From Raillietiella orientalis (lineage: Eukaryota), in contig JAYWIR010000026.1 in the NCBI GenBank assembly GCA_036172245.1, positions 744,001 to 808,000 on the forward strand: DNA of 64,000 nucleotides, in the 5' to 3' direction. Below are positions 1-64,000 of this stretch, one piece after another (within the stretch, counting starts at the first letter, position 1; every line of letters begins with the position of its first letter). The notes under the pieces were generated by a model that was given only the letters and a program-made list of their open reading frames with translations, was not told the DNA's origin and did no database searches. The translations under genes and the position numbers were made by a program.

Positions 1-457
1 GCTCTGGAGCCAGGCCGCGTCCGCTTGAGCGACGCGCCATCACCCCGCGCCAACCGACACGGGTGCAACGCCCCACGTGAGGGGTTTCCCCCCCCCCCTT
101 CTGACCGCAGGGGGGTCGAAGTTCCGGAAAAGCAAGAGAGGTGACGGCAGCTCTGGAGCCAGGCCGCGTCCGCTTGAGCGACGCGCCATCACCCCGCGCC
201 AACCGACACGGGTGCAACGCCCCACGTGAGGGGTTTCCCCCCCCCCCTTCTGACCGCAGGGGGGTCGAAGTTCCGGAAAAGCAAGAGAGGTGACGGCAGC
301 TCTGGAGCCAGGCCGCGTCCGCTTGAGCGACGCGCCATCACCCCGCGCCAACCGACACGGGTGCAACGCCCCACGTGAGGGGTTTCCCCCCCCCCCCTTC
401 TGACCGCAGGGGGGTCAAAGTTCCGGAAAAGCAAGAGAGGTGACGGCAGCTCTGGAG
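1..457. repeat. Tandem repeat, 149-150 bp unit, about 3 near-identical copies (array probably continues beyond the window edge)
   Basis: Unit starting gctctggagc recurs at 1, 150, 299 and 449. Copies differ essentially only in C-tract length and one substitution. Confidence 0.95.
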
Positions 458-3400
458 CTCCGTCCGGGGGGAAGCACTCTTCTGCTCCTGACGTTCACTG
501 CGGCGTTTGGACGCGCGTTCCGAAGGAACGGAGGCGGACGAACGGTGGGGACTCTTTGGGTGGTGCAGCGGCACGGGGGAGAGGGAAGGCTTGGGTGAGC
601 ATCCTCTCCATCCGCGCCTGCCGGTCAGCTCCCCACCAGCGTTCCTCAACCGAAATCCGTGCTCGCGCGCGCTCCCACGAACATTTCTCTCATCGCCTCG
701 CTCGGCTCGGAAAGCATCATCTGCGTACTTACAATGTACGACACTCTGTGTTTGATGCGTTCGTCGTCTGGGTCGGGGGTCTCCTTGAGGAATCCTTGCC
801 AATCGCAGTCCTTCAGCGGTACGCAGACCATGCTTGCAGGACACGAAGAAAACCCCTGAGCGAACTGCAGGCCGTCCTCATGCAGGGTCCACACGTCCAG
901 GCGCCTCAGATCTGGAAGTCAGAGATTCGCGATCCGATCGGACTGCGCCCACCCCGAAGGCGCTCTCGGTTTGACCGCAGCGGACGTCTTTTCCTTCCAG
1001 AAGCTTCCCGACATCGGCGGGGAGGTTCTGTCCTTGCGAGGGACGCGCCGGGCAAAAGCGACCGCGATCTCTGTCGTCTCTCCCTGTTGCGAGCGAAGGC
1101 GACCGAACCCTCGAGGAGAGTTCACGGGCAACAAATTTGTGTCCCTCTTGCACGATGTGGCAGCAGGGAATGGATTTGAATGACCCCCCCCCCCACACAC
1201 ACACACTTCCTTCCCCGTCGCTCAAGGTCGAGTTGGGTTCATGCTCGGCTCCAAAGACTGCGAAATCGACAAAAGCGACGACTGTGCACGCGGACGAAGC
1301 TCTTCGCAAAGTTCTTCACTCCTTTCCCTCCCACTGGACTCTGTCCTCCCGCTGACAGCCCAGTACGGTAGACCGCGGAAGCAATCCTCGTCTGACTGGC
1401 GCCGACCTCCCAGCGGCTTGGGTCAAAGAGCTGGGGGAACAAACAGATGGCGAGGAGTGCCTACGAGTCCGACCAGTGCGCTCAGAAGAACTCAGCTGCA
1501 GGGTGCGGCACCTGAAAGACGGACTGCTTTTCGCCGCAGAGCCGCGGGCGAGGCGTTTTGGGGTTGTGTGGGTGCCATGCCCATCGCGTGCGCTGACGTC
1601 ACACCGCGAAGTCAGGGATCCCAGTCGCCCATTCTGCGGGACTCTGCAGCATGATTTCCAACGAAGGGAGGTCGGGGAAGGAGAGGCGACTCTGTCAGAG
1701 GAGGAATTCGGGGCGAGCTGGTGCGGGATGCGTGTGGTGCGTGAGCCGGGAGCGGGATGACGAGCCAACCAGCTGAGGGTCCTCAGCGAAAGAAGTGCCG
1801 AAGTTCGCGGAAGCTCTCCTCTCCTGCTTCGTCCGCGGAAGTGGCTTCCAGCTGCTCGACTCCGACGGACTTTTTGACTCTTGAGGGAATTCGGTGCAGG
1901 GAGTTCATGGATTGCGCCCTCCGCACGCACACGTTTTTCTGGATCGGTAGGCAACGCGGCGCAAACGCAGTGGCGCCGTTCCCTCGAAGAGTGGCCGGCG
2001 CAAAGACATTGCAGTCATTTTCTTTCCTTTTCTCTTCTGAAATGATGAAGTGCACGGAAACGGGATGTGCGCGGAAAAGCAGGAATCCTTTCAGTTCAGA
2101 CCGCGCTAAGGGTGTATGGAAATGGGTTTGGCATCGTCGGTTGGCACAGCAAAGACGTGCTCCAGTGGATTCCAGCTTTCGACTCTCAGCGACCGTCGCG
2201 CCGAGCAGTCTGCTTTTGCCCCGGAAGTGATGCAAGGAAGTGGTCCAGCGCTTCTTGCATCGCAGAAGCCCAGGTCTGCAGGCTGAACGAGACGCAAGCG
2301 AAGCAGAGTGCAAGATCGCGTGTAATGCGTGCATGTTTTGTGTACTCAACCATGGACGAGTTGCAGAATACCTCGAGATGTGCCCTTCCTCCTAGGGGAA
2401 CGCTCGGATGCCAGTGTCTGTTTTCTTTACACGACCACCTTTGCTGCGAACATTGCATGAGCTGAGATCTCTCCGCTGGAGAACGGGCCTCCCTCGGTCG
2501 CCCGCAGCGACCGCATCGGTGCAAAACAAACCGGGAACGAGGAGGAAGACAGCAACAACACGGGAAAAAAAAAAAAACGGTCTTCCTCTTCTTGAAAAGA
2601 TGCAAAACGTAGGTGTGGGGTATCAACAAAATGCTCGTCGTTTCCGCATGCTTGCCGTGTGTGCTCCACGCGTCCGGACAATCGGGATGGCAGGAGGAGA
2701 GCGCAAGCCAGCTGGCCTGCCCATCCTGCTCTACGCCTCCCGCTCTTTCGAGAGCTCGGAGGTCAGCGGCTCTCCAGAGCCCAAGATCGAGACGGAAAGA
2801 GGGGAAGAGCTTGCCTTCCTGCTCTCGCCGAAGACAAGACGGACAGAGGGCTACCGAACAGTGCACTCGGGAAGAAGGAACGGCGAGGTCGAGCATCCAT
2901 CGAGAGATTTGTGTTGGACGCACCGCGATCATAGCTTCCTCTTCGGGATCGATTGGACGGATAAGGTGATGACCCAGAAGATAAGACGAGATGGCCGGGG
3001 AGTGCTCGCCCAGCGTTCATCGTGCGCATCCATTCGCTTTCGGGAGACTCGTCATCCAAGCTTTCAGGATGCGATTCTTTCGGGAGCCGCGCGCGCCACA
3101 GGCGCACACGAGCATCCAGCAGTAATGGCGGCAGGAAGATGCGCCACGTTCCTCGTTTCCAGCCCGCATTTTTCTCTCTCTCGGCATCGTTCGATTCCGG
3201 GAAATCGCGCGAACGAGCGCGTCATGTTTTCGGAATGTTCATCCGAGGAAGCATGTAGTTCCTTTCATTTGCGGAGAGGAAGAAATTTGGCAGAAGAATT
3301 TCATCACGCAGATGCAACACATACACGCACGCACGCACGTACGCACAAACAAACAAACAAACAAACAACAACAACAGAATCCTGGCTTCGAAGAAGGCCA

Positions 3401-4249
3401 TGTGCGTTTTCGCTTCGCTCCACGTCTCCGGGAAACTCAGAAGAAAACAAAGACTCTGGAAACATCCACCCTCCCTGTCTCATGCTAGGCAATGCATGCG
3501 GTTCCTCATCGACCCGGAATAGCAGGATGGCGAGCGCCCTGGAGCCATCGGATGCGCCGAGCCTTTTGCGCGGCCTCAGGGCAGCAGCGGACGAGGTTTG
3601 GGGTTGGGGCCGGACCGGTGGGGAAAAATTTCCGAGAGCTGCCCTCCCTCAAGTCCGCACCCTAAGCGTGCAGCTCACCCCCGACGGCAGCCGTCCCTTC
3701 GACGTGTCCCGCGAGGCGGGCGCCTCAGCGCAGGGGCAACGAACAGACCAAAGAGGCTGCTCTGAGCTCACGCCCTCCGTGGCAGGTTGCGGGGAGAACG
3801 GACAGAGGGCGGCTTGGGAGGTCCTTCTGCACCGTCGAGTTCGGCACCCGCCCTTTCTCCTGCGCGCTCTGGTATCCGGGCAAGTCCAAGGGGCTTGGAA
3901 GACGCTGAAGAGGCGGGCGGACACCCTTGTGAGGCGGTCATGCGCTCCCGGCTAGCTGAAGAACTCCCCGTTCCTCCCTTTCCTGGATTCTCCCTGACGA
4001 CGCTCAGGGGAGGAACACGTACGATGATCCGGTGTTTAGCAGCAGCAAGCAAGGAGAGGAGGGGTCAGGGAAAGCAACCATTCCCTCTGAGTGGAGGAAG
4101 GGAAGACGATGGCGATGCCATCACTTGAAGGATGCGCCGTCTAGAGGCGCATTCCAAACGGCCGGCTCGCACCGACTTCTGGACCCGCGACAACCCCGTG
4201 GCTCGAGCTAGAGAACACTTCCCGGTGACGAGAAGCATGGCGAACGGAA

Positions 4250-4412
4250 AGGCGTGCGTTCGAATCCGCAGGCGGTGGTGCAGCCGCGCGAGAAGGCAGT
4301 GCGCGCGCCTCAGCAGCGCTGGCACCCCGAGCAGCGCGCGCCGAGACCCGAGGAAATCGGCTTATCCCCTTCCGTGGTGAGTGGAAGGCCGCGAGTTCGA
4401 ATCCCGGCGACG
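4250..4412 (+). other. Two degenerate tRNA/SINE-like B-box (T-arm) motifs
   Basis: GTTCGAATCC at ~4258-4268 and ~4394-4404 with short flanking stems. No complete cloverleaf recognisable. Confidence 0.3.
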
Positions 4413-4520
4413 CATCCTCGCGAGGAGGCCCTCTGCGGCGCTACGCACGGTGTATGTAACGCGCGCGTGACACCCTCGCGCGCGCTCTTACACGCGGCCA
4501 CACGCAAGCTCCGCCCCTAC

Positions 4521-4731
4521 CATCATCGCCGGAATCTCTCTGCATGTCCTCTGCGTGTTCGTCCGGGAAGGCGTTCGGCAACCCTGACTCCTGGGAGCCC
4601 GCGTCCATGTCGAAGAGCGAAGCCAGGAGCTCCCGCAGCTCGCACGGTCCATCGCATCGAGGAGCTGCGAGGACGTGTCCGGCCACGAGCAGAAGCGCCG
4701 TGAGGCAGGCTCGGAACGCGTGCCTCCACAT
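4521..4731 (-). CDS. Candidate first coding exon of a small secreted protein
   Basis: MWRHAFRACLTALLLVAGHVLA-APRC looks like a signal peptide with an A-x-A-like cleavage site. GT donor after 4521; TATATAA ~55 bp upstream. No homology recognised. Confidence 0.35.
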
Positions 4732-4785
4732 GTCCTATCTTTTGGCGGCTCGCACACTCTCGGAGGCGCAAAGGCCGGGCGCGAC

Positions 4786-4793
4786 TTATATAA
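4786..4793 (-). promoter_or_regulatory. Candidate TATA box
   Basis: Isolated TTATATAA in GC-rich DNA just upstream of the ATG at 4731. Confidence 0.3.
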
Positions 4794-5184
4794 CTCCAAC
4801 CTCCATTTACTACCGGGAAAATCCGATGGCCTTGACTGAAGACGAGAGTTGAACCACATCTGCTTTTTGGTTGGTCCAGATAAAAGAAAAAAAAAAAAAA
4901 GAAGAAGGAATCTTCGGAGAGCAGAAGCCTCCTCCTGCGAAGTCTTCGCTAGGGTCTGGCTTCTGTTTCGGGTTCCCTTCGCGGCTTCCGGCTCTCGGGA
5001 GCGAGCGAGCGACCCGGCTCGAGCGCTCTCACCGCCAGTCGCGGCCGCGTCTTCTTCTTCCCCTTCGAACCTCCCGAGGCCGCCAGCAGCGCTCTGCGGT
5101 CCCGGGGTCCTCCTTCCCGACGGACGGCCCGCCGCCGCGACTGCGTGGGCGCCGCGCGGGTCGAAAAGCGAAGAGGAGGCAGCG

Positions 5185-5350
5185 CATCCGCCTCAGGGAT
5201 TCGAACCCGCAGCCCCCTGCTCGTACAGGGGGGCCGTCTCGTAACCATCCCGCCGGCTCAGCGCAGGACAAGGCCAAAGGCATATGTTGAGGGAAGGACC
5301 TTTTTTTGTTTGCCAGACGAGTTCGCGCCGGGATCCGAACCCTGGACCTC
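5185..5350 (-). other. Two degenerate tRNA/SINE-like B-box motifs
   Basis: Minus-strand GGTTCGAATCCC (~5196-5207) and GGTTCGGATCCC (~5330-5342). Confidence 0.3.
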
Positions 5351-7929
5351 CGTCTCGCAACGGTTTTTCTTTTTTCATTTTTCCCCCTCCTTGCAATGAC
5401 ACTCGTTGTGCCCGGCGCCCGTGTTTACCATGGGAATCCCTCGGCTGCGCCATTCGGATTCAGAATTCTCATTCCCCCTCTCGCAATACCGAATTTAAAA
5501 GAAAAAGAAAAACAAAGAAGCGAAGGACGGAGGACCATCACCACGACTGGAATCCCATCCTCCGGCCTCAAAGATGATAGCAATGATCGAATACTCTTAC
5601 GTGTCAAAGGGGGAAATCTTGCGCACTGCTGCAATGCTAACTTTTTGCCACGCTTTTTTTGAGGTGTTCCCTCTCCGGCATCCTTGCAGTCTTCCTGGAA
5701 GAGTTCGTCGGGGTCCGCCCGCCCCTTTGGAAAGCCAGCCCCGCTTCATTCGGGGCTTCGGAGACTCTCTCCCCTCTCCCCCCCCGTTTGGAGGCAAAAC
5801 TGACCGCCCCGCTTTCAAGATGGCCGCTCCTCCGGTCCCGCCCCTGCGTTCCTGGAATTTCTGCTTCATAAATGCGCAGGAAGTCGGGAAACTCTCTCCC
5901 GGCAGAAGGGAAGAGGAATTCCCGCGCCACGGGCGTGCCGTGGTTCGCGCCGTAGGTGGAGCGCGCTTTTCAGGACGGCGTCCGGGTTGCCATCTCTCAA
6001 GCTCTCCCTCGAAGCTCCTCAGCTTCGCGACGATCCGCACCTGTGCCGGGGGGCACGGGTGGTGGCTTGCTCGTGGGGTCGAAAGGCGTGGTTAGTTGGG
6101 CTGTTGCGGTGGGTTCTCACCTCGGCATGCCGGGTGGCGTATTCAGAATAAGCAAACAAATGGGGATGGGACGGACCGGCCCCACTGAGGAAGGCATAAT
6201 TCCCAGGAGCCTGCTGCATAGGGCAGGGCGGGGAGGGAAGGGGAAAGGTGCTGCCACTGGTTTCGAGCTAGTCTGGCCACAGCCTCCCCAGAATCCCTTA
6301 TGTTTCACATCTCCGCGTGGGCCACTTGATCGCACGCCGCACGAGGACTGCGGCGGTTGCCATCGGCTCCCAGGGGTGACGCCCCTCCCACCTCCTGCGA
6401 CGAGGCAGCTGATGATCCCAGATTGGCCCGGATTCGTCTGAGAACAGACCTGAGGCATTGGAGCACCCCTGCTATGACACGTCCGTCCATGATGCAACCT
6501 CTGATGCAGCGTTCCGGCAGTAGCTGTGGAAGGGCTTCCACGGTCCCACAGTGGATACGTTCCTTGGGAACTTCTCTTCTCGAGGAATGTCAGGTCTCGT
6601 GAGCCAGACGCGACGCTGCTCAAACAAGCGTTGCCATGGCAGGTTCACCGCTTCCGGCTCCATCTGTTTGGTTCTCCGAGATCTCCCGTTTGCTTTCGTA
6701 GTCCGAGATGAACACACCATCCTCCAGGAGAGTCACAGCGTCGTCGTCGTCTTTGGATCTTCTGCTCACAACTCGAGAGCCCACAATCTTTTGCCCGAGG
6801 TGTCGCGCAGCGGGAATCTCTCCAGGGGGGCTCCGAGATGCGCCTGAATGGGGAATGGACGGGGAGCCTTCCCATCGCATCTTGCACGGTACGGCCATGA
6901 GGGAAGGAGGGAGACGGGGAAGAGATTCGGCGCGAGCTCAGAGCAGGGATCCTGGCGCTGTGGCGACGGTCAGGGTGGTCACTTTGGAGCAAGGGGTGCA
7001 CTCTGCGGAGAGACGCTTTCTCGATAAGCTGAACAGTAGTTTGCCGAACGAATGAGAGAGGACTCTAATAGTCAATCCCAGGCTGAAGAAGCAAGGCGTG
7101 CTTGAGAAGAGAGGCGTGCTTGCTGCTTCCTTGATTTCACTGTCGGAGTCTTCCGCTTCGGGAAGGAGCAGAGGAAGTTTTCGAGCTGAAGGATCACGTG
7201 TGACGGAATGGGATGCGAAGGATCAAGCAAGCGGGGAGCTGCTACTTGATACCAGGAGGAGAAGGACGTTGAGACTTTGGGGGAGATACGGGTTGTAGGC
7301 AAGAGCACCCTCTTCTGAGGTGATTAGTGGATTTGGGGATAGGAGGAGGATAGTTCGGGTTAGGTTAAAGGTACTTCATGCGAGTAGAGAAAGACGACAC
7401 TAAAGATGCTGAAGCATGCAAGATATCTTCCCGTCAGGTGCAGTAGAGAAGACTGACCAACAAACTGATACGGCGAGATTCGTGAGACTGCGAGCTGACA
7501 CGGGGTTCCTTAGAGGTCATACGAACTCGGTACGAACCCGTGGATGCCTGGGGGAAAAGATCGCCGACTCGGTTGAGCTCGTAGCCTGCGCACCCTTCTA
7601 GGTGCACCCCAAGCGCATCCTCCTTTTGAAGGACCACAGTTGCCTACAGGGTTGAATGGCGATCTGCTTGCACGGCGACCGCCTGACTCCAACGGGCTTC
7701 CTGCTGAAGCGGGAAACATCTGGCACATTCGAGAAGACCGTTTGCCTCGAGAGAGGGCGCGCGCGTGCTTGGAGAAAGCCGCCAGGGGTGCACCCCGACC
7801 CAAGGGTGCCCCTCGGTCAGCGGCACCCTTGCTGCTCATCAACACGCCGCTAGCGCTCCGGCAACGCTGGTCCGGATGCTGTCGATGTGCGTTGCGAGGG
7901 ACGCGGGGAAAGGGTTTGCTTTTGTTTCC

Positions 7930-8610
7930 GGATGCCGAGATCCGAAAACAAAGTTTCACTTCTTTCGTGCTGTCGAAAATGTTAGGAAAATGGAAAACAA
8001 AACTTCTTTTTTTTTTTTTCGGTTTGTTGGCTCTTCCATTTTTGCCCACCATTTTACATTGCCACCATCGTTGTTTCCTTTCGAAATTCGATATTTATAT
8101 GTGCATTTAACGTATTTATTATGTACATAAATACATACTCATATATAATGAACATGTATATTCATTTTAAGACGCTTTATAATATATATCGATCTATATG
8201 TAAATATATATTAATATACGTAATAGAGATACATATGGTAAATCTATATATCAGTATACACAATACGCATCTGTATTTATTTTTATCATATTTATAATTT
8301 TATATATGCAGTAAACATTTGTATTTTTTATAATGTTCGTATATGAATCTATATCTGTCTACATCTATATATATATTAATGAACATAATGAACCTGTATT
8401 TTTTTAATGATTTTTATATTATCTATTGATCAATATGAATCTGTATCTACGTATCGATAACCATATGTGATTATATCTATATACTTATTTATGTCTGTGC
8501 ACCTCTATCTATGTATCTCAATCTGTGCATCGCGATCTATATATCCATATCTCTCTATCCATGTATCTACATCTATGTATCCATGTCTATCTATCTGTAT
8601 CTATATCGCC
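7930..8610. repeat. AT-rich dispersed repeat (same family as 12.9, 15.9, 21.1 and 49.6 kb)
   Basis: Abrupt AT-rich block with degenerate ATAT/TCTAT modules. Its left end resembles the reverse complement of 13360-13460. Confidence 0.5.
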
Positions 8611-10029
8611 CTCGGAGACGCCTTTGCAAGGAGCAAGCGCCAGCGCATCTTCCGTGCGCCGTCCTGAACACCACTGGTGTGTTCTCCGATGGACACCACG
8701 CGCTGTGACCACGGAGGTCAGGTCTCCATGAACTCATCGCCTCCTCGATGAGGAGTCCCCCCTACGGCGGAAGTACCTCGGCTGCGGATAGGCACCTCCC
8801 ATTGTCCGTAGTCAGCCTTCTTTGGTGCTTTCGGAGGTGACTTCGGGCCCCCTGGCGCAAAGTCGAAAGCGCCCGGAAAAAGTGACAGCGCCCCCTGCCG
8901 TTCCGGGCACGCTGGCAGCAAGCTGCTTCCTGCTTCCTGGCTGCTCCTCATGTCGGCGGAAGATGACACCTAGTCAGGAAGTCACTGCACGTACTTGGAA
9001 GCCCGAAGTAACTTCTTGGTCTCCGTCGAAGAATGACAGGGAACACGGTTCAAGTGACCACTGCAAGCATGGGGACAGAGGAGTAGCCATCGAATACTAA
9101 CCGTAACAGCGACAGGAGAGCGAGCATTTGCAGCAGAAGAGAGGATGTGGTGGCACAACTCCTTTTCTTAGGGAAGGAAGATAATGCGTGCCAAAGATAA
9201 GCGTTCCGTTGCCTGGAGTTGCGGCGGCCTTGGAAAACGACCTAGAGGGGTAGTGGACGGTGGCGCCCTCTGCTGATGGTGCCCGGCTTTACCTGGCCAG
9301 ACTTCCTTTCAGCAATTCAGAGCGGCGCCCTCTGTGTTGCACGGGAGAAGGCTGCTTCTTCAGTGGTCTCGAAGCGGAGGTGCGTGCGAGTTCGGCCCGG
9401 AACGCCCCCACGGTGGCGTCCGAGAGCCGGAAGTGCGTGCGATGGAACTGCGTCATCCAGAGAACCGAGTCCGCGAAGAGAGATTCCGAGTCGATCCCTG
9501 GAGTGGGATCTGCTGCCTTCTTCCTGCTCCTCCTTCCTTCCCTCTTCCTGGCCGCCATACGGGTTGTGCCCCGCCTTGAGAAGTCCGGCTGCTGAGCCTG
9601 CCTCGTCTTTCCTGGAGACGATCCTTCCGGAGAGGATTTTCCTGCCTCCGTTCCTGCGGTCTTCTGCGAGGAGAGAGTGACCCAGGGTCCCCTTATCGGT
9701 CGTGGCCGCTTGGAGCCTCTGAACTTCCGAAAGATTCCCGGGTGCGGCCGCACGTGACTCTGTCCGGAGCAATTCCGTGATCTCTAGAGAGCCGTGCGCT
9801 TCGCCCATCAGAGAGTGTGGGCGAGCGCGGGTGGGAGGAAACGGGAAGAGGAGGGGAGGGGAGGAGATGTTTTCTAGCATCTTCGTAGTGTGGTCACTTC
9901 CTCCGTACGGCCCGCGGTGCCCCCCCTTCCTGAGGTCACCTAGACACCCCGAGGAAAAGGTCCGCCTTCGCTTCCTCGGAGCTGCTGCTATGGTGGTCGC
10001 CGGGGAGATCATGAGCTGCGCCACAGGGA

Positions 10030-11031
10030 TCGACAGTGTCGCGCACCCCGATTTGTCCCTGCCAGCGGCCACGAGGGCTGCACGAACGCCAGAGGCAACA
10101 GTCAGAAGCCTCTGCTCGCCTTGGCAATGGGGAGTCCGCGGTTGCCTACGCGACGAGTGTCCCCTCTGGCTCGATCTTGCCGAACGCGGACCATTCGAGT
10201 TCCTGAGGCTAGTCACCACCGTTCGCGGACCCTTCCGTGGAGGGTCATGGAGGTCGTGACCCATCCGTGGACGCCGGGTGCCTCTTCCCCTTGGGGCGTT
10301 CCCCGTCCCGAGAGGGAAGGGGGAGGGGCGTGGACGAGTGGCGGGGGTCCACACAGCCTCTCCCTTCTCTGGTGCGGGTCGTCGGGAAGTATCGCAGGGA
10401 CCAGAGCGCGCCTCCGGACAAGCTGACGTTGCCTCGGGGACGACCTTGGGGAAGCTGCGTCCCCGGACCGTTCCAGGTGCAGGAGGATCGCATCGATTGT
10501 GGGCCTCTGGACGGACGGACTGCGGCGGCCTCGGTGAACACCGGAAGAGACCAGGCTTTGGCGCTCCGTCGCCCGGAGGACAGCGCAATGCGGACCTGCC
10601 ACTGCGGAGGCTCATCTGACGCAGCGATCGTGACGGTGGGTCGCTCACGCGCCGTAGCCGCGGCCCACCGTGAGCTCGGGGCACAGGACTCAGCGAAGGA
10701 CGACCGCCGTCCGCATGGCAACCGCTCGTCGCCAGGCCGGTTGCTAGGTGACCTCGTCTGGAAGAGGGAGTTAAGGGGAGGAGGCGGGAGTCATCCAGCG
10801 CCGGGTTCTGGGAAGGAGGAACGGCCGGACACCCCATCCCTTCTCTGCCGCCCTTTGTTTATGTATTTATCGTCCCCTTCCTCTCGTTCGGGACTGCCCT
10901 GAAAGCCCGCCTGCCTGCCGGTGGTCACTCCCAATGGACTCGCGTTTTTTTTTTTTTTCTTGCCATGCTTTTGTATTTGGGGGACTTTTTTTTTTTTTTA
11001 AAATAAACGTCCCGGCGCGACCAGGGGCCAA
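10030..11031 (+). mobile_element. Degenerate 3' part of L1/Tx1-like LINE
   Basis: 3' UTR resembles 53940-54140 and ends AATAAACGTCCCGGCGCGACCAGGG. Upstream sequence has decayed ORF2 similarity. Confidence 0.6.
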
Positions 11032-11199
11032 GTCTCCGAACTTCACCGCCCGGTGGCGGTTGCCAAGGAATGCGCCCTGCGTGGAACTGTCCCCTGAGAC
11101 CCTTCGTCGGCCATTCCTTGGGCGGGGTACCGCGGGACCCGAAGGAGTCTTCTGCCCTGACAGCAGCGCCCCCGTCTGCCCTCAGGGCAAGCGACGGCA

Positions 11200-11760
11200 G
11201 CTGACTAGGGGCAGGGCGAGGGTTCTCCCGCGCCGCTGCGGGGAAGACGAAACTCCTGAGCGGCTGGGGCGACCAGCGAGCTGCTGGCTCGTCGTGTCGT
11301 CAGAGAAGGGCCTGCATCGGCGATCCCAACTGTTGAGTGCTCCCTCTCCCCTCCCCTCGACCAACCCTCATAGAGGGGGAGGGATCGAACACATCCGCGT
11401 CCCCCATCGTCCCGGAACCAGGCCGTGCTGCTGTTTCTGCACCGGGAACTCCCCACTGCAGCCAGCTCCTGCGGAAAGTTCCAGCGGCAGCCGCGCCAAT
11501 TGCGGGTCGCTGGAAGCGACCCCCGCATCCGCTTTGGGGCCGCTGCGGTGACCTCGAACGGCTTCGGCGCTTCCTCTTCAAGAGGACACCTCGCGTGACC
11601 TGCCGTGGCGGTTCCCCTTGAAGCAGGAGCTAGCATCGTCGCTGCCGAGCTTCCGATACAGGATGCGGGACTTGGCTTTTTCTCCCGAGTCGGGACGCGC
11701 CTCCCTTCGGGGAAGCCCGTCCGTGGATCTCCTGCCGTTTTCTGAACTCCTCTAAAGGGG
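11200..11760 (+). mobile_element. Degenerate LINE ORF2 C-terminal fragment
   Basis: Decayed zinc-finger region (PPHPLWGRCGDLERL) similar to 12200-12300 and to the better-preserved copies. Confidence 0.4.
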
Positions 11761-11899
11761 GCGGTCATATCCTGGGCTATGCTCCGAGGAATGGGACCGG
11801 TGTGGAACTTCGTCTCCTGCGACTCTTCACCAGCCATCCTTTGAGGGAGGCACTGCAGGATCCGAGGAAGCTGAGGACGCCGCGTTCCTTGACGCAGCG

Positions 11900-12770
11900 C
11901 CGTCTGCCCTCAGGGAAAGAGGCGGCGGTTGCCTACGACGGGGTGGGAGTTTTTCCCGCGCGGCTGCAGGGAGGAGGAGTCGGAAGACCCACGAGTCTGC
12001 ATGGGGCCACGCACTATGGCGGAGAGACTGTGTCGGTGGAGCCAGCTGTTGGGTGCTCCCCCGACGAGCTCGCAATCCCACCCTTGCGTTGGAACACTTC
12101 GGTGTTTCCGGCGAAGTGGAAGCGCGAGGTGCTGCCACTCCTGCATGGGGCCCACGAGCGCTGGCACCTCGTATCCGGGAGGGGAAGGGAGAGTTGCAAC
12201 CCCGAACCGCCGTGCCAGGTGTGCGTCGGTGGAATCGATCCCGCCGCACCTGCTTTTCGACTGCGGTGACCTCCGCGGGACAGCGCCCGTGATCTGCCGC
12301 GGCGGTTCTTCGCGCGCGGCAGACTCTCGGCTGGCGTAGTCAAGGCGACGCCACCGTCACCCCTGCACCCTTCCCTACCATGTTTCTCAGGAAGCTGCCT
12401 ACGTGAGGGCGGTTGCTAGGTAGCCCCACCCAGAAGAGGAAGTCACAGAGGACGTCGGTAGCATTCAGCGCCGGTTCTAGGAGCAGCCGGTGACCCCTGT
12501 CCTTCACCTTCCCCTATTATTCATTTCTTTACTGTTCCCTTCTTCCCGTTCCAGATTTTTCCGGTTGCTAGGTGACTCCGGAAAAAGCCCAAGATGCCTT
12601 CCCTTGATCTCCGTCCTTTTGTTTGCATTTTTGTTTATCGTCTCCGCATATCCGTTCCGGACTTCTGGAGTCACCTGCGCACTCTCCCCTCGAACTTCTG
12701 TTTGTTTTCCTTCGGGAACCGTGACGTTGGTTCGTCCTTTTGAGTGAGCGCCCCGGCGTGGACGGGTGAC
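11900..12770 (+). mobile_element. Degenerate 3' part of L1/Tx1-like LINE
   Basis: ARCASVESIPPHLLFDCGDL (zinc-finger motif), pyrimidine-rich 3' UTR, terminal GCGCCCCGGCGTGGACGGGTGA. Confidence 0.6.
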
Positions 12771-12859
12771 GGGCGGATCTTTCGCGCTCCATCCATTACG
12801 CTGGTCCCTTCGGTCTTCGCTCTCGTCAAGCTGGAAACGTGGCTGTGATGCTGTTTCTG

Positions 12860-13460
12860 CGACGGGATTTATTTTTTTATGCATATTTATTGATACTTAT
12901 TGATATGCATATTATTAATGGTAATAGTATTTTAATACATGCATTTGTTAATGATGTTGATATAATTAAAAATATGCTTCTTGTATATATCAATATAGAG
13001 ATAGATGTGTTCATAGATATGTGAATATATATTGTTAAGATTATAAAAAATAAATAAATGTGCTTATTATAAGTGTATATATATCTACATAGATAGGTTA
13101 ATATGTGACTCTACTTTAACATCATATTTACTAACATTTATTAACATAATAATATGCATCGATATGATATTGATATACATTAAAGATTATAAAAATAAGT
13201 ATATATGTTTATCATGTACCTTACTGTGCATACATAGATCTATTCATCTGTATAATGGATCTTTATTAAATAGATATATAGATGTCAAATTTTAAGAAAA
13301 TGAAAAATAACTGCAACAGTTAAAAAACTGCGGAGAAAACCTTATAAAAAGTAAAAAAAATGAAAAAACGAAAAAAGGAACTTGGTATTTCCTATTTCCT
13401 GCCTCTTCGAGCGCCCAACAAAGGAAACTTCGTCGGGAAAGGGCGAATTTCAGAATTTCC
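12860..13460. repeat. AT-rich dispersed repeat (MULE/foldback-like family)
   Basis: Recurrent aagattataaaaaataa modules. The ttggtatttc...aaggaaactt segment is shared with 16170-16260. Confidence 0.55.
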
Positions 13461-13639
13461 ATCGGGATTTCGTCGCCCACGTCGCAGCCCTCGGTGGTGC
13501 TGGAGGATCGCCCGCAGCAAATGGAGGTCCCCCACGTGGGGACCCCCCTGCATGAGGGCAGCCGCGAGGTGACCTCACCTGAGGAAAGAAGTCGGAGATG
13601 GCCGCCATCCTTCGCCGGTAATGGGCACAAAGGAGCGTC

Positions 13640-13868
13640 CCATGCCAAACACGTCTGTCCCCGCTCTTCCCTTATTTATTTATTTATTCATTCATTCATT
13701 TAATTATTTGTTCGCTTATTCATTCATTTATCTTTAGTTTGTATTTATTGTCCCGCTTTGGACTTCTTCTGCAACTGACCTGCGTGTCGATGGAACTTCC
13801 TGGGAACCGCTGGTTTCTGGTTTCCCTTCCCGACCTGTTCGTTTCCTTCCTGCGCGACCGGGTGAAAA
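13640..13868 (+). mobile_element. Isolated LINE 3' UTR fragment
   Basis: gacctgcgtgtcg is shared with the 3' UTR at 54034; ends GCGCGACCGGGTGAAAA. Confidence 0.45.
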
Positions 13869-15859
13869 GGAACGGCAGCCGGGACGTTTCCTTCGCGCCG
13901 CTTTCCGGCCCGGATCGTCGAAGAAGGCGCGCCGCGGGATGCACGCTCGCCCGCGTGTTGCGCGCGCTTCGTGAGTCCCGCACTCCTCCTCGTGGGCCTC
14001 TTGGTGCCCCGACGGCACGCCCTCCCTCTTTTGGGGCTGCGCTCCGTTCCCCACTGCGGCCAGGGGAGAGGCCATGTCCGCAGCTCCCTCCGGCAGGGCG
14101 CTGCGAGTTCATCGGGCCCCTCTGCAGGTGACGAATCGGCCCTACCCAGAGCGCCACGCGCGTTGCCTGTGAGAGGAGGCCGCAGGGGACTGACGTGACA
14201 GCTCACGCGTAACAGCCGTTCCTGCCGGGAACGCCAAGGTCTTCACCGACGAGCATCCCTCCTCGCCAACCGTCCCGTGAACCGTTCTTCCCGGACCACA
14301 GGGATTTTCCCTCCTGGTTGTCGTGGTGCGAGCTTTTCTTCGAGAAGGAGATGAAGAGGAGCGCCCGCTGATGCTGGTCCAGGGGGAAAAAGTCCCCTTT
14401 CCTTGCCTTGAGGCGGGAGGAGGAGCAGGGCTGTCCCCTTCTGCGACTGTCTCGAAGGAACTCTGACCAGGAGACCCCGGGCACGTTCGCGGCACTTGAC
14501 AGGGTCATCACCGGCACAATCGAAGGTCTTCATCCCCCTGCCGAGGGCTTCAACTCCTCGACCCGTGGATGGACCATGAAGGTGCGGCGACGCCTTTTCT
14601 CACACACATCTCCACTAGCGCCTCCCGCGTCGGCAAATGCAACTAGGAAAAACGAGACTCGCCCAGCTGCTGCGGGGAATCTCGCCTCCCGCTGAGAATC
14701 CATTCCGGTTGCCTTGCGACCCGCTGGCTTTCATCGAGAGGGCACCTGCCCCTGCTTTCAAGCTTCTTGAGCGATGTTCTCCAAGACGCTCTCGTGCATC
14801 AGGCGTGTTTGTACTCCCCAGCCTCCGCAGGATGCATCTCCTGTTTCCATGCTTGCAGAGCTCGCGATACTTCCGCCAGACGCGTCCGACTTTTCCAGGC
14901 AGCTTTCCCGATGGACAGTTGCCCTCGCTGGTCAGTCCGCTCCTTGGGGAGTCCCTCGATCACCCCCGTTGCTGTTGTCCGTTCTCCGTTGCTGACTCCT
15001 TCTTCTTCCTGGCGAGAACCGTTGAGATGAAGGAAGCTGGGTGCATTCTCGCGGGCGAGCTGCCTTCCGGAGTGATGCCTCGTCCTCCTGGCAGTCCTCC
15101 CAAGGTGTCCCAATCTCCTTTCACCAGTTGCGTCCTCCCTCACGCTCCCTGCCCATTTCCGAAGATGTGCGAAGATTGTCTTCTCAGTCGGTCCAGAGCT
15201 TCATCACGTTTCCTGCTGTTTCTCTTCACCTTTCTATGCCTCCCTTTTTCTATGGGTCCGGAGGGTGAGAATGAGGAAGAGGTTCCCTTGCGGGTTCCTT
15301 CCGGAGGCAATCTGGGCGAAAGTCCTCATCGGGGTTCCCCTCCCAAGCGTAAGAAGAAGAATCTCCTTCCTCCGGAGCCTTGCTGGATTCATAGGGTGCC
15401 CCTATGAGGTCACCCTCCCAAACTGAAAAAGTTACACACACTCTCGGGTGACGTAAACAGCGTCAAAGAGCTTCGTTAGCTCCCCTCCTCTAAGGAGGCG
15501 AACGTTTCTTCAGCCCTCAGGGAACCGGGAAAAGCGAAATCCGAAGAAGGAAAGGAAAAAGCTGGAAGGAAAGCAGCGAAAAGGATTTCCACGATCCATG
15601 CATTCTTCTGCTTGGGAGAATTTTCATCTGAGTTAAGGATGGCTTTGGCACGGGACCATCCGAACTGCTCGTTGTCGTGGCAATTTCTGGTTGTCCACTC
15701 TTTCTCTGATCGATTCCACACCCAGCCTCGCCGACTCCTACTTTCCGAGGCCCAAAGACACGAAGCTTCTGTTCTTAGATTGGCAACAGTGTTTTTGCAC
15801 ACGAACCGGAAGTGGTTTTCGGCTGCTGGGCTGAATGCAGTCTTAGTTTTGCAAGCCTC

Positions 15860-16270
15860 TGCGGCTCAAAATCCAGAATGCAGAAATCTCGAACCATCAT
15901 AAAAAAATAAATATATATGTTATCAGATATATTAATTAATATATTAATATGGATTTCATCAGCATTCATTGAGATGCATGTTATCATGTGTATAATTAAT
16001 AATACGTGCTAATGCTTTGTAAATATATATTTAAAGTGATGAAAAAAAGATACATGCGTTTACAATATGTTTAAGTACTTATTAATATATACATATATTA
16101 AATGAATATATAAATATCGAATCATAAAAAATTAAACACGATGGTGACGATTAAAAATAATGCCAAAAAAATAAATAAACGAGAAAGTGATTTGGTATTT
16201 CGTTTTCCTATAATTTTCACCTCAAGAAAGGAAACTTTCACAGAAATTCGGGAATTCTATTTTCAGGTTT
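15860..16270. repeat. AT-rich dispersed repeat (MULE/foldback-like family)
   Basis: Starts caaaatccagaatgcagaaatctcga, similar to the reverse complement of 22130-22170. Shares modules with 12.9 kb. Confidence 0.55.
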
Positions 16271-19200
16271 CGATCGTTTGGTAAGTATGTACGTTTGTAA
16301 CTCGATATTTATATAATTATTTCATATTCACTCATATGGGCTTACACATATAATGAAGGTACACGTTTATTTTCGCCATCCTCAATACACAGTATTGTAT
16401 ATACGCGTTTGTTGATCGTTCAGGGTTTTGAAGCAACCCCTATCGCCCGCATGCCCCCGCAATGGGCCCCATTTTTCCTCTCATTCGAATGGATCTCTGG
16501 ATCTGTAAGGAATCGCTGGGTGTGGCTGCTGAGGTTGCTGCCCTGGCCGGCTCGGACGCAGCGCCCCTGGCGTGTTGAATCTCTCAGATCGGATATTCTG
16601 GACCGTTCGCTAGGGGGCAGGGTGCGCGGGGAAAGGGGGAGACCCACGATAGTGAAAGCGTCAGACTTGGCTTTCTCGTGTAAGGGCTTTCTCGGCCCTT
16701 ACACGACTCACGATCGCTGTGGAGTGGCCATAAAATGGAATCCGCAACGTCCGCCTGTTCGTGCGAACTTGCCCTTGAGATGAGCTGCGTGCCATAGGGA
16801 CCGACCTTGCTTCTCCAGAGGATTCCTGACAACGCAGCCTTGACACCACGGGGCTTTCTCGATTTTCCAGCTCCTCGTCCGCACTCCCAAGAGTTCGGAA
16901 AGGTGGACATTTACGATTTCAGGCCGAATTCCTCGCAGCTCTTTACGGCGCACGCGCAACTCCCCGCGCTGACTGATGCTGATTTTACGCTCGTCACGTA
17001 GAATTTCGGATGATTTTTCATCGTGAAGCAGCCGAGTTTTTGCTTGCTTGTCTGTTTTTTCTCCTGTAGCTCCTTCTCCGTTCGTTCCCTCAGTAATTTT
17101 CTCGTTGCCACGTACATTCCGTTTCGCTTCCAAACTCAGCATGGAGGCGATGGTCGGCGGGTCCACCTTATTCAACTCCTCCTGTAGGTTAACGTTATTT
17201 CCGAGAATCTCTAGGGAGATGTTCATTTTCCCTCCGGCAGTTTCTCTGCACTCCTGGTAAATTCTTCCCCGCTTCTTTTCCCTTGCATTCTCTTGACCAG
17301 AGACCTCCGCCATCTAGGGACAGTCCAAACTATCGTAGAGGGGCGACCTTGATGACACAGACAACTTTCACTAGCGTTTAGAGCGTAATCAACGTGCGGT
17401 TTCCTTGACCACTGAGGTCCTACAACAGGGAATGAGGCCATCCCTCCTCCTCCACAGGGAAAAGCATTCCCATGTATCACTAGAGCTCCTCCACCTCAGC
17501 TCTCTCTGCCAATCCCAGCGGTGAGCCTTCAGTTTTGACAGTACCGTCTGTGCTGCTTCGCCTTGGCAGGTCATCTGCTCCTTCTCCTCACCGTTCAAGA
17601 ACCGTTCAACTGATCTCTGGAATGAGCAGCGCCTTGCCTGGTCGCGGCGCCGCACGTTCAAGAGAAGACCGTTCGCAGAGCCCGGAGCAGAGTCCCCGTT
17701 GTGCCCCGAGGTGCCCTCTGCTTTCCCAAGCAGGTGCGGACGGTGGCTCCAACGGCTCCGGCCGTGTCCCCGCGAGGCTCATGGGGCTGTCCTGCTCACA
17801 GCTCGAAGACCTCGGTGTTCCTGAAATGAGATGACGATCTCGCCCCGTCTCTCGCAACCCTTTCCCCCGGGTCTGCCCTGCAGAACTGTCGCTCCTCACC
17901 CGAGGTGCCGCCGTTGCCAACGCGCCTCACGGTCGCCGCACGGTGCCAGATTCGCCACAGGATCCAGTTTGTCTAATCTGCCTCCCTTAATGCTGACGCC
18001 TTCTGGTTTTCCTCCTCCCACTCGCTTCCCCGATTTACCTTTATGGAAGAAACCCTTCTTTCCCGATGGAGCAATGAGCATCTGAATGTATTCAAGGAGT
18101 AGGTAGTCCGATATGATAATTATATGGTAGTGGGCGAGCTCATTGCTGCTCGTTGAGGTTGTTGCTCATGCTGTATGAAAAATTGATGAATGGCCTATGG
18201 TAAATCGGATGGAGGGAGTTGGTCGTGCTATCATAGGAGAAATAGTATGCGTTTCACTGTTGGAGTAGGGGTGGCGGTTGGCGGTTGTAGAGAGATGGTG
18301 AGTAGAAGAGCTCGTTTTTGACTCGTGTTGGAAGAATGATGGTTGGTAGTTGTGGAGGGTAAGAGTCAGCAGTGGAACGAGTTTCACCGTTATAACGGAT
18401 GGAATGGACGGGGAAGGGGGGAAAGCGTGTGACGGTGATGTTGTTTGGATGAGGAGGAGTTTTTATTCGCGGAGTGGAAAATAGGGAAGATGGGAAGGAA
18501 ATAATGGAATATATGGAGAGTAAGTTGCGTTCTAATCCAAGTCAATGTATTACTAATGAGCTATTGGTAGAATCAGTGGAGCAATTAATGTTCTAAGAAA
18601 GGTCAGTGGCAAGAAGAGTGCTGTTGATGGAAAGATGATAGGGGGATGAAAGAGACGAATCGTAAATGGGGTATGCACCCATCAGCTTTATCCAGCTGAT
18701 CTGTGATTTAGCACTGGTCTCGAAAATGATGGCTTTGTCGAAAGAAAACCCTCTAATTTTGAGGCACGTTGCAGTTGGTGATTTATGTGGGATATACATT
18801 TTTGGGATGGGATGTAAGTGTTCCGTGTTTCAAATGGTCAGCCAGAGCTTTTTGCAGTAATACACAAATGCTATCTTTAAAATTTAATAAGCAATGATGA
18901 GGATAGATCGAATCCCTTGTGCGAAGTTGCATTGATATTGATACTGACAACTTATAGTTTTCAATTTCTACATTTTTAATTATAAAACATTCCATTTACT
19001 GTGAATTAATAATCAAAATTTATTTTGCAATCCCTCTCCCACTTTATCTATCTCTATATTAAAAAACCACTAGTTAAGTGAATTTTACACACGACATTTA
19101 ATGTAAGATTTATAATAACGTCCTGAAAGTATTAGAAAAGTGTGCAATGAAAAATAGAACACCCTGAATGTTCAGATTGATAATGATTGATGACCTATGA

Positions 19201-19684
19201 TATAGCAGGGGCGTTCAGGAGACAAAAAGTTAAAAAACGATTGTGTGTTCATTAGTTAAAAGGGTGTAAGGTATATTTTGTCTTCATAGATATTTTTGTG
19301 TTACTTACGTGAGGATATGTTGAAGCTCATATGAAAACGGAAAAAAATAGCATACTGAGGAGAACATTTTGTTTGCCACAGAAAGGATGAGTTCTTGAAA
19401 GTTGTGAGTTGATGGCTAATAAGACGGAAATATATGTATGGAACTTTGGCTTCAATTATGCTTTGGCTGTTGGTAATCAGTTGGTTTACATACCATTTTG
19501 TTACTGTTTTCTTTTTTTCCTTCGTCTTCTTTCATGCCACCCCCCATTCAGAAACTCATCTCTCTTCCCTAGAAATGGGAAGGAAAAGCAACAGGAAATC
19601 ACGCCTGTCTTGAGCCGTTTGCCTCGGCCCTCTTGAGGGTCCATCGAAGCAGCAGCTGCACGCACCGAGATGCAACGCCGGGGT

Positions 19685-20377
19685 TTCCACCCGGGTACGC
19701 CCGGGGCGTTTACTGAAAAAACTCTACAATAACGTGGTACTAGGCCCCACTAACGGCCACACAACACCGGACCTGCCGGGGCGCCGGGACGCAGCCCGGC
19801 GTGACGCTCCTCGGCAGTGGAGGGGGATGGGGATCAAAACAAAAAGAAAAATAAAGATAAGAAAAAAACAAAAAACAAAAAGAGTTTGGAGGGAGGGGAA
19901 GGGATCACAATCCACTGGGAGGAGGGCCCATCCTTCGCAGGATGCCCTCCAGGTCCATCTTCATGCTTCCCAGATGGGGCCATCTCGCAGCTCTCCGCAT
20001 GAAGCAGACCGCATACGGGATGACATCCCTCACGTTGGCATCCACTCCTTCGTCGCGAATGTCGCTCCAGGCCGCCACGATGCCCCGGATGCAGCAGAGG
20101 GCTGCGGCGGGCTGCAGGGCGTCCCACACGAAGAGGGGCCGAAGAACGTCTCTGGGCGCGCTGCCCATTGGGAGCCCGAGGGTCGTCCCGAACCGTTCCC
20201 ACAGGGGTCGGAGGGCAGCACAGTCAACAAGTAGGTGGGGGAGCGATTCCCGCTCCCCACACCTGGCACACTCAGGCCTTACACTTCCCCGCGTCCAGTG
20301 GAAGCGGCGCGCGTTGCAGGGTAGACCCCAGTGCAACAGCAGCAGCGCCGACTCTTGCCACTTCAGGGGGAGAAGCC
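19685..20377 (-). mobile_element. 5'-truncated L1/Tx1-like LINE with a perfect 14-bp TSD
   Basis: Encodes WQESALLLLHWGLPCNARR...CARCGERESLPHLLVDC. TSD tgcaacgccggggt at 19671-19684 and 20378-20391. Terminal hairpin CCCGGG-CGTA-CCCGGG. Confidence 0.92.
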
Positions 20378-21131
20378 TGCAACGCCGGGGTGGAAGAAGA
20401 GAACGAAGTCCACCTCGTGTTGTTCCGTGGGTGTTCGAACACGCGCGCGCACGCACACGCAAAGTGGACCTGACTTCTGCAAGCAGAATCGCAGCTCCAT
20501 GGTAGCACCTTGGGAGGCTGATCACGGTGGACCGATTTGCCTCATTTGCGATCGTGGAATACAGCGTTCCTTCTGTAAGTCTTCCCGGCCGACCGTGTCC
20601 CATCAGACACGTATCCAAACACCAACCCGCTGCAGCCGGGATCTTTTTTTTTCCTTCGCACGATGCCTTCTTTCCTGCAGAGTTCAGCCGCTCTTTGTCG
20701 AGTAGAAGAGCTGACCATCCCAAGTACCCAAGTACCGCGCCCTCTGTTCCAAGTGCGGATGGTGCACGGAAGATGGGACGGGGTTATCTTCCGAGTCACC
20801 GACACCCTTCGGCCTTCCCGAATCCCGATCAGTTGACTCCGAGATGACCTGCGAGTGCCGGTGGTGAAATAGTTTCAGTGGCAGATGGAAGAAGGTTTTG
20901 GAGTTGGACATCCGGGATCATGACAGGAGCAGACAGGAAAGCTCCTCCCACACGAAGGGCTGGAGAGTTCAAAGCGCATGGCACTGGGTGCCGACATTTT
21001 CTCATGGCTAACAATGTTACCAGCCTCCTCTAATCACAGTTCCGTTCAAAAAGAAACCTTCCAGGCGCAGGTGCTTGGCGACCAAATCAAAGTCCTCAGT
21101 CAACTCTTCTGCATATCTCCAAGGGGTATGT

Positions 21132-22175
<1,044 letters not shown>

Positions 22176-23159
22176 CCCCACTAATCCCACCGCTCCCCAC
22201 CCTCGAGGCGGTTCTGTTTGTCTTCGAGTTCTATGGCTGCATACGGCTATACAGTAGAAGGGGGATTTCGTCCCCCTTCCACTTTGGCACCTCCCCCGTT
22301 CAAACAGAAAGGGGCTCGTGCTCGTGTGGGGAAAGGAACCAGAAATTTGTGGGGAGTGCGGTTGCCTCGGAGACGTCAGGAGGGTCTCACGTTGCTGCGG
22401 GATGGCAGCGCGAACGCCGAGTGCCCGCTGTTTCCCACGAAGGAGAAGAACCGCAGAGTGGAAAACCTCCTGTCCGTTCGGACACGCTCGAGGCCGTCCG
22501 CGTGGCAATTTCCTGCACTCGAGGCGGCGTGAGGTCAGACCCCGCTTTCGGGGTCGCCTCGCCCCGTTGCCCACCTCGTGCGCGGGGGGTTCGCCGGCGT
22601 GCACAGCGCTTCGGGCAGGGATGGTGCAGCGGATGCCCTTCGGATCGCCGACCACATCCTGGAAGCTGCTTGCTAATCGACCCGCACCCTATGGTCCAAG
22701 TGGTCACGAGGAAATTCCATCCCCAATGGACATCCGCAGCACCCTCAGGTGGGAGGAAGGAATCCCCTACTTCGTTTCCCGAGGCCTGTCTCGTCGGAGA
22801 TTTTGGGGAGTTTGAGCATCGTAATAGCCTGAGATGCGCAAAGCATTCGGTTGAGGATAAACCATCGATGGATGCAGGGGTTATCGTGTGGTCATTTCAA
22901 TCCGAAGATTTGCAAATTCTAAGAGAATTATTTTGAAGTTTTCGAGATCATTGAAAAATGTTTCCCTGCTTGCTATCGGTGACCGCTTCCAGCCACATCG
23001 ATTTTTTTTTTTTTTAAAAAAAACGAAGTAACATGCTTCCCCTTAACTACTTATTAATTACTCATTAGTAAGTTTTATTAATACTTATGATCTTCCGTTA
23101 GGTAGATCGATCCGCGAATCCTCAGAAGTTGAAAAGGTAGGGGAGATCCACCCATCCGT

Positions 23160-23225
23160 CCATCTAAGTGCACACGTGTATCTATTTTTTATGATCTTTA
23201 CGGATTTCGGCGTTCGGGATTCTCA
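23160..23225. repeat. Second right-hand terminal inverted repeat of the 21.1 kb element family
   Basis: 23202-23223 is a perfect 22-bp inverted copy of 21137-21158 (agaatcccgaacgccgaaatcc). Confidence 0.7.
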
Positions 23226-23675
23226 CCGACTTATATTATCCATTCGTGCCGTTTTTCATCATTAGGAATCTGGATCCGGTTATTGCTGAACTCTAGCCCT
23301 ATTATTTGAATATTCTGTGAGCGTTGAGTATGGCAACACTGTCGCGATCGGCCGGCAAAATACTTTGGCTGTGTATGCTGACTTCGTTGACTTCGTTTTT
23401 CCCCTCCCCTCTGCAGAAGGTCCGGTGATGGTCAGCTTCCCCCTCGATGATTGCTCCACGCTATGGAGTTCGTGACTGGACTCACCTTTTCAGTATAAAG
23501 ACGGATCTGTGTTACATTCCAGTTTAAATAATAATTTAAATTTTGTTAAATAATACACAAATTCTTCTCATCATGCTAAGATTATAGAGTTGCGGATTGA
23601 ATACGTTAAAAAATATTTCATGAAGTAATCTCCATGGCAGTCTTTCGAAAAGTTTAGCTGATAATTTAAAAAGTA

Positions 23676-24055
23676 CTGTGGTACCCCGGTATTCGACGGT
23701 GTCGGAGCTCGTCAAACTCAGTACTCGTCGCATTTTGAAGAGAGGAAAGAAAAAAATGTTGCGACACTCGGCGCATGCTCGGAACTCGACATCACCCCAC
23801 CCACTCAGATGAAACGAGTGAACGCTTTCGTCCCACGGTGGCTGAAGAACAGTGTCGAGCACTCCCTTATAGGGTGCCTCCCGAATCGTTCCTTTTCTTC
23901 TGTGCTTTCTGTGCGCTTTAAGCGTCAATCATGGGTCCTGAAATGGGTGAAAATGATACCACGAAGCCCGGAAAGGAACGCGTTCGGTACTCGTCTGTTT
24001 CGGCACTCGTCACGAGCTCCGGAGTGAATTACCGACGAGTACCGAGGTACCACTG
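23676..24055. mobile_element. Tc1/mariner-superfamily (pogo/Tigger-like) MITE, 380 bp
   Basis: TIRs ctgtggtaccccggtattcg and cgagtaccgaggtaccactg, with TA on both sides (23674-75, 24056-57). A second copy lies at 42371. Confidence 0.8.
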
Positions 24056-24339
24056 TAACCCCAAATTGAATAAAATACGAAATGGAAACATTACGTTATT
24101 TTTTCCAGCAGCTAATTGCTACGATAAACGCAAAATTCGTTGCCTATATATGGTCCGCGTCGTTGTCGATAGCTCAGCTGTATTTCCGGCTTCAGCGGTT
24201 GCCACCGTCCCGCTGACCATAGCAACCAACGCCTTTCAAGGCATCTGTCAGGCACCGCATCGTATCCCGACTCTTGGTTCATCCTCCAGTGATTGTTCTG
24301 TCCACCGAAATGGTTGCGCCGGATGACGCTCGCGGACAG

Positions 24340-25200
24340 TCCGAGCTTCAGAGCTCAATCGAGCCGGACTTGTCACCCGTTCAAAGGTTGAGAATGGGCA
24401 AGGGTCATTTCGTCCCCAAGGCCACTCGGATCATTCGCTCTACCGGATGACACCTGCCATCCCAAGGGAAAACTTCGGAGGGACACGGCAACCAGGTGGT
24501 TCGCTTCGTCTTTCCCCCCTACAGCCCAGTGTCCTACGACTCTCCTTCGAACGTTGAAATCGCTGCAGGCCCCCACCAAACTCTCCTTTGGCTTCGCCAT
24601 GGCCGCGTACAGCTCATCACCATCTTCAAAGACAACAACTTTCGAGTCTTCCGACTTCCGTTTTACAACGCAACGCCTACTCCTGGGTTGGCGGCTCCCG
24701 GTCTTATCCAAGGGTGCAAAGAATTGACGGTTTCGCCTCGCCGAAACGCATCCGGGTCGAAGACCCCGAACTGCGACGGGGCAGCATCCGGGGTCGACGG
24801 ATCCTCACGCTCAGCAGTGACGATTCAGGACTCGTCTGCTCACTTTCAGATGAAGGAGGCAACAGCTGTAAATTCAAGCGCCCGTCAGAGAGAGTGCCGA
24901 CGGCCCCACGGAGCAGGAGGTGCGTGGTGTGGGAGAATGAGTTACCAGGTCACCTTCTTCAACCACTGTACGCACCTGGACCAGGGACACTGTCACCGAG
25001 AGGCGTGGAGAACCGATTGTCCCGACTACGAGAGAAAAGTGGTCTCCAATCCAAGACAGATCCAGAACCACTGGTGCTCCACGGTGGGCGGAAAAGCAGT
25101 GATGGTGGACGTCGCCTGCCCCCTATGGATCCTCTGCCTTAGAGAAGACAAGACGAAAGAGGAATGGTTCTTCACTCTGCTGACAGAAGAGCGCCAGTGT
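24340..25200 (+). mobile_element. Decayed C-terminus of an RLE-type (R2/NeSL/Utopia-like) non-LTR element
   Basis: Read across frames: LSPVQRL..FVPK, a CCHC-like RC..ENELPGHLL/NHC, then GKAVMVDVACP resembling the restriction-like endonuclease D-V-x-x-P motif. Confidence 0.4.
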
Positions 25201-27679
25201 GAGTCAGAGCTCCTGTCGCACTCTGGGAACCCCTGGCTGACGAGATTGACGGATTCTTGAGAGAAGCCGGAGGGAAATGATTCTTCTCAACTCCGAAGAA
25301 ATGCTCCAGAGGCACAGGCTGGATCACCGGGAGATCCAGTGGAGGTGATGAGGAAAGCCAGGCAGTGAACACGGTGGAACGTGCCCTGGTCGCTGCGTGT
25401 GCACGGCACACCATTCGCAGAGACAGACGAGGACGAAAAGGATCGAAACACGAATCCCAGCACCCGTTCTTCTAACATTGAAGATGGCCACCGTCCCCAC
25501 ATCGGACTGGACTTCAAGTAGCTCTGATTACTACTTTTGGCTTTTCCCGTCGCAAAAAGAGACTCACGTAAAACAAAAGATACATGGCCCCGAGGTGATT
25601 TGCTCCTCTTTTCGAAGGATCACGTAAAGTTCGGCTGCTAACTGCAAGCCGTTTGGAAGACGTGAATGATGGTTTCCGGGAGGGTGCGGGGTGTGGGGTC
25701 AAACGCGTATTCGCGCAAAGTCAAGACGAGCGCCTTCCATGTTTGCGACGCACTTCCGCGGACTCCAAAACAAAATGAGCAGTCTCTGAGGTTTCCCCAC
25801 ATTCTAGAAGCGTGAGGAAGGTGGAAGAAACAAAAACGTGTAGCTGCTCAGTCCCTGGCATTATTCATGCGCGAGGATTCAATGATCTTTCGAAAATATC
25901 CTATCAAAAGACGACTTTTCTTCGGTACACTGAGTACCTCAAGAGCCGGTCGCGTGCCTCGCGGCGCACGTGGCTCTTCCTTGGGCCTCCCCAGGCGTGA
26001 GAGGAACGGACTCCGAGTCCTTCTTGGATTCATAGGGCGGAACCCTCCCGGGGTATCCCCCCATCTCGAAGAATTACCCCTGTTACACAGTTGCGAAACT
26101 CCCTATGAAAAGAGGAATTGCCGAGCGAGGATCAAAAAGACGCGTAGATGAACTCCATGAAATATGGAGTCATTCCTTGAACGCCACACGAATGCTTGCA
26201 TGTGCTAAGCCTCTGCCTAAAAGTAAAGAGCGTCCCATTTGTTTATCAGAATATCGAGGAATCCGGGGCATTCGAATCAGTAGATCTTTTCCCTAAGTTC
26301 GACTCCATGGAAGCGTGACTTTCCGCCGACATTCGCTTTCGTACAGGTGGTACAAAGTGAGCAAGCAGTGCCACCCTCGAGGCCGTTCAAATCGAACGCT
26401 GCTTTTTCTGCCGGCACGGAACTCGACTTTCACCCGTTCAGGAAAACCACCCCCCCACTCGAGATCCAAAGGAAATTCGTCCTTGGCGACGGAGAACCAC
26501 AGTGCAGGCAAAGCACCCCCCGTGTTCCATGGATTCCCGTTCTGGCGGCGCCATTCGGACGAATCACCTTGGATTTCCTGCGGCCGACGGCTCTGCTCGC
26601 TGCAGGCTGCGAGTTAAAAATGGAATCCTCAATCCTTAGAGGAATTTTTGAATTCGGAATTTTTTTTTTGAAAAAAAAAAAAAAAGAAGACACAGAATAC
26701 CACGGAATATCCAACTGCCCATCTTCTTTTACTCCGTCACGAGGACAACAGGTGCGAGACTACTGGAAGGCAGAAGCAAATTCCAGCTCACGAGTGTGTG
26801 CTCGTCCTTGGAGCGACGGGAATTCCAAAAAATCACTGATCTTCCTCTGAAGCTGAGCGATCAAATCTCGGAAGATCGGACCAGCAAATCGCCAATGCTC
26901 GGGAAACTGTGCTCGACAAGCTGAAAGCACAAGGAGATGACGGGGTCGGCTAATTGGTGCTCCGCTTCACGCCTTCCGTTTTCCACATGGCAATGCAAAA
27001 GACCAAAAGTTCTTGCAGCAGCCCTACACCTGGAAAACCCATCCGTCCCGAGTGTTCGCCTCCTCGGCATGCGCTGCTGGCGAATTCGCATGCGGTCCGC
27101 AAACGTATCCAAAGTACGAAGACATTGCTTCCCCCTTCCCGCCGTGACAAGGCAATGAACTGCTGACACGGCAAGATTTTTGCACCTTGTAAGGCTCAAG
27201 AGGCATTCCACGCTCGATTCCTGATGGAATATTTTTAGAATGGACACTGGCAAGCACGACTGGAGGTCGCTCTGAAAGCCGCCGGGGGAAAGAGCTCCGC
27301 ATTGCAGGAGGGTAAGGGGAAAGTCCAATAACCTGCTCGATGCTGCTGTCAAAGTCATGACGGTTTCCGCCAGAGTGTCGGGAATGTTTTGCCAGGGAGG
27401 AAGACATCCTGCTCTTCCTTTCATGGCAGCCGTGGAATCTTTCACTTGATCGTGTTCTCGGGGATTTTCGATCCGGTGCTTCCAGGTTCCACGTAGGAAT
27501 CACACGAATTGTAAATGGCTGAACAGGCATTCGTCACAATCATCTTTCAATATACAGATATTTTTGGTATTCGTTAAACATTCCAAGATCTACAAAACTG
27601 CACACTCCGTTCTGCTATTACTGTCCACTTGTGTTCGCTTCTCATCACTTCCCAGGCTCACTACTTCAACACCAAGGCA

Positions 27680-28686
27680 CTATGCTTGTATTCTTAAACC
27701 ACCATCAAGTCTGATGATTTCACCATTCAACATGGGATTTTCTATGATGCTCTGAACAAGCAGAGCAAACTCCTCAGGATTTCCAAACCTGGTTGGGAAT
27801 GGCACAAGTGACGCTAGGATAGCACGAACCTTTTCAGGAAGAGGATGGAGAAGTGGAGTATCAAAATAACCTGTCACAAAAGAATGAGATACTAATTTTG
27901 AATCACTTAATCCTACCGGGTGCAATAGCCATTACACGAATACCTATAGAAGCTAAGTCCCTAGCTAAAGGTAAAGTAAGGGCAGCAACAGCTCCTTTGC
28001 TTGCAGCATAAGCACACTGGCCCAATTGTCCTTCAAATGCAAAAATACTGGAAGTGTTCACGATGACCCCCCTCTGTTTATTAGAATCGGGGGGATTTTT
28101 TTCCATAAGTCCAACTGCCAAACGTATAACATTGAATGTTCCACCAGCATTAACACTCAAAACTTTCATGAATTCGTCAAGTGAATGAGGAGCACCAAAT
28201 TTGAAGTTGTATATTCTAAATCCAACTGAAATACCAGCACAATTTACAACGTTGTTCAGCTGACCAAACTTTTCCTTGGTGATACTAAGTGCATTTTTCA
28301 CATCCGCTTCTATCTGGACCTGAACAAAACAGTCAAGCAAGTGCATTTAGAAAAAACAGCATACATCAGTAGGTACAAAGACAGCGCACGAAGGTTGCAG
28401 GCTTTCGGCAACTTCAGCTCCTTTTGAGGTTGGCAAATCGCAAATTACCACTTTTCCTCCTTGTGCTACCAGACGTTCTGCTGTAGCTTTCCCTAGTCCT
28501 GATGCTCCACCAGTCACCAGGCTGACCAACCCCTACTTACAAAAACACTGCTTAGTTCACACAATACAAATCTCTTGAACATGCTTAATCAGAATTAGAT
28601 GGTTTGATTCGATATCATAATCATTTACACAAAAATTGAAAAAATGCATTTTATACCACTACCCCATACCGTACCTTCAGTGACAT
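27680..28686 (-). CDS. HSD17B10: 3-hydroxyacyl-CoA dehydrogenase type 2 / 17-beta-HSD10 (scully, MRPP2), 257 aa; exons 28686-28675, 28532-28365, 28319-27917, 27870-27680
   Basis: [18 protein letters not shown]ossmann motif, VNCAG, YAASK catalytic motif, [20 protein letters not shown]-terminus. GT-AG introns splice to an open 774-nt CDS. Confidence 0.96.
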
Positions 28687-29594
28687 GCTCGATGCGGCAC
28701 ACTGGCAGCGAGGAAATCGGAGCTCCCACAACCAAATACTTCATTAGCAAATTAAGGTTTACAATACCCAAGTACATGATCTCCGATAGTCTGAACTTCT
28801 AGTAAAGATTACGGTTATGAAGACAATTTGGAAACATGATTGATTTAATTGCGTTTCGTCTAAGTAATGATCTAAAAAACGATACCATTTTCTGCCATTC
28901 ATGGAATTCCTCTGTAATGAATAATCTGCTTCATAGATTCCATCAATTTTTGCAAGACACAAATATGAACAAAAAAGAGAACTTTAGGAATATGAAGAGC
29001 TCAATCTCTACCAGAAGATAGCTTGCTTGTCCTTTAGTTTTGTATTTAATCGATATGGAGTATTATTTACCTCCGTCGCATTTAAACCGTACAATTTTTT
29101 GTAAAATCTCATATTGACTTTCGTTTAATACCCAAAATCCCATATTAAGTTTGGTACTTTTCGCTGATTCTTCTTCTTAAACTCAGAACTTTAAAGTAAA
29201 GGCTACTATCCAGAACCGCAAAAAAATCATTCTGTTGGTGAAATATAGTTTCACGTGCTTACCTATGACTCACAAGAATGCTAGACGTCTAAGTAATGCG
29301 TATGCTTTATATACATAAAACATTAAAAACTAAAACATATCGAATATATGCAAAATTTTGAATATGTACAAAATTTTCTTTTATTAAAAATTTTCTTTTG
29401 GAACAAAAATAAGGAATTTCGAATAAACATAAGATTATCTTTAGGAATATTTCCATCTAAGGCCACGTCTAGACTTGATTTCTATTGCTTAAGACCCCTC
29501 CATAACTACACTGTCAACTTTTTACTGCAATGCTAGCATAAGTTGTCTTCACACTTTTGTGACCGGAAAGTGTTGGTACAATGTTAAACGACAA

Positions 29595-29750
29595 TCAGCA
29601 AACATAAAGGCCGTCTTTTCCGTAGGTATCGTAGAGAGCACGAAACTGCCGTGGGGTTCTGAAAATTAAAAATCATTTACTCCACCCAAGCACCTCAATA
29701 AACAATAAGAACCGTTCTGTTTGAATTTTCAATTCCAGGATTTGATTTTC
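29595..29750 (-). pseudogene. Possible DnaJ/J-domain relic
   Basis: EVLG/TPRQFRALYDTYGKDGL resembles the J-domain helix III-IV pattern EVLSDxxxRxxYDxYGxxGL. No intact HPD or reading frame found. Confidence 0.3.
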
Positions 29751-30379
29751 GTTTTCAGAATAAACAAGAAAATCTAGGTAAAACCCCAAAGCTTGAATGG
29801 TTAATGAACCACGCATGCATTGGGCATAATGTAATAAATGCTCAGAACTTCTGTGTGTGGTATATGTTTATTTCTGGTTGAAGATTTTTAAAATCATCAT
29901 TTTTTAAAATCCAATAATTTCAACTTGTAATTAACTGAACAAAAGTATAACTATCTATGCGCTAAAACACTGCCACAATCACCATTACACAATCCCTGAC
30001 AATGCCAATCCAATGATAGGAATTTTATTTTGACGGAATCTTCCATACTGCACAATCTTGGAATTAAGTGTGCACAAAGTCAACACCAATCTCTTTTCTG
30101 ATGCTAAATTTGCATTAAATCCCTGGCCTGAACTGCTAGCAAATCTGCATATAAATTTGTACAATTTCGATTACTCGAGCACCTATCCGTTTTAGAAAAT
30201 TGCACAAGTACCATATTGAAAAAACACTGAAGTTTATCCACACGAGCAAAATTCCTTCAATGTTGGAAATCAATTGCTGACTAGCATGTGCATGCTTTCT
30301 GGTGTAAACATCAACACAAAACCAATTTCTTGATGACATCTCTCTTATCTGAAATGATTTACGTAACCCCATAAACTTA

Positions 30380-33300
30380 TCAGCCTGACTTAATACCAGT
30401 GTCATTGTGTTTTCGTTTCATACATTTTTTAATGTATTCTCCATTATTTTCATTCTTAACACAGGCAGGCCTAGGAAGCAGGTGACAGGGTGTCAGCAGT
30501 GGTTTATTACTAAATGAAGCAGCAATTTAGATTTCTCAGAAGCATTATTCTTACCTAAAATAGGGCATTTGCAATGCATCTGAACTGGAAGCTCGCTTCA
30601 GTGGATTTAAAGTAAGAATATTACTCAACAAGTCCAGGAGATCATCGGGAGCAGCAGTAAATATATTTTTTAATGGGGTTGCCGTGAATGCCTTGAACTG
30701 AATATAATCTGGAAGGCTTGATAAACCCTACGGGAACATAACATAAAACACGTTTCGTAAGGATGCGGTTTGCTTATTACAGGCCAGTCCTCCTCTGTTG
30801 GAGTGCCCAAAACTTGGAAAATTCTGGTCAACTGGTCCAAATCTGAATCACCCGGTATAAATGGCACTCGAAGTAATAGTTCTGCCAAAATACATCCAAC
30901 TGCCCAAATATCTATGCCAGTTCCATAAATGCGAGCACCAAACAGCAATTCTGGTGCTCTTTTCAGAAAGACCTTTAGTGCAGAAATAAATGCTATGTCC
31001 AACATACCTGTACCATCTAGTTACCACAATATGAGTGTAAATACGATATGGTGATCCATAGAACTTAGCCAAACCGAAATCCCCGATTTTCAGTACTCCT
31101 TTGGAATCAATCAGTAAGTTGTTGGGTTTCAAATCCTATGAAACGAATTCTACATAAACTATATCTCTAAAGCATTTACCCACTCTATGCAATATCCAGT
31201 TCATATGTAAATATTCCAAACCTTTGAAAGTCATCATTATATATGATTTTATGTGGGCCGGTGTCAGGATGATGCTTGTATCTTTCACTATTACTTCAAG
31301 ATCTGTATCCATAAAGTCAAACACCAGGGATATATTGGATTTGTAACCAAAGACATCTAAAAATGCACATTTTTAATTGTGTCACAGAACCAGTCACAAT
31401 AATTTGTACTCTTCTAATTACAACAGTGGTAGCGAATAGAGGTAGTATATGACATTACAAAATCGCAACAAGGTTTGCTGTGTATTTAGGTTACAAAATT
31501 AACATGCTCTGTATATCGTGTTTCAAAACTAAAGAGATATTTTCAACACATTTAGAATTACTTGCGGAACGAGCTGACTTGGTATCATATCTAAAACTTA
31601 TACTTTCATATCAAAAATAACCAACTTTATGCTGTAACTACAATTTTCTTAGTTTATTCAATAAAAATTTCATTTCATTCTCTGTGAAGCAGAGAACTCC
31701 TCTACTGCTTAATGACAGAGGAGCAAAGATGGCTTAGAACATTCTCAATTTTCTCACTAACAGAGATTTTTTTTAAAGAAAGAAGAAAACGTAAAGAAGT
31801 TGTAAGACCACAGAGAAAGTGACATTTAAAATCTTAAGGGGTTCAAGGCTTAAAACTTGGCCAAAAGTCACACTTTGATAGTTTTTTTTATTTCAACATG
31901 ACATAAAAAAAACGTTAGAATAAGTTCTTGGATCACCATTCTGAATTTAAAATAGCAATTTCATCAACCATCCGAGGCACAATTTTTTCGTACAATAGGC
32001 ATTTCAAACAAATTGCAGGCAACAATTGCTCCACATTGCAGTGTGCAATAATAAATGAATCACCTGCTGAATTTAAATAAACTCCATCCTGAAAGTTTGA
32101 TGAATTGATTCAATTCATCACACTGCCCAGTAATACATCTTTATAATTTGCAAGATTGAGAGCTGATATATTAATTAAAATGAATCATCCACTTCTAAAA
32201 TCAAAACTTGTTTTACTACATTCTGATCAAATAAACCTGATTACATGGAAACCTATTGACCCAAAATTACCAATATGATTAGGTGCAAGACATAAAATCT
32301 AGAAAACGTTTCTACTATGCTGGCACATGAAGATCAATAGAATCTTCCTACTCTGCATCTTTGGTATTGGTTTACCTAAATTGTAATGCTTAATTTTCAG
32401 CACTGTATCATACCAGATATTGTTCTAATATGAACCACAATTATCAAGAATTTGCAAAATGTTTGTTCAGCATATCTAGTTAAGCTCACTAGATTAGATA
32501 TTCAGAGCAATACAGGAAAAAAAGTTAAACATTCTAGTGCTGAAACGAAAAAAGAAATTCAACTGGCAGACATAAAAAGAAAACCACATTTGGAAAAAAC
32601 ACCCTGAGATACAGAAAAAATAAGCAATTATGAATTTTTTGATAAGCAAATACAAATTATGACAAAAGAAACTCAAAGAATTCAAGTTTCAATATTCGTT
32701 TATTGTATGTCAGAATAAACTTCTATTCTGCATGTTATGAAGGAAAATCAGCTTCTCTATACAAATTAAAATAAATGTGCATTTTTAAAAGCTTTTAGCA
32801 ATTGTTATTGCTTGCAAACAAATGAAACTTGCAAAAGACCTTTAAAAAAATAAAAAAATAACAACTAATGTCAAATAAACTTCTAACTCCAAAATACTGC
32901 AGTACTTCAAAGGCATCTCTGATTCCAATACAAATCTCCAAGCTGCTCAAAATGTAATAGCCTATGTCCATGCATAGTTTTTATATCAAAGGTGAAATAT
33001 CAATGGAGGTGTAGCCACCCTAAGCTTATTTTGGTTTGATTTTGTTTTAGCAGCTCATCAGAGCACTTTACAAACTATTTACATCACTAGGGAAAGAAAA
33101 CATGAATATACTTGTTAATGCTTAAAAACAATTCAGCACAAAAAAAACACTCCAGTTGTTGGCCAGTTGTCATATGAATAAAAAACATATGAACAATAAA
33201 TGCATGAATGCTAATTGACGAATTCAACTTTAAGGAAGCAAACTAAAGAGTGTAGGCAAAACATTATTTCCAAGAAAGTAGAGAACAAACCCTCATGAGA

Positions 33301-34342
33301 CCTGTAGGTTATCTAATTATTTTTTTTTTGAAATGTGTCGGCAAAAAATATTGGCATGGTGAGTACTTGGTTCTGAAAAACATGGGTGCAATCATATACT
33401 GATAACTCTCAGAAAGTGTGGGTTGTAAAGAAAACACAAAAACATTAATACATATTTTTTACACATAATGGATTCTAAACCAAAAAATTCTTACAGCAAA
33501 GTAAATAAAACATGAACCATGATTCCTTATAGACCATTACATTCAGTATTACCTAAAAGGCCTATTATATTAGGATGATGAAGCTCCTGTAATAATTTGA
33601 TTTCCCGAAGTGCAGTTCGATTGATGCCATCTTTCACTTCATCTCTGCTACCAACTTTAATCTATAAAGAGATTATGATATTATTTATGCTTAATTTTTG
33701 CAGGGATAATACCTTTTTTACAGCTACTATATCTCCATTAGTTGCATCTCTGGCCTTGTAAACTGTTGCAAACTATGGAGAACAAGAAAAATGAACACAT
33801 TAGCTTCATGAATCACATCAGGGAATAGAGACTCCAAAAACATGCAAAAAAAATAATCCTGTTGGTCACAGTAATCATCACCGCAAAATTCTTGTGATTT
33901 CACAACACAAGATTTTTGAAGCAATTCGTTTTAAGCATACTTCACCGATTTTCTTTAACCTGATGTAACAGTAAGGATTGGCAGCGCTGTATACCGTAAC
34001 TCGAAATTTACGAGAACTGTCATCAAAAAGATGTCTTTAGTGACACACTTCAAATAACACGTTAGGATTCGGTCAACCAGTGGTCATGCTTCACGTTATG
34101 CATGCAGAAACTTTAGGATGTCAACAGTCAGAAAGGCGAAATGTTGTGGACAAGGTGCAAAACTTAAGTCACAACAATACAGACAGCTCTTTTTTTTTTG
34201 AAAAAAGAAAAAAAAGGCAAAAAACCAAAATTCCCAAGTTTCAAAAATTTCACAAAGCAATTTTTTTTTGCAGTCTGACCTGTCCTTCACCGAGAAAAGA
34301 AATCTTCTCATAACGCTTTAGTTTTTCTTCGACACTTTCCAT
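30380..34342 (-). CDS. CDK7: Cyclin-dependent kinase 7; exons 34342-34280, 33772-33713, 33661-33553, 31356-31184, 31135-31008, 30958-30781, 30727-30555, 30509-30380
   Basis: [18 protein letters not shown], the diagnostic NRTALRE helix, [34 protein letters not shown]. Splice phases are consistent. The last exon end is less certain. Confidence 0.96.
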
Positions 34343-35460
34343 CTTGGGATGCTGAATTTGCAGATACCACCCAAAGTTAACGTGAAAACGGAATCTCAGG
34401 CCACATCTGACACAAGACTACTGTGCTGCACGAAAGGGATGCAGCAAGGGATGACCACCGAGACGGGAGGTCATCACGCTTCTGCCGTCACTTAACCCTT
34501 CCCGTCGCGGCCGTCAAATCGGCCGCGGTGTGTGCCAAGTGCAAGAGACAGAGTGACCGACCGATAATTGCCACAGTGTGTGATCCTCGTATTCAAACGC
34601 TGTTCAGGGTCCTGAATGACACCAGCACACTTCAGCACCCTCCCTGCCTTGGTTAATTTTTAGGAATCTTCTCCCTGCAGCCGTGTGCACGAGGTCAAAA
34701 TCTGTGGCACTCAGGCTACGGATTACAAGCGGACGTCGTCCTCCCTATTTCCAGTTGACGACGATTTCCTTTGCTCGCAAAGCCGCATACAGCTTAGCAT
34801 CTTTAATTCTTGTTTTTCAAAAAGTTTTTATCTTGCGTGCTTATTTTGGCTTTTGATAATTTTATTTTCGAATGATAATAGACTTACGACTGTGTAAATG
34901 TGATTAAGAACCAACATTACTGGAAAGCAACATTACTGGAAAACACACAGAGGAAATTACTGGAAACACATATCGCTCGGCTGTAATTACAAGCTTAAGC
35001 ATTTTCCTTTTACTTATTGGGGTATAACAAAGAAGCTGTTGTTTGGATGTTTTGAAAACTGCGCTGGAAAATCTCTTGAATACTAAACGCTGCTAGAATC
35101 GATAGAACGTGTAACTGTACTCAAAGTAAGTTTTGACTTTAAGCAGCCAACATTTTTCAGTTTGGCATCGAGATGTGTATTCTCCATGGAGATAGAAACG
35201 CTCAAATGAGATAGTTTAAACAGAGTGCTATAGACACACACGTGTAAGTCTATAAACAACTGGATTTGTTTGACTGACTCATAATAAAGTTCTTTTCGAG
35301 AATGACTTAATATTTTAATACCAACAAAATACAAGCCGATCGACAAAAAAATAATCTCTGATATCAGATAGGAGGTTTAAACATTGCTGTCAGGATATGA
35401 TAATTCAAATAATTGCAATAACCCTAAATTGTAATCTGTTAAAACAGCATTGAAATAAAA

Positions 35461-35514
35461 TTCCAAAAGGGGTTGCAACGAGTGGTTTTCAACTCATTGC
35501 AACTCATTTTGGAA
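35461..35514. repeat. Imperfect palindrome, ~25-bp arms
   Basis: ttccaaaaggggttgcaacgagtgg versus reverse complement ttccaaaatgagttgcaatgagttg. Confidence 0.7.
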
Positions 35515-37451
35515 TCATGTCAGCAAGAGATGCCTGCTTCGTTCTTATCAGGATTGAAATTCGAACTTATGAGAAGAAAGATTATCCTGTAAAGGATAGA
35601 AGTTACCTTTATTGGTGTAATCAATGACGTTCCATATTACTAAATACTCTTTTAAGGACAGTCAAGGTGCTCACTATTTATCTCACTCTCTGAGGAACTT
35701 TCACTGTTAAACATATTAGAAAAGTTAGGTAAACAGCTGTCACTCGAGCAGCTAAAATTTTTTGACTTTCAGAATTGACTTTAATTAATTAAAAACGAAC
35801 ACCTGAAGTCCTAGTAGACTTTTACGACGCTATAATGGTTGTAGAGTCCGAAATAGGTGATCTCGTACGATGCGTATTCCCATAAAATCTACTACTGAGT
35901 CTCCCAAAACCTCACTGCAGCTTGTTTTATTGTTTAAATTTTTCATAAAAGCGATCATCGGATTAGGTGATCAAAACCTTCCTTGATGAAATAACTCACA
36001 CGGAACAATCAGATAATGTTTAGCAAATTTGCTAACGACAATGTAAAGTATTTGCTAATCTAAAGAACTCTTTTTCGAAACAGTAATTGAACTATTTCTT
36101 CCTGGCATGTTCATGGCTATGTTCTGGCATTCGATCTTCTCATCATTTGAAAACAGCTTGCTATACAAATACGCCTTTTCAACAGAACTCCCAATATATA
36201 CATATGTTTAATCACATAGAAGTCCTGTTCGAGAAAGTCTCTTGTGTAAAGATCCTGAGAGCTTTTAAGTAATAAAGTAAGGTGCACTTATACAGATCGT
36301 TATAGCATACATTTGTTTCTAAGACACAAGGGAATGTTAAAAGGGTATAAAACTCCACAGCTGTCGAAAAAGAGGAGGTTGAATAAAAAAAGTTGAAAAG
36401 TATTAGCTTGCTATCCTGAAATTCTGGAAAATAGTTTCCCAACCATTATAGAGAAACGATTACAAGAATTGCTAGAAGCTATCTTCATTAGCTCAAAATA
36501 CAAATATAGCTACTTGTTCTCTAAACTAATAATTCCGATTCGATTTTGTTGAATCTTTTCTAGGTTCCTTGGGCTCAAGTTATAGAGGTATAGCTGTATA
36601 AGATGATGTGCACACGCAAATTGCGTTTGCACAGTCGATCCCATTTCAGTTCTTTTTATAAATGTATTCTTATTTGTTGCTGAAATCAAGAAATAAATAG
36701 GTTTAAGCATGATGCTGCCAGGCTTCAAGATAGGTACTTATTTCCTGAGGATAACTGAACACCAGTTTATTTTGAATAAATATGTGTTCTTACAAATCCG
36801 TGTTCTTACGAATATGTATAAAACATCAAAGGCAATCTCGATACAATATTTTGCTCTTTTGAAAGGGCACGAATGTCACACGGTTAGGTTTCGTTTTATA
36901 TAAATGCAAATTTCCAACTTTTCCAAAAAACGTATGCGGCATCGCTGTGCAATTTTTGCACGATTGCGAGCCACGTGCGTATGGTCTGGCGGTGAGGTGC
37001 CAAATGCGGAGTGTTGTGATCGAGATTGGTAAAATTTTGTGGAAACTCTCCAACTGCTGTTCTGTCATTCCTGATGTAGAAGTTAATCTTAAATCATGCC
37101 CAGCATTAAATTTTTCCTTTAAGTTTTTTTTTTTTTTGTGTAGCTTGTTTTGCCAATCATAAATATTAATAAATTTATTTTTTTGCCTTCAATTATTAAT
37201 TTCAAGTAACCTATGCACGATAACAGATAATAATACTTGAAAAGTTAATAAATGCCACATTATGGTATATCTTGCCAGAACGATACTTGCCTTTTCAATT
37301 TTGGGGTCCTGTTTTCTTATTTATTATGTGCACAGAGAGCAAAACCTAGAAAGGTAATTAACAGTGTTCACGTCTGTATTCATTAAGTTTATTTTCAGAC
37401 TACGAATGCAACAGAATGTAATCAATGAATACAAAAAACTTTTAAAAGCAA

Positions 37452-38165
37452 ATGATGGAGCAGAGGTTGTCAAAGCAGATGGCACATAATGACTGGTCAA
37501 AATACCTAACTTTCATCCAGCCTGCACATCTAGTAGCTGGAATAAGTGGTGGCGTTCTGTCAACACTTTTAGTACATCCTTTAGATCTCGTAAAAATCAG
37601 GTTTGCTGCTGATGAGGGAAACTGCATTGATCGCCCTCACTATAAAGGCTTGTGTCATGCATTCCGTTGCATATATCAAGCAGAAGGAGTTTCTGGTCTA
37701 TACAAAGGTGCTGTGCCAAATATTGTGGGAGCTGGGGCATCGTGGGGTTTATATTTTTTCTTTTATAATGCTATCAAGAGCAGTTACAAAGAACATATGT
37801 GTCAAGTTCAGATGAATCCCATAGAGCATCTTTTAGCTGCAAGTGTGTCAGGTTGTCCACATTGTTATTCACAAATCCAATTTGGGTGGTGAAGACACGA
37901 CTGTGTTTACAGTACGAGGGTAAACTAAAGGAAGCAACAAACCGAGGGATGGTGGATGCTTTCCATCAAATTGTAAAATGGGAAGGAATCATTGGTTTAT
38001 ACAAAGGACTGGTGCCTGGGCTGTTTGGCATATCTCATGGAGCTTTACAATTCATGGCTTACGAAGAACTAAAAAAAGGATATCAGCAATGGACTGCGTC
38101 TTCACCAGATGCTAAACTCAACACCATTTCCTATTTAACATGTGCAGCTTTATCAAAGTTGTTTA
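37452..38165 (+). pseudogene. SLC25A32: Mitochondrial folate/FAD carrier-like gene, intronless, frameshifted at ~37851 and truncated in repeat 3
   Basis: HLVAGISGGVLSTLLVHPLDLVKIRFA, GAGASWGLYFFFYN, TNPIWVVKTRLCLQY, GLYKGLVPGLFGISHGALQFMAYEELK. Similarity stops after ALSKLF. Confidence 0.85.
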
Positions 38166-41100
38166 TCATGCATCACATCGGCGCTTCCCGAATTCATCCT
38201 GCAATCTCAGTCAAGCACACAATGCTCATCATCTTATGAATTCAAGATAATGGAACTCCATTTTCATCCGTTCTCAGCCCCTACCAGCGAATACCCAGCA
38301 TTGCTGCATCAGTCGCGTCCCGAGCCGTGGCTTCGATCAGGGCCCACTTCCCCCATGGCCAGATGCATGAAAATGTTCACGTGTAATCCCCGCTGCTCAC
38401 TTGGTGGGTCGCTCGTAGGGCTCTCCCCCACGGCTGGGCCAGGGGAGCAAATCGGGGTGTGGTGGTGGTGCACGTCTGCAGGGAATCGATGGGACTGCGG
38501 CGACACTCCTGCAGGGGACGCACTTTCACCGCACGGCCGCTGCGCACGTCCCGCGCCGTGGTCGCCGACCCGAGCGGGGCGGAGAGAAGATTCTTCCCGG
38601 AGGACGTTGGTGGGTGGGGAGCACACGGCGACGACGGGAACAACCGGAGTTTTCGAAGCGGAGCGGTCGTGCACCCGTCGGGCACGCGAAAGCAGGACGT
38701 GTCTTCAACAGACAGCTGCAGTGCCGCCAGACAAAGCCTTCGAAAGGAACATTCCACTGCATCGGCGTCAGTTTTTCAAGAAGAGGTCCGATGCATCCTC
38801 TGGAACACCTGAAAGTTCTCCAGTGGCCTTAGGACCTCCATCCTCCTCAGGAATTGATTCAGCATCCGTTGCATTTAACAGCCTGCATTCTACTGCTGCA
38901 AATGAAAGTCCCGTTTAGCAATTGGGTTGCCTTCCGGGCGGCTGCCTTGTTTTGAGCACTCTCACAAATCGGAGATGCCAGCGACTCACAGCTGAATGGC
39001 TCTTTTGTACAAGTACTACTCTTCCAGTTCCGTGAAACTTCTGTTTAGGAAGATCAAACAACAGCTTGGAAATTGAAATAAACGCAGGAGATCGACGTTG
39101 TTGCATATCTTTCAAATTCTTCCTGATCTCGCGAGATCTTCCTTGATCAAGTGGTACCTTATTACCAAATGGGGAGTCTACTTGAACTTTAGTAATGAAT
39201 TTAGATAAATCGGCACTTTGCTCGCTTGGACGAACCTAGGAACAAATAATGATATATTGAATTATGGGTCCGGTCTAGGTGATTCTAGGAACGATCGAGG
39301 CTTACCCTTTCTTTCGTGTACTATAACATCCCTTTTTGCCTCTGGGAGCACTTTCATGGACCTCTTCATCAGAAAGAAACCTGATTTCTATTTTTTTGAA
39401 ACAAAGTATGCAAAGTTTTGTATAAAAGCATTTAATGGGATTTGCCACATCCTTTTTTTTTCTTTAAGGAAGGGACGGAAGTGATCTGCGTGGAATACGT
39501 GTGGAATCTCCCTCAAGTCGTTTCCCCCTTTTTGACCCCGATCATCTGACAGAGCCAAAAAGAAATTTCTACTCCGGCTTCCACGAATTCTTCATGAGTG
39601 TTGCCTTCCGTCCCACAGTTTTCACCTGGAGATCCAAGTCACAGGAATTCTCAGGTTCCACAAACTTATCGATCCCTTCCCATTCCAGAAGATGGGAGGC
39701 GAGCATCTTCATTTCATGTCTCGAGGTGCGTTTCAGATAAGCTTCCCTTCTTTCTTCCCCGGTTGCTCACCGGCTCGATGGTGCAGAGCTGTAATGGCAT
39801 GCGTTCATGCCGACAAGGGAGAGTGGAAAAGTGGTCCGAACGTGGCTATTCAACCAGGTACCCACAGTGGTACGAATGATGCATTCATTGATCTTTTTTC
39901 AGGGCGCCTATGCGCTTCGAAAGCGTCCACAAAGACTAGCATTTCATGAGAAACTCTTGAATAACATAATTTAAAAACATAACTAGTCTGCCCTCTTTCA
40001 TGATGAAGAGAGCGAACTATCTCAGAGTGCACTTAAAGAGAAAGCAGGAAAAGGGGGAGATATACAACAGCTCAACCGTGGAGCCGCGTCTTGGGGTCCC
40101 CTGGGAGGGGACACGTAGAAACGGCGGCGACGAACAGAGCCCCGCCACTAGTGCTGCATGGAAAGATCTGAAGGCTTAGAAGAGGAGCCCTGCTCGGAGA
40201 GTTAGAGGTCACAGAGCATGCTGCATACGACCGAAGTGTCCGTGGAGCGTTGGGAAAGCGGATGAGAAGAGGACAAACGTGGAGGGCAAACGTGGAGAGG
40301 GGAGGTGAGCTTCCCAACTTCCTCCCTCGAAGCGACCAGCGCAAAGAGCCAGGAGAAGAGGGAAGTCCTTCCACGATTCTCCTTTCTTCCAGGAACACTT
40401 AAAGTGGTTTTCATAGAGAAGGGAGTCTCTAATACCTCCAGCAGCAGCAGCACAAATAATCTTTTCTTCTCCATGTATCCCTCAGAGAGGAGAAGGATGG
40501 ATGGAGCGCTGTTTGCCTTTATCTTTTTTGAATTAAATGACGTCCACGTTCGGAGTCTAGGCTGAACTAGGAGCGTTATGAAAAATGGGAACACTGTGGA
40601 ACCTGATAGACAAAAGCAGAAACGAATTTGTACTGCATCCGGTTCAATCTAGACCAAAATAGTTTCTTTCCGGATAGTGTCGTGACTTAAGAGGATCATA
40701 TCAGTTCTTTGCCTCCAACCAGTGAACTTAACATGCCACGACGAGCTGCTCCTACCACGCGTGTATTACCGCACGGAGCTAAACGTAGACAACATAAAGA
40801 GGAGAAAGTTCCAAAGACGGCAGCTGAACGTATGCGGGAGATGAGAGCAAATTGAAAATGCACATGTGAACAAGATGAAGAATACCATGAGGATGCTCAG
40901 ACACAGACGTCCAAGGGATCATAGAGAACACAAATAGCTCAACCAGGAGTACAAGATGCGGATGTGTGACCGTCTTCATTGACTGTTCTTGTGACAAATA
41001 ATCCGTTTGGACACGTTTGCAGCGTTTGTAATGGACTACGGTTTAAGAATGATCTCAGAACACGAAAGCCTAGTCCATCTAGCTGTGTTGCGTGTAGAAT

Positions 41101-41214
41101 TTCCAGAGATTTATAGAATGGATCAACGTTCCTACTCTGCAATAACTGTTTCGCATGTTTCGATGAGGGAAACGCACTATCCTTGTCCGGAAGGAATAAG
41201 TCTGCATATCCTCC

Positions 41215-42150
41215 GCGAGAAAAATAAAATAAAATAAAGGGAGGCCGGGGGAAAGGGTTGCCGGTGTTCGCCGTTCCTAGCTCTCCTCAAACCAGCCCTG
41301 GATGCGGCGAACCCCTCCTTTACTTCTCTCTCCAGGTGAGGTCACCTGTTCTCATGCAGGCGGCTGCCATCCTGGTGACCTGCCTTCGCTGCGTGGTCGT
41401 CTCCAGCACATGGAGGGCTACGATGACGCGGATGCAACCCCGTGGTTGCGACCATTTCGCCTGTCGAGAGTCCTCCAGGCGCTAAGAGCCGTCGCAGCAC
41501 ATCTCGAGCGATGTCTGGTGCAGGAGTGGCTGCTGCCAGCCTCCTCCACCTTAGTTCCTGAAGTGCACCGCAGCCAAGAAAATGTAGAGATCGACTGGCG
41601 AGATCGACTCGGCTAGCGCAGTTCGGAGGTGGCAACCCCTGCGGAAACGCAGTGTCGCCGCTCGTTGCTCTGGAATCTCCAGATCAGGAAGAGCAGCACG
41701 TCCTGATTCCACGAAAGTGTGAGCACGGAAGTGTTCACGCAAAGATGAGGGAGCACAAGTTCGTCAGAGGCAACACTAGATAGTTCTCTCCACCGAGGGA
41801 GTCCTGTCGCTATAGCACGCGGGATGTCAGCATTCGCCGATTCACGCTCCTGCGGATGGAGGTCGGCCAACAAGGCTGTGTCTGGGTCCGTTTCAGCCTG
41901 AAAACGAATCTGGTTCTGCAGAATCAAAGTGCTTATCCGTGGAGTCTCCTGTCCCTTCAAAAACAAGGAAGAATTATCCAGCCTCACGAGATCGGAAAGG
42001 GAAAAGAAGTGTCAGGAGTTCGCCTTGCTGCTCACGAGGAAAGGCCTTCAGGCCCAAGTACGTGGAGCCCGCGGAACGGTAGTTATCCGTGAGTTGGGCA
42101 TCCCGAAGCGGTTTGTGTGTGAGGATGAGGCGCCCGTTGGAAGCCTGATT
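41215..42150 (-). mobile_element. Degenerate 3' part of L1/Tx1-like LINE (subfamily of the 52.3 kb copy)
   Basis: GLPRWRELSSVASDELVLPHLCVNTSVLTLSWNQDVLLFLIW aligns to EELVVPPSCLNTSVFPFSWKQDVIMLVHW. T-rich 3' UTR. Confidence 0.7.
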
Positions 42151-42370
42151 CATCCAACATAGGAGGGACAGTCCACTGGACACACCGTCTAAGGCATCCT
42201 TCGGATGACTCCATGAATCTACAACAAGGTGCAACGGAAGAACAGAAAGTGTCTCTTTTAGCCCATGAAGATCGAACACAGTTTTAGTTCAAGGAAAAGA
42301 TATGCGCAAGCTTCGAAGCTTGCAGGTAAGTTTCATTTTTTTTCATGAAAGAGTTGAATGTTTTTGCATA

Positions 42371-42500
42371 CAGTGGTACCTCGGTACTTGTCGGTACTTC
42401 ACTCCGGAACTCGTGACGAGTGTCGAAACCACGAGTACCAAACAATCTCCTTTCCAGGCTTCGTAATATCATTTTCAAACATTCTGGGACCCATGGGGTT
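42371..42500. mobile_element. Partial second copy of the pogo/Tigger-like MITE
   Basis: TA|cagtggtacctcggtact... is an inverted match to 23930-24055. Confidence 0.75.
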
Positions 42501-42899
42501 GTGAAGCCGTGACGATCAGATTCCCTTTGATAGCTAACGTCGCAAGCATGCAAAGGAGCATGGAGTCTGCACCGTGGGAGATAAACCTTAAAAGGCGCTC
42601 CTTGCAGTGTTGAGCATCTTTTCATTCCACCGAGGACATCAGCATACGCTTCCCTGAGACTTCACAAGAAGAATGACGGTTGATGCAGATCGAAGACTCT
42701 GTGCTGCCCTCCGAAAAAAGCGAAAATATCCACAGGGATGCATTCACCAAACAGTCGCAAAACGGATTCCAAGAGGAAATTTGAGTAGCTTAAGATAGAT
42801 CTGAAAGAAGACGAGCAGCAGTCGCTAGATCAGTTTCTTGGAGAAAATGGAAAGGTGTGCAGACACCATTCGCTCACCAGAACTGCTGTCCTGATGAAA

Positions 42900-43900
42900 T
42901 GCCCCGATAACGCCTGGGCGCTTATTATAACAATCATAAGCATACATGTGTAGGGCCATTGGCCCTACATTGTCCGAAACTGTTCCAAACCTGTTGAGTA
43001 GCCGGAACGCAGGATGCCGACGTTCGCCTTGGCAGCGAAGGGAGAAGAGAAAATAAAAATAAAATAAAAATCAATAACGAAAAAAAAAACCTGGGAGGCA
43101 CGGGAAGGGATCGTTTTTCGCTGGAGGGCGTCTTCCACATCCTCTCCAGGATGCCGGTAAGTTCCATCCGAGTATGCACCAGGTGGGTTAATCTAACTAC
43201 CGTCCTCAGGAAGTGCAGGGCGCAGCAGAGGGAGTCCCTATCGCGCCGCTCTTCTCTCGCGTAGCCCCGTGCCGCCACAATCCCACGTAGGCAACAAAAA
43301 GCTGCTGGGGATGTGGCAGGCAAAAGGGTGTTACTCACAAAGAGGCACTTGAACACGTCCCTGGGATCGCCCGTCGGTGCACCAAGGATCGCTGCGAGAC
43401 GAAACCACAGGGGCGGAGGGCAGGAAGAAGAAGAAGGTGCGGGAGGGATTTTCGTTCCCCACACCTGCAGCAGCTGGGGTACACAGCCAAGTGGGAACCA
43501 GTGGGAACGGCGGGCGTTGCACGGGAGTCCCCAGTGCAACAGCAATAGTGCCGGTTCCTGCCACTTCAAGGTGCAGTTGTTCTTCAGCGCTGGGGGTCCC
43601 TCGAGGTCTTTCTGTGAAATTCCAAGCAGCTCACCCCAGCGCAACAGTTGTTTCGGTGGGGCACTTGGGGTAGCAGCGTTTGTGAGCTGGACCATGGTCC
43701 TGCTCCGGTAAGAACAGGAGGCTTTGCTATTTCTGCAATGGAGATTCCAGTGCAACCAGCGCAGACACCTGGTTTTTGGGAGAACTGCCTCCCCGAACTG
43801 TTTAAGGTGAGGGGCGATGGATTCGCCCCTCACCTTAAACTTTTGTTGGACTGCATTGCCCCGTAGAACTTGTGAAAGAGACTTTCTTCGGTGTTCCGAC
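42900..43900 (-). mobile_element. Degenerate 5'-truncated L1/Tx1-like LINE
   Basis: QLTNAATPSAPP..LLRWGELLGI..KWQEPALLLLHWGLPCNARR; 3' UTR ends AATAAGCGCCCAGGCGTTATCGGGG. Confidence 0.85.
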
Positions 43901-46900
43901 AACCTCAGAACACCGCTTTAGACTTGTTGCGACGCTTCTTCACTTCCTGAAAGGAACAGAACACTTCTTAACACTCTGGGGAGCCAGAAGATGTCTTCAG
44001 TGATATTACCACCATATACAGCTGCTTTTAGGAAGAAAGATAAAACCCATCTTTTTCATTTTTTTATTGTTACTTCCCCTTGTTCACTGTTTCTTCAGTG
44101 CTGGTGGTCATCCCCAGTGAACTTTTGCTTTTTTTGGCATCTCTTGTATTTAGGGGACGTCTTTTCCTCTGACTTGGGGAGTTTGCTTTTTAAATATTCG
44201 TCCCGCCATGACCGCGTAAAAGTCATCTACATTCTCTTCGGTCGTTATTTTCCTTATTGTTCTTATTCTTTCGTTTTTCTATTTGTTCTGTTGCCTTTTA
44301 TATGGTGAAGTTGTCGAGATGTCAGTCAATTCTCCGCTTTCTTCAGACGTAAGTTGTAGGAAGGAGATAGATACCCTGTAGCTTCTTGGCCGCTGATCAA
44401 CATCATCTTTGGCATCTTGATGCTTACTCGTTTCAAAGCGTCGCTGCAGCCTTGATCAGGAAACTCTTGCAATTTGATCAACTCCACGGATATGACTTCT
44501 GTCTCGGTTGGTTTTGTTCCCGCGTTTGAGTACGTATAACGCGCATGAACGTTCTTCCAACATGAACTGCAAGCTGGTATTACACACTTCATGCAGATTC
44601 TATCCAGGGATCGGTCGTATCGTTCCAGGTTTGCTCCGCGGTTCGTTTCATTGGTTGACTGCTGTAGTTTCTTGTCCTGAGGCAGTCAGTGGTGGGGCAA
44701 GGGCTACCCGAGACCCCTGCATCGAGTCCTTCAGGAGATCTTCCAGCGGCTTACATAGGAGTTTCCGTAGAGGAAGAAGTTCCTCCATGAGCACTACGGA
44801 GTGACCACTTAGGACTCCAGTGCCTTCTGCTGCCAGGAGTCTCAGTTTTGGGGACTGTAGGAGATATACGGGTGAGATTCCAGCAGGGAGGACAGATGCC
44901 TCAGGGGATAGCCAAATCCAGTCACCCTATTCCAACAGCAGGGTCGCCGCGAAAGGAGTCCTCCGCTTCCAGTGCATCGTCGTGGGACCTGGCACACCAC
45001 ATCAAGTCCAAAAGTCCACAATTTTCCATTCGGAATGCACCTGCAGCCCGATCTTGTGGATAGTCGGGAGACCAAGCCGGCATACTGATACGGCGTTAGC
45101 AAGCATTTCAGTTGGATCCGGGAGAGAGGAAGTGGGTGATTGGAACTGACGTCCCGGGTGAAAAGATCCTGCCTAAACAACGCGAGGATCTTCCAAAAGG
45201 AGGCGAACTCGAAGACACCGGCTCACCGGATTTTATCGCGAAATGTAATAATATTATCAAGGAGGAGGAACACAAGCTTCGAAAGCAGGTAAACATTATT
45301 CGACGTCGTCGCTACGAAGGTAAGAAGCATCGGAATGCAAGAGTTCCCTCTAGTGTCTCGAGAAAAGGTCGACTTTTGGGATTCGGATGGTTTCCTCTAA
45401 TGAGACGATCAGAAGGGAGAGAGCATCACGAACAGTGGAGAGCGACGCGAGTCGGACATCGATATTGAATAGACATTGAAGGAAATTGTGTGCTGAGATG
45501 GACGAAGAAGGAAATGCTCAGGAAAAGAACAAAGAATCCATTCAGTGCTGAAGAACTCTGGAACGTGCAGCAGAATGGCAATAAAGTAGAGGGGTTAAAT
45601 GTAAGTTCCTTTTAGGCCTTTGTCCGATAGAAAAAAATTTCATCCCAAGGAAAGAATACTCTGAGTTTTTTCGGCTGACGAATAGAAAGCAGTGGGGAGT
45701 CGCTTTGCAAGTTATCTATCGGATGATCGATCGACAGGGTACGAAACCGCCTTGAATGTTCTCCGTCAGTCCAGCCCGTTGAGATGAAACATCCACCTTG
45801 AAGATGATCGCGAAAGCGTTCCATCTCTTGAGTCAAGCCGACAGCTCCACTCCGAAGGCATTCGTCGCTTGCACGTCGAGAGGATGTGGACCACTGTCCC
45901 GGCGAACGGTACGATGGCTCATCGTACATTCGAAATCGGGACGACTGGAGTGTCCTCGGTCCGACCTGCGGAGGGATGCATTTGTTTGACTACTTTGTGA
46001 AAAGTAATTACAACCACACATCTGCAGACAATTCCTCAAGTGTTCCTAGACACAAAGACCTCCGGTCATGAAATGTCAAATTCTCCGTTCACTTTCAAAG
46101 ATCTTTCTCTGTTGGTGAGAGGAGGTGTAACCAGGATGAGGTGAACAGTCCATTCGCTTGGGCAACATAGGTCATCTTCTTCCAGGTGTAGTGGTTAGTC
46201 CTGCTGCAGTTTTTTATTCCCCCCCTAATAACTCCTTGGATGATCTTTATATCAGACGCTATCGCTCCAGTGTTCTTCGTCTTTGTTTTTCTTATCACAA
46301 TGCTCATGATAAAGAGGGGTATGCTGATGCGGACCATAAAATTGCATCGGAAAACATTCCCGACCCTTTCAAACATTCCCTCCAAGACCTCTATCTTCGT
46401 CTTCGTCAGCAGGTGGGTCGCTGACTTCAGCGTTGTCCATCCTGGAGCAACCTCAGGCTGGTGAGAACGTGAAGCTGGGTTTCCCAATCTCCACAGGCCT
46501 TGAAGAGCTCGTCTGTTTAATGTTTCGGTCAAAAGCAGCTCAGATAATTTCTGTGGTGGTGGTGGTATAACACACCACAGAACACGGGATGACCGTGGCA
46601 TCCTCGGTGTCCAGGAGTAGGCCGCTCCTCCATATAGTTCTGCGAACCGCTTGCAGGATTACGTAGCGGGTCCCATTGCGGTTGGCGGACTTGTCCAGTT
46701 ATTCTTCCTCCTCGACGCGGAACACACCGAAGCTCTTTGCGCGGACGCCGGACGTGCTTTCGATTCACCCCGTAACCCGCGGATGCTCCCAACTCGCCGT
46801 GATCGATTTGGGGGGAAATAACGGTACTCGAAGGCGATTAAAGAACGGCGGCACCGACTCCAGACGTTGCCGAGCAGTGCCTGCTGCATAGAGGAGACAG

Positions 46901-49629
46901 GAACGGAGCGGGGTCGGCCCATCGCGATTCCTGTTGGAGTGTTGGTGAAAGATGCAGCTGAGAGATGACGATGCTTCGAGAGCGTTCGATTCCTCTCGAA
47001 CGCGATTTCGCCGCTGCCCACTCCGAATTCGCTGCCCCGAAGACACGCAGCGTCCCGCAGGAGTGGGCCGGACGAACAACGTGAGGGTTGCCGTGGCTCC
47101 TCCGCACGGCCGGAGAATTCCTCCGCGGCGGTGACCAGGGAAGCCACACGTTCCTTTGCCACGCGCACGGACGACAACCGTTGGAGCCGCTTCGTGCCAC
47201 CGAAGGGAAAAATCGACGGACTGGCAACCACCGGACACGGGGCGCTCGCTTCGCCTTCGGGCACGAAGCTCCAAGTCAGTCACTCACCATCGCTGCCGTT
47301 TCCCAACCCACAAGGTCGGAAGGGCCGTGGGTTTCTCATCTCATCTTTTTGTGTGCCATCCCATTTCGTGCGCTTCCATAGGGGCAAATCGGACCTGACC
47401 ATGCAGGACAGGGCGGACGGCATCATCGCATTTCACGGAGGGGAGTTGCAAAGACCACCACCACCACCACCACCAGCGTGTGGCGCGAGATGCTGAAGAA
47501 TCCTGAAGACGATTTCTGCGTAGGAAGAGAAGAACCTTTGGCTGCGCACATTCCAAGTCCCATTTTTTCCTCACCCTCATCGGAGTTCGTCGCGCACTCG
47601 GCATGCTTTTCCGGTACGTTGTTTCTTACCGGGGAGAACGGATACAGAGGACGACCGTGGTTTCGGGGAAACCACATCAAATGGTGACCTTGCCCACCCG
47701 ACTTTGTATTGCACTCCTGAGTGCAGCACTTCGGTCCGCTGACCGATGTCGCTGCAGAGTCCTCAGCTGAAATGTTGCGCGCAGTTCTGTTGCTGTGGCA
47801 ACTTGGTGATCTCCAAGTGGGCGGAAAAACCTCATACCTGGAGAGAATCTTCATGAAAGTGGGAATCACCTAACTTGGAATGTATAGCAAACTGCATGCA
47901 TCATTTCCCACGACTCGCATTTCCACAAAGTCATGGTCATCCGGAGATGGTATTCTGAGCCTTGTAATGCCCATCCTCCTTTTAAGAGTACTCTTCTAGA
48001 AGCTCGCTCCTTGTTCTCTTTGATTGACCACGTGATCGAACGAATATAGAATGAAACCACAAATAGGAAAGAAACACTGAACTGAACAACGATGGCATAG
48101 CGAAGACCACTGCGAATTCGGAACGGACGCTCTCAATCAGAGCCTTTTGCACAGAAAAAGTATCTTTTCATTATGAATTCGATGATTTCATAATCCTCGA
48201 GCAGGAAGTTCGCAGAATCCGCAAAGGAAAGGAAAATGTGGAGTGCAGGGGGTACCAATCACTCATGGGATTTTCATGGAGACGTAGGCACGTATGGGAC
48301 ATTCCGGTCAGAGCAGCATAAACAAAAGAAGGTGTTGTTTGGTGTCGTTGAATCTTCTGGCTGTTCCCTCTCCATAAGATGGTGAGAGCCTCCACCGCCC
48401 GGCTGGAGAAACTTTAGTTTATCCGTTTTTATGTGTTGACCCTTCCATGAAGTGTCTTCTCTTATGAAGACAATCGCTCGTTCGAATTCCATAGCAGTTT
48501 TGAAAGGAAGGTATCCAATTTTAATATTTGCGGATTTTCTCCAGCAGCTGAATTCTGAAACGTACGTAAACTTGGAATTGGCGAACAAATGGCAGTGCGC
48601 TGGCCACTGCCGATTGAGGGGCAGAGAAGAAGATAGTCCACGGATCCACCGATACGAGGGAGAGGGAGGGTTCCACGGGTGGGAGGTCCCATTCGTTGCT
48701 TTCCACGAAAGGAATCATTGGCTGCTGCTCCTCTTCCGTAGAAAAATCGATGAAGGAAAGGCAGAGCTTCCCTAATTCCAACGTGTTCCGTTAAGATCTG
48801 CAGTCTGGTAAGCAGTCTAAAGATACGGACACGAATTTATGAGGAACAGAAGGAGATGCGAACCCAAAAACCAGTGTTTAGGGCCATCCAGCATTTTTGC
48901 TAAAGCGGGAAGAGGGAGTAACCTGAGATTGGCATTTTTGTTTCCCACCCGAGCTCGAGCGCGAGTCGCATCGATAGTCATCCAACCTTTCCGTGACAGC
49001 GTATTTCTTTTCATGCCGCCTTCACTCGATCCGGGAATGCTGACTTGACCGTGGGTTCGGCCCCACGTTGCGGAACTCCGCTTCTGGCAGGCGTTCCCCT
49101 TCCTGTGACCGGTTGACCGCGGATGTCGCAGCGGGCCCAGAGCACGTCAACCCCCACTCCTCATGACCGTGAACCGGGCCGCACTTCCCGCAGGCGCGAG
49201 TACCACAGGGAAGACGTTGCTGCAGTTCCCCTGGAAACGGAGTGCCGGTCGCATCCACAAGGTCTCTTTTGGCACGCGACGAAGACACGCAGCTTCCATT
49301 CCAAACACCACGGAACAAACACCTCCGGAACGTGGGCTGCTGGTGTCACTCAACGATGTGGAGATTTCACCCAATCTTCGCCGTGTGTGCAGCCTCAGGC
49401 GGTGACCCCGTGGGGTCGCAGCCACCACAACTACTGAAACGACGAGTTCTTCGTGGCATACAATGTCGAAAACCTCATTTTTCATTCCAGTGGAACTTAT
49501 AAGCCCAGACGGAACTGCTTGAAACCCGCAAAATCGACAGAATGGTATTCCCTATCAAAGTGGAATTCATCTTCATCAATTTTCGTTCCGTCAACGAAAT
49601 TTTTGTTGCCAAATATATGCGCCGCCCTG

Positions 49630-50330
49630 CGGGACGCATTCGAACCAAATTCCGAGCTGCCAAAATCCCCCGAAAGGTCGTGAAGGTATATACATATACT
49701 GATCGCCTATACCGATATGGAAATTTATATACAGATTAATGTATCGATTAATACATATATAAGGATTAGAGAAAGAAACATACACAGCTTTCATGCATAT
49801 TGATATATATGTGTATTTCTGTACATATGTAGATTTAAATTAGCACACAAATTTATTTTAACAGACATGTTTATCAATATAATCAAAACTATGTATTTAT
49901 ATGAAAACAAACACACATATTTGTTTATTAAAAATCAAAATACATTTATACATATAAATGAAAGTATAAATGAAATCCCTTTTGAAACTTATGGAACCAT
50001 GAAAATCCTGAAAATATAAAACTCATTATATCCTGAGAATGCTTCATTTATTAAGCGTTGGAAATGATGGAAAAATGAAATAGAAAATTTCTCTTTTTGA
50101 TTTTCCGATTCGTCTGCTATTCCCTTTCTTTTCAGTATTTTTCAATGTAGCCATTTATTCAAAATTCGATGCTTATGCACTCACTTAATACCATGTCATT
50201 ATACACATAAACATACATCAATATTGATAACAAACATCCATGTTTCCTTTTTGTAATCCTTATCATATACATCAATCTAAACAATGATTTATCATTAACA
50301 TATATAAAATAAATATACGTAATAAACATG
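49630..50330. repeat. AT-rich dispersed repeat (MULE/foldback-like family)
   Basis: Starts caaaatcccccgaaaggtcgtgaaggtatatacatat, similar to the 21.1 kb left end. AT-rich modules follow. Confidence 0.45.
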
Positions 50331-52309
50331 CGTAATACGCCGCTCGGGGCAACATCTCACCCACCGAAAATAGGCTCAAAGAACTCGCAGGTTTCACTGT
50401 GCTCTTTCCACAGTATGCACTCATAAGAGGGCAACCTCGCAAATGAAGCGCTGCGATCACGCATATGTAGTGCCTTTTGCACACATGCATCATATACATC
50501 TTACACATACATCTTACACTAGCCGTGCACACAGAACATATTGTGCACATGTGTACTGCAGAACCCATGAGTATACCATACAGAATGGGCGCCCCGGTTA
50601 TCCAGCACTCTTTATTTCTGTTGCCCATGGGGAGCAAGGGAGACATCCAAGAGGCAGTAGGAGAAAAACGTGACGACAAACTCGGAAACGTCGACCTCAC
50701 TTTCTGCAAACGATCCCTCTTTGGCCATCAAACACGAATCGTGCACTGCAAATCACACGACGATCCCCATGCTTTATCCCCATCGGGACCAGAAGCTCTT
50801 AACAACTAGTGTTCTAGCAAAGGCGAAAATCAACAGGCATATGCATAGGGATTAACTTGAAATACCTACTTCTTTAGCAAGTCCCTATATTTAGCATCAA
50901 CAGCAACCTCTTGTCTTCGCACAGACCCACGTATGAAGCTCTTGCATGTTCTTCCTATGAGAATTGGGAAACAGGAAAATAAGACGAACAGCATTCCTTG
51001 AATTGCAGTTGCAAGGAGGGAAAGTTGGTGAGACGCATCCGACCCTTCGTTGGCAGGGAATTATGCACTTCCGCAGTCAAATATTATCGAAATCTACGGA
51101 TTCGAACAACGGGCCGTACTACGACGACCAGGACTCTGCACGGTCCTCCACGAAGACGCATACAATTCGAAACAATTTGCCAGGAAAGGCAATGGGCGGA
51201 TAAATTCTCGACGAGGACGGTCCGATTCTGAGCGAGCGAACCTCCTTCGTCACCATGGTCACCATCAGTTGCAGAAAACGCCCACCACGTGATCAGTCGA
51301 AACATCCACACGCAAAACGGCATGAAGACCGTTTCGGAACTCCAGGAACGAACCCAACTCTGACCCGCTGCCTCCAGCCTCCGTGAAACCAGGATGTGAA
51401 GGAGCGAGTTCTCACTCTTGGGAACGGGAACGTCAGGTTCCCTATTCTTGTACCCATGTTGAAACTCGGAATCCTCAGCCACACTTCAACCATCGGTCAT
51501 CCCATCCATCTTTGCAGTTACCGGCGAGAATGCGGAGATTTCTCAAACATTGGTTTTGGACCACGAGCGCTCGTTTTCGCTCCTTGGTGAACTGCTCATG
51601 CCAGACCGACTCCAGGAGTCCATTCACAAATTGAAAGCACTCAATTTCTGAAAGCTTCCCCTCGCAATTTGCATTTTCCAACAGACAAGAAAGACGCAGC
51701 AAATTCTCGTTTTTTTAAAATAAAAACCAACATTTTAGTTGCCTCCGAAAATCAGCTTTTCATCTCATCCATGGGACTCCAGGGTTCCCGCCTTTCCAGT
51801 CCGTCAACCCATCGAAACACGCATTGCAACCGCCCTTTCCAAGTCAGCACCGAGTGCACTCGCTCGTACGATCGTTCCTCTTCAGTTCTCTGAAGAGGAA
51901 CGATCTCGTGGAAACGAAACACATCTATGCAGCTAGGGAAGAAGATTTAGAGAGCGAGCACTGTCTGTCGACTCCCATGAAGCCAAATCTTTGCCGAGTG
52001 TCGGGCTAGTCCACGGTCCGCAAATCAAGCTGCAAGACCACAAAGACGAATGATCCACCGTGTGCGGTAGGAGACTTTGTTCCCCGAATGGTACGCGCGT
52101 GCCTCACAGTTTGCGCGTGAGCACTGCATCTCTGCAGATGAGCTCCGCGAACTGCACGCCGCTCCGTACGGAGAAGCACAAAATCTCCTCGTCTGCTATG
52201 CCCATCTTACGGATGGCATTACGGCATTTCCGCGTGGCTAGCTGTGAATGCAAATTCCCAACCTTATGAAGGAGGGCAGGGTTGTATCCCTACTTCATGT
52301 AGGCCTGTA

Positions 52310-54141
52310 CTTCTGCGGCCATGTCCGGACGACCCGTCGCAGCCTATGCTGATGAGCTGCTTCTCCTTTTACCCATGATCACCCCGTCGTCCAGTCTGGA
52401 GGATTTCTTCGAACTGATTCTCCGGGGAGCGGGCATGAGCGTTAACCGGGGCAGGAGCATGGTGGTTCCTGTTGGTGCGTCGTGTAAGGGGCAGTCGGAA
52501 TGGATCCGCCTGGGGATCCCAACCGCTCCAACCATCCATTATCTGGGCGTTCCTCTGGGGAACATCAGCCCAGTGGAAGTGTGGTCGGACTGCCTTCGGA
52601 AGGCAATGAATGCTCTGAGCCCGTTCCAGCATGGCAGGTTCCTCCTGTCATGGCGGGCCGCGATATGGAACACCTTCGTTGCCCCCCTCTCGCGCCCCCT
52701 GCTTTTTGTTTGTCCGACCTCCTACTCGGCCAATCTCAAGGCGCACAGCCTGTTGAGGAACGCTCTGTGGGGACCTGCGAGGTCCAGGATCCGCCTGAAA
52801 GACTTGGCGGCTCCGCGTCGGGATGCTGGCTTAGGCATCCTGACGCTGGAGAGAATCGAGCTGCAGGTGCAGCTTCGAATGTTGGCCCTGTGCGCCAACC
52901 TTTGGTCCACTCCGTGGTGCGCTCCCGCGCGCCTGCTTCTGCGGCGCTGCACAGGCAGCGATGGACTTCTGTCGCTGCGGCGGGACAAGGAGCGCGCCAC
53001 GAGAAGCTTCGGTTTCCCCTTAAAACCGCTCTACCGACTCCTGGAAGCCCAGGAATGGATCTCCTGCCGCCCAACGAGCTTTAAATCCTGGCGGCAGGAA
53101 CCCTTGCATGGCTGGGCAAAGCACCAGGATGTTTCCCTCCTGGAACTCCGTTGCGCTCACCTCTCCCCGTACTGCACAGTGGATCAGGTGTGCAACAGCC
53201 AGGAGAAGTGGACACACCTGGCCGTCACGCCACTCGGCGACGTGCTGTCAGCCCACAGGGCAAGTGATGACAGCTGCCTACCGCCGAGGTGGGAGGTCGC
53301 CTGTATCATCGCAGGAGCAACACGACCCGTAGGCGGCTAGAGGACTTGCGAGCTGGCAGACGCCCCCACGCCTCGCCACATCCCCAAGGGACTCCGTCGG
53401 TGGAGTGAACACTTGAGTGTGCCCCCCGAAGAACTTGTGGTCCCTCCCTCCTGTTTGAACACTTCCGTGTTCCCCTTTTCTTGGAAGCAGGACGTCATCA
53501 TGCTGGTGCATTGGGGTTTTCACTCCAGCCAGCGGACGAACCGCGTTTCCGGGGGAGTCGTCTCCCCAAACTGTAAGCGGTGCGGGGAAGTGGAAACGCT
53601 CCCGCCTCTGCTCTTCGTCTGCGGTGTCCTCGAAGGACTGTGGCGGAGGCTGGCTCCAGCTCTCCTGCACCAGGGGGACACCGCGAGAGACTTGATGCAC
53701 CGCTTCTCCACGCCAGGCGGCCTGTCCTTAGGTGCTGTCCTCGCAACGGTCTGTTGCACCCGCGCCATCGACAACGCCCACCGAGAGCTGGAGAAGTTGG
53801 CCATTCTTCGTCAGCCAACCGGATTAGCCAGCGCAAGCATGTCGTCGGCTGCCGAGTGGGCCCACCTACCAGAGAGCGTGAGGAGAGAGATCGCCGGCAT
53901 CCATCGCCGGTATTGAAAGGAAGGAACGGTCTCACCAAAGACCCCTGTCCCCTGCCCACCAAATTTTTATTTTTATTTTTTATAGTAGTCTATTTGTGGT
54001 CCCCTCCCTCCCGTTCCGGACTTTCGCCATACCGACCTGCGTGTCGGGGATCCCACCCCCTTCGTATGTTGTTTTCCCCTTTGTCCAGGAACTCTGTTCC
54101 CGGATAGTTTTTAATAAACTCCCCGGCGCACCCGGGTGATA
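52310..54141 (+). mobile_element. LINE copy E: RT C-half, zinc finger and 3' UTR; its 3' end abuts copy D antisense
   Basis: AYADE, YLGVPLG, RRDAGLGI, CKRCGEVETLPPLLFVC. Internal TAG at 53338. Ends AATAAACTCCCCGGCGCACCCGGGTGATA. Confidence 0.92.
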
Positions 54142-56422
54142 ATCAAACGCCCCCTGCGATCCTCTCGATCTCCTGGTCGTTCTCCGCGGTGATCGCGTGG
54201 ATGTCCTGCAGGAGCGCCAGGTCGAATTCACGCAGGATGGCGGCCATGTCACGTGTGTTGCCGTCGTCGCGCAGCCCGTTGACGTTCCAACAGGCCACAC
54301 GCAATCGACGGCGACAGGCGAGCCCAGGTGTTATTCCTGGGAAAGTTGCAATGGGGCTCCGGCCACCTGGTCGGGCGGGACGGATGGAGGAACGGGATCA
54401 CCGCGCACCGGTTCTCCCTCCTCCATGGGGGCCGATTCCTCGGCGGACCGCAACGGTTGAAGGGGGCGGGTTTCACGCACCTGCTCCCCCTCTTCCATGG
54501 GGGCCGATTCGTCGGCTGCGTTGGACGGCAGGGAGGAGCGGTTGTCAGCTGTCTGCTCCCCCTCCTCCATGGCTATCTCCTGGACAGGTTCCACCGTTGG
54601 CAGGGGGCGGCAATCACTCACCTTATCCCCCTCCTCCATGGGGGTCTCCAGTTGCTCGGTAGCGGAGGGTGGGAAAATCCCTCCATCCGTTCCCACGCTG
54701 CCGGCTTCCCCCTCGGATGCCGGTGCGTCCCCCTCCTTCTTTGTCGGGATGCGCCTCTTGGGATTCTTGGACTTTCGTCCAGTCTTCTTCGGAGGCGCCT
54801 CCGCGGAGGAGGACGCACTTCCGGCATCCGGTTCGTGGTCACCTGTCCGAGGTGCCTTGCTCGCGGCCGGCCTTCGCAAGGCCTTTCGCGCGCCGTTCTC
54901 ACGCTCCGCGAGTTCGGCCGCGAGCTCTTCCGCCGCCTGCTGGAAGGCGGAGTCCTCGATTGCGGCGAGCGCGTCGCTCGGCTCCTCCTCTGTTTGCACA
55001 GAGGAGGAGCCGAGGTCGCTACTTCGTCGACAACGAGGCGGGGGATATCCCCCCCGGTGGCGGTCTCGGGGACCTCCACACGCTCCAAGGCGACCGAACA
55101 TTCACGGAGCAACGCGCGGCGTTGTCTCCTATTTAAAGTTGATGTCGCGGGTTCCGCTGTCGGTTTTTCGGATTTTTTTTCTTTTCGGCTTCGCTGTCCG
55201 CCAGCCTTCCTTGTCACCAGCGTTGTCTGGAGTTTTCTCGACCGCCGTTTGCTAGGAGCATTCAGACTATGGCTTTTTGCTTGGCCTTTCCTTTGCTTCT
55301 GTGGGCTTGCTTGTTTTCTCCAAGCGTTTCCCCTTACCTTTTTTCAAGGCAGAGGGCGCTGCAGGTTCCCGCTTTAGGCACATTTTCCGGAGGTGGCCCT
55401 TCTCCCCGCAGTGGAAGCACTGGATGTGAGGGCACCGTATTTTCAGGTGCCCTGTCGCATCACAGTGCCCACAGTACTTGGGGTTGCCCACGTACCAGAT
55501 GTCGACCGTCCCGTTGTCGACTACTAGTTTGTGGGGTAGCCCACCGTTTTCGTGTACGGTCACTTGCGCTGCAGCCATGGCACTGAACAGTTTTCTATAT
55601 GTTAGGAAGACGTTAGGCTTGGTACACAGAGCGTGAACCGTACCATATTTCGTCAGCTCTTTCTGCACACCAGCTTTGCTCATACTGAGAGTTACACCGA
55701 TGAGATGCGCTACAACTGAGCGATCCTCTGTTACCGGGAAGACCTATCGGCCTTCCAGTGTGATGGGGGTGTTCAGCAGGCGCTGAGCCAGGCTTGCATC
55801 TTTGCAAGTAAGCTACACCCGCTGACCCCCACTCATGACGGAAAGGCCTTCCAGGTCTTCCTCGTTCACATTCAACCGCTGTAACTCTCTCTGAAAGTTA
55901 CTAGCGGTGTTCCCCACAAATACAATTGTCTACCTTATAGATCAAGGGTGGCTTATTTCCTTGATCCCGGTAGGCACGTTGTTCTGCCATGGCTTCAGGG
56001 GATGGCGCTGCAGTCACAGCGCACCACGTCTTCGTTGATGGAGAAGACGCATCCACGGGTGCGATTGTCCCCTTTTTCATAGGGGCGGTTGCGCCTTTTT
56101 CCAGTGTGGCGTTTGTACCCTTTTTCCAGGAGGCGGATGCACCCTTTGGCACAAGGGCAGTTGCCTCCTTTTCCAAGGAGGCGGCAGCCCTCGTTTCCAA
56201 CGGGGCGGTTGCCCTTTTTTTCAAGGGAGCAATTGCCCTCGCCTCCGTGGGGACGATTGCCCCCACCTCAATGGATTGGGGAGAGGAACAAGCCTCTCCC
56301 CCTACGGTGTTCATCGCGGTATCCTCAGGCATTTCTGCCATTGGACACCGCAGATGCTCCACACTGACGAAAAAGAACGCGTCACAACAGGCGCAGCGGA
56401 GCGCGGAAAAAACACGTTCGCA
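54142..56422 (-). mobile_element. LINE copy D: 5' UTR, disrupted ORF1 and start of the endonuclease
   Basis: ORF1 is homologous to 61397-63046. ORF2 start RRRLRVACWNVNGL..DLALLQDIH is cut off at ~54142 by copy E. Confidence 0.92.
54331..56341 (-). pseudogene. ORF1 (gag-like, 2x CCHC) of copy D with stops and frameshifts
   Basis: YCGHCDATGHLKIRCPHIQCFHCGEKGHLRKMC; stops at ~55901 and ~55267. Confidence 0.88.
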
Positions 56423-56692
56423 CGCCAAGTTGCTAGCAGGGCTATGGGCTTCGCGTCTGGGGCAGGTGGCAGAATCCATAATTAGCCCGGAGCAGAATTA
56501 TGCTGTTCCCGGGCGGAGTAAGGATGCCAACCTCTTCTTCGCAAGCACATGGGTGCACCTGCAGAGGAGAGAGAAGTAAGGGAAAGGAAAAATCGGCAAC
56601 CCCACTTTGGGGCCGCCAGCCGAGTTGGGAAGGGATCCTTGGGCGGGGAAGGGGGCCTTAGCGCTCGCAGTCGATCTCCATAAGACGTTCGA
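56423..56692 (+). mobile_element. LINE copy A, RT fragment 1 (host of D and B)
   Basis: AKLLAGLWASRLGQVAESIISPEQNYAVPGRS...GEGALALAVDLHKTFD. Confidence 0.9.
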
Positions 56693-56910
56693 TTTTCACC
56701 CGGATTTCGCCGGGTTGTTTATTGTACAATAAACTTTTACAAAGACGTGCGGGGGCTGGACCATTGCTCCAGCCACGCACGAAGAAACACAGAGCCTGCC
56801 GGGTCACCGGTTCGCAGACCGGTGCGGTCCACCACGGCAGCAGGGGAAAGGGGGAAAAACAAAAAACAAAACAAAAAAGAAAAGAAAAGTTGGGAGGGTA
56901 AGGGAAGGGA

Positions 56911-59900
56911 TCACAGTTGCTGGTGGGGCCGTTGCATCCTTTGCAGGATGCCGGCAAGCTCCTTCTGTATTCCTGGATCCAGGTGAGGCCATCGGGACGC
57001 CCTCCTCAGGTACTGGGAGGCTGGCTGGATGGCACCCTGGTCGCGTTGCCCTCCCTAGGCCTTGCCCCAAGCGGTGACGATCCCGCGTAGGCAGCACAAA
57101 GCTGCTAACGAGGCCGCTGGCCGAAGGGCGTCGGCAACGAAGAGGGCTTTCAGTGCGTCCCTGGGGTTGCCGCAGGGGATTCCGATGGCCGCGGCAAAGC
57201 GAAACCAAAGGGGCCGAAGGGCAACACAATCCACTAGCAGGTGGGGGAGGGACTCCCGTTCCCCACACCTGACGCAATTGGGGTCCACCGCTCCCCAGGT
57301 CCAGTGGTGTCGGCGGGCATTGCAGAGGAGTCCCCAGTGCTGCAACAGGAGAGCCGACTCCTGCCATTTTAAGGGGAGGGCGGAAGTGTTCATGAGCACC
57401 GGGGGTCACTTCAGATGTTCAATGGGAACATCGAGCAGCGCGCCACAGCGCAGAAGTCCATTGGGAGGCGTACTCGGGGTCGCAGCGTCTGTTAACTGGC
57501 CCGTCTTCCACTCTCCTATCTTCTTCTCCTTTCTGGAGATTGTTACTGTAACCACCCACTTCGCCGCAACATCGCTGTCCAGATCTTCCATCAGGGAGGA
57601 CAGCGCAGCAGCGAGGGCGGTTCTTCCTGCCCACGCTCTCTTCTTTGGATCCTCCAGGATCTCGCGGAGCGTGCAACTTCTGTAACCCCCAAACAGGAAC
57701 CTTCGTTCCTGTTGGGAGCGTTGCATGCCGAACTGTCCCCACGTTCGAACGGTTTCCTGCAACCAGGCACTACCGTTCAAAGGGCGACAGGTGAGCAATC
57801 CTTGATTTTTCCTTGCCAGCGCAGCCACCCTCCGTAGCTGAAGCCCACATCGGTTGATGCGGCTTCGATGGAGTGCAAGAAACGACGTCAGTTTCGTCTT
57901 GCCGGTGGCTTGCTGGAGAAGGAGACGTGCAGGGACGCACCAACAGGTGCACCACAACTCTGGAACGAGTGCCGACAATCGGAACTGGAGCTGAAGCTCC
58001 AGCCGCTCCAGCGTCAGGAGGCCCAGACCACCATCCCGACGAGGAGCGCACAAGTCCTTTAAGCGGACTCGGGCCCTCCCGTTGCCCCAAAGGGCGATAC
58101 GGAGGAGGTCCTTTGTCCGCTTTTTAATTCTCTCTGTGGGGGGGCAAACAAAAAGCAGGGGGCGGAGGAGAGGAGCCGCGAACGTGTTCCAAACCGCGGC
58201 CCGTTCAGGCAGGAAAAACCTGCCGCCTCGGAACGAGCCGATCGCCGTCTCTACTTTTTGGAGGCAGCCGGACCACGCTTCCGCAGGGGAGTAGTCCCCC
58301 AACGGCACACCAAGGTACTTGAAGTACCTCACCGTGGGGATCCCCAAACGGACCCAGTCCTGCTGCCCTGCCCACGCCGCACCAACTGGCATCACGGACG
58401 ATTTCGCCCTGTTCACCGTAAGTCCGGTTCCCCGATGCAGCAGGTCGAAGAACTCCTCGACCGCCGCAGCCGGGGTGGACATAGGGAGCAGCAGCAGAAG
58501 GTCGTCCGCGTATGCTGAAACGGCCGGCGTACCGGCACAGTCGTGCGGCAGGTGCGCCAGAGTTCCCCTGTACGCTCTCAGTACCAACTCAAAGTAGGTA
58601 CTGAAGAGCAAGGGGCTCAGGCTGTCTCCCTGCCGGATCCCACGCCGCACCGGCACGCCGTGCACGGTCTGCCCGCTGAAAGTAACATTGATGAGCGCGT
58701 CGCGCCAGCAGGAGCGCAGATAGGCCACTAATGAGGCCGGGAAGCCCAAGCGTTCAGAAGCTCCAGAAGGAGATTCTGGTCGACGCAATCGAATGCTTTT
58801 CGCAAGTCGATTGCGACCGCAAGGGCTCCCTCCCCCACCCGACCATCCAATCCCTTGCCGGCGCACGCACCGGATTTCCGGCTGCGCACCAAGCTCCTTT
58901 CATGTTGGAGCTCTAGCCAGGTGGAATCGTGGAACAGGTTCGCCTCCATGCTTCGCCCGGGAACAGCATATGTCTGTTCCGGGCTGATGAAGATGTTGGC
59001 AACCCGTCCCAGACGCTCTGCCCACATCTTGGCTATCAACTTGGCGCCAGCAGCCGCAAGCCTAGGTGGCAAGTCTCCTGCCGCATCGCAGGCAAGGAGA
59101 AGTTGATCAGCGGCTGGTCCACGGGTGAACTGGCGGACGCCAGTACCCCTAGTGTCCAGCCGAGAGGACTGCAGAGATGGGGCGAGCTACTCGGCATCCA
59201 GCCGGATGACCTGAAGTGGCCCCCGGTATTAATTGGATCTAGGATCCTCCCCCTGATGTGGCAGGAGTCGGCGCTTCTGTTGTTGCATTGGGGTCTATCC
59301 TGCAACGCACGCCGCCACCACTGGACCAGGGGTCGAGTAGATCCTACCTGCATCAGGTGTGGGGAACGGGAAACCCTCCCTCACCTCCTTGTTGATTGTG
59401 CTGCCCTCCGACCCCTGTGGGAACGTCTTCGTGCCTCCCTACGGATCCAGGACGGCAGCCAGCCCAGAGACGTTTTTCGGCTTCTGTTCGTGCATGATGC
59501 CCTGCGTCCAGCCGCTGCCCTGGCTGCACTTTGCTGCGTACGCGGGATTGTGACGTTCTGGAGCGAAGTAAGAAGACCGAATCACGACAGGGATGCCGTC
59601 GTACTTGCAGTCCGCTACCTGCGGATTGTGACCAGATGGCCCCACCTGGGAATTATACGGACGGACCTCGAGGGCATCCTGCGAAGGATGGACCCTCCTC
59701 CCAGTAGTCAGTGATCCCTCCCCAACCCTCCCAAATCTTTTTGTTTTTATGTTTTATTTTTCTTTTTGTTTTTTCCCCCACCCCCTTCCGCTGCCGAGGA
59801 GAGTCGCGCCGGTCTGCGTACCGGCGACCCGGCAGGGTCAGTTGAGTTGGCCGTAGTGGGGCCTCGTACCACGAACCAAAGAGAATTTTAAATAAACGCC

Positions 59901-61382
59901 CCGGCGTGACCGGGTGGCAACTATCAACTTGGCGTCCGCATTCACTATTGTGATGGGACGCCAGTTGTTCATGCTCCTCAGATCTCCTCCCTTAGGGAGG
60001 AGCCGCACCTTTGCCGAACGAAACGAGGCGGGAACGACACCTGTTTCGCGTATCAGCATGGTGAGTTGCTGTACCAGGGGGGTAAGCTCAGCCGCGAAAG
60101 TTTGATAAAACTCCGCGGGCAGGCCGTCCTCCCCTGGAGCCTTTCGCCTCTTGAGCTTTCCGATGGCCGAGAGGATCTCGTCGATCGTGAAAGGCTCGTC
60201 GAGGGTCTTTCTCTGCTCCTCCCCGATCGCTGGAGCGCCTTCCGGAAGCAGGAGTCGTGAGACGTTCCTCTCCGGAGGTGCCCTGGCATACAGGGAGGAG
60301 TAGTAACTCCGCAGCAGGCCGCGGATTTGGTCAGGTGCCGAGTGCTCCTGGCCCTCATCGTCCAGTAAGCTGGCCGATCCGGACTGCCAGGCTTGCCTCT
60401 CGGCTCCCGCTTTGTATTCCGCCAGCCTGCGGATGTCGGGGGTCCTAACGTAACGACGGGCCTGCAGGTAGGCTCGTTCGTTACGGACCCCGGTCCCAAA
60501 ACCCGTAGGTAGGCGGTGCAGAGGGAACTGGTCGCAGAACTCCTGGACCGACCGCTTGAAGCGGTCCCAATCCTGGAGTGTCCGCAGCCTGAAGCTCCGT
60601 ATGAACGTGCGGAGATGTTCCGCCGCATCCGGGAGCTTCAGCCAGTCCCCTGGGAGACGCCACGCTGACGAGGAGGGGCCCCTGTCGCGCGGATGGATCT
60701 CGAGGACTAGCGGGCGATGGTCGGACAGCTCGCACGGTAACTTGCCGCGCCTGCCCACGCGAGGGCACAGGTGCTCGTCAAGAAACACGTGGTCAATGCT
60801 GTCTTCCATCCCCGGTGCACTGGCCAACATATTACAGGTGTGCACCGCCATGCACACCTCGTTGACCAGGTCACGCTCGGGATTCTGCCCATCAGGTTTC
60901 AGGCGAACGTTGAAATCGCCTGCAACCAGATGGGCATTCCGCACGCCTGCTTCGGTCATCCAGTCTCGCCGGAGGGCAAGGAAAAACTCTTTCCTCGTCC
61001 TCCTGTTCATCAGGTCCTTGCCGCTCGGTGCGTACACGTTCGTGACGATCAGATCGATCGAGTCGGACCACCTGAGAGTCAGCTGGCCGACACGACCGTG
61101 ATCGTCGAACCGCACGCCCCGAGCCGCGGCCTCGACGGCTGGCCGAAGCAGGTAGGCGACACCGCAACTTTTTACTCTCCCACACCTGTATCATAGCCGC
61201 CCTCCGGAGATCCGTTCGATCTCTTGCGCTTGTTCTGCAGAGATCACGTGGATCTCCTGCAGCAGCGCAAGGTCGTAGGACTCCAGAAGGGCGGCCATGT
61301 CTCGTCTCCTGCCGGCGTCTGTCATGCCGTTCACGTTCCAAACGGCGATGCGCAGACGACGGCGGGAGGAGATTCCCGGCAT
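56911..61382 (-). pseudogene. ORF2 of copy B: APE endonuclease - reverse transcriptase - zinc finger, disrupted
   Basis: WNVNG, LQE, NVYAP, GDFN, IDH, SDH; KAPGEDGLPAEFY, WRPITIVNADAKL, DLRKAFD, GIRQGDSLSPLLF, YADD, YLG. In-frame stops at 61191 and 57406, a frameshift at ~58750, a stop at 57055, and insertion of copy C. Confidence 0.95.
59047..59920 (+). mobile_element. LINE copy C: 874-bp 5'-truncated copy inserted antisense in the RT of copy B
   Basis: Perfect 14-bp TSD ctatcaacttggcg at 59033-59046 and 59921-59934. Open ORF2 C-terminus to 59714. Ends AATAAACGCCCCGGCGTGACCGGGTGGCAA. Confidence 0.96.
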
Positions 61383-61396
61383 TACTGCTGGGAAGA

Positions 61397-63046
61397 TCAA
61401 GGTGTGGGGGAGCCCTCCTCTTGCGAGGCGGGCGGGATGTCCATGGGGGTTTCGGCCTTCTCAGGCACCTGAGGCACCTGTTCAGCCTCCACCCCCTCCA
61501 TCCCCTCCGTGTCCGCGCGTGGGAGTCTCTCGGGCGACGGGTATCGAGAGTTTCCCACGCTCATGGCACCCTCGCTTGCGGAAGCCATCTCTTCCCCTTC
61601 GACGGGGGAGACGAGCTTCCTTGGCTTTGTGGACTTACGTCCAGCCTTCTTGCGCGGTGCCGTGGAAACGGAGGCTGCGCTTCCGGCCTCCACCTCGGGG
61701 TCGGAAGTGGGGGACTCCTGAGGGGAGGCCGGACGCCTTACGGCCTTCTTGCCAGCCTTGGAGGGTTCTGGCTGCAAGGAGGCTGCCAGCTCCTCCGCGG
61801 CTCGCGCGAAGGCTACGTCATCGATGTTGGTGTCGATGACGGACGCCGCCGCCGGCTCGCTCCCCTCGCTGTTGACAGAGTCAACAGAGGGGTGGTCGAC
61901 GGTAGCGGCAAGTTCTTTTTCGTAGCGGTCGGGAATACGCTCGACGACAACGCTGCATTCTTGAATTTGCTCGCTTGCCTGCTGTTTTTTCTGGCGGTAC
62001 GCGAGCTTTTTCTCCATCCTGCTCTCTTTCTTTGATTTTTTGGCCGTAGCCACCTGCCACCCAGGCTCCTGGCTTGTTCCCTCGACTTGTTCGGCGCTGT
62101 TCGCCGGGGTCTCGGGTGCGGCGTGGGCCTTGGGCGCGGGTGGCACAGCCTTCGCGGCAGCTTTCGCCGCCAGCCTTTTCTGCAGAAGCCGATCACGTTT
62201 TTTAAGGTTTCTCTTGGAAACCACCCGCACTGCTGCTTTAGGGCACACCTCCTTCGTGTGTCCCATGGTTCCGCATACTTGGCACTGCACATGGGGACAC
62301 CTTTTTTTGACGTGGCCCGACGTATTGCAGAAGCCACAGTATTTCGGCTTCCCTACATACCAGAGGTCGACGGTTTCGCCCTCGACCACCAGTTTGTGGG
62401 GAAGAGTGCAGCCCTCCCGAACGGTCACGCGCGCAGCAGTGAGGCCGTGTTGCAGCCCCGTGTAGTCCTCGAAAGGACTTACTTTCGTCCACTGCGCGTG
62501 GACCGTTCCGAACTGTTCCAAAGCGGCGCGAACCTGTTCTTTGCGCATTCGCGCGGTTACGCCTAACAGGTGGATCACCATGCTGCGGTCCGCCGTAGTG
62601 GGGAGGAGCCTGCGCGTCCCCATCACAACGGGGGTTTTAAGCAGTCGTTGGGCCAGCTCTGCATGTCTGCAGATGACCTCAACGTACTGACCCCCGCTGC
62701 GGATGGTCATAGCGCTAAGCTCCTCCTCTTTCACATCGAGAGCGCGCATGCCCTTCGAGAAGGCGCGCGCGCTCTCTAAAGAATATAAATTGCCTACCTT
62801 GTAGAACAATGAGGGGTTGTACCCCTCCTCCACATAGGCCGACAATTCCGCCGCGGCTGCAGGCGATGGCGCCGACACAACGGCGCTCCACGCCCGCGCT
62901 GCAGCGGGGATCGATTGTGTGGGGGCGGATGCCCCCACCTCCATCGCCTCCGGGGGCGACGTTGCCGCCGCCCCCTGGCTCTCCATCGCCTCTGGGGGCG
63001 GCGTTGCCGCTGCCCCCTGGCCATCCCTGGTGTTCGCGTCAGGCAT
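61397..63046 (-). CDS. ORF1 of copy B, intact 549 aa nucleic-acid-binding protein (RRM-like region plus 2 CCHC knuckles)
   Basis: First ATG at 63046. YCGFCNTSGHVKKRCPHVQCQVCGTMGHTKEVC. The ORF2 ATG follows 14 nt after the stop. Confidence 0.9.
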   Translation of the reverse strand: MPDANTRDGQGAAATPPPEAMESQGAAATSPPEAMEVGASAPTQSIPAAARAWSAVVSAPSPAAAAELSAYVEEGYNPSLFYKVGNLYSLESARAFSKGMRALDVKEEELSAMTIRSGGQYVEVICRHAELAQRLLKTPVVMGTRRLLPTTADRSMVIHLLGVTARMRKEQVRAALEQFGTVHAQWTKVSPFEDYTGLQHGLTAARVTVREGCTLPHKLVVEGETVDLWYVGKPKYCGFCNTSGHVKKRCPHVQCQVCGTMGHTKEVCPKAAVRVVSKRNLKKRDRLLQKRLAAKAAAKAVPPAPKAHAAPETPANSAEQVEGTSQEPGWQVATAKKSKKESRMEKKLAYRQKKQQASEQIQECSVVVERIPDRYEKELAATVDHPSVDSVNSEGSEPAAASVIDTNIDDVAFARAAEELAASLQPEPSKAGKKAVRRPASPQESPTSDPEVEAGSAASVSTAPRKKAGRKSTKPRKLVSPVEGEEMASASEGAMSVGNSRYPSPERLPRADTEGMEGVEAEQVPQVPEKAETPMDIPPASQEEGSPTP

Positions 63047-63140
63047 CGCTGCCTGATCGACCACCGAACCACACGACGCTTGCACTGGGGAAGACTTCCT
63101 GGCACGAGGAGCACCGAGAAAACACGTCCACCCTGGAGCA

Positions 63141-64000
63141 CACAAGGCGTTCGACTGTGTTCACCAAGAACTCCTCTCAAAGCTGCAGGGTTGCATGGTC
63201 TTCCCACCCTCCTTGATTTCCTACTTGCGCTCTTCCTGGTGAAACGCGATTATTACTATCTCTTTCAGTGGACAAAAGGTGTATGGCGTGTGGGTGCCGC
63301 GGGGCATAAGGCGGGGAGACAGACTCAGTCCCCTGCTCTTTATCACCTACTTTGAGTTGGTTCTGAGAGCGTATAGGATTACTTTGGCCCCCTTGCCGAG
63401 GTCGCGCCCGGCACGCCCTTCGTAGCAGCGTATGCCGACGATCTTCTCTTCTTGTTGCCGATGTCCACCCCGGCGAAGGCGGTCGGGGATTTCTTCGATC
63501 TGCTTAGCCGCGGGACCGGACTACAGGTTTACAGGGCGGAATCGTCGGTTGTTCCAAGAGGTGCGGCGTGGGCAGGGCAGCAGGACTGGGTACGTTTGGA
63601 GATCTCCACAGCCAGGTGCTTGAAGTGCCTTGGTGTGCGGTTGGGGGACTATTCCCCTGCGGAAGCGTGGTCTAGCTGCCTCCAAAAAGTCGAGACGACG
63701 ATCGGCCCGTTCTTGGAAGGAAAGTTTCACTTGCCTGAACGGGCCGCGCTTTGGAACGCTTTCGCAGCTTCCATCCTCCGCCCCTTGCATTTTGTTTGCC
63801 CCGCCCCCGTGAAATACCAGGAGCGAAGGAAGGACCTCCTTTGCATTGCCCCTTGGGGCAAGGGGAGGCCCCGAGTCCCTCTGAAGGACTTGTGCGCTCC
63901 GCGTCGGGACGGCGGTCTTGGCCTCCTGACGCAGCAGCGCGTGGAGAAACAGCTGCGATGGCGCACCCTCGCCCTCGCAGCGAAGCTATGGTGCAACCCT
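63141..64000 (+). mobile_element. LINE copy A, RT fragment 2 (continuation after copy B)
   Basis: KAFDCVHQELL..FPPSLISYLRSSW, AAYADDL, DLCAPRRDGGLGLLT. Continues fragment 1 exactly across the TSD. Confidence 0.92.

Follow-up and report, generated by a model that had tools for sequence, protein, structure and literature searches.

Between 52 and 64 kb of the window (the whole stretch of 64,000 nucleotides that was analysed) lies a nest of about 12 kb made up of six LINE pieces, F, E, D, A, B and C, every one of which is defective. The full-length copy B (56693–63140, minus strand) interrupts the plus-strand copy A in its KAFD codons, and both junctions are present. The left part of A (56419–56692, +) contains the RT from the DAKL to the KAFD codons, collinear with the RT of B and recognized by pattern matches; its first letters are CGCCAAGTTGCTAG (56423–56436) and its last are one copy of the 14-bp target site duplication (TSD), CATAAGACGTTCGA (56679–56692). 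The other TSD copy, CACAAGGCGTTCGA (63141–63154), is identical at 12 of 14 positions and opens the right part of A (63141–64000, +), in which the RT continues from KAFD on and past the window end. B is itself interrupted in its DAKL codons by C (59047–59920, +), an 874-bp, 5′-truncated copy comprising the end of the RT, the C-terminal domain, the 3′ UTR, a hairpin and the tail GTGGCAA. The two 14-bp TSD copies flanking C (59033–59046 and 59921–59934, +) are perfect and read CTATCAACTTGGCG, the antisense strand of the DAKLI codons of B. The 3′ part of B (56693–59032, −) runs from a hairpin 3′ end with the tail GTGAAAA through a C-terminal Cys/His domain and the RT back to DAKL, and is damaged by an in-frame TGA at 57406–57408 and a frameshift near 58.8 kb. 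The 5′ part (59935–63140, −) holds the RT N-terminus, an APE endonuclease with an in-frame TGA at 61191–61193, an ORF1 of 587 codons with CCHC knuckles and the 5′ UTR. B in A and C in B are complete insertions, as the first-pass annotation had proposed, likewise with TSDs; C runs to 59920 and not just to ~59838.

Left of A lies D (54143–56418, −), with a near-complete 5′ end, a frameshifted ORF1 with CCHC knuckles (zf-CCHC) and the endonuclease N-terminus. The latter shares 60% amino acid identity with that of B, and the 5′ UTR of D can be aligned to the 5′ end of B. The 5′ end of D adjoins A at DAKL, with an ambiguous boundary at 56418 to 56422. E, whose 3′ end (54142) adjoins the endonuclease N-terminus of D, truncates D at 54143. 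The 3′ portion of D and the 5′ portion of A are both missing from the window. E (52321–54142, +) is 5′-truncated and extends from the YADD region of the RT to a 3′ end with a hairpin (54115–54137) and the tail GTGATAA; it has an in-frame TAG at 53338–53340, at a conserved W, and represents a divergent lineage, with an RT 45% identical to that of B in amino acids. Next to E, whose truncated 5′ end it meets head-to-head, is F (52054–52320, −), an internal ORF1 fragment with two in-frame stops that corresponds to about amino acids 97–193 of B ORF1 (43.6% identity by tblastn, with translation and local alignment) and is separated from E by about 2.7 kb in element coordinates. F as a part of D displaced by a long duplication was rejected because F and D are only ~63% alike. 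The left side of the nest, F followed by non-LINE DNA, is rearranged and unlike simple nesting. The DNA left of F is low in GC.

All LINE-to-LINE junctions in the nest are antisense, and the three nestings that are complete or show a 3′ junction are all inverted. The orientation that the first-pass annotation had given for B/A, C/B, D/A and E/D is thus borne out, along with its placement of D/A at DAKL and of E inside the D endonuclease and its caveat that these two nestings show a single junction each.

Judged by sequence features, the nest elements can be assigned with a high degree of likelihood to the L1 superfamily: they encode an APE endonuclease, an RT and an ORF1 of the CCHC type, and they end in a hairpin followed by GTGNNAA in place of poly(A). 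In B ORF2, the endonuclease (Exo_endo_phos, E = 2e-5; 24.9 bits, cut-off 24.5) is N-terminal to the RT (RVT_1, E = 1e-10), as in that superfamily. The N-terminal region of the B RT (residues 274–424) matched human L1 ORF2p with E = 1.6e-25, versus E = 7.6e-4 for R2, and a more C-terminal RT piece matched R2 and L1 about equally. A zf-RVT match in B reached E = 1.8e-4 but, at 22.5 bits, fell under the cut-off of 27.5; B, C and the copy at 19.7 kb all show a CxxC...HxxxxC pattern. A poly(A) or A-rich 3′ tail is typical of many L1s. Here, each of six 3′ ends closes with AATAAAC, then a short hairpin, then GTGNNAA, and lacks an A-run; the hairpin energy exceeded that of shuffled sequences for B only. 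The pieces had been described as five copies of one family; the six pieces instead come from at least three lineages, only 66–77% identical in DNA (A–B 77%, C–B 70%, C–19.7-kb copy 75%, E–B 66% and D–B 72%) and 39–70% in protein, with hosts and guests of different lineages. Reading TGA as tryptophan was rejected: across C, E, B and the 19.7-kb copy, ORF2 or ORF1 is terminated by TAG as well as by TGA, and the stop at the conserved W of E is a TAG. The closest protein is P0001 (74% identity; the others at most 39%, among the matches listed), which a protein search with the RT found uninterrupted at DAKL and KAFD. A HMMER search of 1.84 billion representatives gave 12,492 matches, only 2 of them below 1e-30, and none of the 150 best-scoring stretches listed reached the junction-tail end (they stop at query 407–443 of 450). 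A peptide reading across the B/C junction had no match among near-length proteins, and none scored among longer proteins. A metagenome scan with the B endonuclease and RT yielded one locus at 37% identity, uninformative on junctions, and a protein-cluster atlas returned generic endonuclease/RT clusters only.

Further LINE fragments occur in the window at 10.3–12.7 kb, 19.7 kb and 41.4–45.1 kb. The solo copy at 19.7 kb (20377–19684, −, within the region 19671–20390) is 5′-truncated, has its own 13-bp TSD, CCCCGGCGTTGCA, and sits in DNA with no detectable LINE homology, as had been cautioned. Three of the six hairpin 3′ ends in the window adjoin LINE ORF2, all antisense and none sense; three of six does not significantly exceed the fraction of the window that LINEs occupy. 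The remaining three (11.0 kb, 19.7 kb and 42.9 kb) lie in DNA without a recognisable LINE, so a LINE target is dispensable and the preference is not an exclusive one. A candidate antisense endonuclease downstream of the 11-kb copy was dropped, having only weak linked tblastx matches and a translation without an endonuclease motif, and a candidate head-to-head junction at 43.7–43.9 kb, with weak 34–39% matches overlapping on both strands, was not relied on. Pfam found no match in the 149 ORFs of at least 75 amino acids in 1–18.5 kb.

The targets within ORF2 fall into two classes. The DAKL class, CTAKCAACTTGGCG in the orientation of the insert, was used by C, by D and by a D-like element at another locus. 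The 5′ end of D meets A right after CTAGCAACTTGGCG, the 14-mer boundary of the 5′ junction of C in B, the two positions being 0–4 nt apart. With up to two mismatches, the DAKL 14-mer occurs three times in the 64 kb, always at one of the C and D junctions, and a second junction would fall this close (within 4 nt) and in this orientation by chance with a probability of ~8e-4. The other class, TCRAACGCCYYNTG in insert orientation, comprises the KAFD target of B and the endonuclease N-terminus target of E, which are non-homologous parts of ORF2. Set in register with the nick, these two targets share 10 of 14 letters, and both begin directly after the tail (p = 7.4e-4 against random 14-mer pairs from the nest). 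For the two classes alike, the sample is tiny and the motif was picked out post hoc. Unoccupied sites in B homologous to those targets deviate from the B/E motif. No clear motif is common to both classes, nor a single one to all targets: AAC is present in five of seven, at varying offsets.

Contigs from one public run (X1) provided additional junctions. These contigs are short and mostly paralogues (37 of 408 at ≥99%), none was shown to span the whole nest, and the uncovered parts are uninformative. With 15 of 16 joints listed, at least four were read as antisense LINE–LINE junctions. They include hairpins joined to a B-like endonuclease at 61219 and at 60915, with sides of just 21 and 26 letters; a joint between the 5′ end of a D-like element and the DAKL site of a B-like one (56432/59036; overlap of 10 letters, side 58, depth 3); and an inverted B/B junction. 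Another, 59969 to 54196, is ambiguous and could be sense-oriented. Together with the three in the window, the two hairpin joints make five of five hairpin 3′ junctions landing in LINE sequence antisense. Uninterrupted DAKL sites are found in P0001, in three X1 loose-end contigs at 59925 and in the X1 joint 56435/59923.

The nest structure, the TSDs, the site coincidences and the junction orientation were observed directly. On balance, we lean towards the locus being a real accumulation of defective elements that stem from several related L1-superfamily lineages, with a biased antisense insertion into short sequences of their relatives' ORF2. Such nesting is probably sequence-directed, and the site preference is a bias rather than an exclusive specificity. 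The first-pass annotation had proposed an inverted preference of one family for its own ORF2. Non-random antisense use of relatives' ORF2 is supported, given that DAKL was used twice, two targets match at 10 of 14 positions and all five hairpin junctions in LINE sequence are antisense; 'own' is too narrow, as hosts and guests differ in lineage. Half of the hairpin ends in the window lie outside recognisable LINEs. The endonuclease or an RNA–target pairing may read the target sequences, and the bias may hold genome-wide. The cDNA would be built on the sense strand of the host, so that the newcomer would come to lie antisense to it. That sibling inactivation and the sparing of host genes form a strategy is pure conjecture.

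If the pattern were merely a local accident, the locus would be an ordinary TE graveyard, with LINEs inserted indiscriminately into a selectively neutral region already rich in them, and with luck behind both the antisense orientation and the shared sites. The many other LINE fragments in the window and the three of six hairpin ends outside recognisable LINEs fit this account, as does the antisense count, which taken alone gives p of only ~0.03–0.06 for four or five junctions; in human TEs, nesting hotspots and orientation bias are common (PMC2836564). The account would nevertheless have to attribute to chance both the reuse of the DAKL site and the in-register match of the B and E targets, and X1 supplies more antisense junctions and another DAKL junction. 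We consider it unlikely.

L1 5′ inversion arises by twin priming (PMC12016303, which cites Ostertag and Kazazian 2001), and D(−) and A(+) might be a single element with such an inversion rather than a nesting. An element inserting antisense into a DAKL target would leave a cut top strand ending in CTAKCAACTTGGCG-3′, complementary to the DAKL motif of its own RNA, and this strand could prime a second, inverted cDNA at DAKL of that RNA; the head-to-head F/E junction could be a related aberrant event. Nesting and inversion would give the same local structure, with element nucleotide 1 antisense beside DAKL in sense. The divergence of D from B is compatible with D and A sharing a lineage, A and B being 77% identical in RT DNA, and the lack of a D 3′ portion and an A 5′ portion in the window fits a single element too. 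E has removed the far end of D, where adjacency to A in the element would show. A 5′ segment head-to-head with a 3′ segment, as at D/A and F/E, is also seen in twin priming, which accounts for ~18–22% of human L1 insertions (PMC12016303). Against this reading, it requires DAKL to be special anyway, and C in B, with its TSD, shows DAKL to be a DNA target, and the near-complete 5′ end of D lies exactly at that target boundary. Moreover, an X1 contig joins a D-like 5′ end to a B-like, not an A-like, RT, and the ~2.7 kb between F and E differs from the small gaps or overlaps of twin priming, all of which makes the inversion improbable. An assembler's mis-joining of repeats would account for the single-junction E/D, D/A and F/E joints, the left half that simple nesting leaves unexplained and the want of an X1 contig across the whole stretch, but is very improbable, as the B/A and C/B TSDs at non-homologous points are beyond an assembler's invention, copies only 66–77% alike are too divergent to collapse and the junction of a D 5′ end with DAKL recurs in an independent X1 contig.

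Genes for rRNA, snRNA and tRNA serve target-specific LINEs as safe havens, as do microsatellites and some transposons of the DNA or LTR type. If biased antisense nesting is true, inverted insertion into conserved coding motifs of LINE relatives would add another type of safe haven; nesting would disable competitors and automatically make inverted repeats, a possible trigger of RNA silencing, and the nest would be a natural setting in which to study how 14-bp GC-rich sites are picked by an APE endonuclease or by RNA–target pairing. A more ambitious version is conceivable, if doubtful: hairpin-tailed L1-like LINEs would home into the sense strand of their relatives' best-conserved ORF2 motifs, the DAKL, KAFD and endonuclease N-terminus codons, leaving each newcomer inverted in a cousin, a LINE-on-LINE parasitism with a multicopy, self-renewing and host-harmless target. 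Homology between target and RNA would then allow the cut top strand to anneal to the RNA of the element itself, producing inverted 5′ halves (D/A) and inverted-repeat nests that would yield dsRNA.

Target-specific LINEs of the Tx1 clade include Tx1 in Tx1D piggyBac, Tx1-Mar in Mariner-N4_AMi, Tx1-8_Crp and Tx1-4_AMi in LTR retrotransposons and Keno in U2 snRNA genes (PMC4494074). The nest elements resemble these as L1-related APE-type LINEs with a CCHC ORF1 that seem to use repeatedly short defined sequences in multicopy DNA, including transposons (PMC4494074). Their targets, by contrast, lie on the antisense strand, in conserved coding motifs within the ORF2 of related LINEs; they use at least two site classes, and in the window half of the 3′ ends are elsewhere. 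Zepp and ZeppL of green algae, which belong to the L1 clade, insert into copies of themselves already present, giving nested clusters rich in GC, and the nest elements are like them in this (PMC8226300, PMC3446292). Zepp nests are there described as tandem arrays of 3′ ends, implying the same orientation, whereas the present nestings are all inverted and the tail is a hairpin, not poly(A) (PMC8226300, PMC3446292). Human L1 and Alu likewise show LINE-in-LINE hotspots and an orientation bias, ascribed to the positions of endonuclease sites; L1-in-L1 insertion is 2.2-fold sense-biased (21,559 versus 9,899), the drivers being an A-rich strand and TT/AAAA sites (PMC2836564). The bias here is antisense, the sites are GC-rich 14-mers in coding motifs and the element has little strand skew. 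Simple strand composition is an unlikely cause of the antisense bias, because the sense strand of B is almost free of skew (A.20, T.19, C.30, G.31).

Stop-to-stop ORFs, self-BLAST and tblastn resolved nearly all of 52054–64000 into LINE pieces, each named here by a letter. From left to right these are F (52054–52320, minus strand), an ORF1 fragment; E (52321–54142, plus strand), running from the RT YADD region through the 3′ end; D (54143–56418, minus strand), with the endonuclease N-terminus, ORF1 and 5′ end; the left part of A (56419–56692, plus strand), covering RT between the conserved DAKL and KAFD motifs; the 3′ part of B (56693–59032, minus strand), with the hairpin end, the C-terminal domain and RT back to DAKL; C (59047–59920, plus strand), a 5′-truncated 3′ portion; the 5′ part of B (59935–63140, minus strand), with the RT N-terminus, endonuclease, ORF1 and 5′ UTR; and the right part of A (63141 to the window end, plus strand), a target-site duplication (TSD) copy followed by RT from KAFD on. 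Exo_endo_phos and RVT_1 domains were identified in B, together with a weak match to zf-RVT, and a CCHC knuckle is present in D. The RT N-terminal region of B matched human L1 ORF2p with E = 1.6e-25 versus 7.6e-4 for R2, and its ORF1 matched the zinc-knuckle protein AIR2. Poly(A) is absent from every LINE copy in the window; six 3′ ends there share a tail of AATAAAC, a short hairpin and GTGNNAA, and the hairpin of B alone folds better than shuffles.

The label 'one family' given in the first-pass annotation was wrong. DNA identity to B is 77% for A, 72% for D, 70% for C and 66% for E, and C is 75% identical to a solo 5′-truncated copy at 20377–19684 (minus strand); protein identity ranges from 39% (ORF1, D–B) to about 70% (RT, A–B), with RT of E and B at 45%. 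The nest copies are at least three lineages within one clade. This lineage is almost unsampled in public protein data, where, among the matches listed for the B RT, one relative (P0001) stands at 70–74% and all others at ≤39%. Every nest copy is defective: besides the C insertion, B is disrupted by two in-frame TGA codons and one frameshift, E by an in-frame TAG, D by a frameshift in ORF1 and F by two stops. In the endonuclease N-terminus, two divergent minus-strand copies, B (61191–61193) and D (54143–54145), share an in-frame TGA at homologous positions, preceded by ISGGRL in B and by IAGGV in D, where it marks the exact place of the E insertion. Either W changed to a stop independently in each copy, or the TGA is ancestral; TGA recoding was excluded, because TGA also terminates ORFs. 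Tandem repeats lie within coding or inter-ORF sequence at 54404–54547, 54619–54649 and 62939–63022, with 72-nt units close to the ORF1 end in D and a 42-nt duplication (90% identical) close to the ORF1 start in B.

As first reported, C splits B at DAKL with a perfect TSD: the 14 bp CTATCAACTTGGCG is found at both ends of C (59033–59046 and 59921–59934), the target being the antisense strand of the B DAKLI codons. B in turn splits A at KAFD as a full-length element (5,560 bp without C), and A becomes collinear with B once B and one TSD copy are removed; the 14-bp TSD claimed for this insertion, which sits in the KAFD codons of A, proved to be 12/14 identical, both differences being transitions. 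At the E/D junction, the E tail GTGATAA ends at 54142 and runs directly into TCAAACGCCCCCTG, which corresponds to the D endonuclease N-terminus on its antisense strand; the second junction is missing, with F and then low-GC non-LINE DNA leftward of E. At D/A, the 5′ UTR of D can be aligned to the B 5′ end down to the first bases, and D adjoins A directly beside CTAGCAACTTGGCG (D orientation). Uncertain by four bases, this boundary coincides with the one at which the C 5′ end meets B.

D and A could instead be one element with a 5′ inversion, of which the local structure is equally the expected product. After antisense insertion at DAKL, the cut top strand ends complementary to the element's own DAKL RNA motif and could prime a second, inverted cDNA there, by twin priming (PMC12016303); the divergence of D and A from B is compatible with a single element. 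This reading still requires DAKL as a target. The left half of the nest is rearranged or deleted, given the F/E junction and the missing D 3′ half and A 5′ half.

Repeated use of the same sites probably exceeds chance. On an element of 5.56 kb, the probability that a second junction falls in the same orientation and no more than 4 nt from the first is about 8e-4, and all three occurrences in the window of the DAKL-site 14-mer (≤2 mismatches) lie at the C/B and D/A junctions. B (TCGAACGCCTTGTG) and E (TCAAACGCCCCCTG) have targets that start at the nick, sit in non-homologous parts of ORF2 and agree at 10/14 bases (p = 7.4e-4 versus random 14-mer pairs from the nest; about 7e-3 when ten possible pairs are counted). 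The motif TCRAACGYC, derived from those same two sites, has no unoccupied copy in the 64 kb; homologous sites within B depart from it and are empty. LINE ORF2 adjoins three of the six hairpin ends in the window, each time antisense, and the other three (11.0, 19.7 and 42.9 kb) adjoin DNA without recognisable LINE homology.

Further junctions came from X1, a public sequencing run of short contigs that may be the window's own sample, compared at 85% likeness (share 0.23); its 408 contigs were mostly paralogues. Among the 15 joints listed of 16, ten were paralogue mapping or small indels, including 56435/59923 (one shared letter), an uninterrupted DAKL region. Two, at 61219 and 60915, link a hairpin 3′ end to B-like endonuclease on the same strand, hence of the antisense type, with sides of only 26 and 21 letters. 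Joint 56432/59036 (ten shared letters, side 58, depth 3) runs from B-like antisense RT ending in CTAT plus CAACTTGGCG into a D-like 5′ end and is a further locus with a DAKL junction. Three loose-end contigs at 59925 read as DAKL sites without interruption, so some DAKL sites are occupied and others free. Joint 58145/58638 is an inverted B/B junction, and 59969 to 54196 is either a junction in sense orientation or an internal deletion. Another contig joins 53447 to 59891, placing E-like C-terminal coding sequence next to the final 25–30 nt of a hairpin end resembling that of C; the contig represents either a short derivative with an internal deletion or a copy whose 3′ UTR is very different. 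Across the window and X1, hairpin-to-LINE junctions were antisense in five of five cases (p = 0.03). The nest is real and, because of the same-site hits, a somewhat stronger case than first reported; these elements probably prefer their relatives' ORF2 in inverted orientation, and an adaptive reading of that preference would be speculative.

Integration most likely proceeds by target-primed reverse transcription. At all three 3′ junctions, the nicked and priming strand is the sense strand of the host element, which makes the new copy antisense. The nick falls directly after GGCGTTYGA (KAFD and endonuclease N-terminus) or GTTGMTAG (DAKL), suggesting an endonuclease preference for these short GC-rich sequences, which recur in many related elements because they encode conserved motifs. 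RNA–target pairing may help, for example via read-through transcripts carrying the downstream target. Strand composition is an unlikely cause of the antisense bias because the B sense strand is nearly unskewed.

Target preferences that include other transposons are described for Tx1-clade LINEs (PMC4494074), and Zepp-like L1 LINEs insert preferentially into existing Zepp copies, forming tandem 3′-end arrays (PMC8226300 and PMC3446292). Unlike the antisense nest here, human L1 self-nesting is 2.2-fold sense-biased (PMC2836564). A limited literature search covering self-targeting, nesting and orientation turned up no account of LINEs homing antisense into relatives' ORF2 motifs, which does not prove absence.

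Elsewhere in the window, 1–18500 is GC-rich (50–65%), and each of its strands has very long ORFs (such as 2396–3952, plus strand, 519 codons; 9320–10858, minus strand, 513 codons); none of the 149 ORFs of ≥75 aa there has a Pfam domain. The plus strand of this stretch carries a LINE hairpin 3′ end (11004–11033) and, at about 11.7–12.7 kb, the decayed C-terminal region of a LINE. Three minus-strand LINE fragments occupy 41441–45123 (41441–41843, 42900–43917 and 44815–45123), the second carrying a decayed hairpin end at 42902; weak plus-strand matches at 43703–43944 might mark another head-to-head junction. A single clear signal of a host gene was seen: an exon-like ORF at 37769–38236 (plus strand), in the low-GC part, that encodes a mitochondrial carrier domain (Mito_carr, E = 1.2e-18).

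Follow-up and report, generated by a model that had tools for sequence, protein, structure and literature searches.

A LINE family with a fixed target in the reverse transcriptase codons of its sister families in Raillietiella orientalis

Two copies of the LINE family F1, called C and D here, lie next to the AKLI or AKLL codons of a reverse transcriptase (RT) gene in the window, the 64,000-nucleotide stretch of DNA that was analysed. Both junctions are present at these codons in the same orientation, as originally predicted. It is likely that C and D are independent insertions of F1, which would be a site-specific non-LTR retrotransposon targeting a ∼14-nt stretch in the RT of its sisters. F1 elements are ∼5.9 kb long and insert antisense in these codons of sister families. 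About ten L1/Tx1-like sister families are present, F1 among them, and each family inserts at a fixed site of its own within the open reading frames of the others. Insertion occurs at family-specific sites in a fixed orientation and leaves target-site duplications, the elements re-insert in tandem and nest reciprocally, and the insertions are independent of one another.

Nested elements in the window

C is a 5′-truncated F1 copy of 874 nt (59047-59920, + strand), 96 to 98% identical to full-length F1 copies, and lies antisense in the AKLI codons of its host, B. It is flanked by a 14-nt target-site duplication whose 5′ copy (59033-59046, +) and 3′ copy (59921-59934, +) are both ctatcaacttggcg, a perfect match. 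The 3′ terminus of C (59891-59920, +) consists of AATAAA, a CCCGG..CCGGG inverted repeat, and four bases ending in AA. D corresponds to the 5′-terminal 2.3 kb of an F1 element (54143-56422, − strand), containing a 5′ UTR, ORF1 with CCHC knuckles, and the beginning of the endonuclease, and is cut at the F2 site. The 5′ end of D (56422, −) adjoins cgccaagttgctag, the F1 target in the AKLL codons of host A (56423-56436, +). The duplication pair is unreadable for D because a single junction is visible in the window, the 3′ part of D and the 5′ half of A being absent from it.

Host A belongs to the F6/F9 group. It is seen as an RT piece running from the F1 site to the F0 site (56423-56692, +; 91 to 92% identical to F6-type copies) and as a continuation past B that runs off the window (63141-64000, +; 85 to 87% identical to F6-type copies). 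B is a full-length F0 copy with ORF1 and an APE-RT ORF2 (56693-63140, −), which lies antisense in A at KAFD and is in turn broken by C. The KAFD duplication copies at the 3′ end (56679-56692, +) and 5′ end (63141-63154, +) of B differ at 2 of 14 bases. A 115-nt comparison at the F1 site gives 74.8% identity between hosts A and B. E is a 5′-truncated F2 copy (52334-54142, +; 90% identical to F2 copies) that sits within D in antisense orientation, at the F2 site (about residue 63 of the endonuclease). At the left junction of E, there is no return to D sequence. Elsewhere in the window, a short F5 copy (19684-20380, −) lies outside any LINE as an off-site insertion.

Family-specific sites and independence of the insertions

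The two inserts had been described as different. C is truncated and D does carry a 5′ UTR, but they are not separate kinds of insert, as both belong to F1. D is 81 to 88% identical to F1 copies over the 5′ 2.3 kb, the spread among F1 copies being 83 to 94%, and at 10 loci a D-type 5′ end and a C-type 3′ end are the two ends of a single ∼5.9-kb element. The insertions converge on one nucleotide far more often than chance would allow. Among 28 close copies of C whose 3′ flank could be read, 24 are at the AKLI/AKLL nucleotide and a further 2 form tandems on the duplication. Each of the 16 distinct D-type 5′ ends listed follows the AKLI/AKLL duplication (17 rows, one of which, L031, is the window itself). 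Genome-wide, 41 F1 junctions were found at this site; the duplications are 13 to 14 bp long, and the target variants at sister hosts are CTAT, CTAG, CCAG, and CAAT. The predicted hotspot in an RT motif therefore holds as a pile-up of breakpoints, but this is the target of F1 only and not a general hotspot. Similarly, the breakpoint peak proposed at KAFD exists but is made by F0/F7 and not by F1. Breaks in host copies were found at 7 of 871 control positions; the corresponding figures are 11 of 123 for KAFD and 11 of 89 for the F3 site, in counts where loci were partly picked on these families and the "other" column may double count. Occurrence at the F1 site is leaky: the AKLI pattern was present in 41 of 141 exact 3′ ends, many of the others being older families with the same end. 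The samples were deliberately enriched for young F0, F1, and F2 copies, and in the unbiased first 30, about 8 F1-like ends were on-site and 5 or 6 off-site.

Site maps based on 175 de-duplicated 3′ ends showed the same kind of fixation in sister families. On-site ends, with tandem ones added, were 26 + 2 of 30 for F1, 31 + 5 of 42 for F0, 8 + 4 of 12 for F3, 8 + 1 of 9 for F4, 5 of 6 for F5, and 4 of 4 each for F8 and F9, compared to 15 of 36 for F2, whose site is relaxed. These maps exclude cluster 10, which is an ORF1 repeat and not a 3′ end, and the matrix leaves out singleton clusters. The KAFD site is used by F0/F7, with 77 exact junctions genome-wide, and there are at least six more family-specific sites besides AKLI and KAFD. 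Nesting is reciprocal between F0/7 and F1 and between F0/7 and F6/9. Most families insert antisense, whereas F4 and F9 insert sense. Target-site duplications of 9 to 16 nt flank full-length as well as truncated copies, and for F0, a 5′ end was found at the expected distance in only 8 of 39 stretches inspected.

No correlation was detected between insert distance and host-flank distance (Mantel rho 0.096, p 0.21, n = 24). The insertions are therefore independent events, in agreement with the original prediction, and a single ancestral insertion spread by duplication or gene conversion fails as an explanation. For example, inserts only 0.5% apart lie in hosts 28% apart. F1 hosts belong to at least four families, with a mean flank distance of 0.23 between host families, and F1 insert divergence is 0.045 for same-family and different-family hosts alike. 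Truncation points vary among F1 insertions, and old hosts, only 75 to 78% like any reference, were struck at the same base. Composites of host and insert copied by duplication, gene conversion, or co-retrotransposition could mimic such recurrence, and near-identical loci do exist (L026/L030, L184/L195/L199, and L185/L186). However, the number of host families, the Mantel result, the differing truncation points, and the old hosts make this very improbable; as a general cause it is refuted by the insert and host distances, and copying accounts for a few duplicates only. Even harder to credit is that the junctions are assembly chimeras between repeats. Many of the nests are carried by small contigs. 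The left and right hosts do not match in 3 of the 10 full-length F1 copies, and the same was seen for at least one F0 copy (L217), but misjoins yield neither duplications nor a fixed antisense orientation nor family-specific sites. In addition, an F1-type 5′ junction at the AKLI site and an F8-type junction were both found in short-read contigs of run X1, which are DNA contigs with a small share of words and may not be independent of the assembly. The F1 flanks from different host families mean that recombination or misassembly also shapes the nests. Transduction of the 3′ flank is not supported as the source of these mismatches, as the foreign flank continues for 600 to 1,200 nt and never switches back.

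Target choice and self-avoidance

All families share the 3′ terminus described above for C. For 144 of the 157 ends inspected, AATAAA stops 23 to 25 nt short of the junction. Inserted copies lack the 3′ poly(A) or A-rich tail of the L1/Tx1 group, and 152 of the 157 have just two terminal A's. The terminal hairpin forms alone in the minimum free energy structure of 4 of 7 families (z −0.2 to −3.2). The most likely mechanism, as far as sequence can tell, is ordinary target-primed reverse transcription with a target choice set by protein. ORF2p would nick one strand at a family-preferred sequence, and cDNA would start at the second A of a poly(A) tail added 24 to 25 nt past AATAAA, with the start positioned by the 3′ stem-loop and not by pairing with the target. 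The second strand would be nicked about 14 nt away, and the 5′ end would be joined via 1 to 4 leader bases resembling the target. The choice of target would lie with the endonuclease, perhaps together with other parts of ORF2p.

The first target base tracks protein kinship, being C in F1/F5/F6/F9, T in F0/F3/F7, and A in F2/F4/F8, and off-site copies retain the first target bases. The catalytic motifs of the endonuclease are intact, and its predicted model matches the L1 endonuclease with a Z score of 19.4 (rmsd 3.0, 208 residues aligned), tied with APE1 and ExoIII. In the alignment, ∼20 residues are missing between GDFN and IDH, and there is no FTW/YTW strand, in a region where confidence in the model is moderate. 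The GDFN-to-IDH spacing is 38 to 40 in 6 of 6 families, whereas among 13 relatives it is 57 to 61 in 7 and 46 to 49 in 2 (4 were not parsed). The enzyme thus seems to lack the betaB6-betaB5 hairpin, the usual DNA reader in Tx1L and L1, the loss of which is described as crippling for the L1 endonuclease (PMC1950540).

This apparent absence is one reason to consider RNA-guided choice, in which a read-through tail carrying the flanking target pairs with nicked homologous DNA, so that the site is inherited from the donor flank. Such a guide could also explain why the endonucleases of F6 and F9 share 90% identity but have unrelated sites (one reference copy each) and why conservation at off-site targets is restricted to the first 4 to 5 bases, on the primer side; L1 priming, as described in PMC3649969, is biased by primer-template pairing. 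Nevertheless, we regard a guide as distinctly improbable. The target variants are not inherited along the insert tree, and sister inserts differ: 12 variant changes were counted compared to 13.5 in shuffled data, with 41 of 200 shuffles as low, on a tree of 31 of the 41 junction loci that is poorly resolved and has one long branch. A heritable target variant was accordingly not supported at these loci. The fixed distance of 24 to 25 nt from AATAAA and the terminal AA suggest that the RNA ends before the target, and the F2 3′ junctions vary in the first target base.

Self-avoidance is strong for F1 and partial for F0/F7. Among assigned on-site insertions, 1 of 77 was in an own-group host. The variant of the site carried by F1 itself (CGAT type) was filled 0 times and empty 101 times, compared to 35 filled and 262 empty for the sister-type variant (p = 2.6e-5, or 1.3e-4 after removing 4 likely duplicates). 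Of the never-filled CGAT sites, 63 of 101 end in an F5/F6-type base, which means that avoidance follows sequence and not family alone. Among the 41 F1 junctions, one has a host that is 85.5% similar to F1, and two off-site F1 targets start with CGA (L163 and L172), so CGA is not forbidden. F0/F7-type sites were filled in 8 of 249 compared to 29 of 317 cases (p = 0.0055), an about 3-fold avoidance. It is conceivable, though unlikely, that self-avoidance is a by-product even though the sites themselves are real: the long inverted repeats created by antisense self-insertion may be deleted or left unassembled, or young families may rarely have encountered their own copies. The predominance of antisense insertion, the merely 3-fold effect in F0/F7, and the counting of occupancy across hosts regardless of age would all fit this explanation. 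However, the empty CGAT sites of F5/F6 type would form no self inverted repeat with F1, F1 copies were struck by F0 and F2 and in tandem by F1 and so were exposed, and the sense-inserting F4 and F9 likewise have no own-family host (0 of 10 assigned).

Sister LINEs may serve as harmless multicopy landing sites, and a family sparing its own copies would keep more intact masters, which may be why the sites diverged family by family. A wider reading, offered tentatively and with somewhat more doubt than conviction, is an arms race within one LINE lineage. Each of about ten coexisting families would hit a conserved motif in its siblings (GDFN, AKLI, KAFD, or another) with nucleotide precision, and codon changes at these sites would protect it from its own nuclease and in part from those of rivals. 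A cyclic predator network would sustain coexistence and build nests, driven by an endonuclease that needs no conventional hairpin to read DNA. Each insertion destroys a competitor and creates new target sites. Competition between transposon families is usually argued from theory or niche separation, whereas here there is a countable record that shows the inserting family, the family hit, the exact base, and whether the inserter's own sequence was spared. The families also form a natural series of related APE-type enzymes (47 to 90% identical) with about eight known targets, apparently without the L1/Tx1L guide hairpin. How LINEs change their target specificity, a question of long standing, thereby becomes directly testable, with a bearing on engineered site-specific LINE insertion.

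Relation to known elements

ORF2 encodes an APE endonuclease at its N terminus and RT after it (Pfam Exo_endo_phos and RVT_1, both scoring above cut-off), and ORF1 of D matches zf-CCHC above cut-off. A separate ORF1 with CCHC knuckles is found in Tx1-type elements. ORF1 of B has no Pfam match, but two Cys/His clusters are visible by eye; matches to zf-RVT, a C-terminal domain in the L1/Tx1 group, fall under the curated cut-off (E 0.006 and 0.015). The nine families fall into a single long-branched clade, with support 100, in a quick RT tree with 50 L1/Tx1-like matches, among which there was no named reference for Tx1L, Keno, or Mutsu. The best database relative is 33% identical over half of the query, and for a gene piece in the window, the named matches are all animal.

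Targeting of transposable elements by Tx1 elements is already known. Described examples are Xenopus Tx1L in Tx1D, crocodilian Tx1-Mar in Mariner-N4_AMi, Tx1-8_Crp and Tx1-4_AMi in LTR retrotransposons, and Tx1-9_AMi in Harbinger (PMC4494074, PMC6719617). Like these, the present families are animal APE-RT non-LTR elements with family-specific targets that use another mobile element as a safe landing site. In contrast, they target the ORFs of sister families in both directions, mostly spare their own copies, and coexist as about ten families with different sites, whereas the Tx1-clade targets described in these sources are DNA transposons, LTR elements, RNA genes, and microsatellites (PMC4494074, PMC6719617). 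The Tx1L-type endonuclease hairpin also appears to be missing here. No earlier report of a reciprocal, self-sparing network of sister LINEs was found in the literature covered, most subscription journals and Repbase Reports being outside its scope.

Zepp/ZeppL of green algae and Cnl1 of Cryptococcus are self-nesting LINEs that insert into their own family. They resemble the present families in forming dense nested clusters from LINEs landing in LINE sequence, in the case of ZeppL described as centromere clusters (10.1101/2025.03.28.645958). However, own-family internal insertion is rare here, and insertion is self-directed only as tandems on the duplication. Closest in precision are the site-specific non-LTR elements of rDNA and telomeres, R1/R2 and TRAS/SART (PMC8869645), of which R2 is described as priming without pairing (PMC3649969). 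With these, the present families share nucleotide-precise sites, the use of one multicopy target by several families at different positions, and the absence of T-tract priming, but the array that they target is the element lineage itself and not a host gene.

A nest of LINEs and the family of its inserts

A four-level nest of non-LTR retrotransposons (LINEs) occupies 52.3 to 64 kb of the window from this animal, whose assembly spans 210 Mb. Host copy A (+) is interrupted in its KAFD codons by the full-length copy B (-), with duplication copies at 56679-56692 and 63141-63154. Copy C (+) lies in the AKLI codons of B within a perfect 14-nt duplication (59033-59046 and 59921-59934), copy D (-) adjoins the AKLL codons of A at 56423-56436, and copy E (+) interrupts D close to its endonuclease start. 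All four nestings are antisense. The window lacks the 3′ part of D and the 5′ half of A; at 52001-52334, the 5′ end of E meets non-LINE DNA, where neither a duplication nor any rest of D or A is present, so the nest has lost its left side by deletion or exchange. Elsewhere in the window are an old 3′ fragment of the same lineage (42985-43700, -; ∼66% identity to the nearest references), an uninterrupted reading-frame piece of an SLC25A32-like mitochondrial folate carrier (37769-38239, +), possibly a processed pseudogene, and a tandem repeat (1-458; three copies of a ∼149-bp unit, 99% identity).

C and D belong to a single family, F1. Retrieval of 9 kb behind each of 20 C-type 3′ ends gave 10 loci with one element, typically 5.9 kb long, bounded by a D-type 5′ end and a C-type 3′ end between duplicate target copies. 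The original prediction of recurrent, precise insertion at the AKLI/AKLL codons was borne out: the flank was readable in 28 of the 30 nearest copies to C, and 24 of these were at the codons, 2 in tandem, head to tail, on another F1 copy's duplication, and 2 elsewhere. Genome-wide, the exact 16-nt 3′ end, which is also common to older families, occurs at 141 places, and 41 of these (about four duplicating others) run on into an AKLI-type target. The hosts of the 41 were F0/7 (18), F6/9 (8), F3 (4), and old or unassigned (8), the remainder being tandem (2) or in an F1-like host (1, 85.5%). Of the first 30 of the 141 ends, ∼14 were F1-like, and 8 of these were on-site; thus, the preference is strong but leaky.

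The insertions were also independent events, as predicted. Among 24 on-site copies, insert divergence was 0.045 in same- and different-family hosts alike, with flank divergence of 0.08 and 0.23, respectively. A common ancestral insertion copied around is rejected as the general cause, since insert and host-flank distances were not significantly correlated (Mantel rho 0.096, P = 0.21). For example, the inserts at L012 and L017 are 0.5% apart and their hosts 28% apart. Some loci that lie on separate contigs or form inverted pairs are nearly identical (L006-L030, L184/L195/L199, L185/L186, and L163/L164) and are segmental duplicates or haplotigs. Left and right flanks came from different host families in 3/10 full-length F1 copies; the mismatched flanks of L117, L123, and L126, and of L217 with C151:41207, are due to exchange between copies at separate loci or to misassembly.

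A community of sister families

At its 3′ end, every element has AATAAA followed by a CCCGG..CCGGG inverted repeat and then four bases, the last two being AA. Clustering of 184 ends by 3′-UTR gave ten families with at least four ends. The sequence-specific preference originally suggested is supported and extends to a set of families with their own sites. On a real ORF2 of 1189 aa, these fall at residues 54 (F8), 63 (F2), 156 (F4; GDFN, sense), 269 (F3), 296 (F5, F6, and F12), 487 (F1), and 568 (F0 and F7), and F9 inserts in ORF1 (sense); each family reference is one real copy, some being chimeric or interrupted. The predicted breakpoint peak at KAFD is present but is the F0 and F7 site. On-site plus tandem counts among the 175 ends left after removal of duplicates, a sample skewed to LINE-dense regions and to young copies of F0, F1, and F2, were 36/42 for F0, 28/30 for F1, 12/12 for F3, 9/9 for F4, 5/6 for F5, 6/6 for F6, 4/5 for F7, 4/4 each for F8 and F9, and 15/36 for F2. 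Families nest reciprocally: 14 F1 insertions in F0/7 are matched by two of F0 in F1, and 11 of F0 in F6/9 by four of F9 in F0/7. Longer cycles such as F5-F3-F6/9-F0-F5 occur with F6 and F9 grouped. Outside the ten families, singleton clusters 14 to 30 hold at least 10 further end types, with sites at ORF2 residues 352, 769, and 1047 and in ORF1, so the community exceeds those counted. Nests gather at contig ends (C11, C18, C13, and C35), on many small contigs, and in a few internal blocks (C5, 2.3-2.5 and 3.5-3.6 Mb; C1, 8.0 Mb), which are candidate centromeric or other heterochromatic regions.

Insertion mechanism and self-avoidance

LINEs insert by target-primed reverse transcription, a mechanism consistent here with the duplications, the 5′-truncated copies, and re-insertion in tandem. 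AATAAA ends 23 to 25 nt ahead of the junction in 144/157 ends, AA is terminal in 152/157, and targets lack a T-tract, suggesting that a polyadenylated RNA is copied from two A's into its tail without pairing to the target. Site choice could be directed by flanking target sequence in a read-through transcript. However, the first target base tracks protein kinship, and the insert tree shows no inheritance of target variants, which favors target choice set by the protein. At full-length F0 5′ ends, the apparent duplication has G at position 12 in 6/7 pairs where the 3′ copy has A (window B, L138, L213, L228, L231, and L233; T in L209), so its last 1 to 3 bases probably come from an element leader resembling the target. 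For F0, truncation within 1.7 kb affected 4/5 off-site compared to 0/25 on-site or tandem members of the 30 closest copies, which could reflect 5′ joining or selection. All families carry, 4 to 16 nt from the 5′ end, a conserved GGACGTGT(T/C)TT motif that probably acts as an internal promoter or initiator.

Of 77 on-site insertions (out of 106) with a host assigned at ≥85%, only one, F7 in F0, was in its own group. Each family's own copy deviates from its preferred target; for instance, F1 carries CGATCA compared to CTATCA, CTAGCA, or CCAGCA in its targets, CGAT versus CTAT being a synonymous Ile difference. Genome-wide, 0 CGAT-type sites were filled and 101 empty, compared to 35 and 262 for sister-type sites (P = 2.6e-5; 1.3e-4 without four likely duplicates). 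Self-avoidance might be only apparent if inverted repeats formed by own-family insertion were lost; 63 of the 101 empty sites have the F5/F6-typical base rather than that of F1, which argues against such loss as the cause. Two findings count against a strict rule: two off-site F1 targets start with CGA, and F0/F7-type KAFD sites were filled in 8/249 cases versus 29/317 (counted by eye; P = 0.0055). In all four F1 references (L113, L123, L127, and L130), the KAFD Phe codon is TTT, removing the TCGA core preferred by F0, whose flanks start with TCGAA in 31/42 cases. This is a possible escape from a rival family; breaks at KAFD were 1/20 in F1 and 4/14 in F6/9, not a significant difference. Only tentatively do we propose an arms race in which each sister family attacks a conserved motif of its siblings and escapes its own nuclease by codon changes.

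Endonuclease and known systems

The endonuclease has intact catalytic motifs and a predicted L1-like fold, but its GDFN-to-IDH stretch is ∼20 residues short and lacks the FTW strand. In L1, the corresponding hairpin reaches into the minor groove, and its removal cuts activity and alters specificity (PMC1950540). It is puzzling that such an L1-like enzyme would do without this strand. The families differ most in the loops following NVYAP and preceding CGVA, which are candidate specificity determinants.

By structure, these families belong to the L1/Tx1 group, possibly to Tx1 proper, the nearest database protein being 33% identical. In the mostly open-access literature searched, Repbase Reports excepted, no description of sister LINEs that target each other at fixed sites turned up. 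Zepp and Cnl1 reportedly nest in themselves, whereas these families largely spare their own copies. They work like the Tx1 elements that target transposons (Tx1L and Tx1-Mar; PMC4494074 and PMC6719617). The observation is confirmed, and its interpretation is supported and widened to sister LINEs that target each other.
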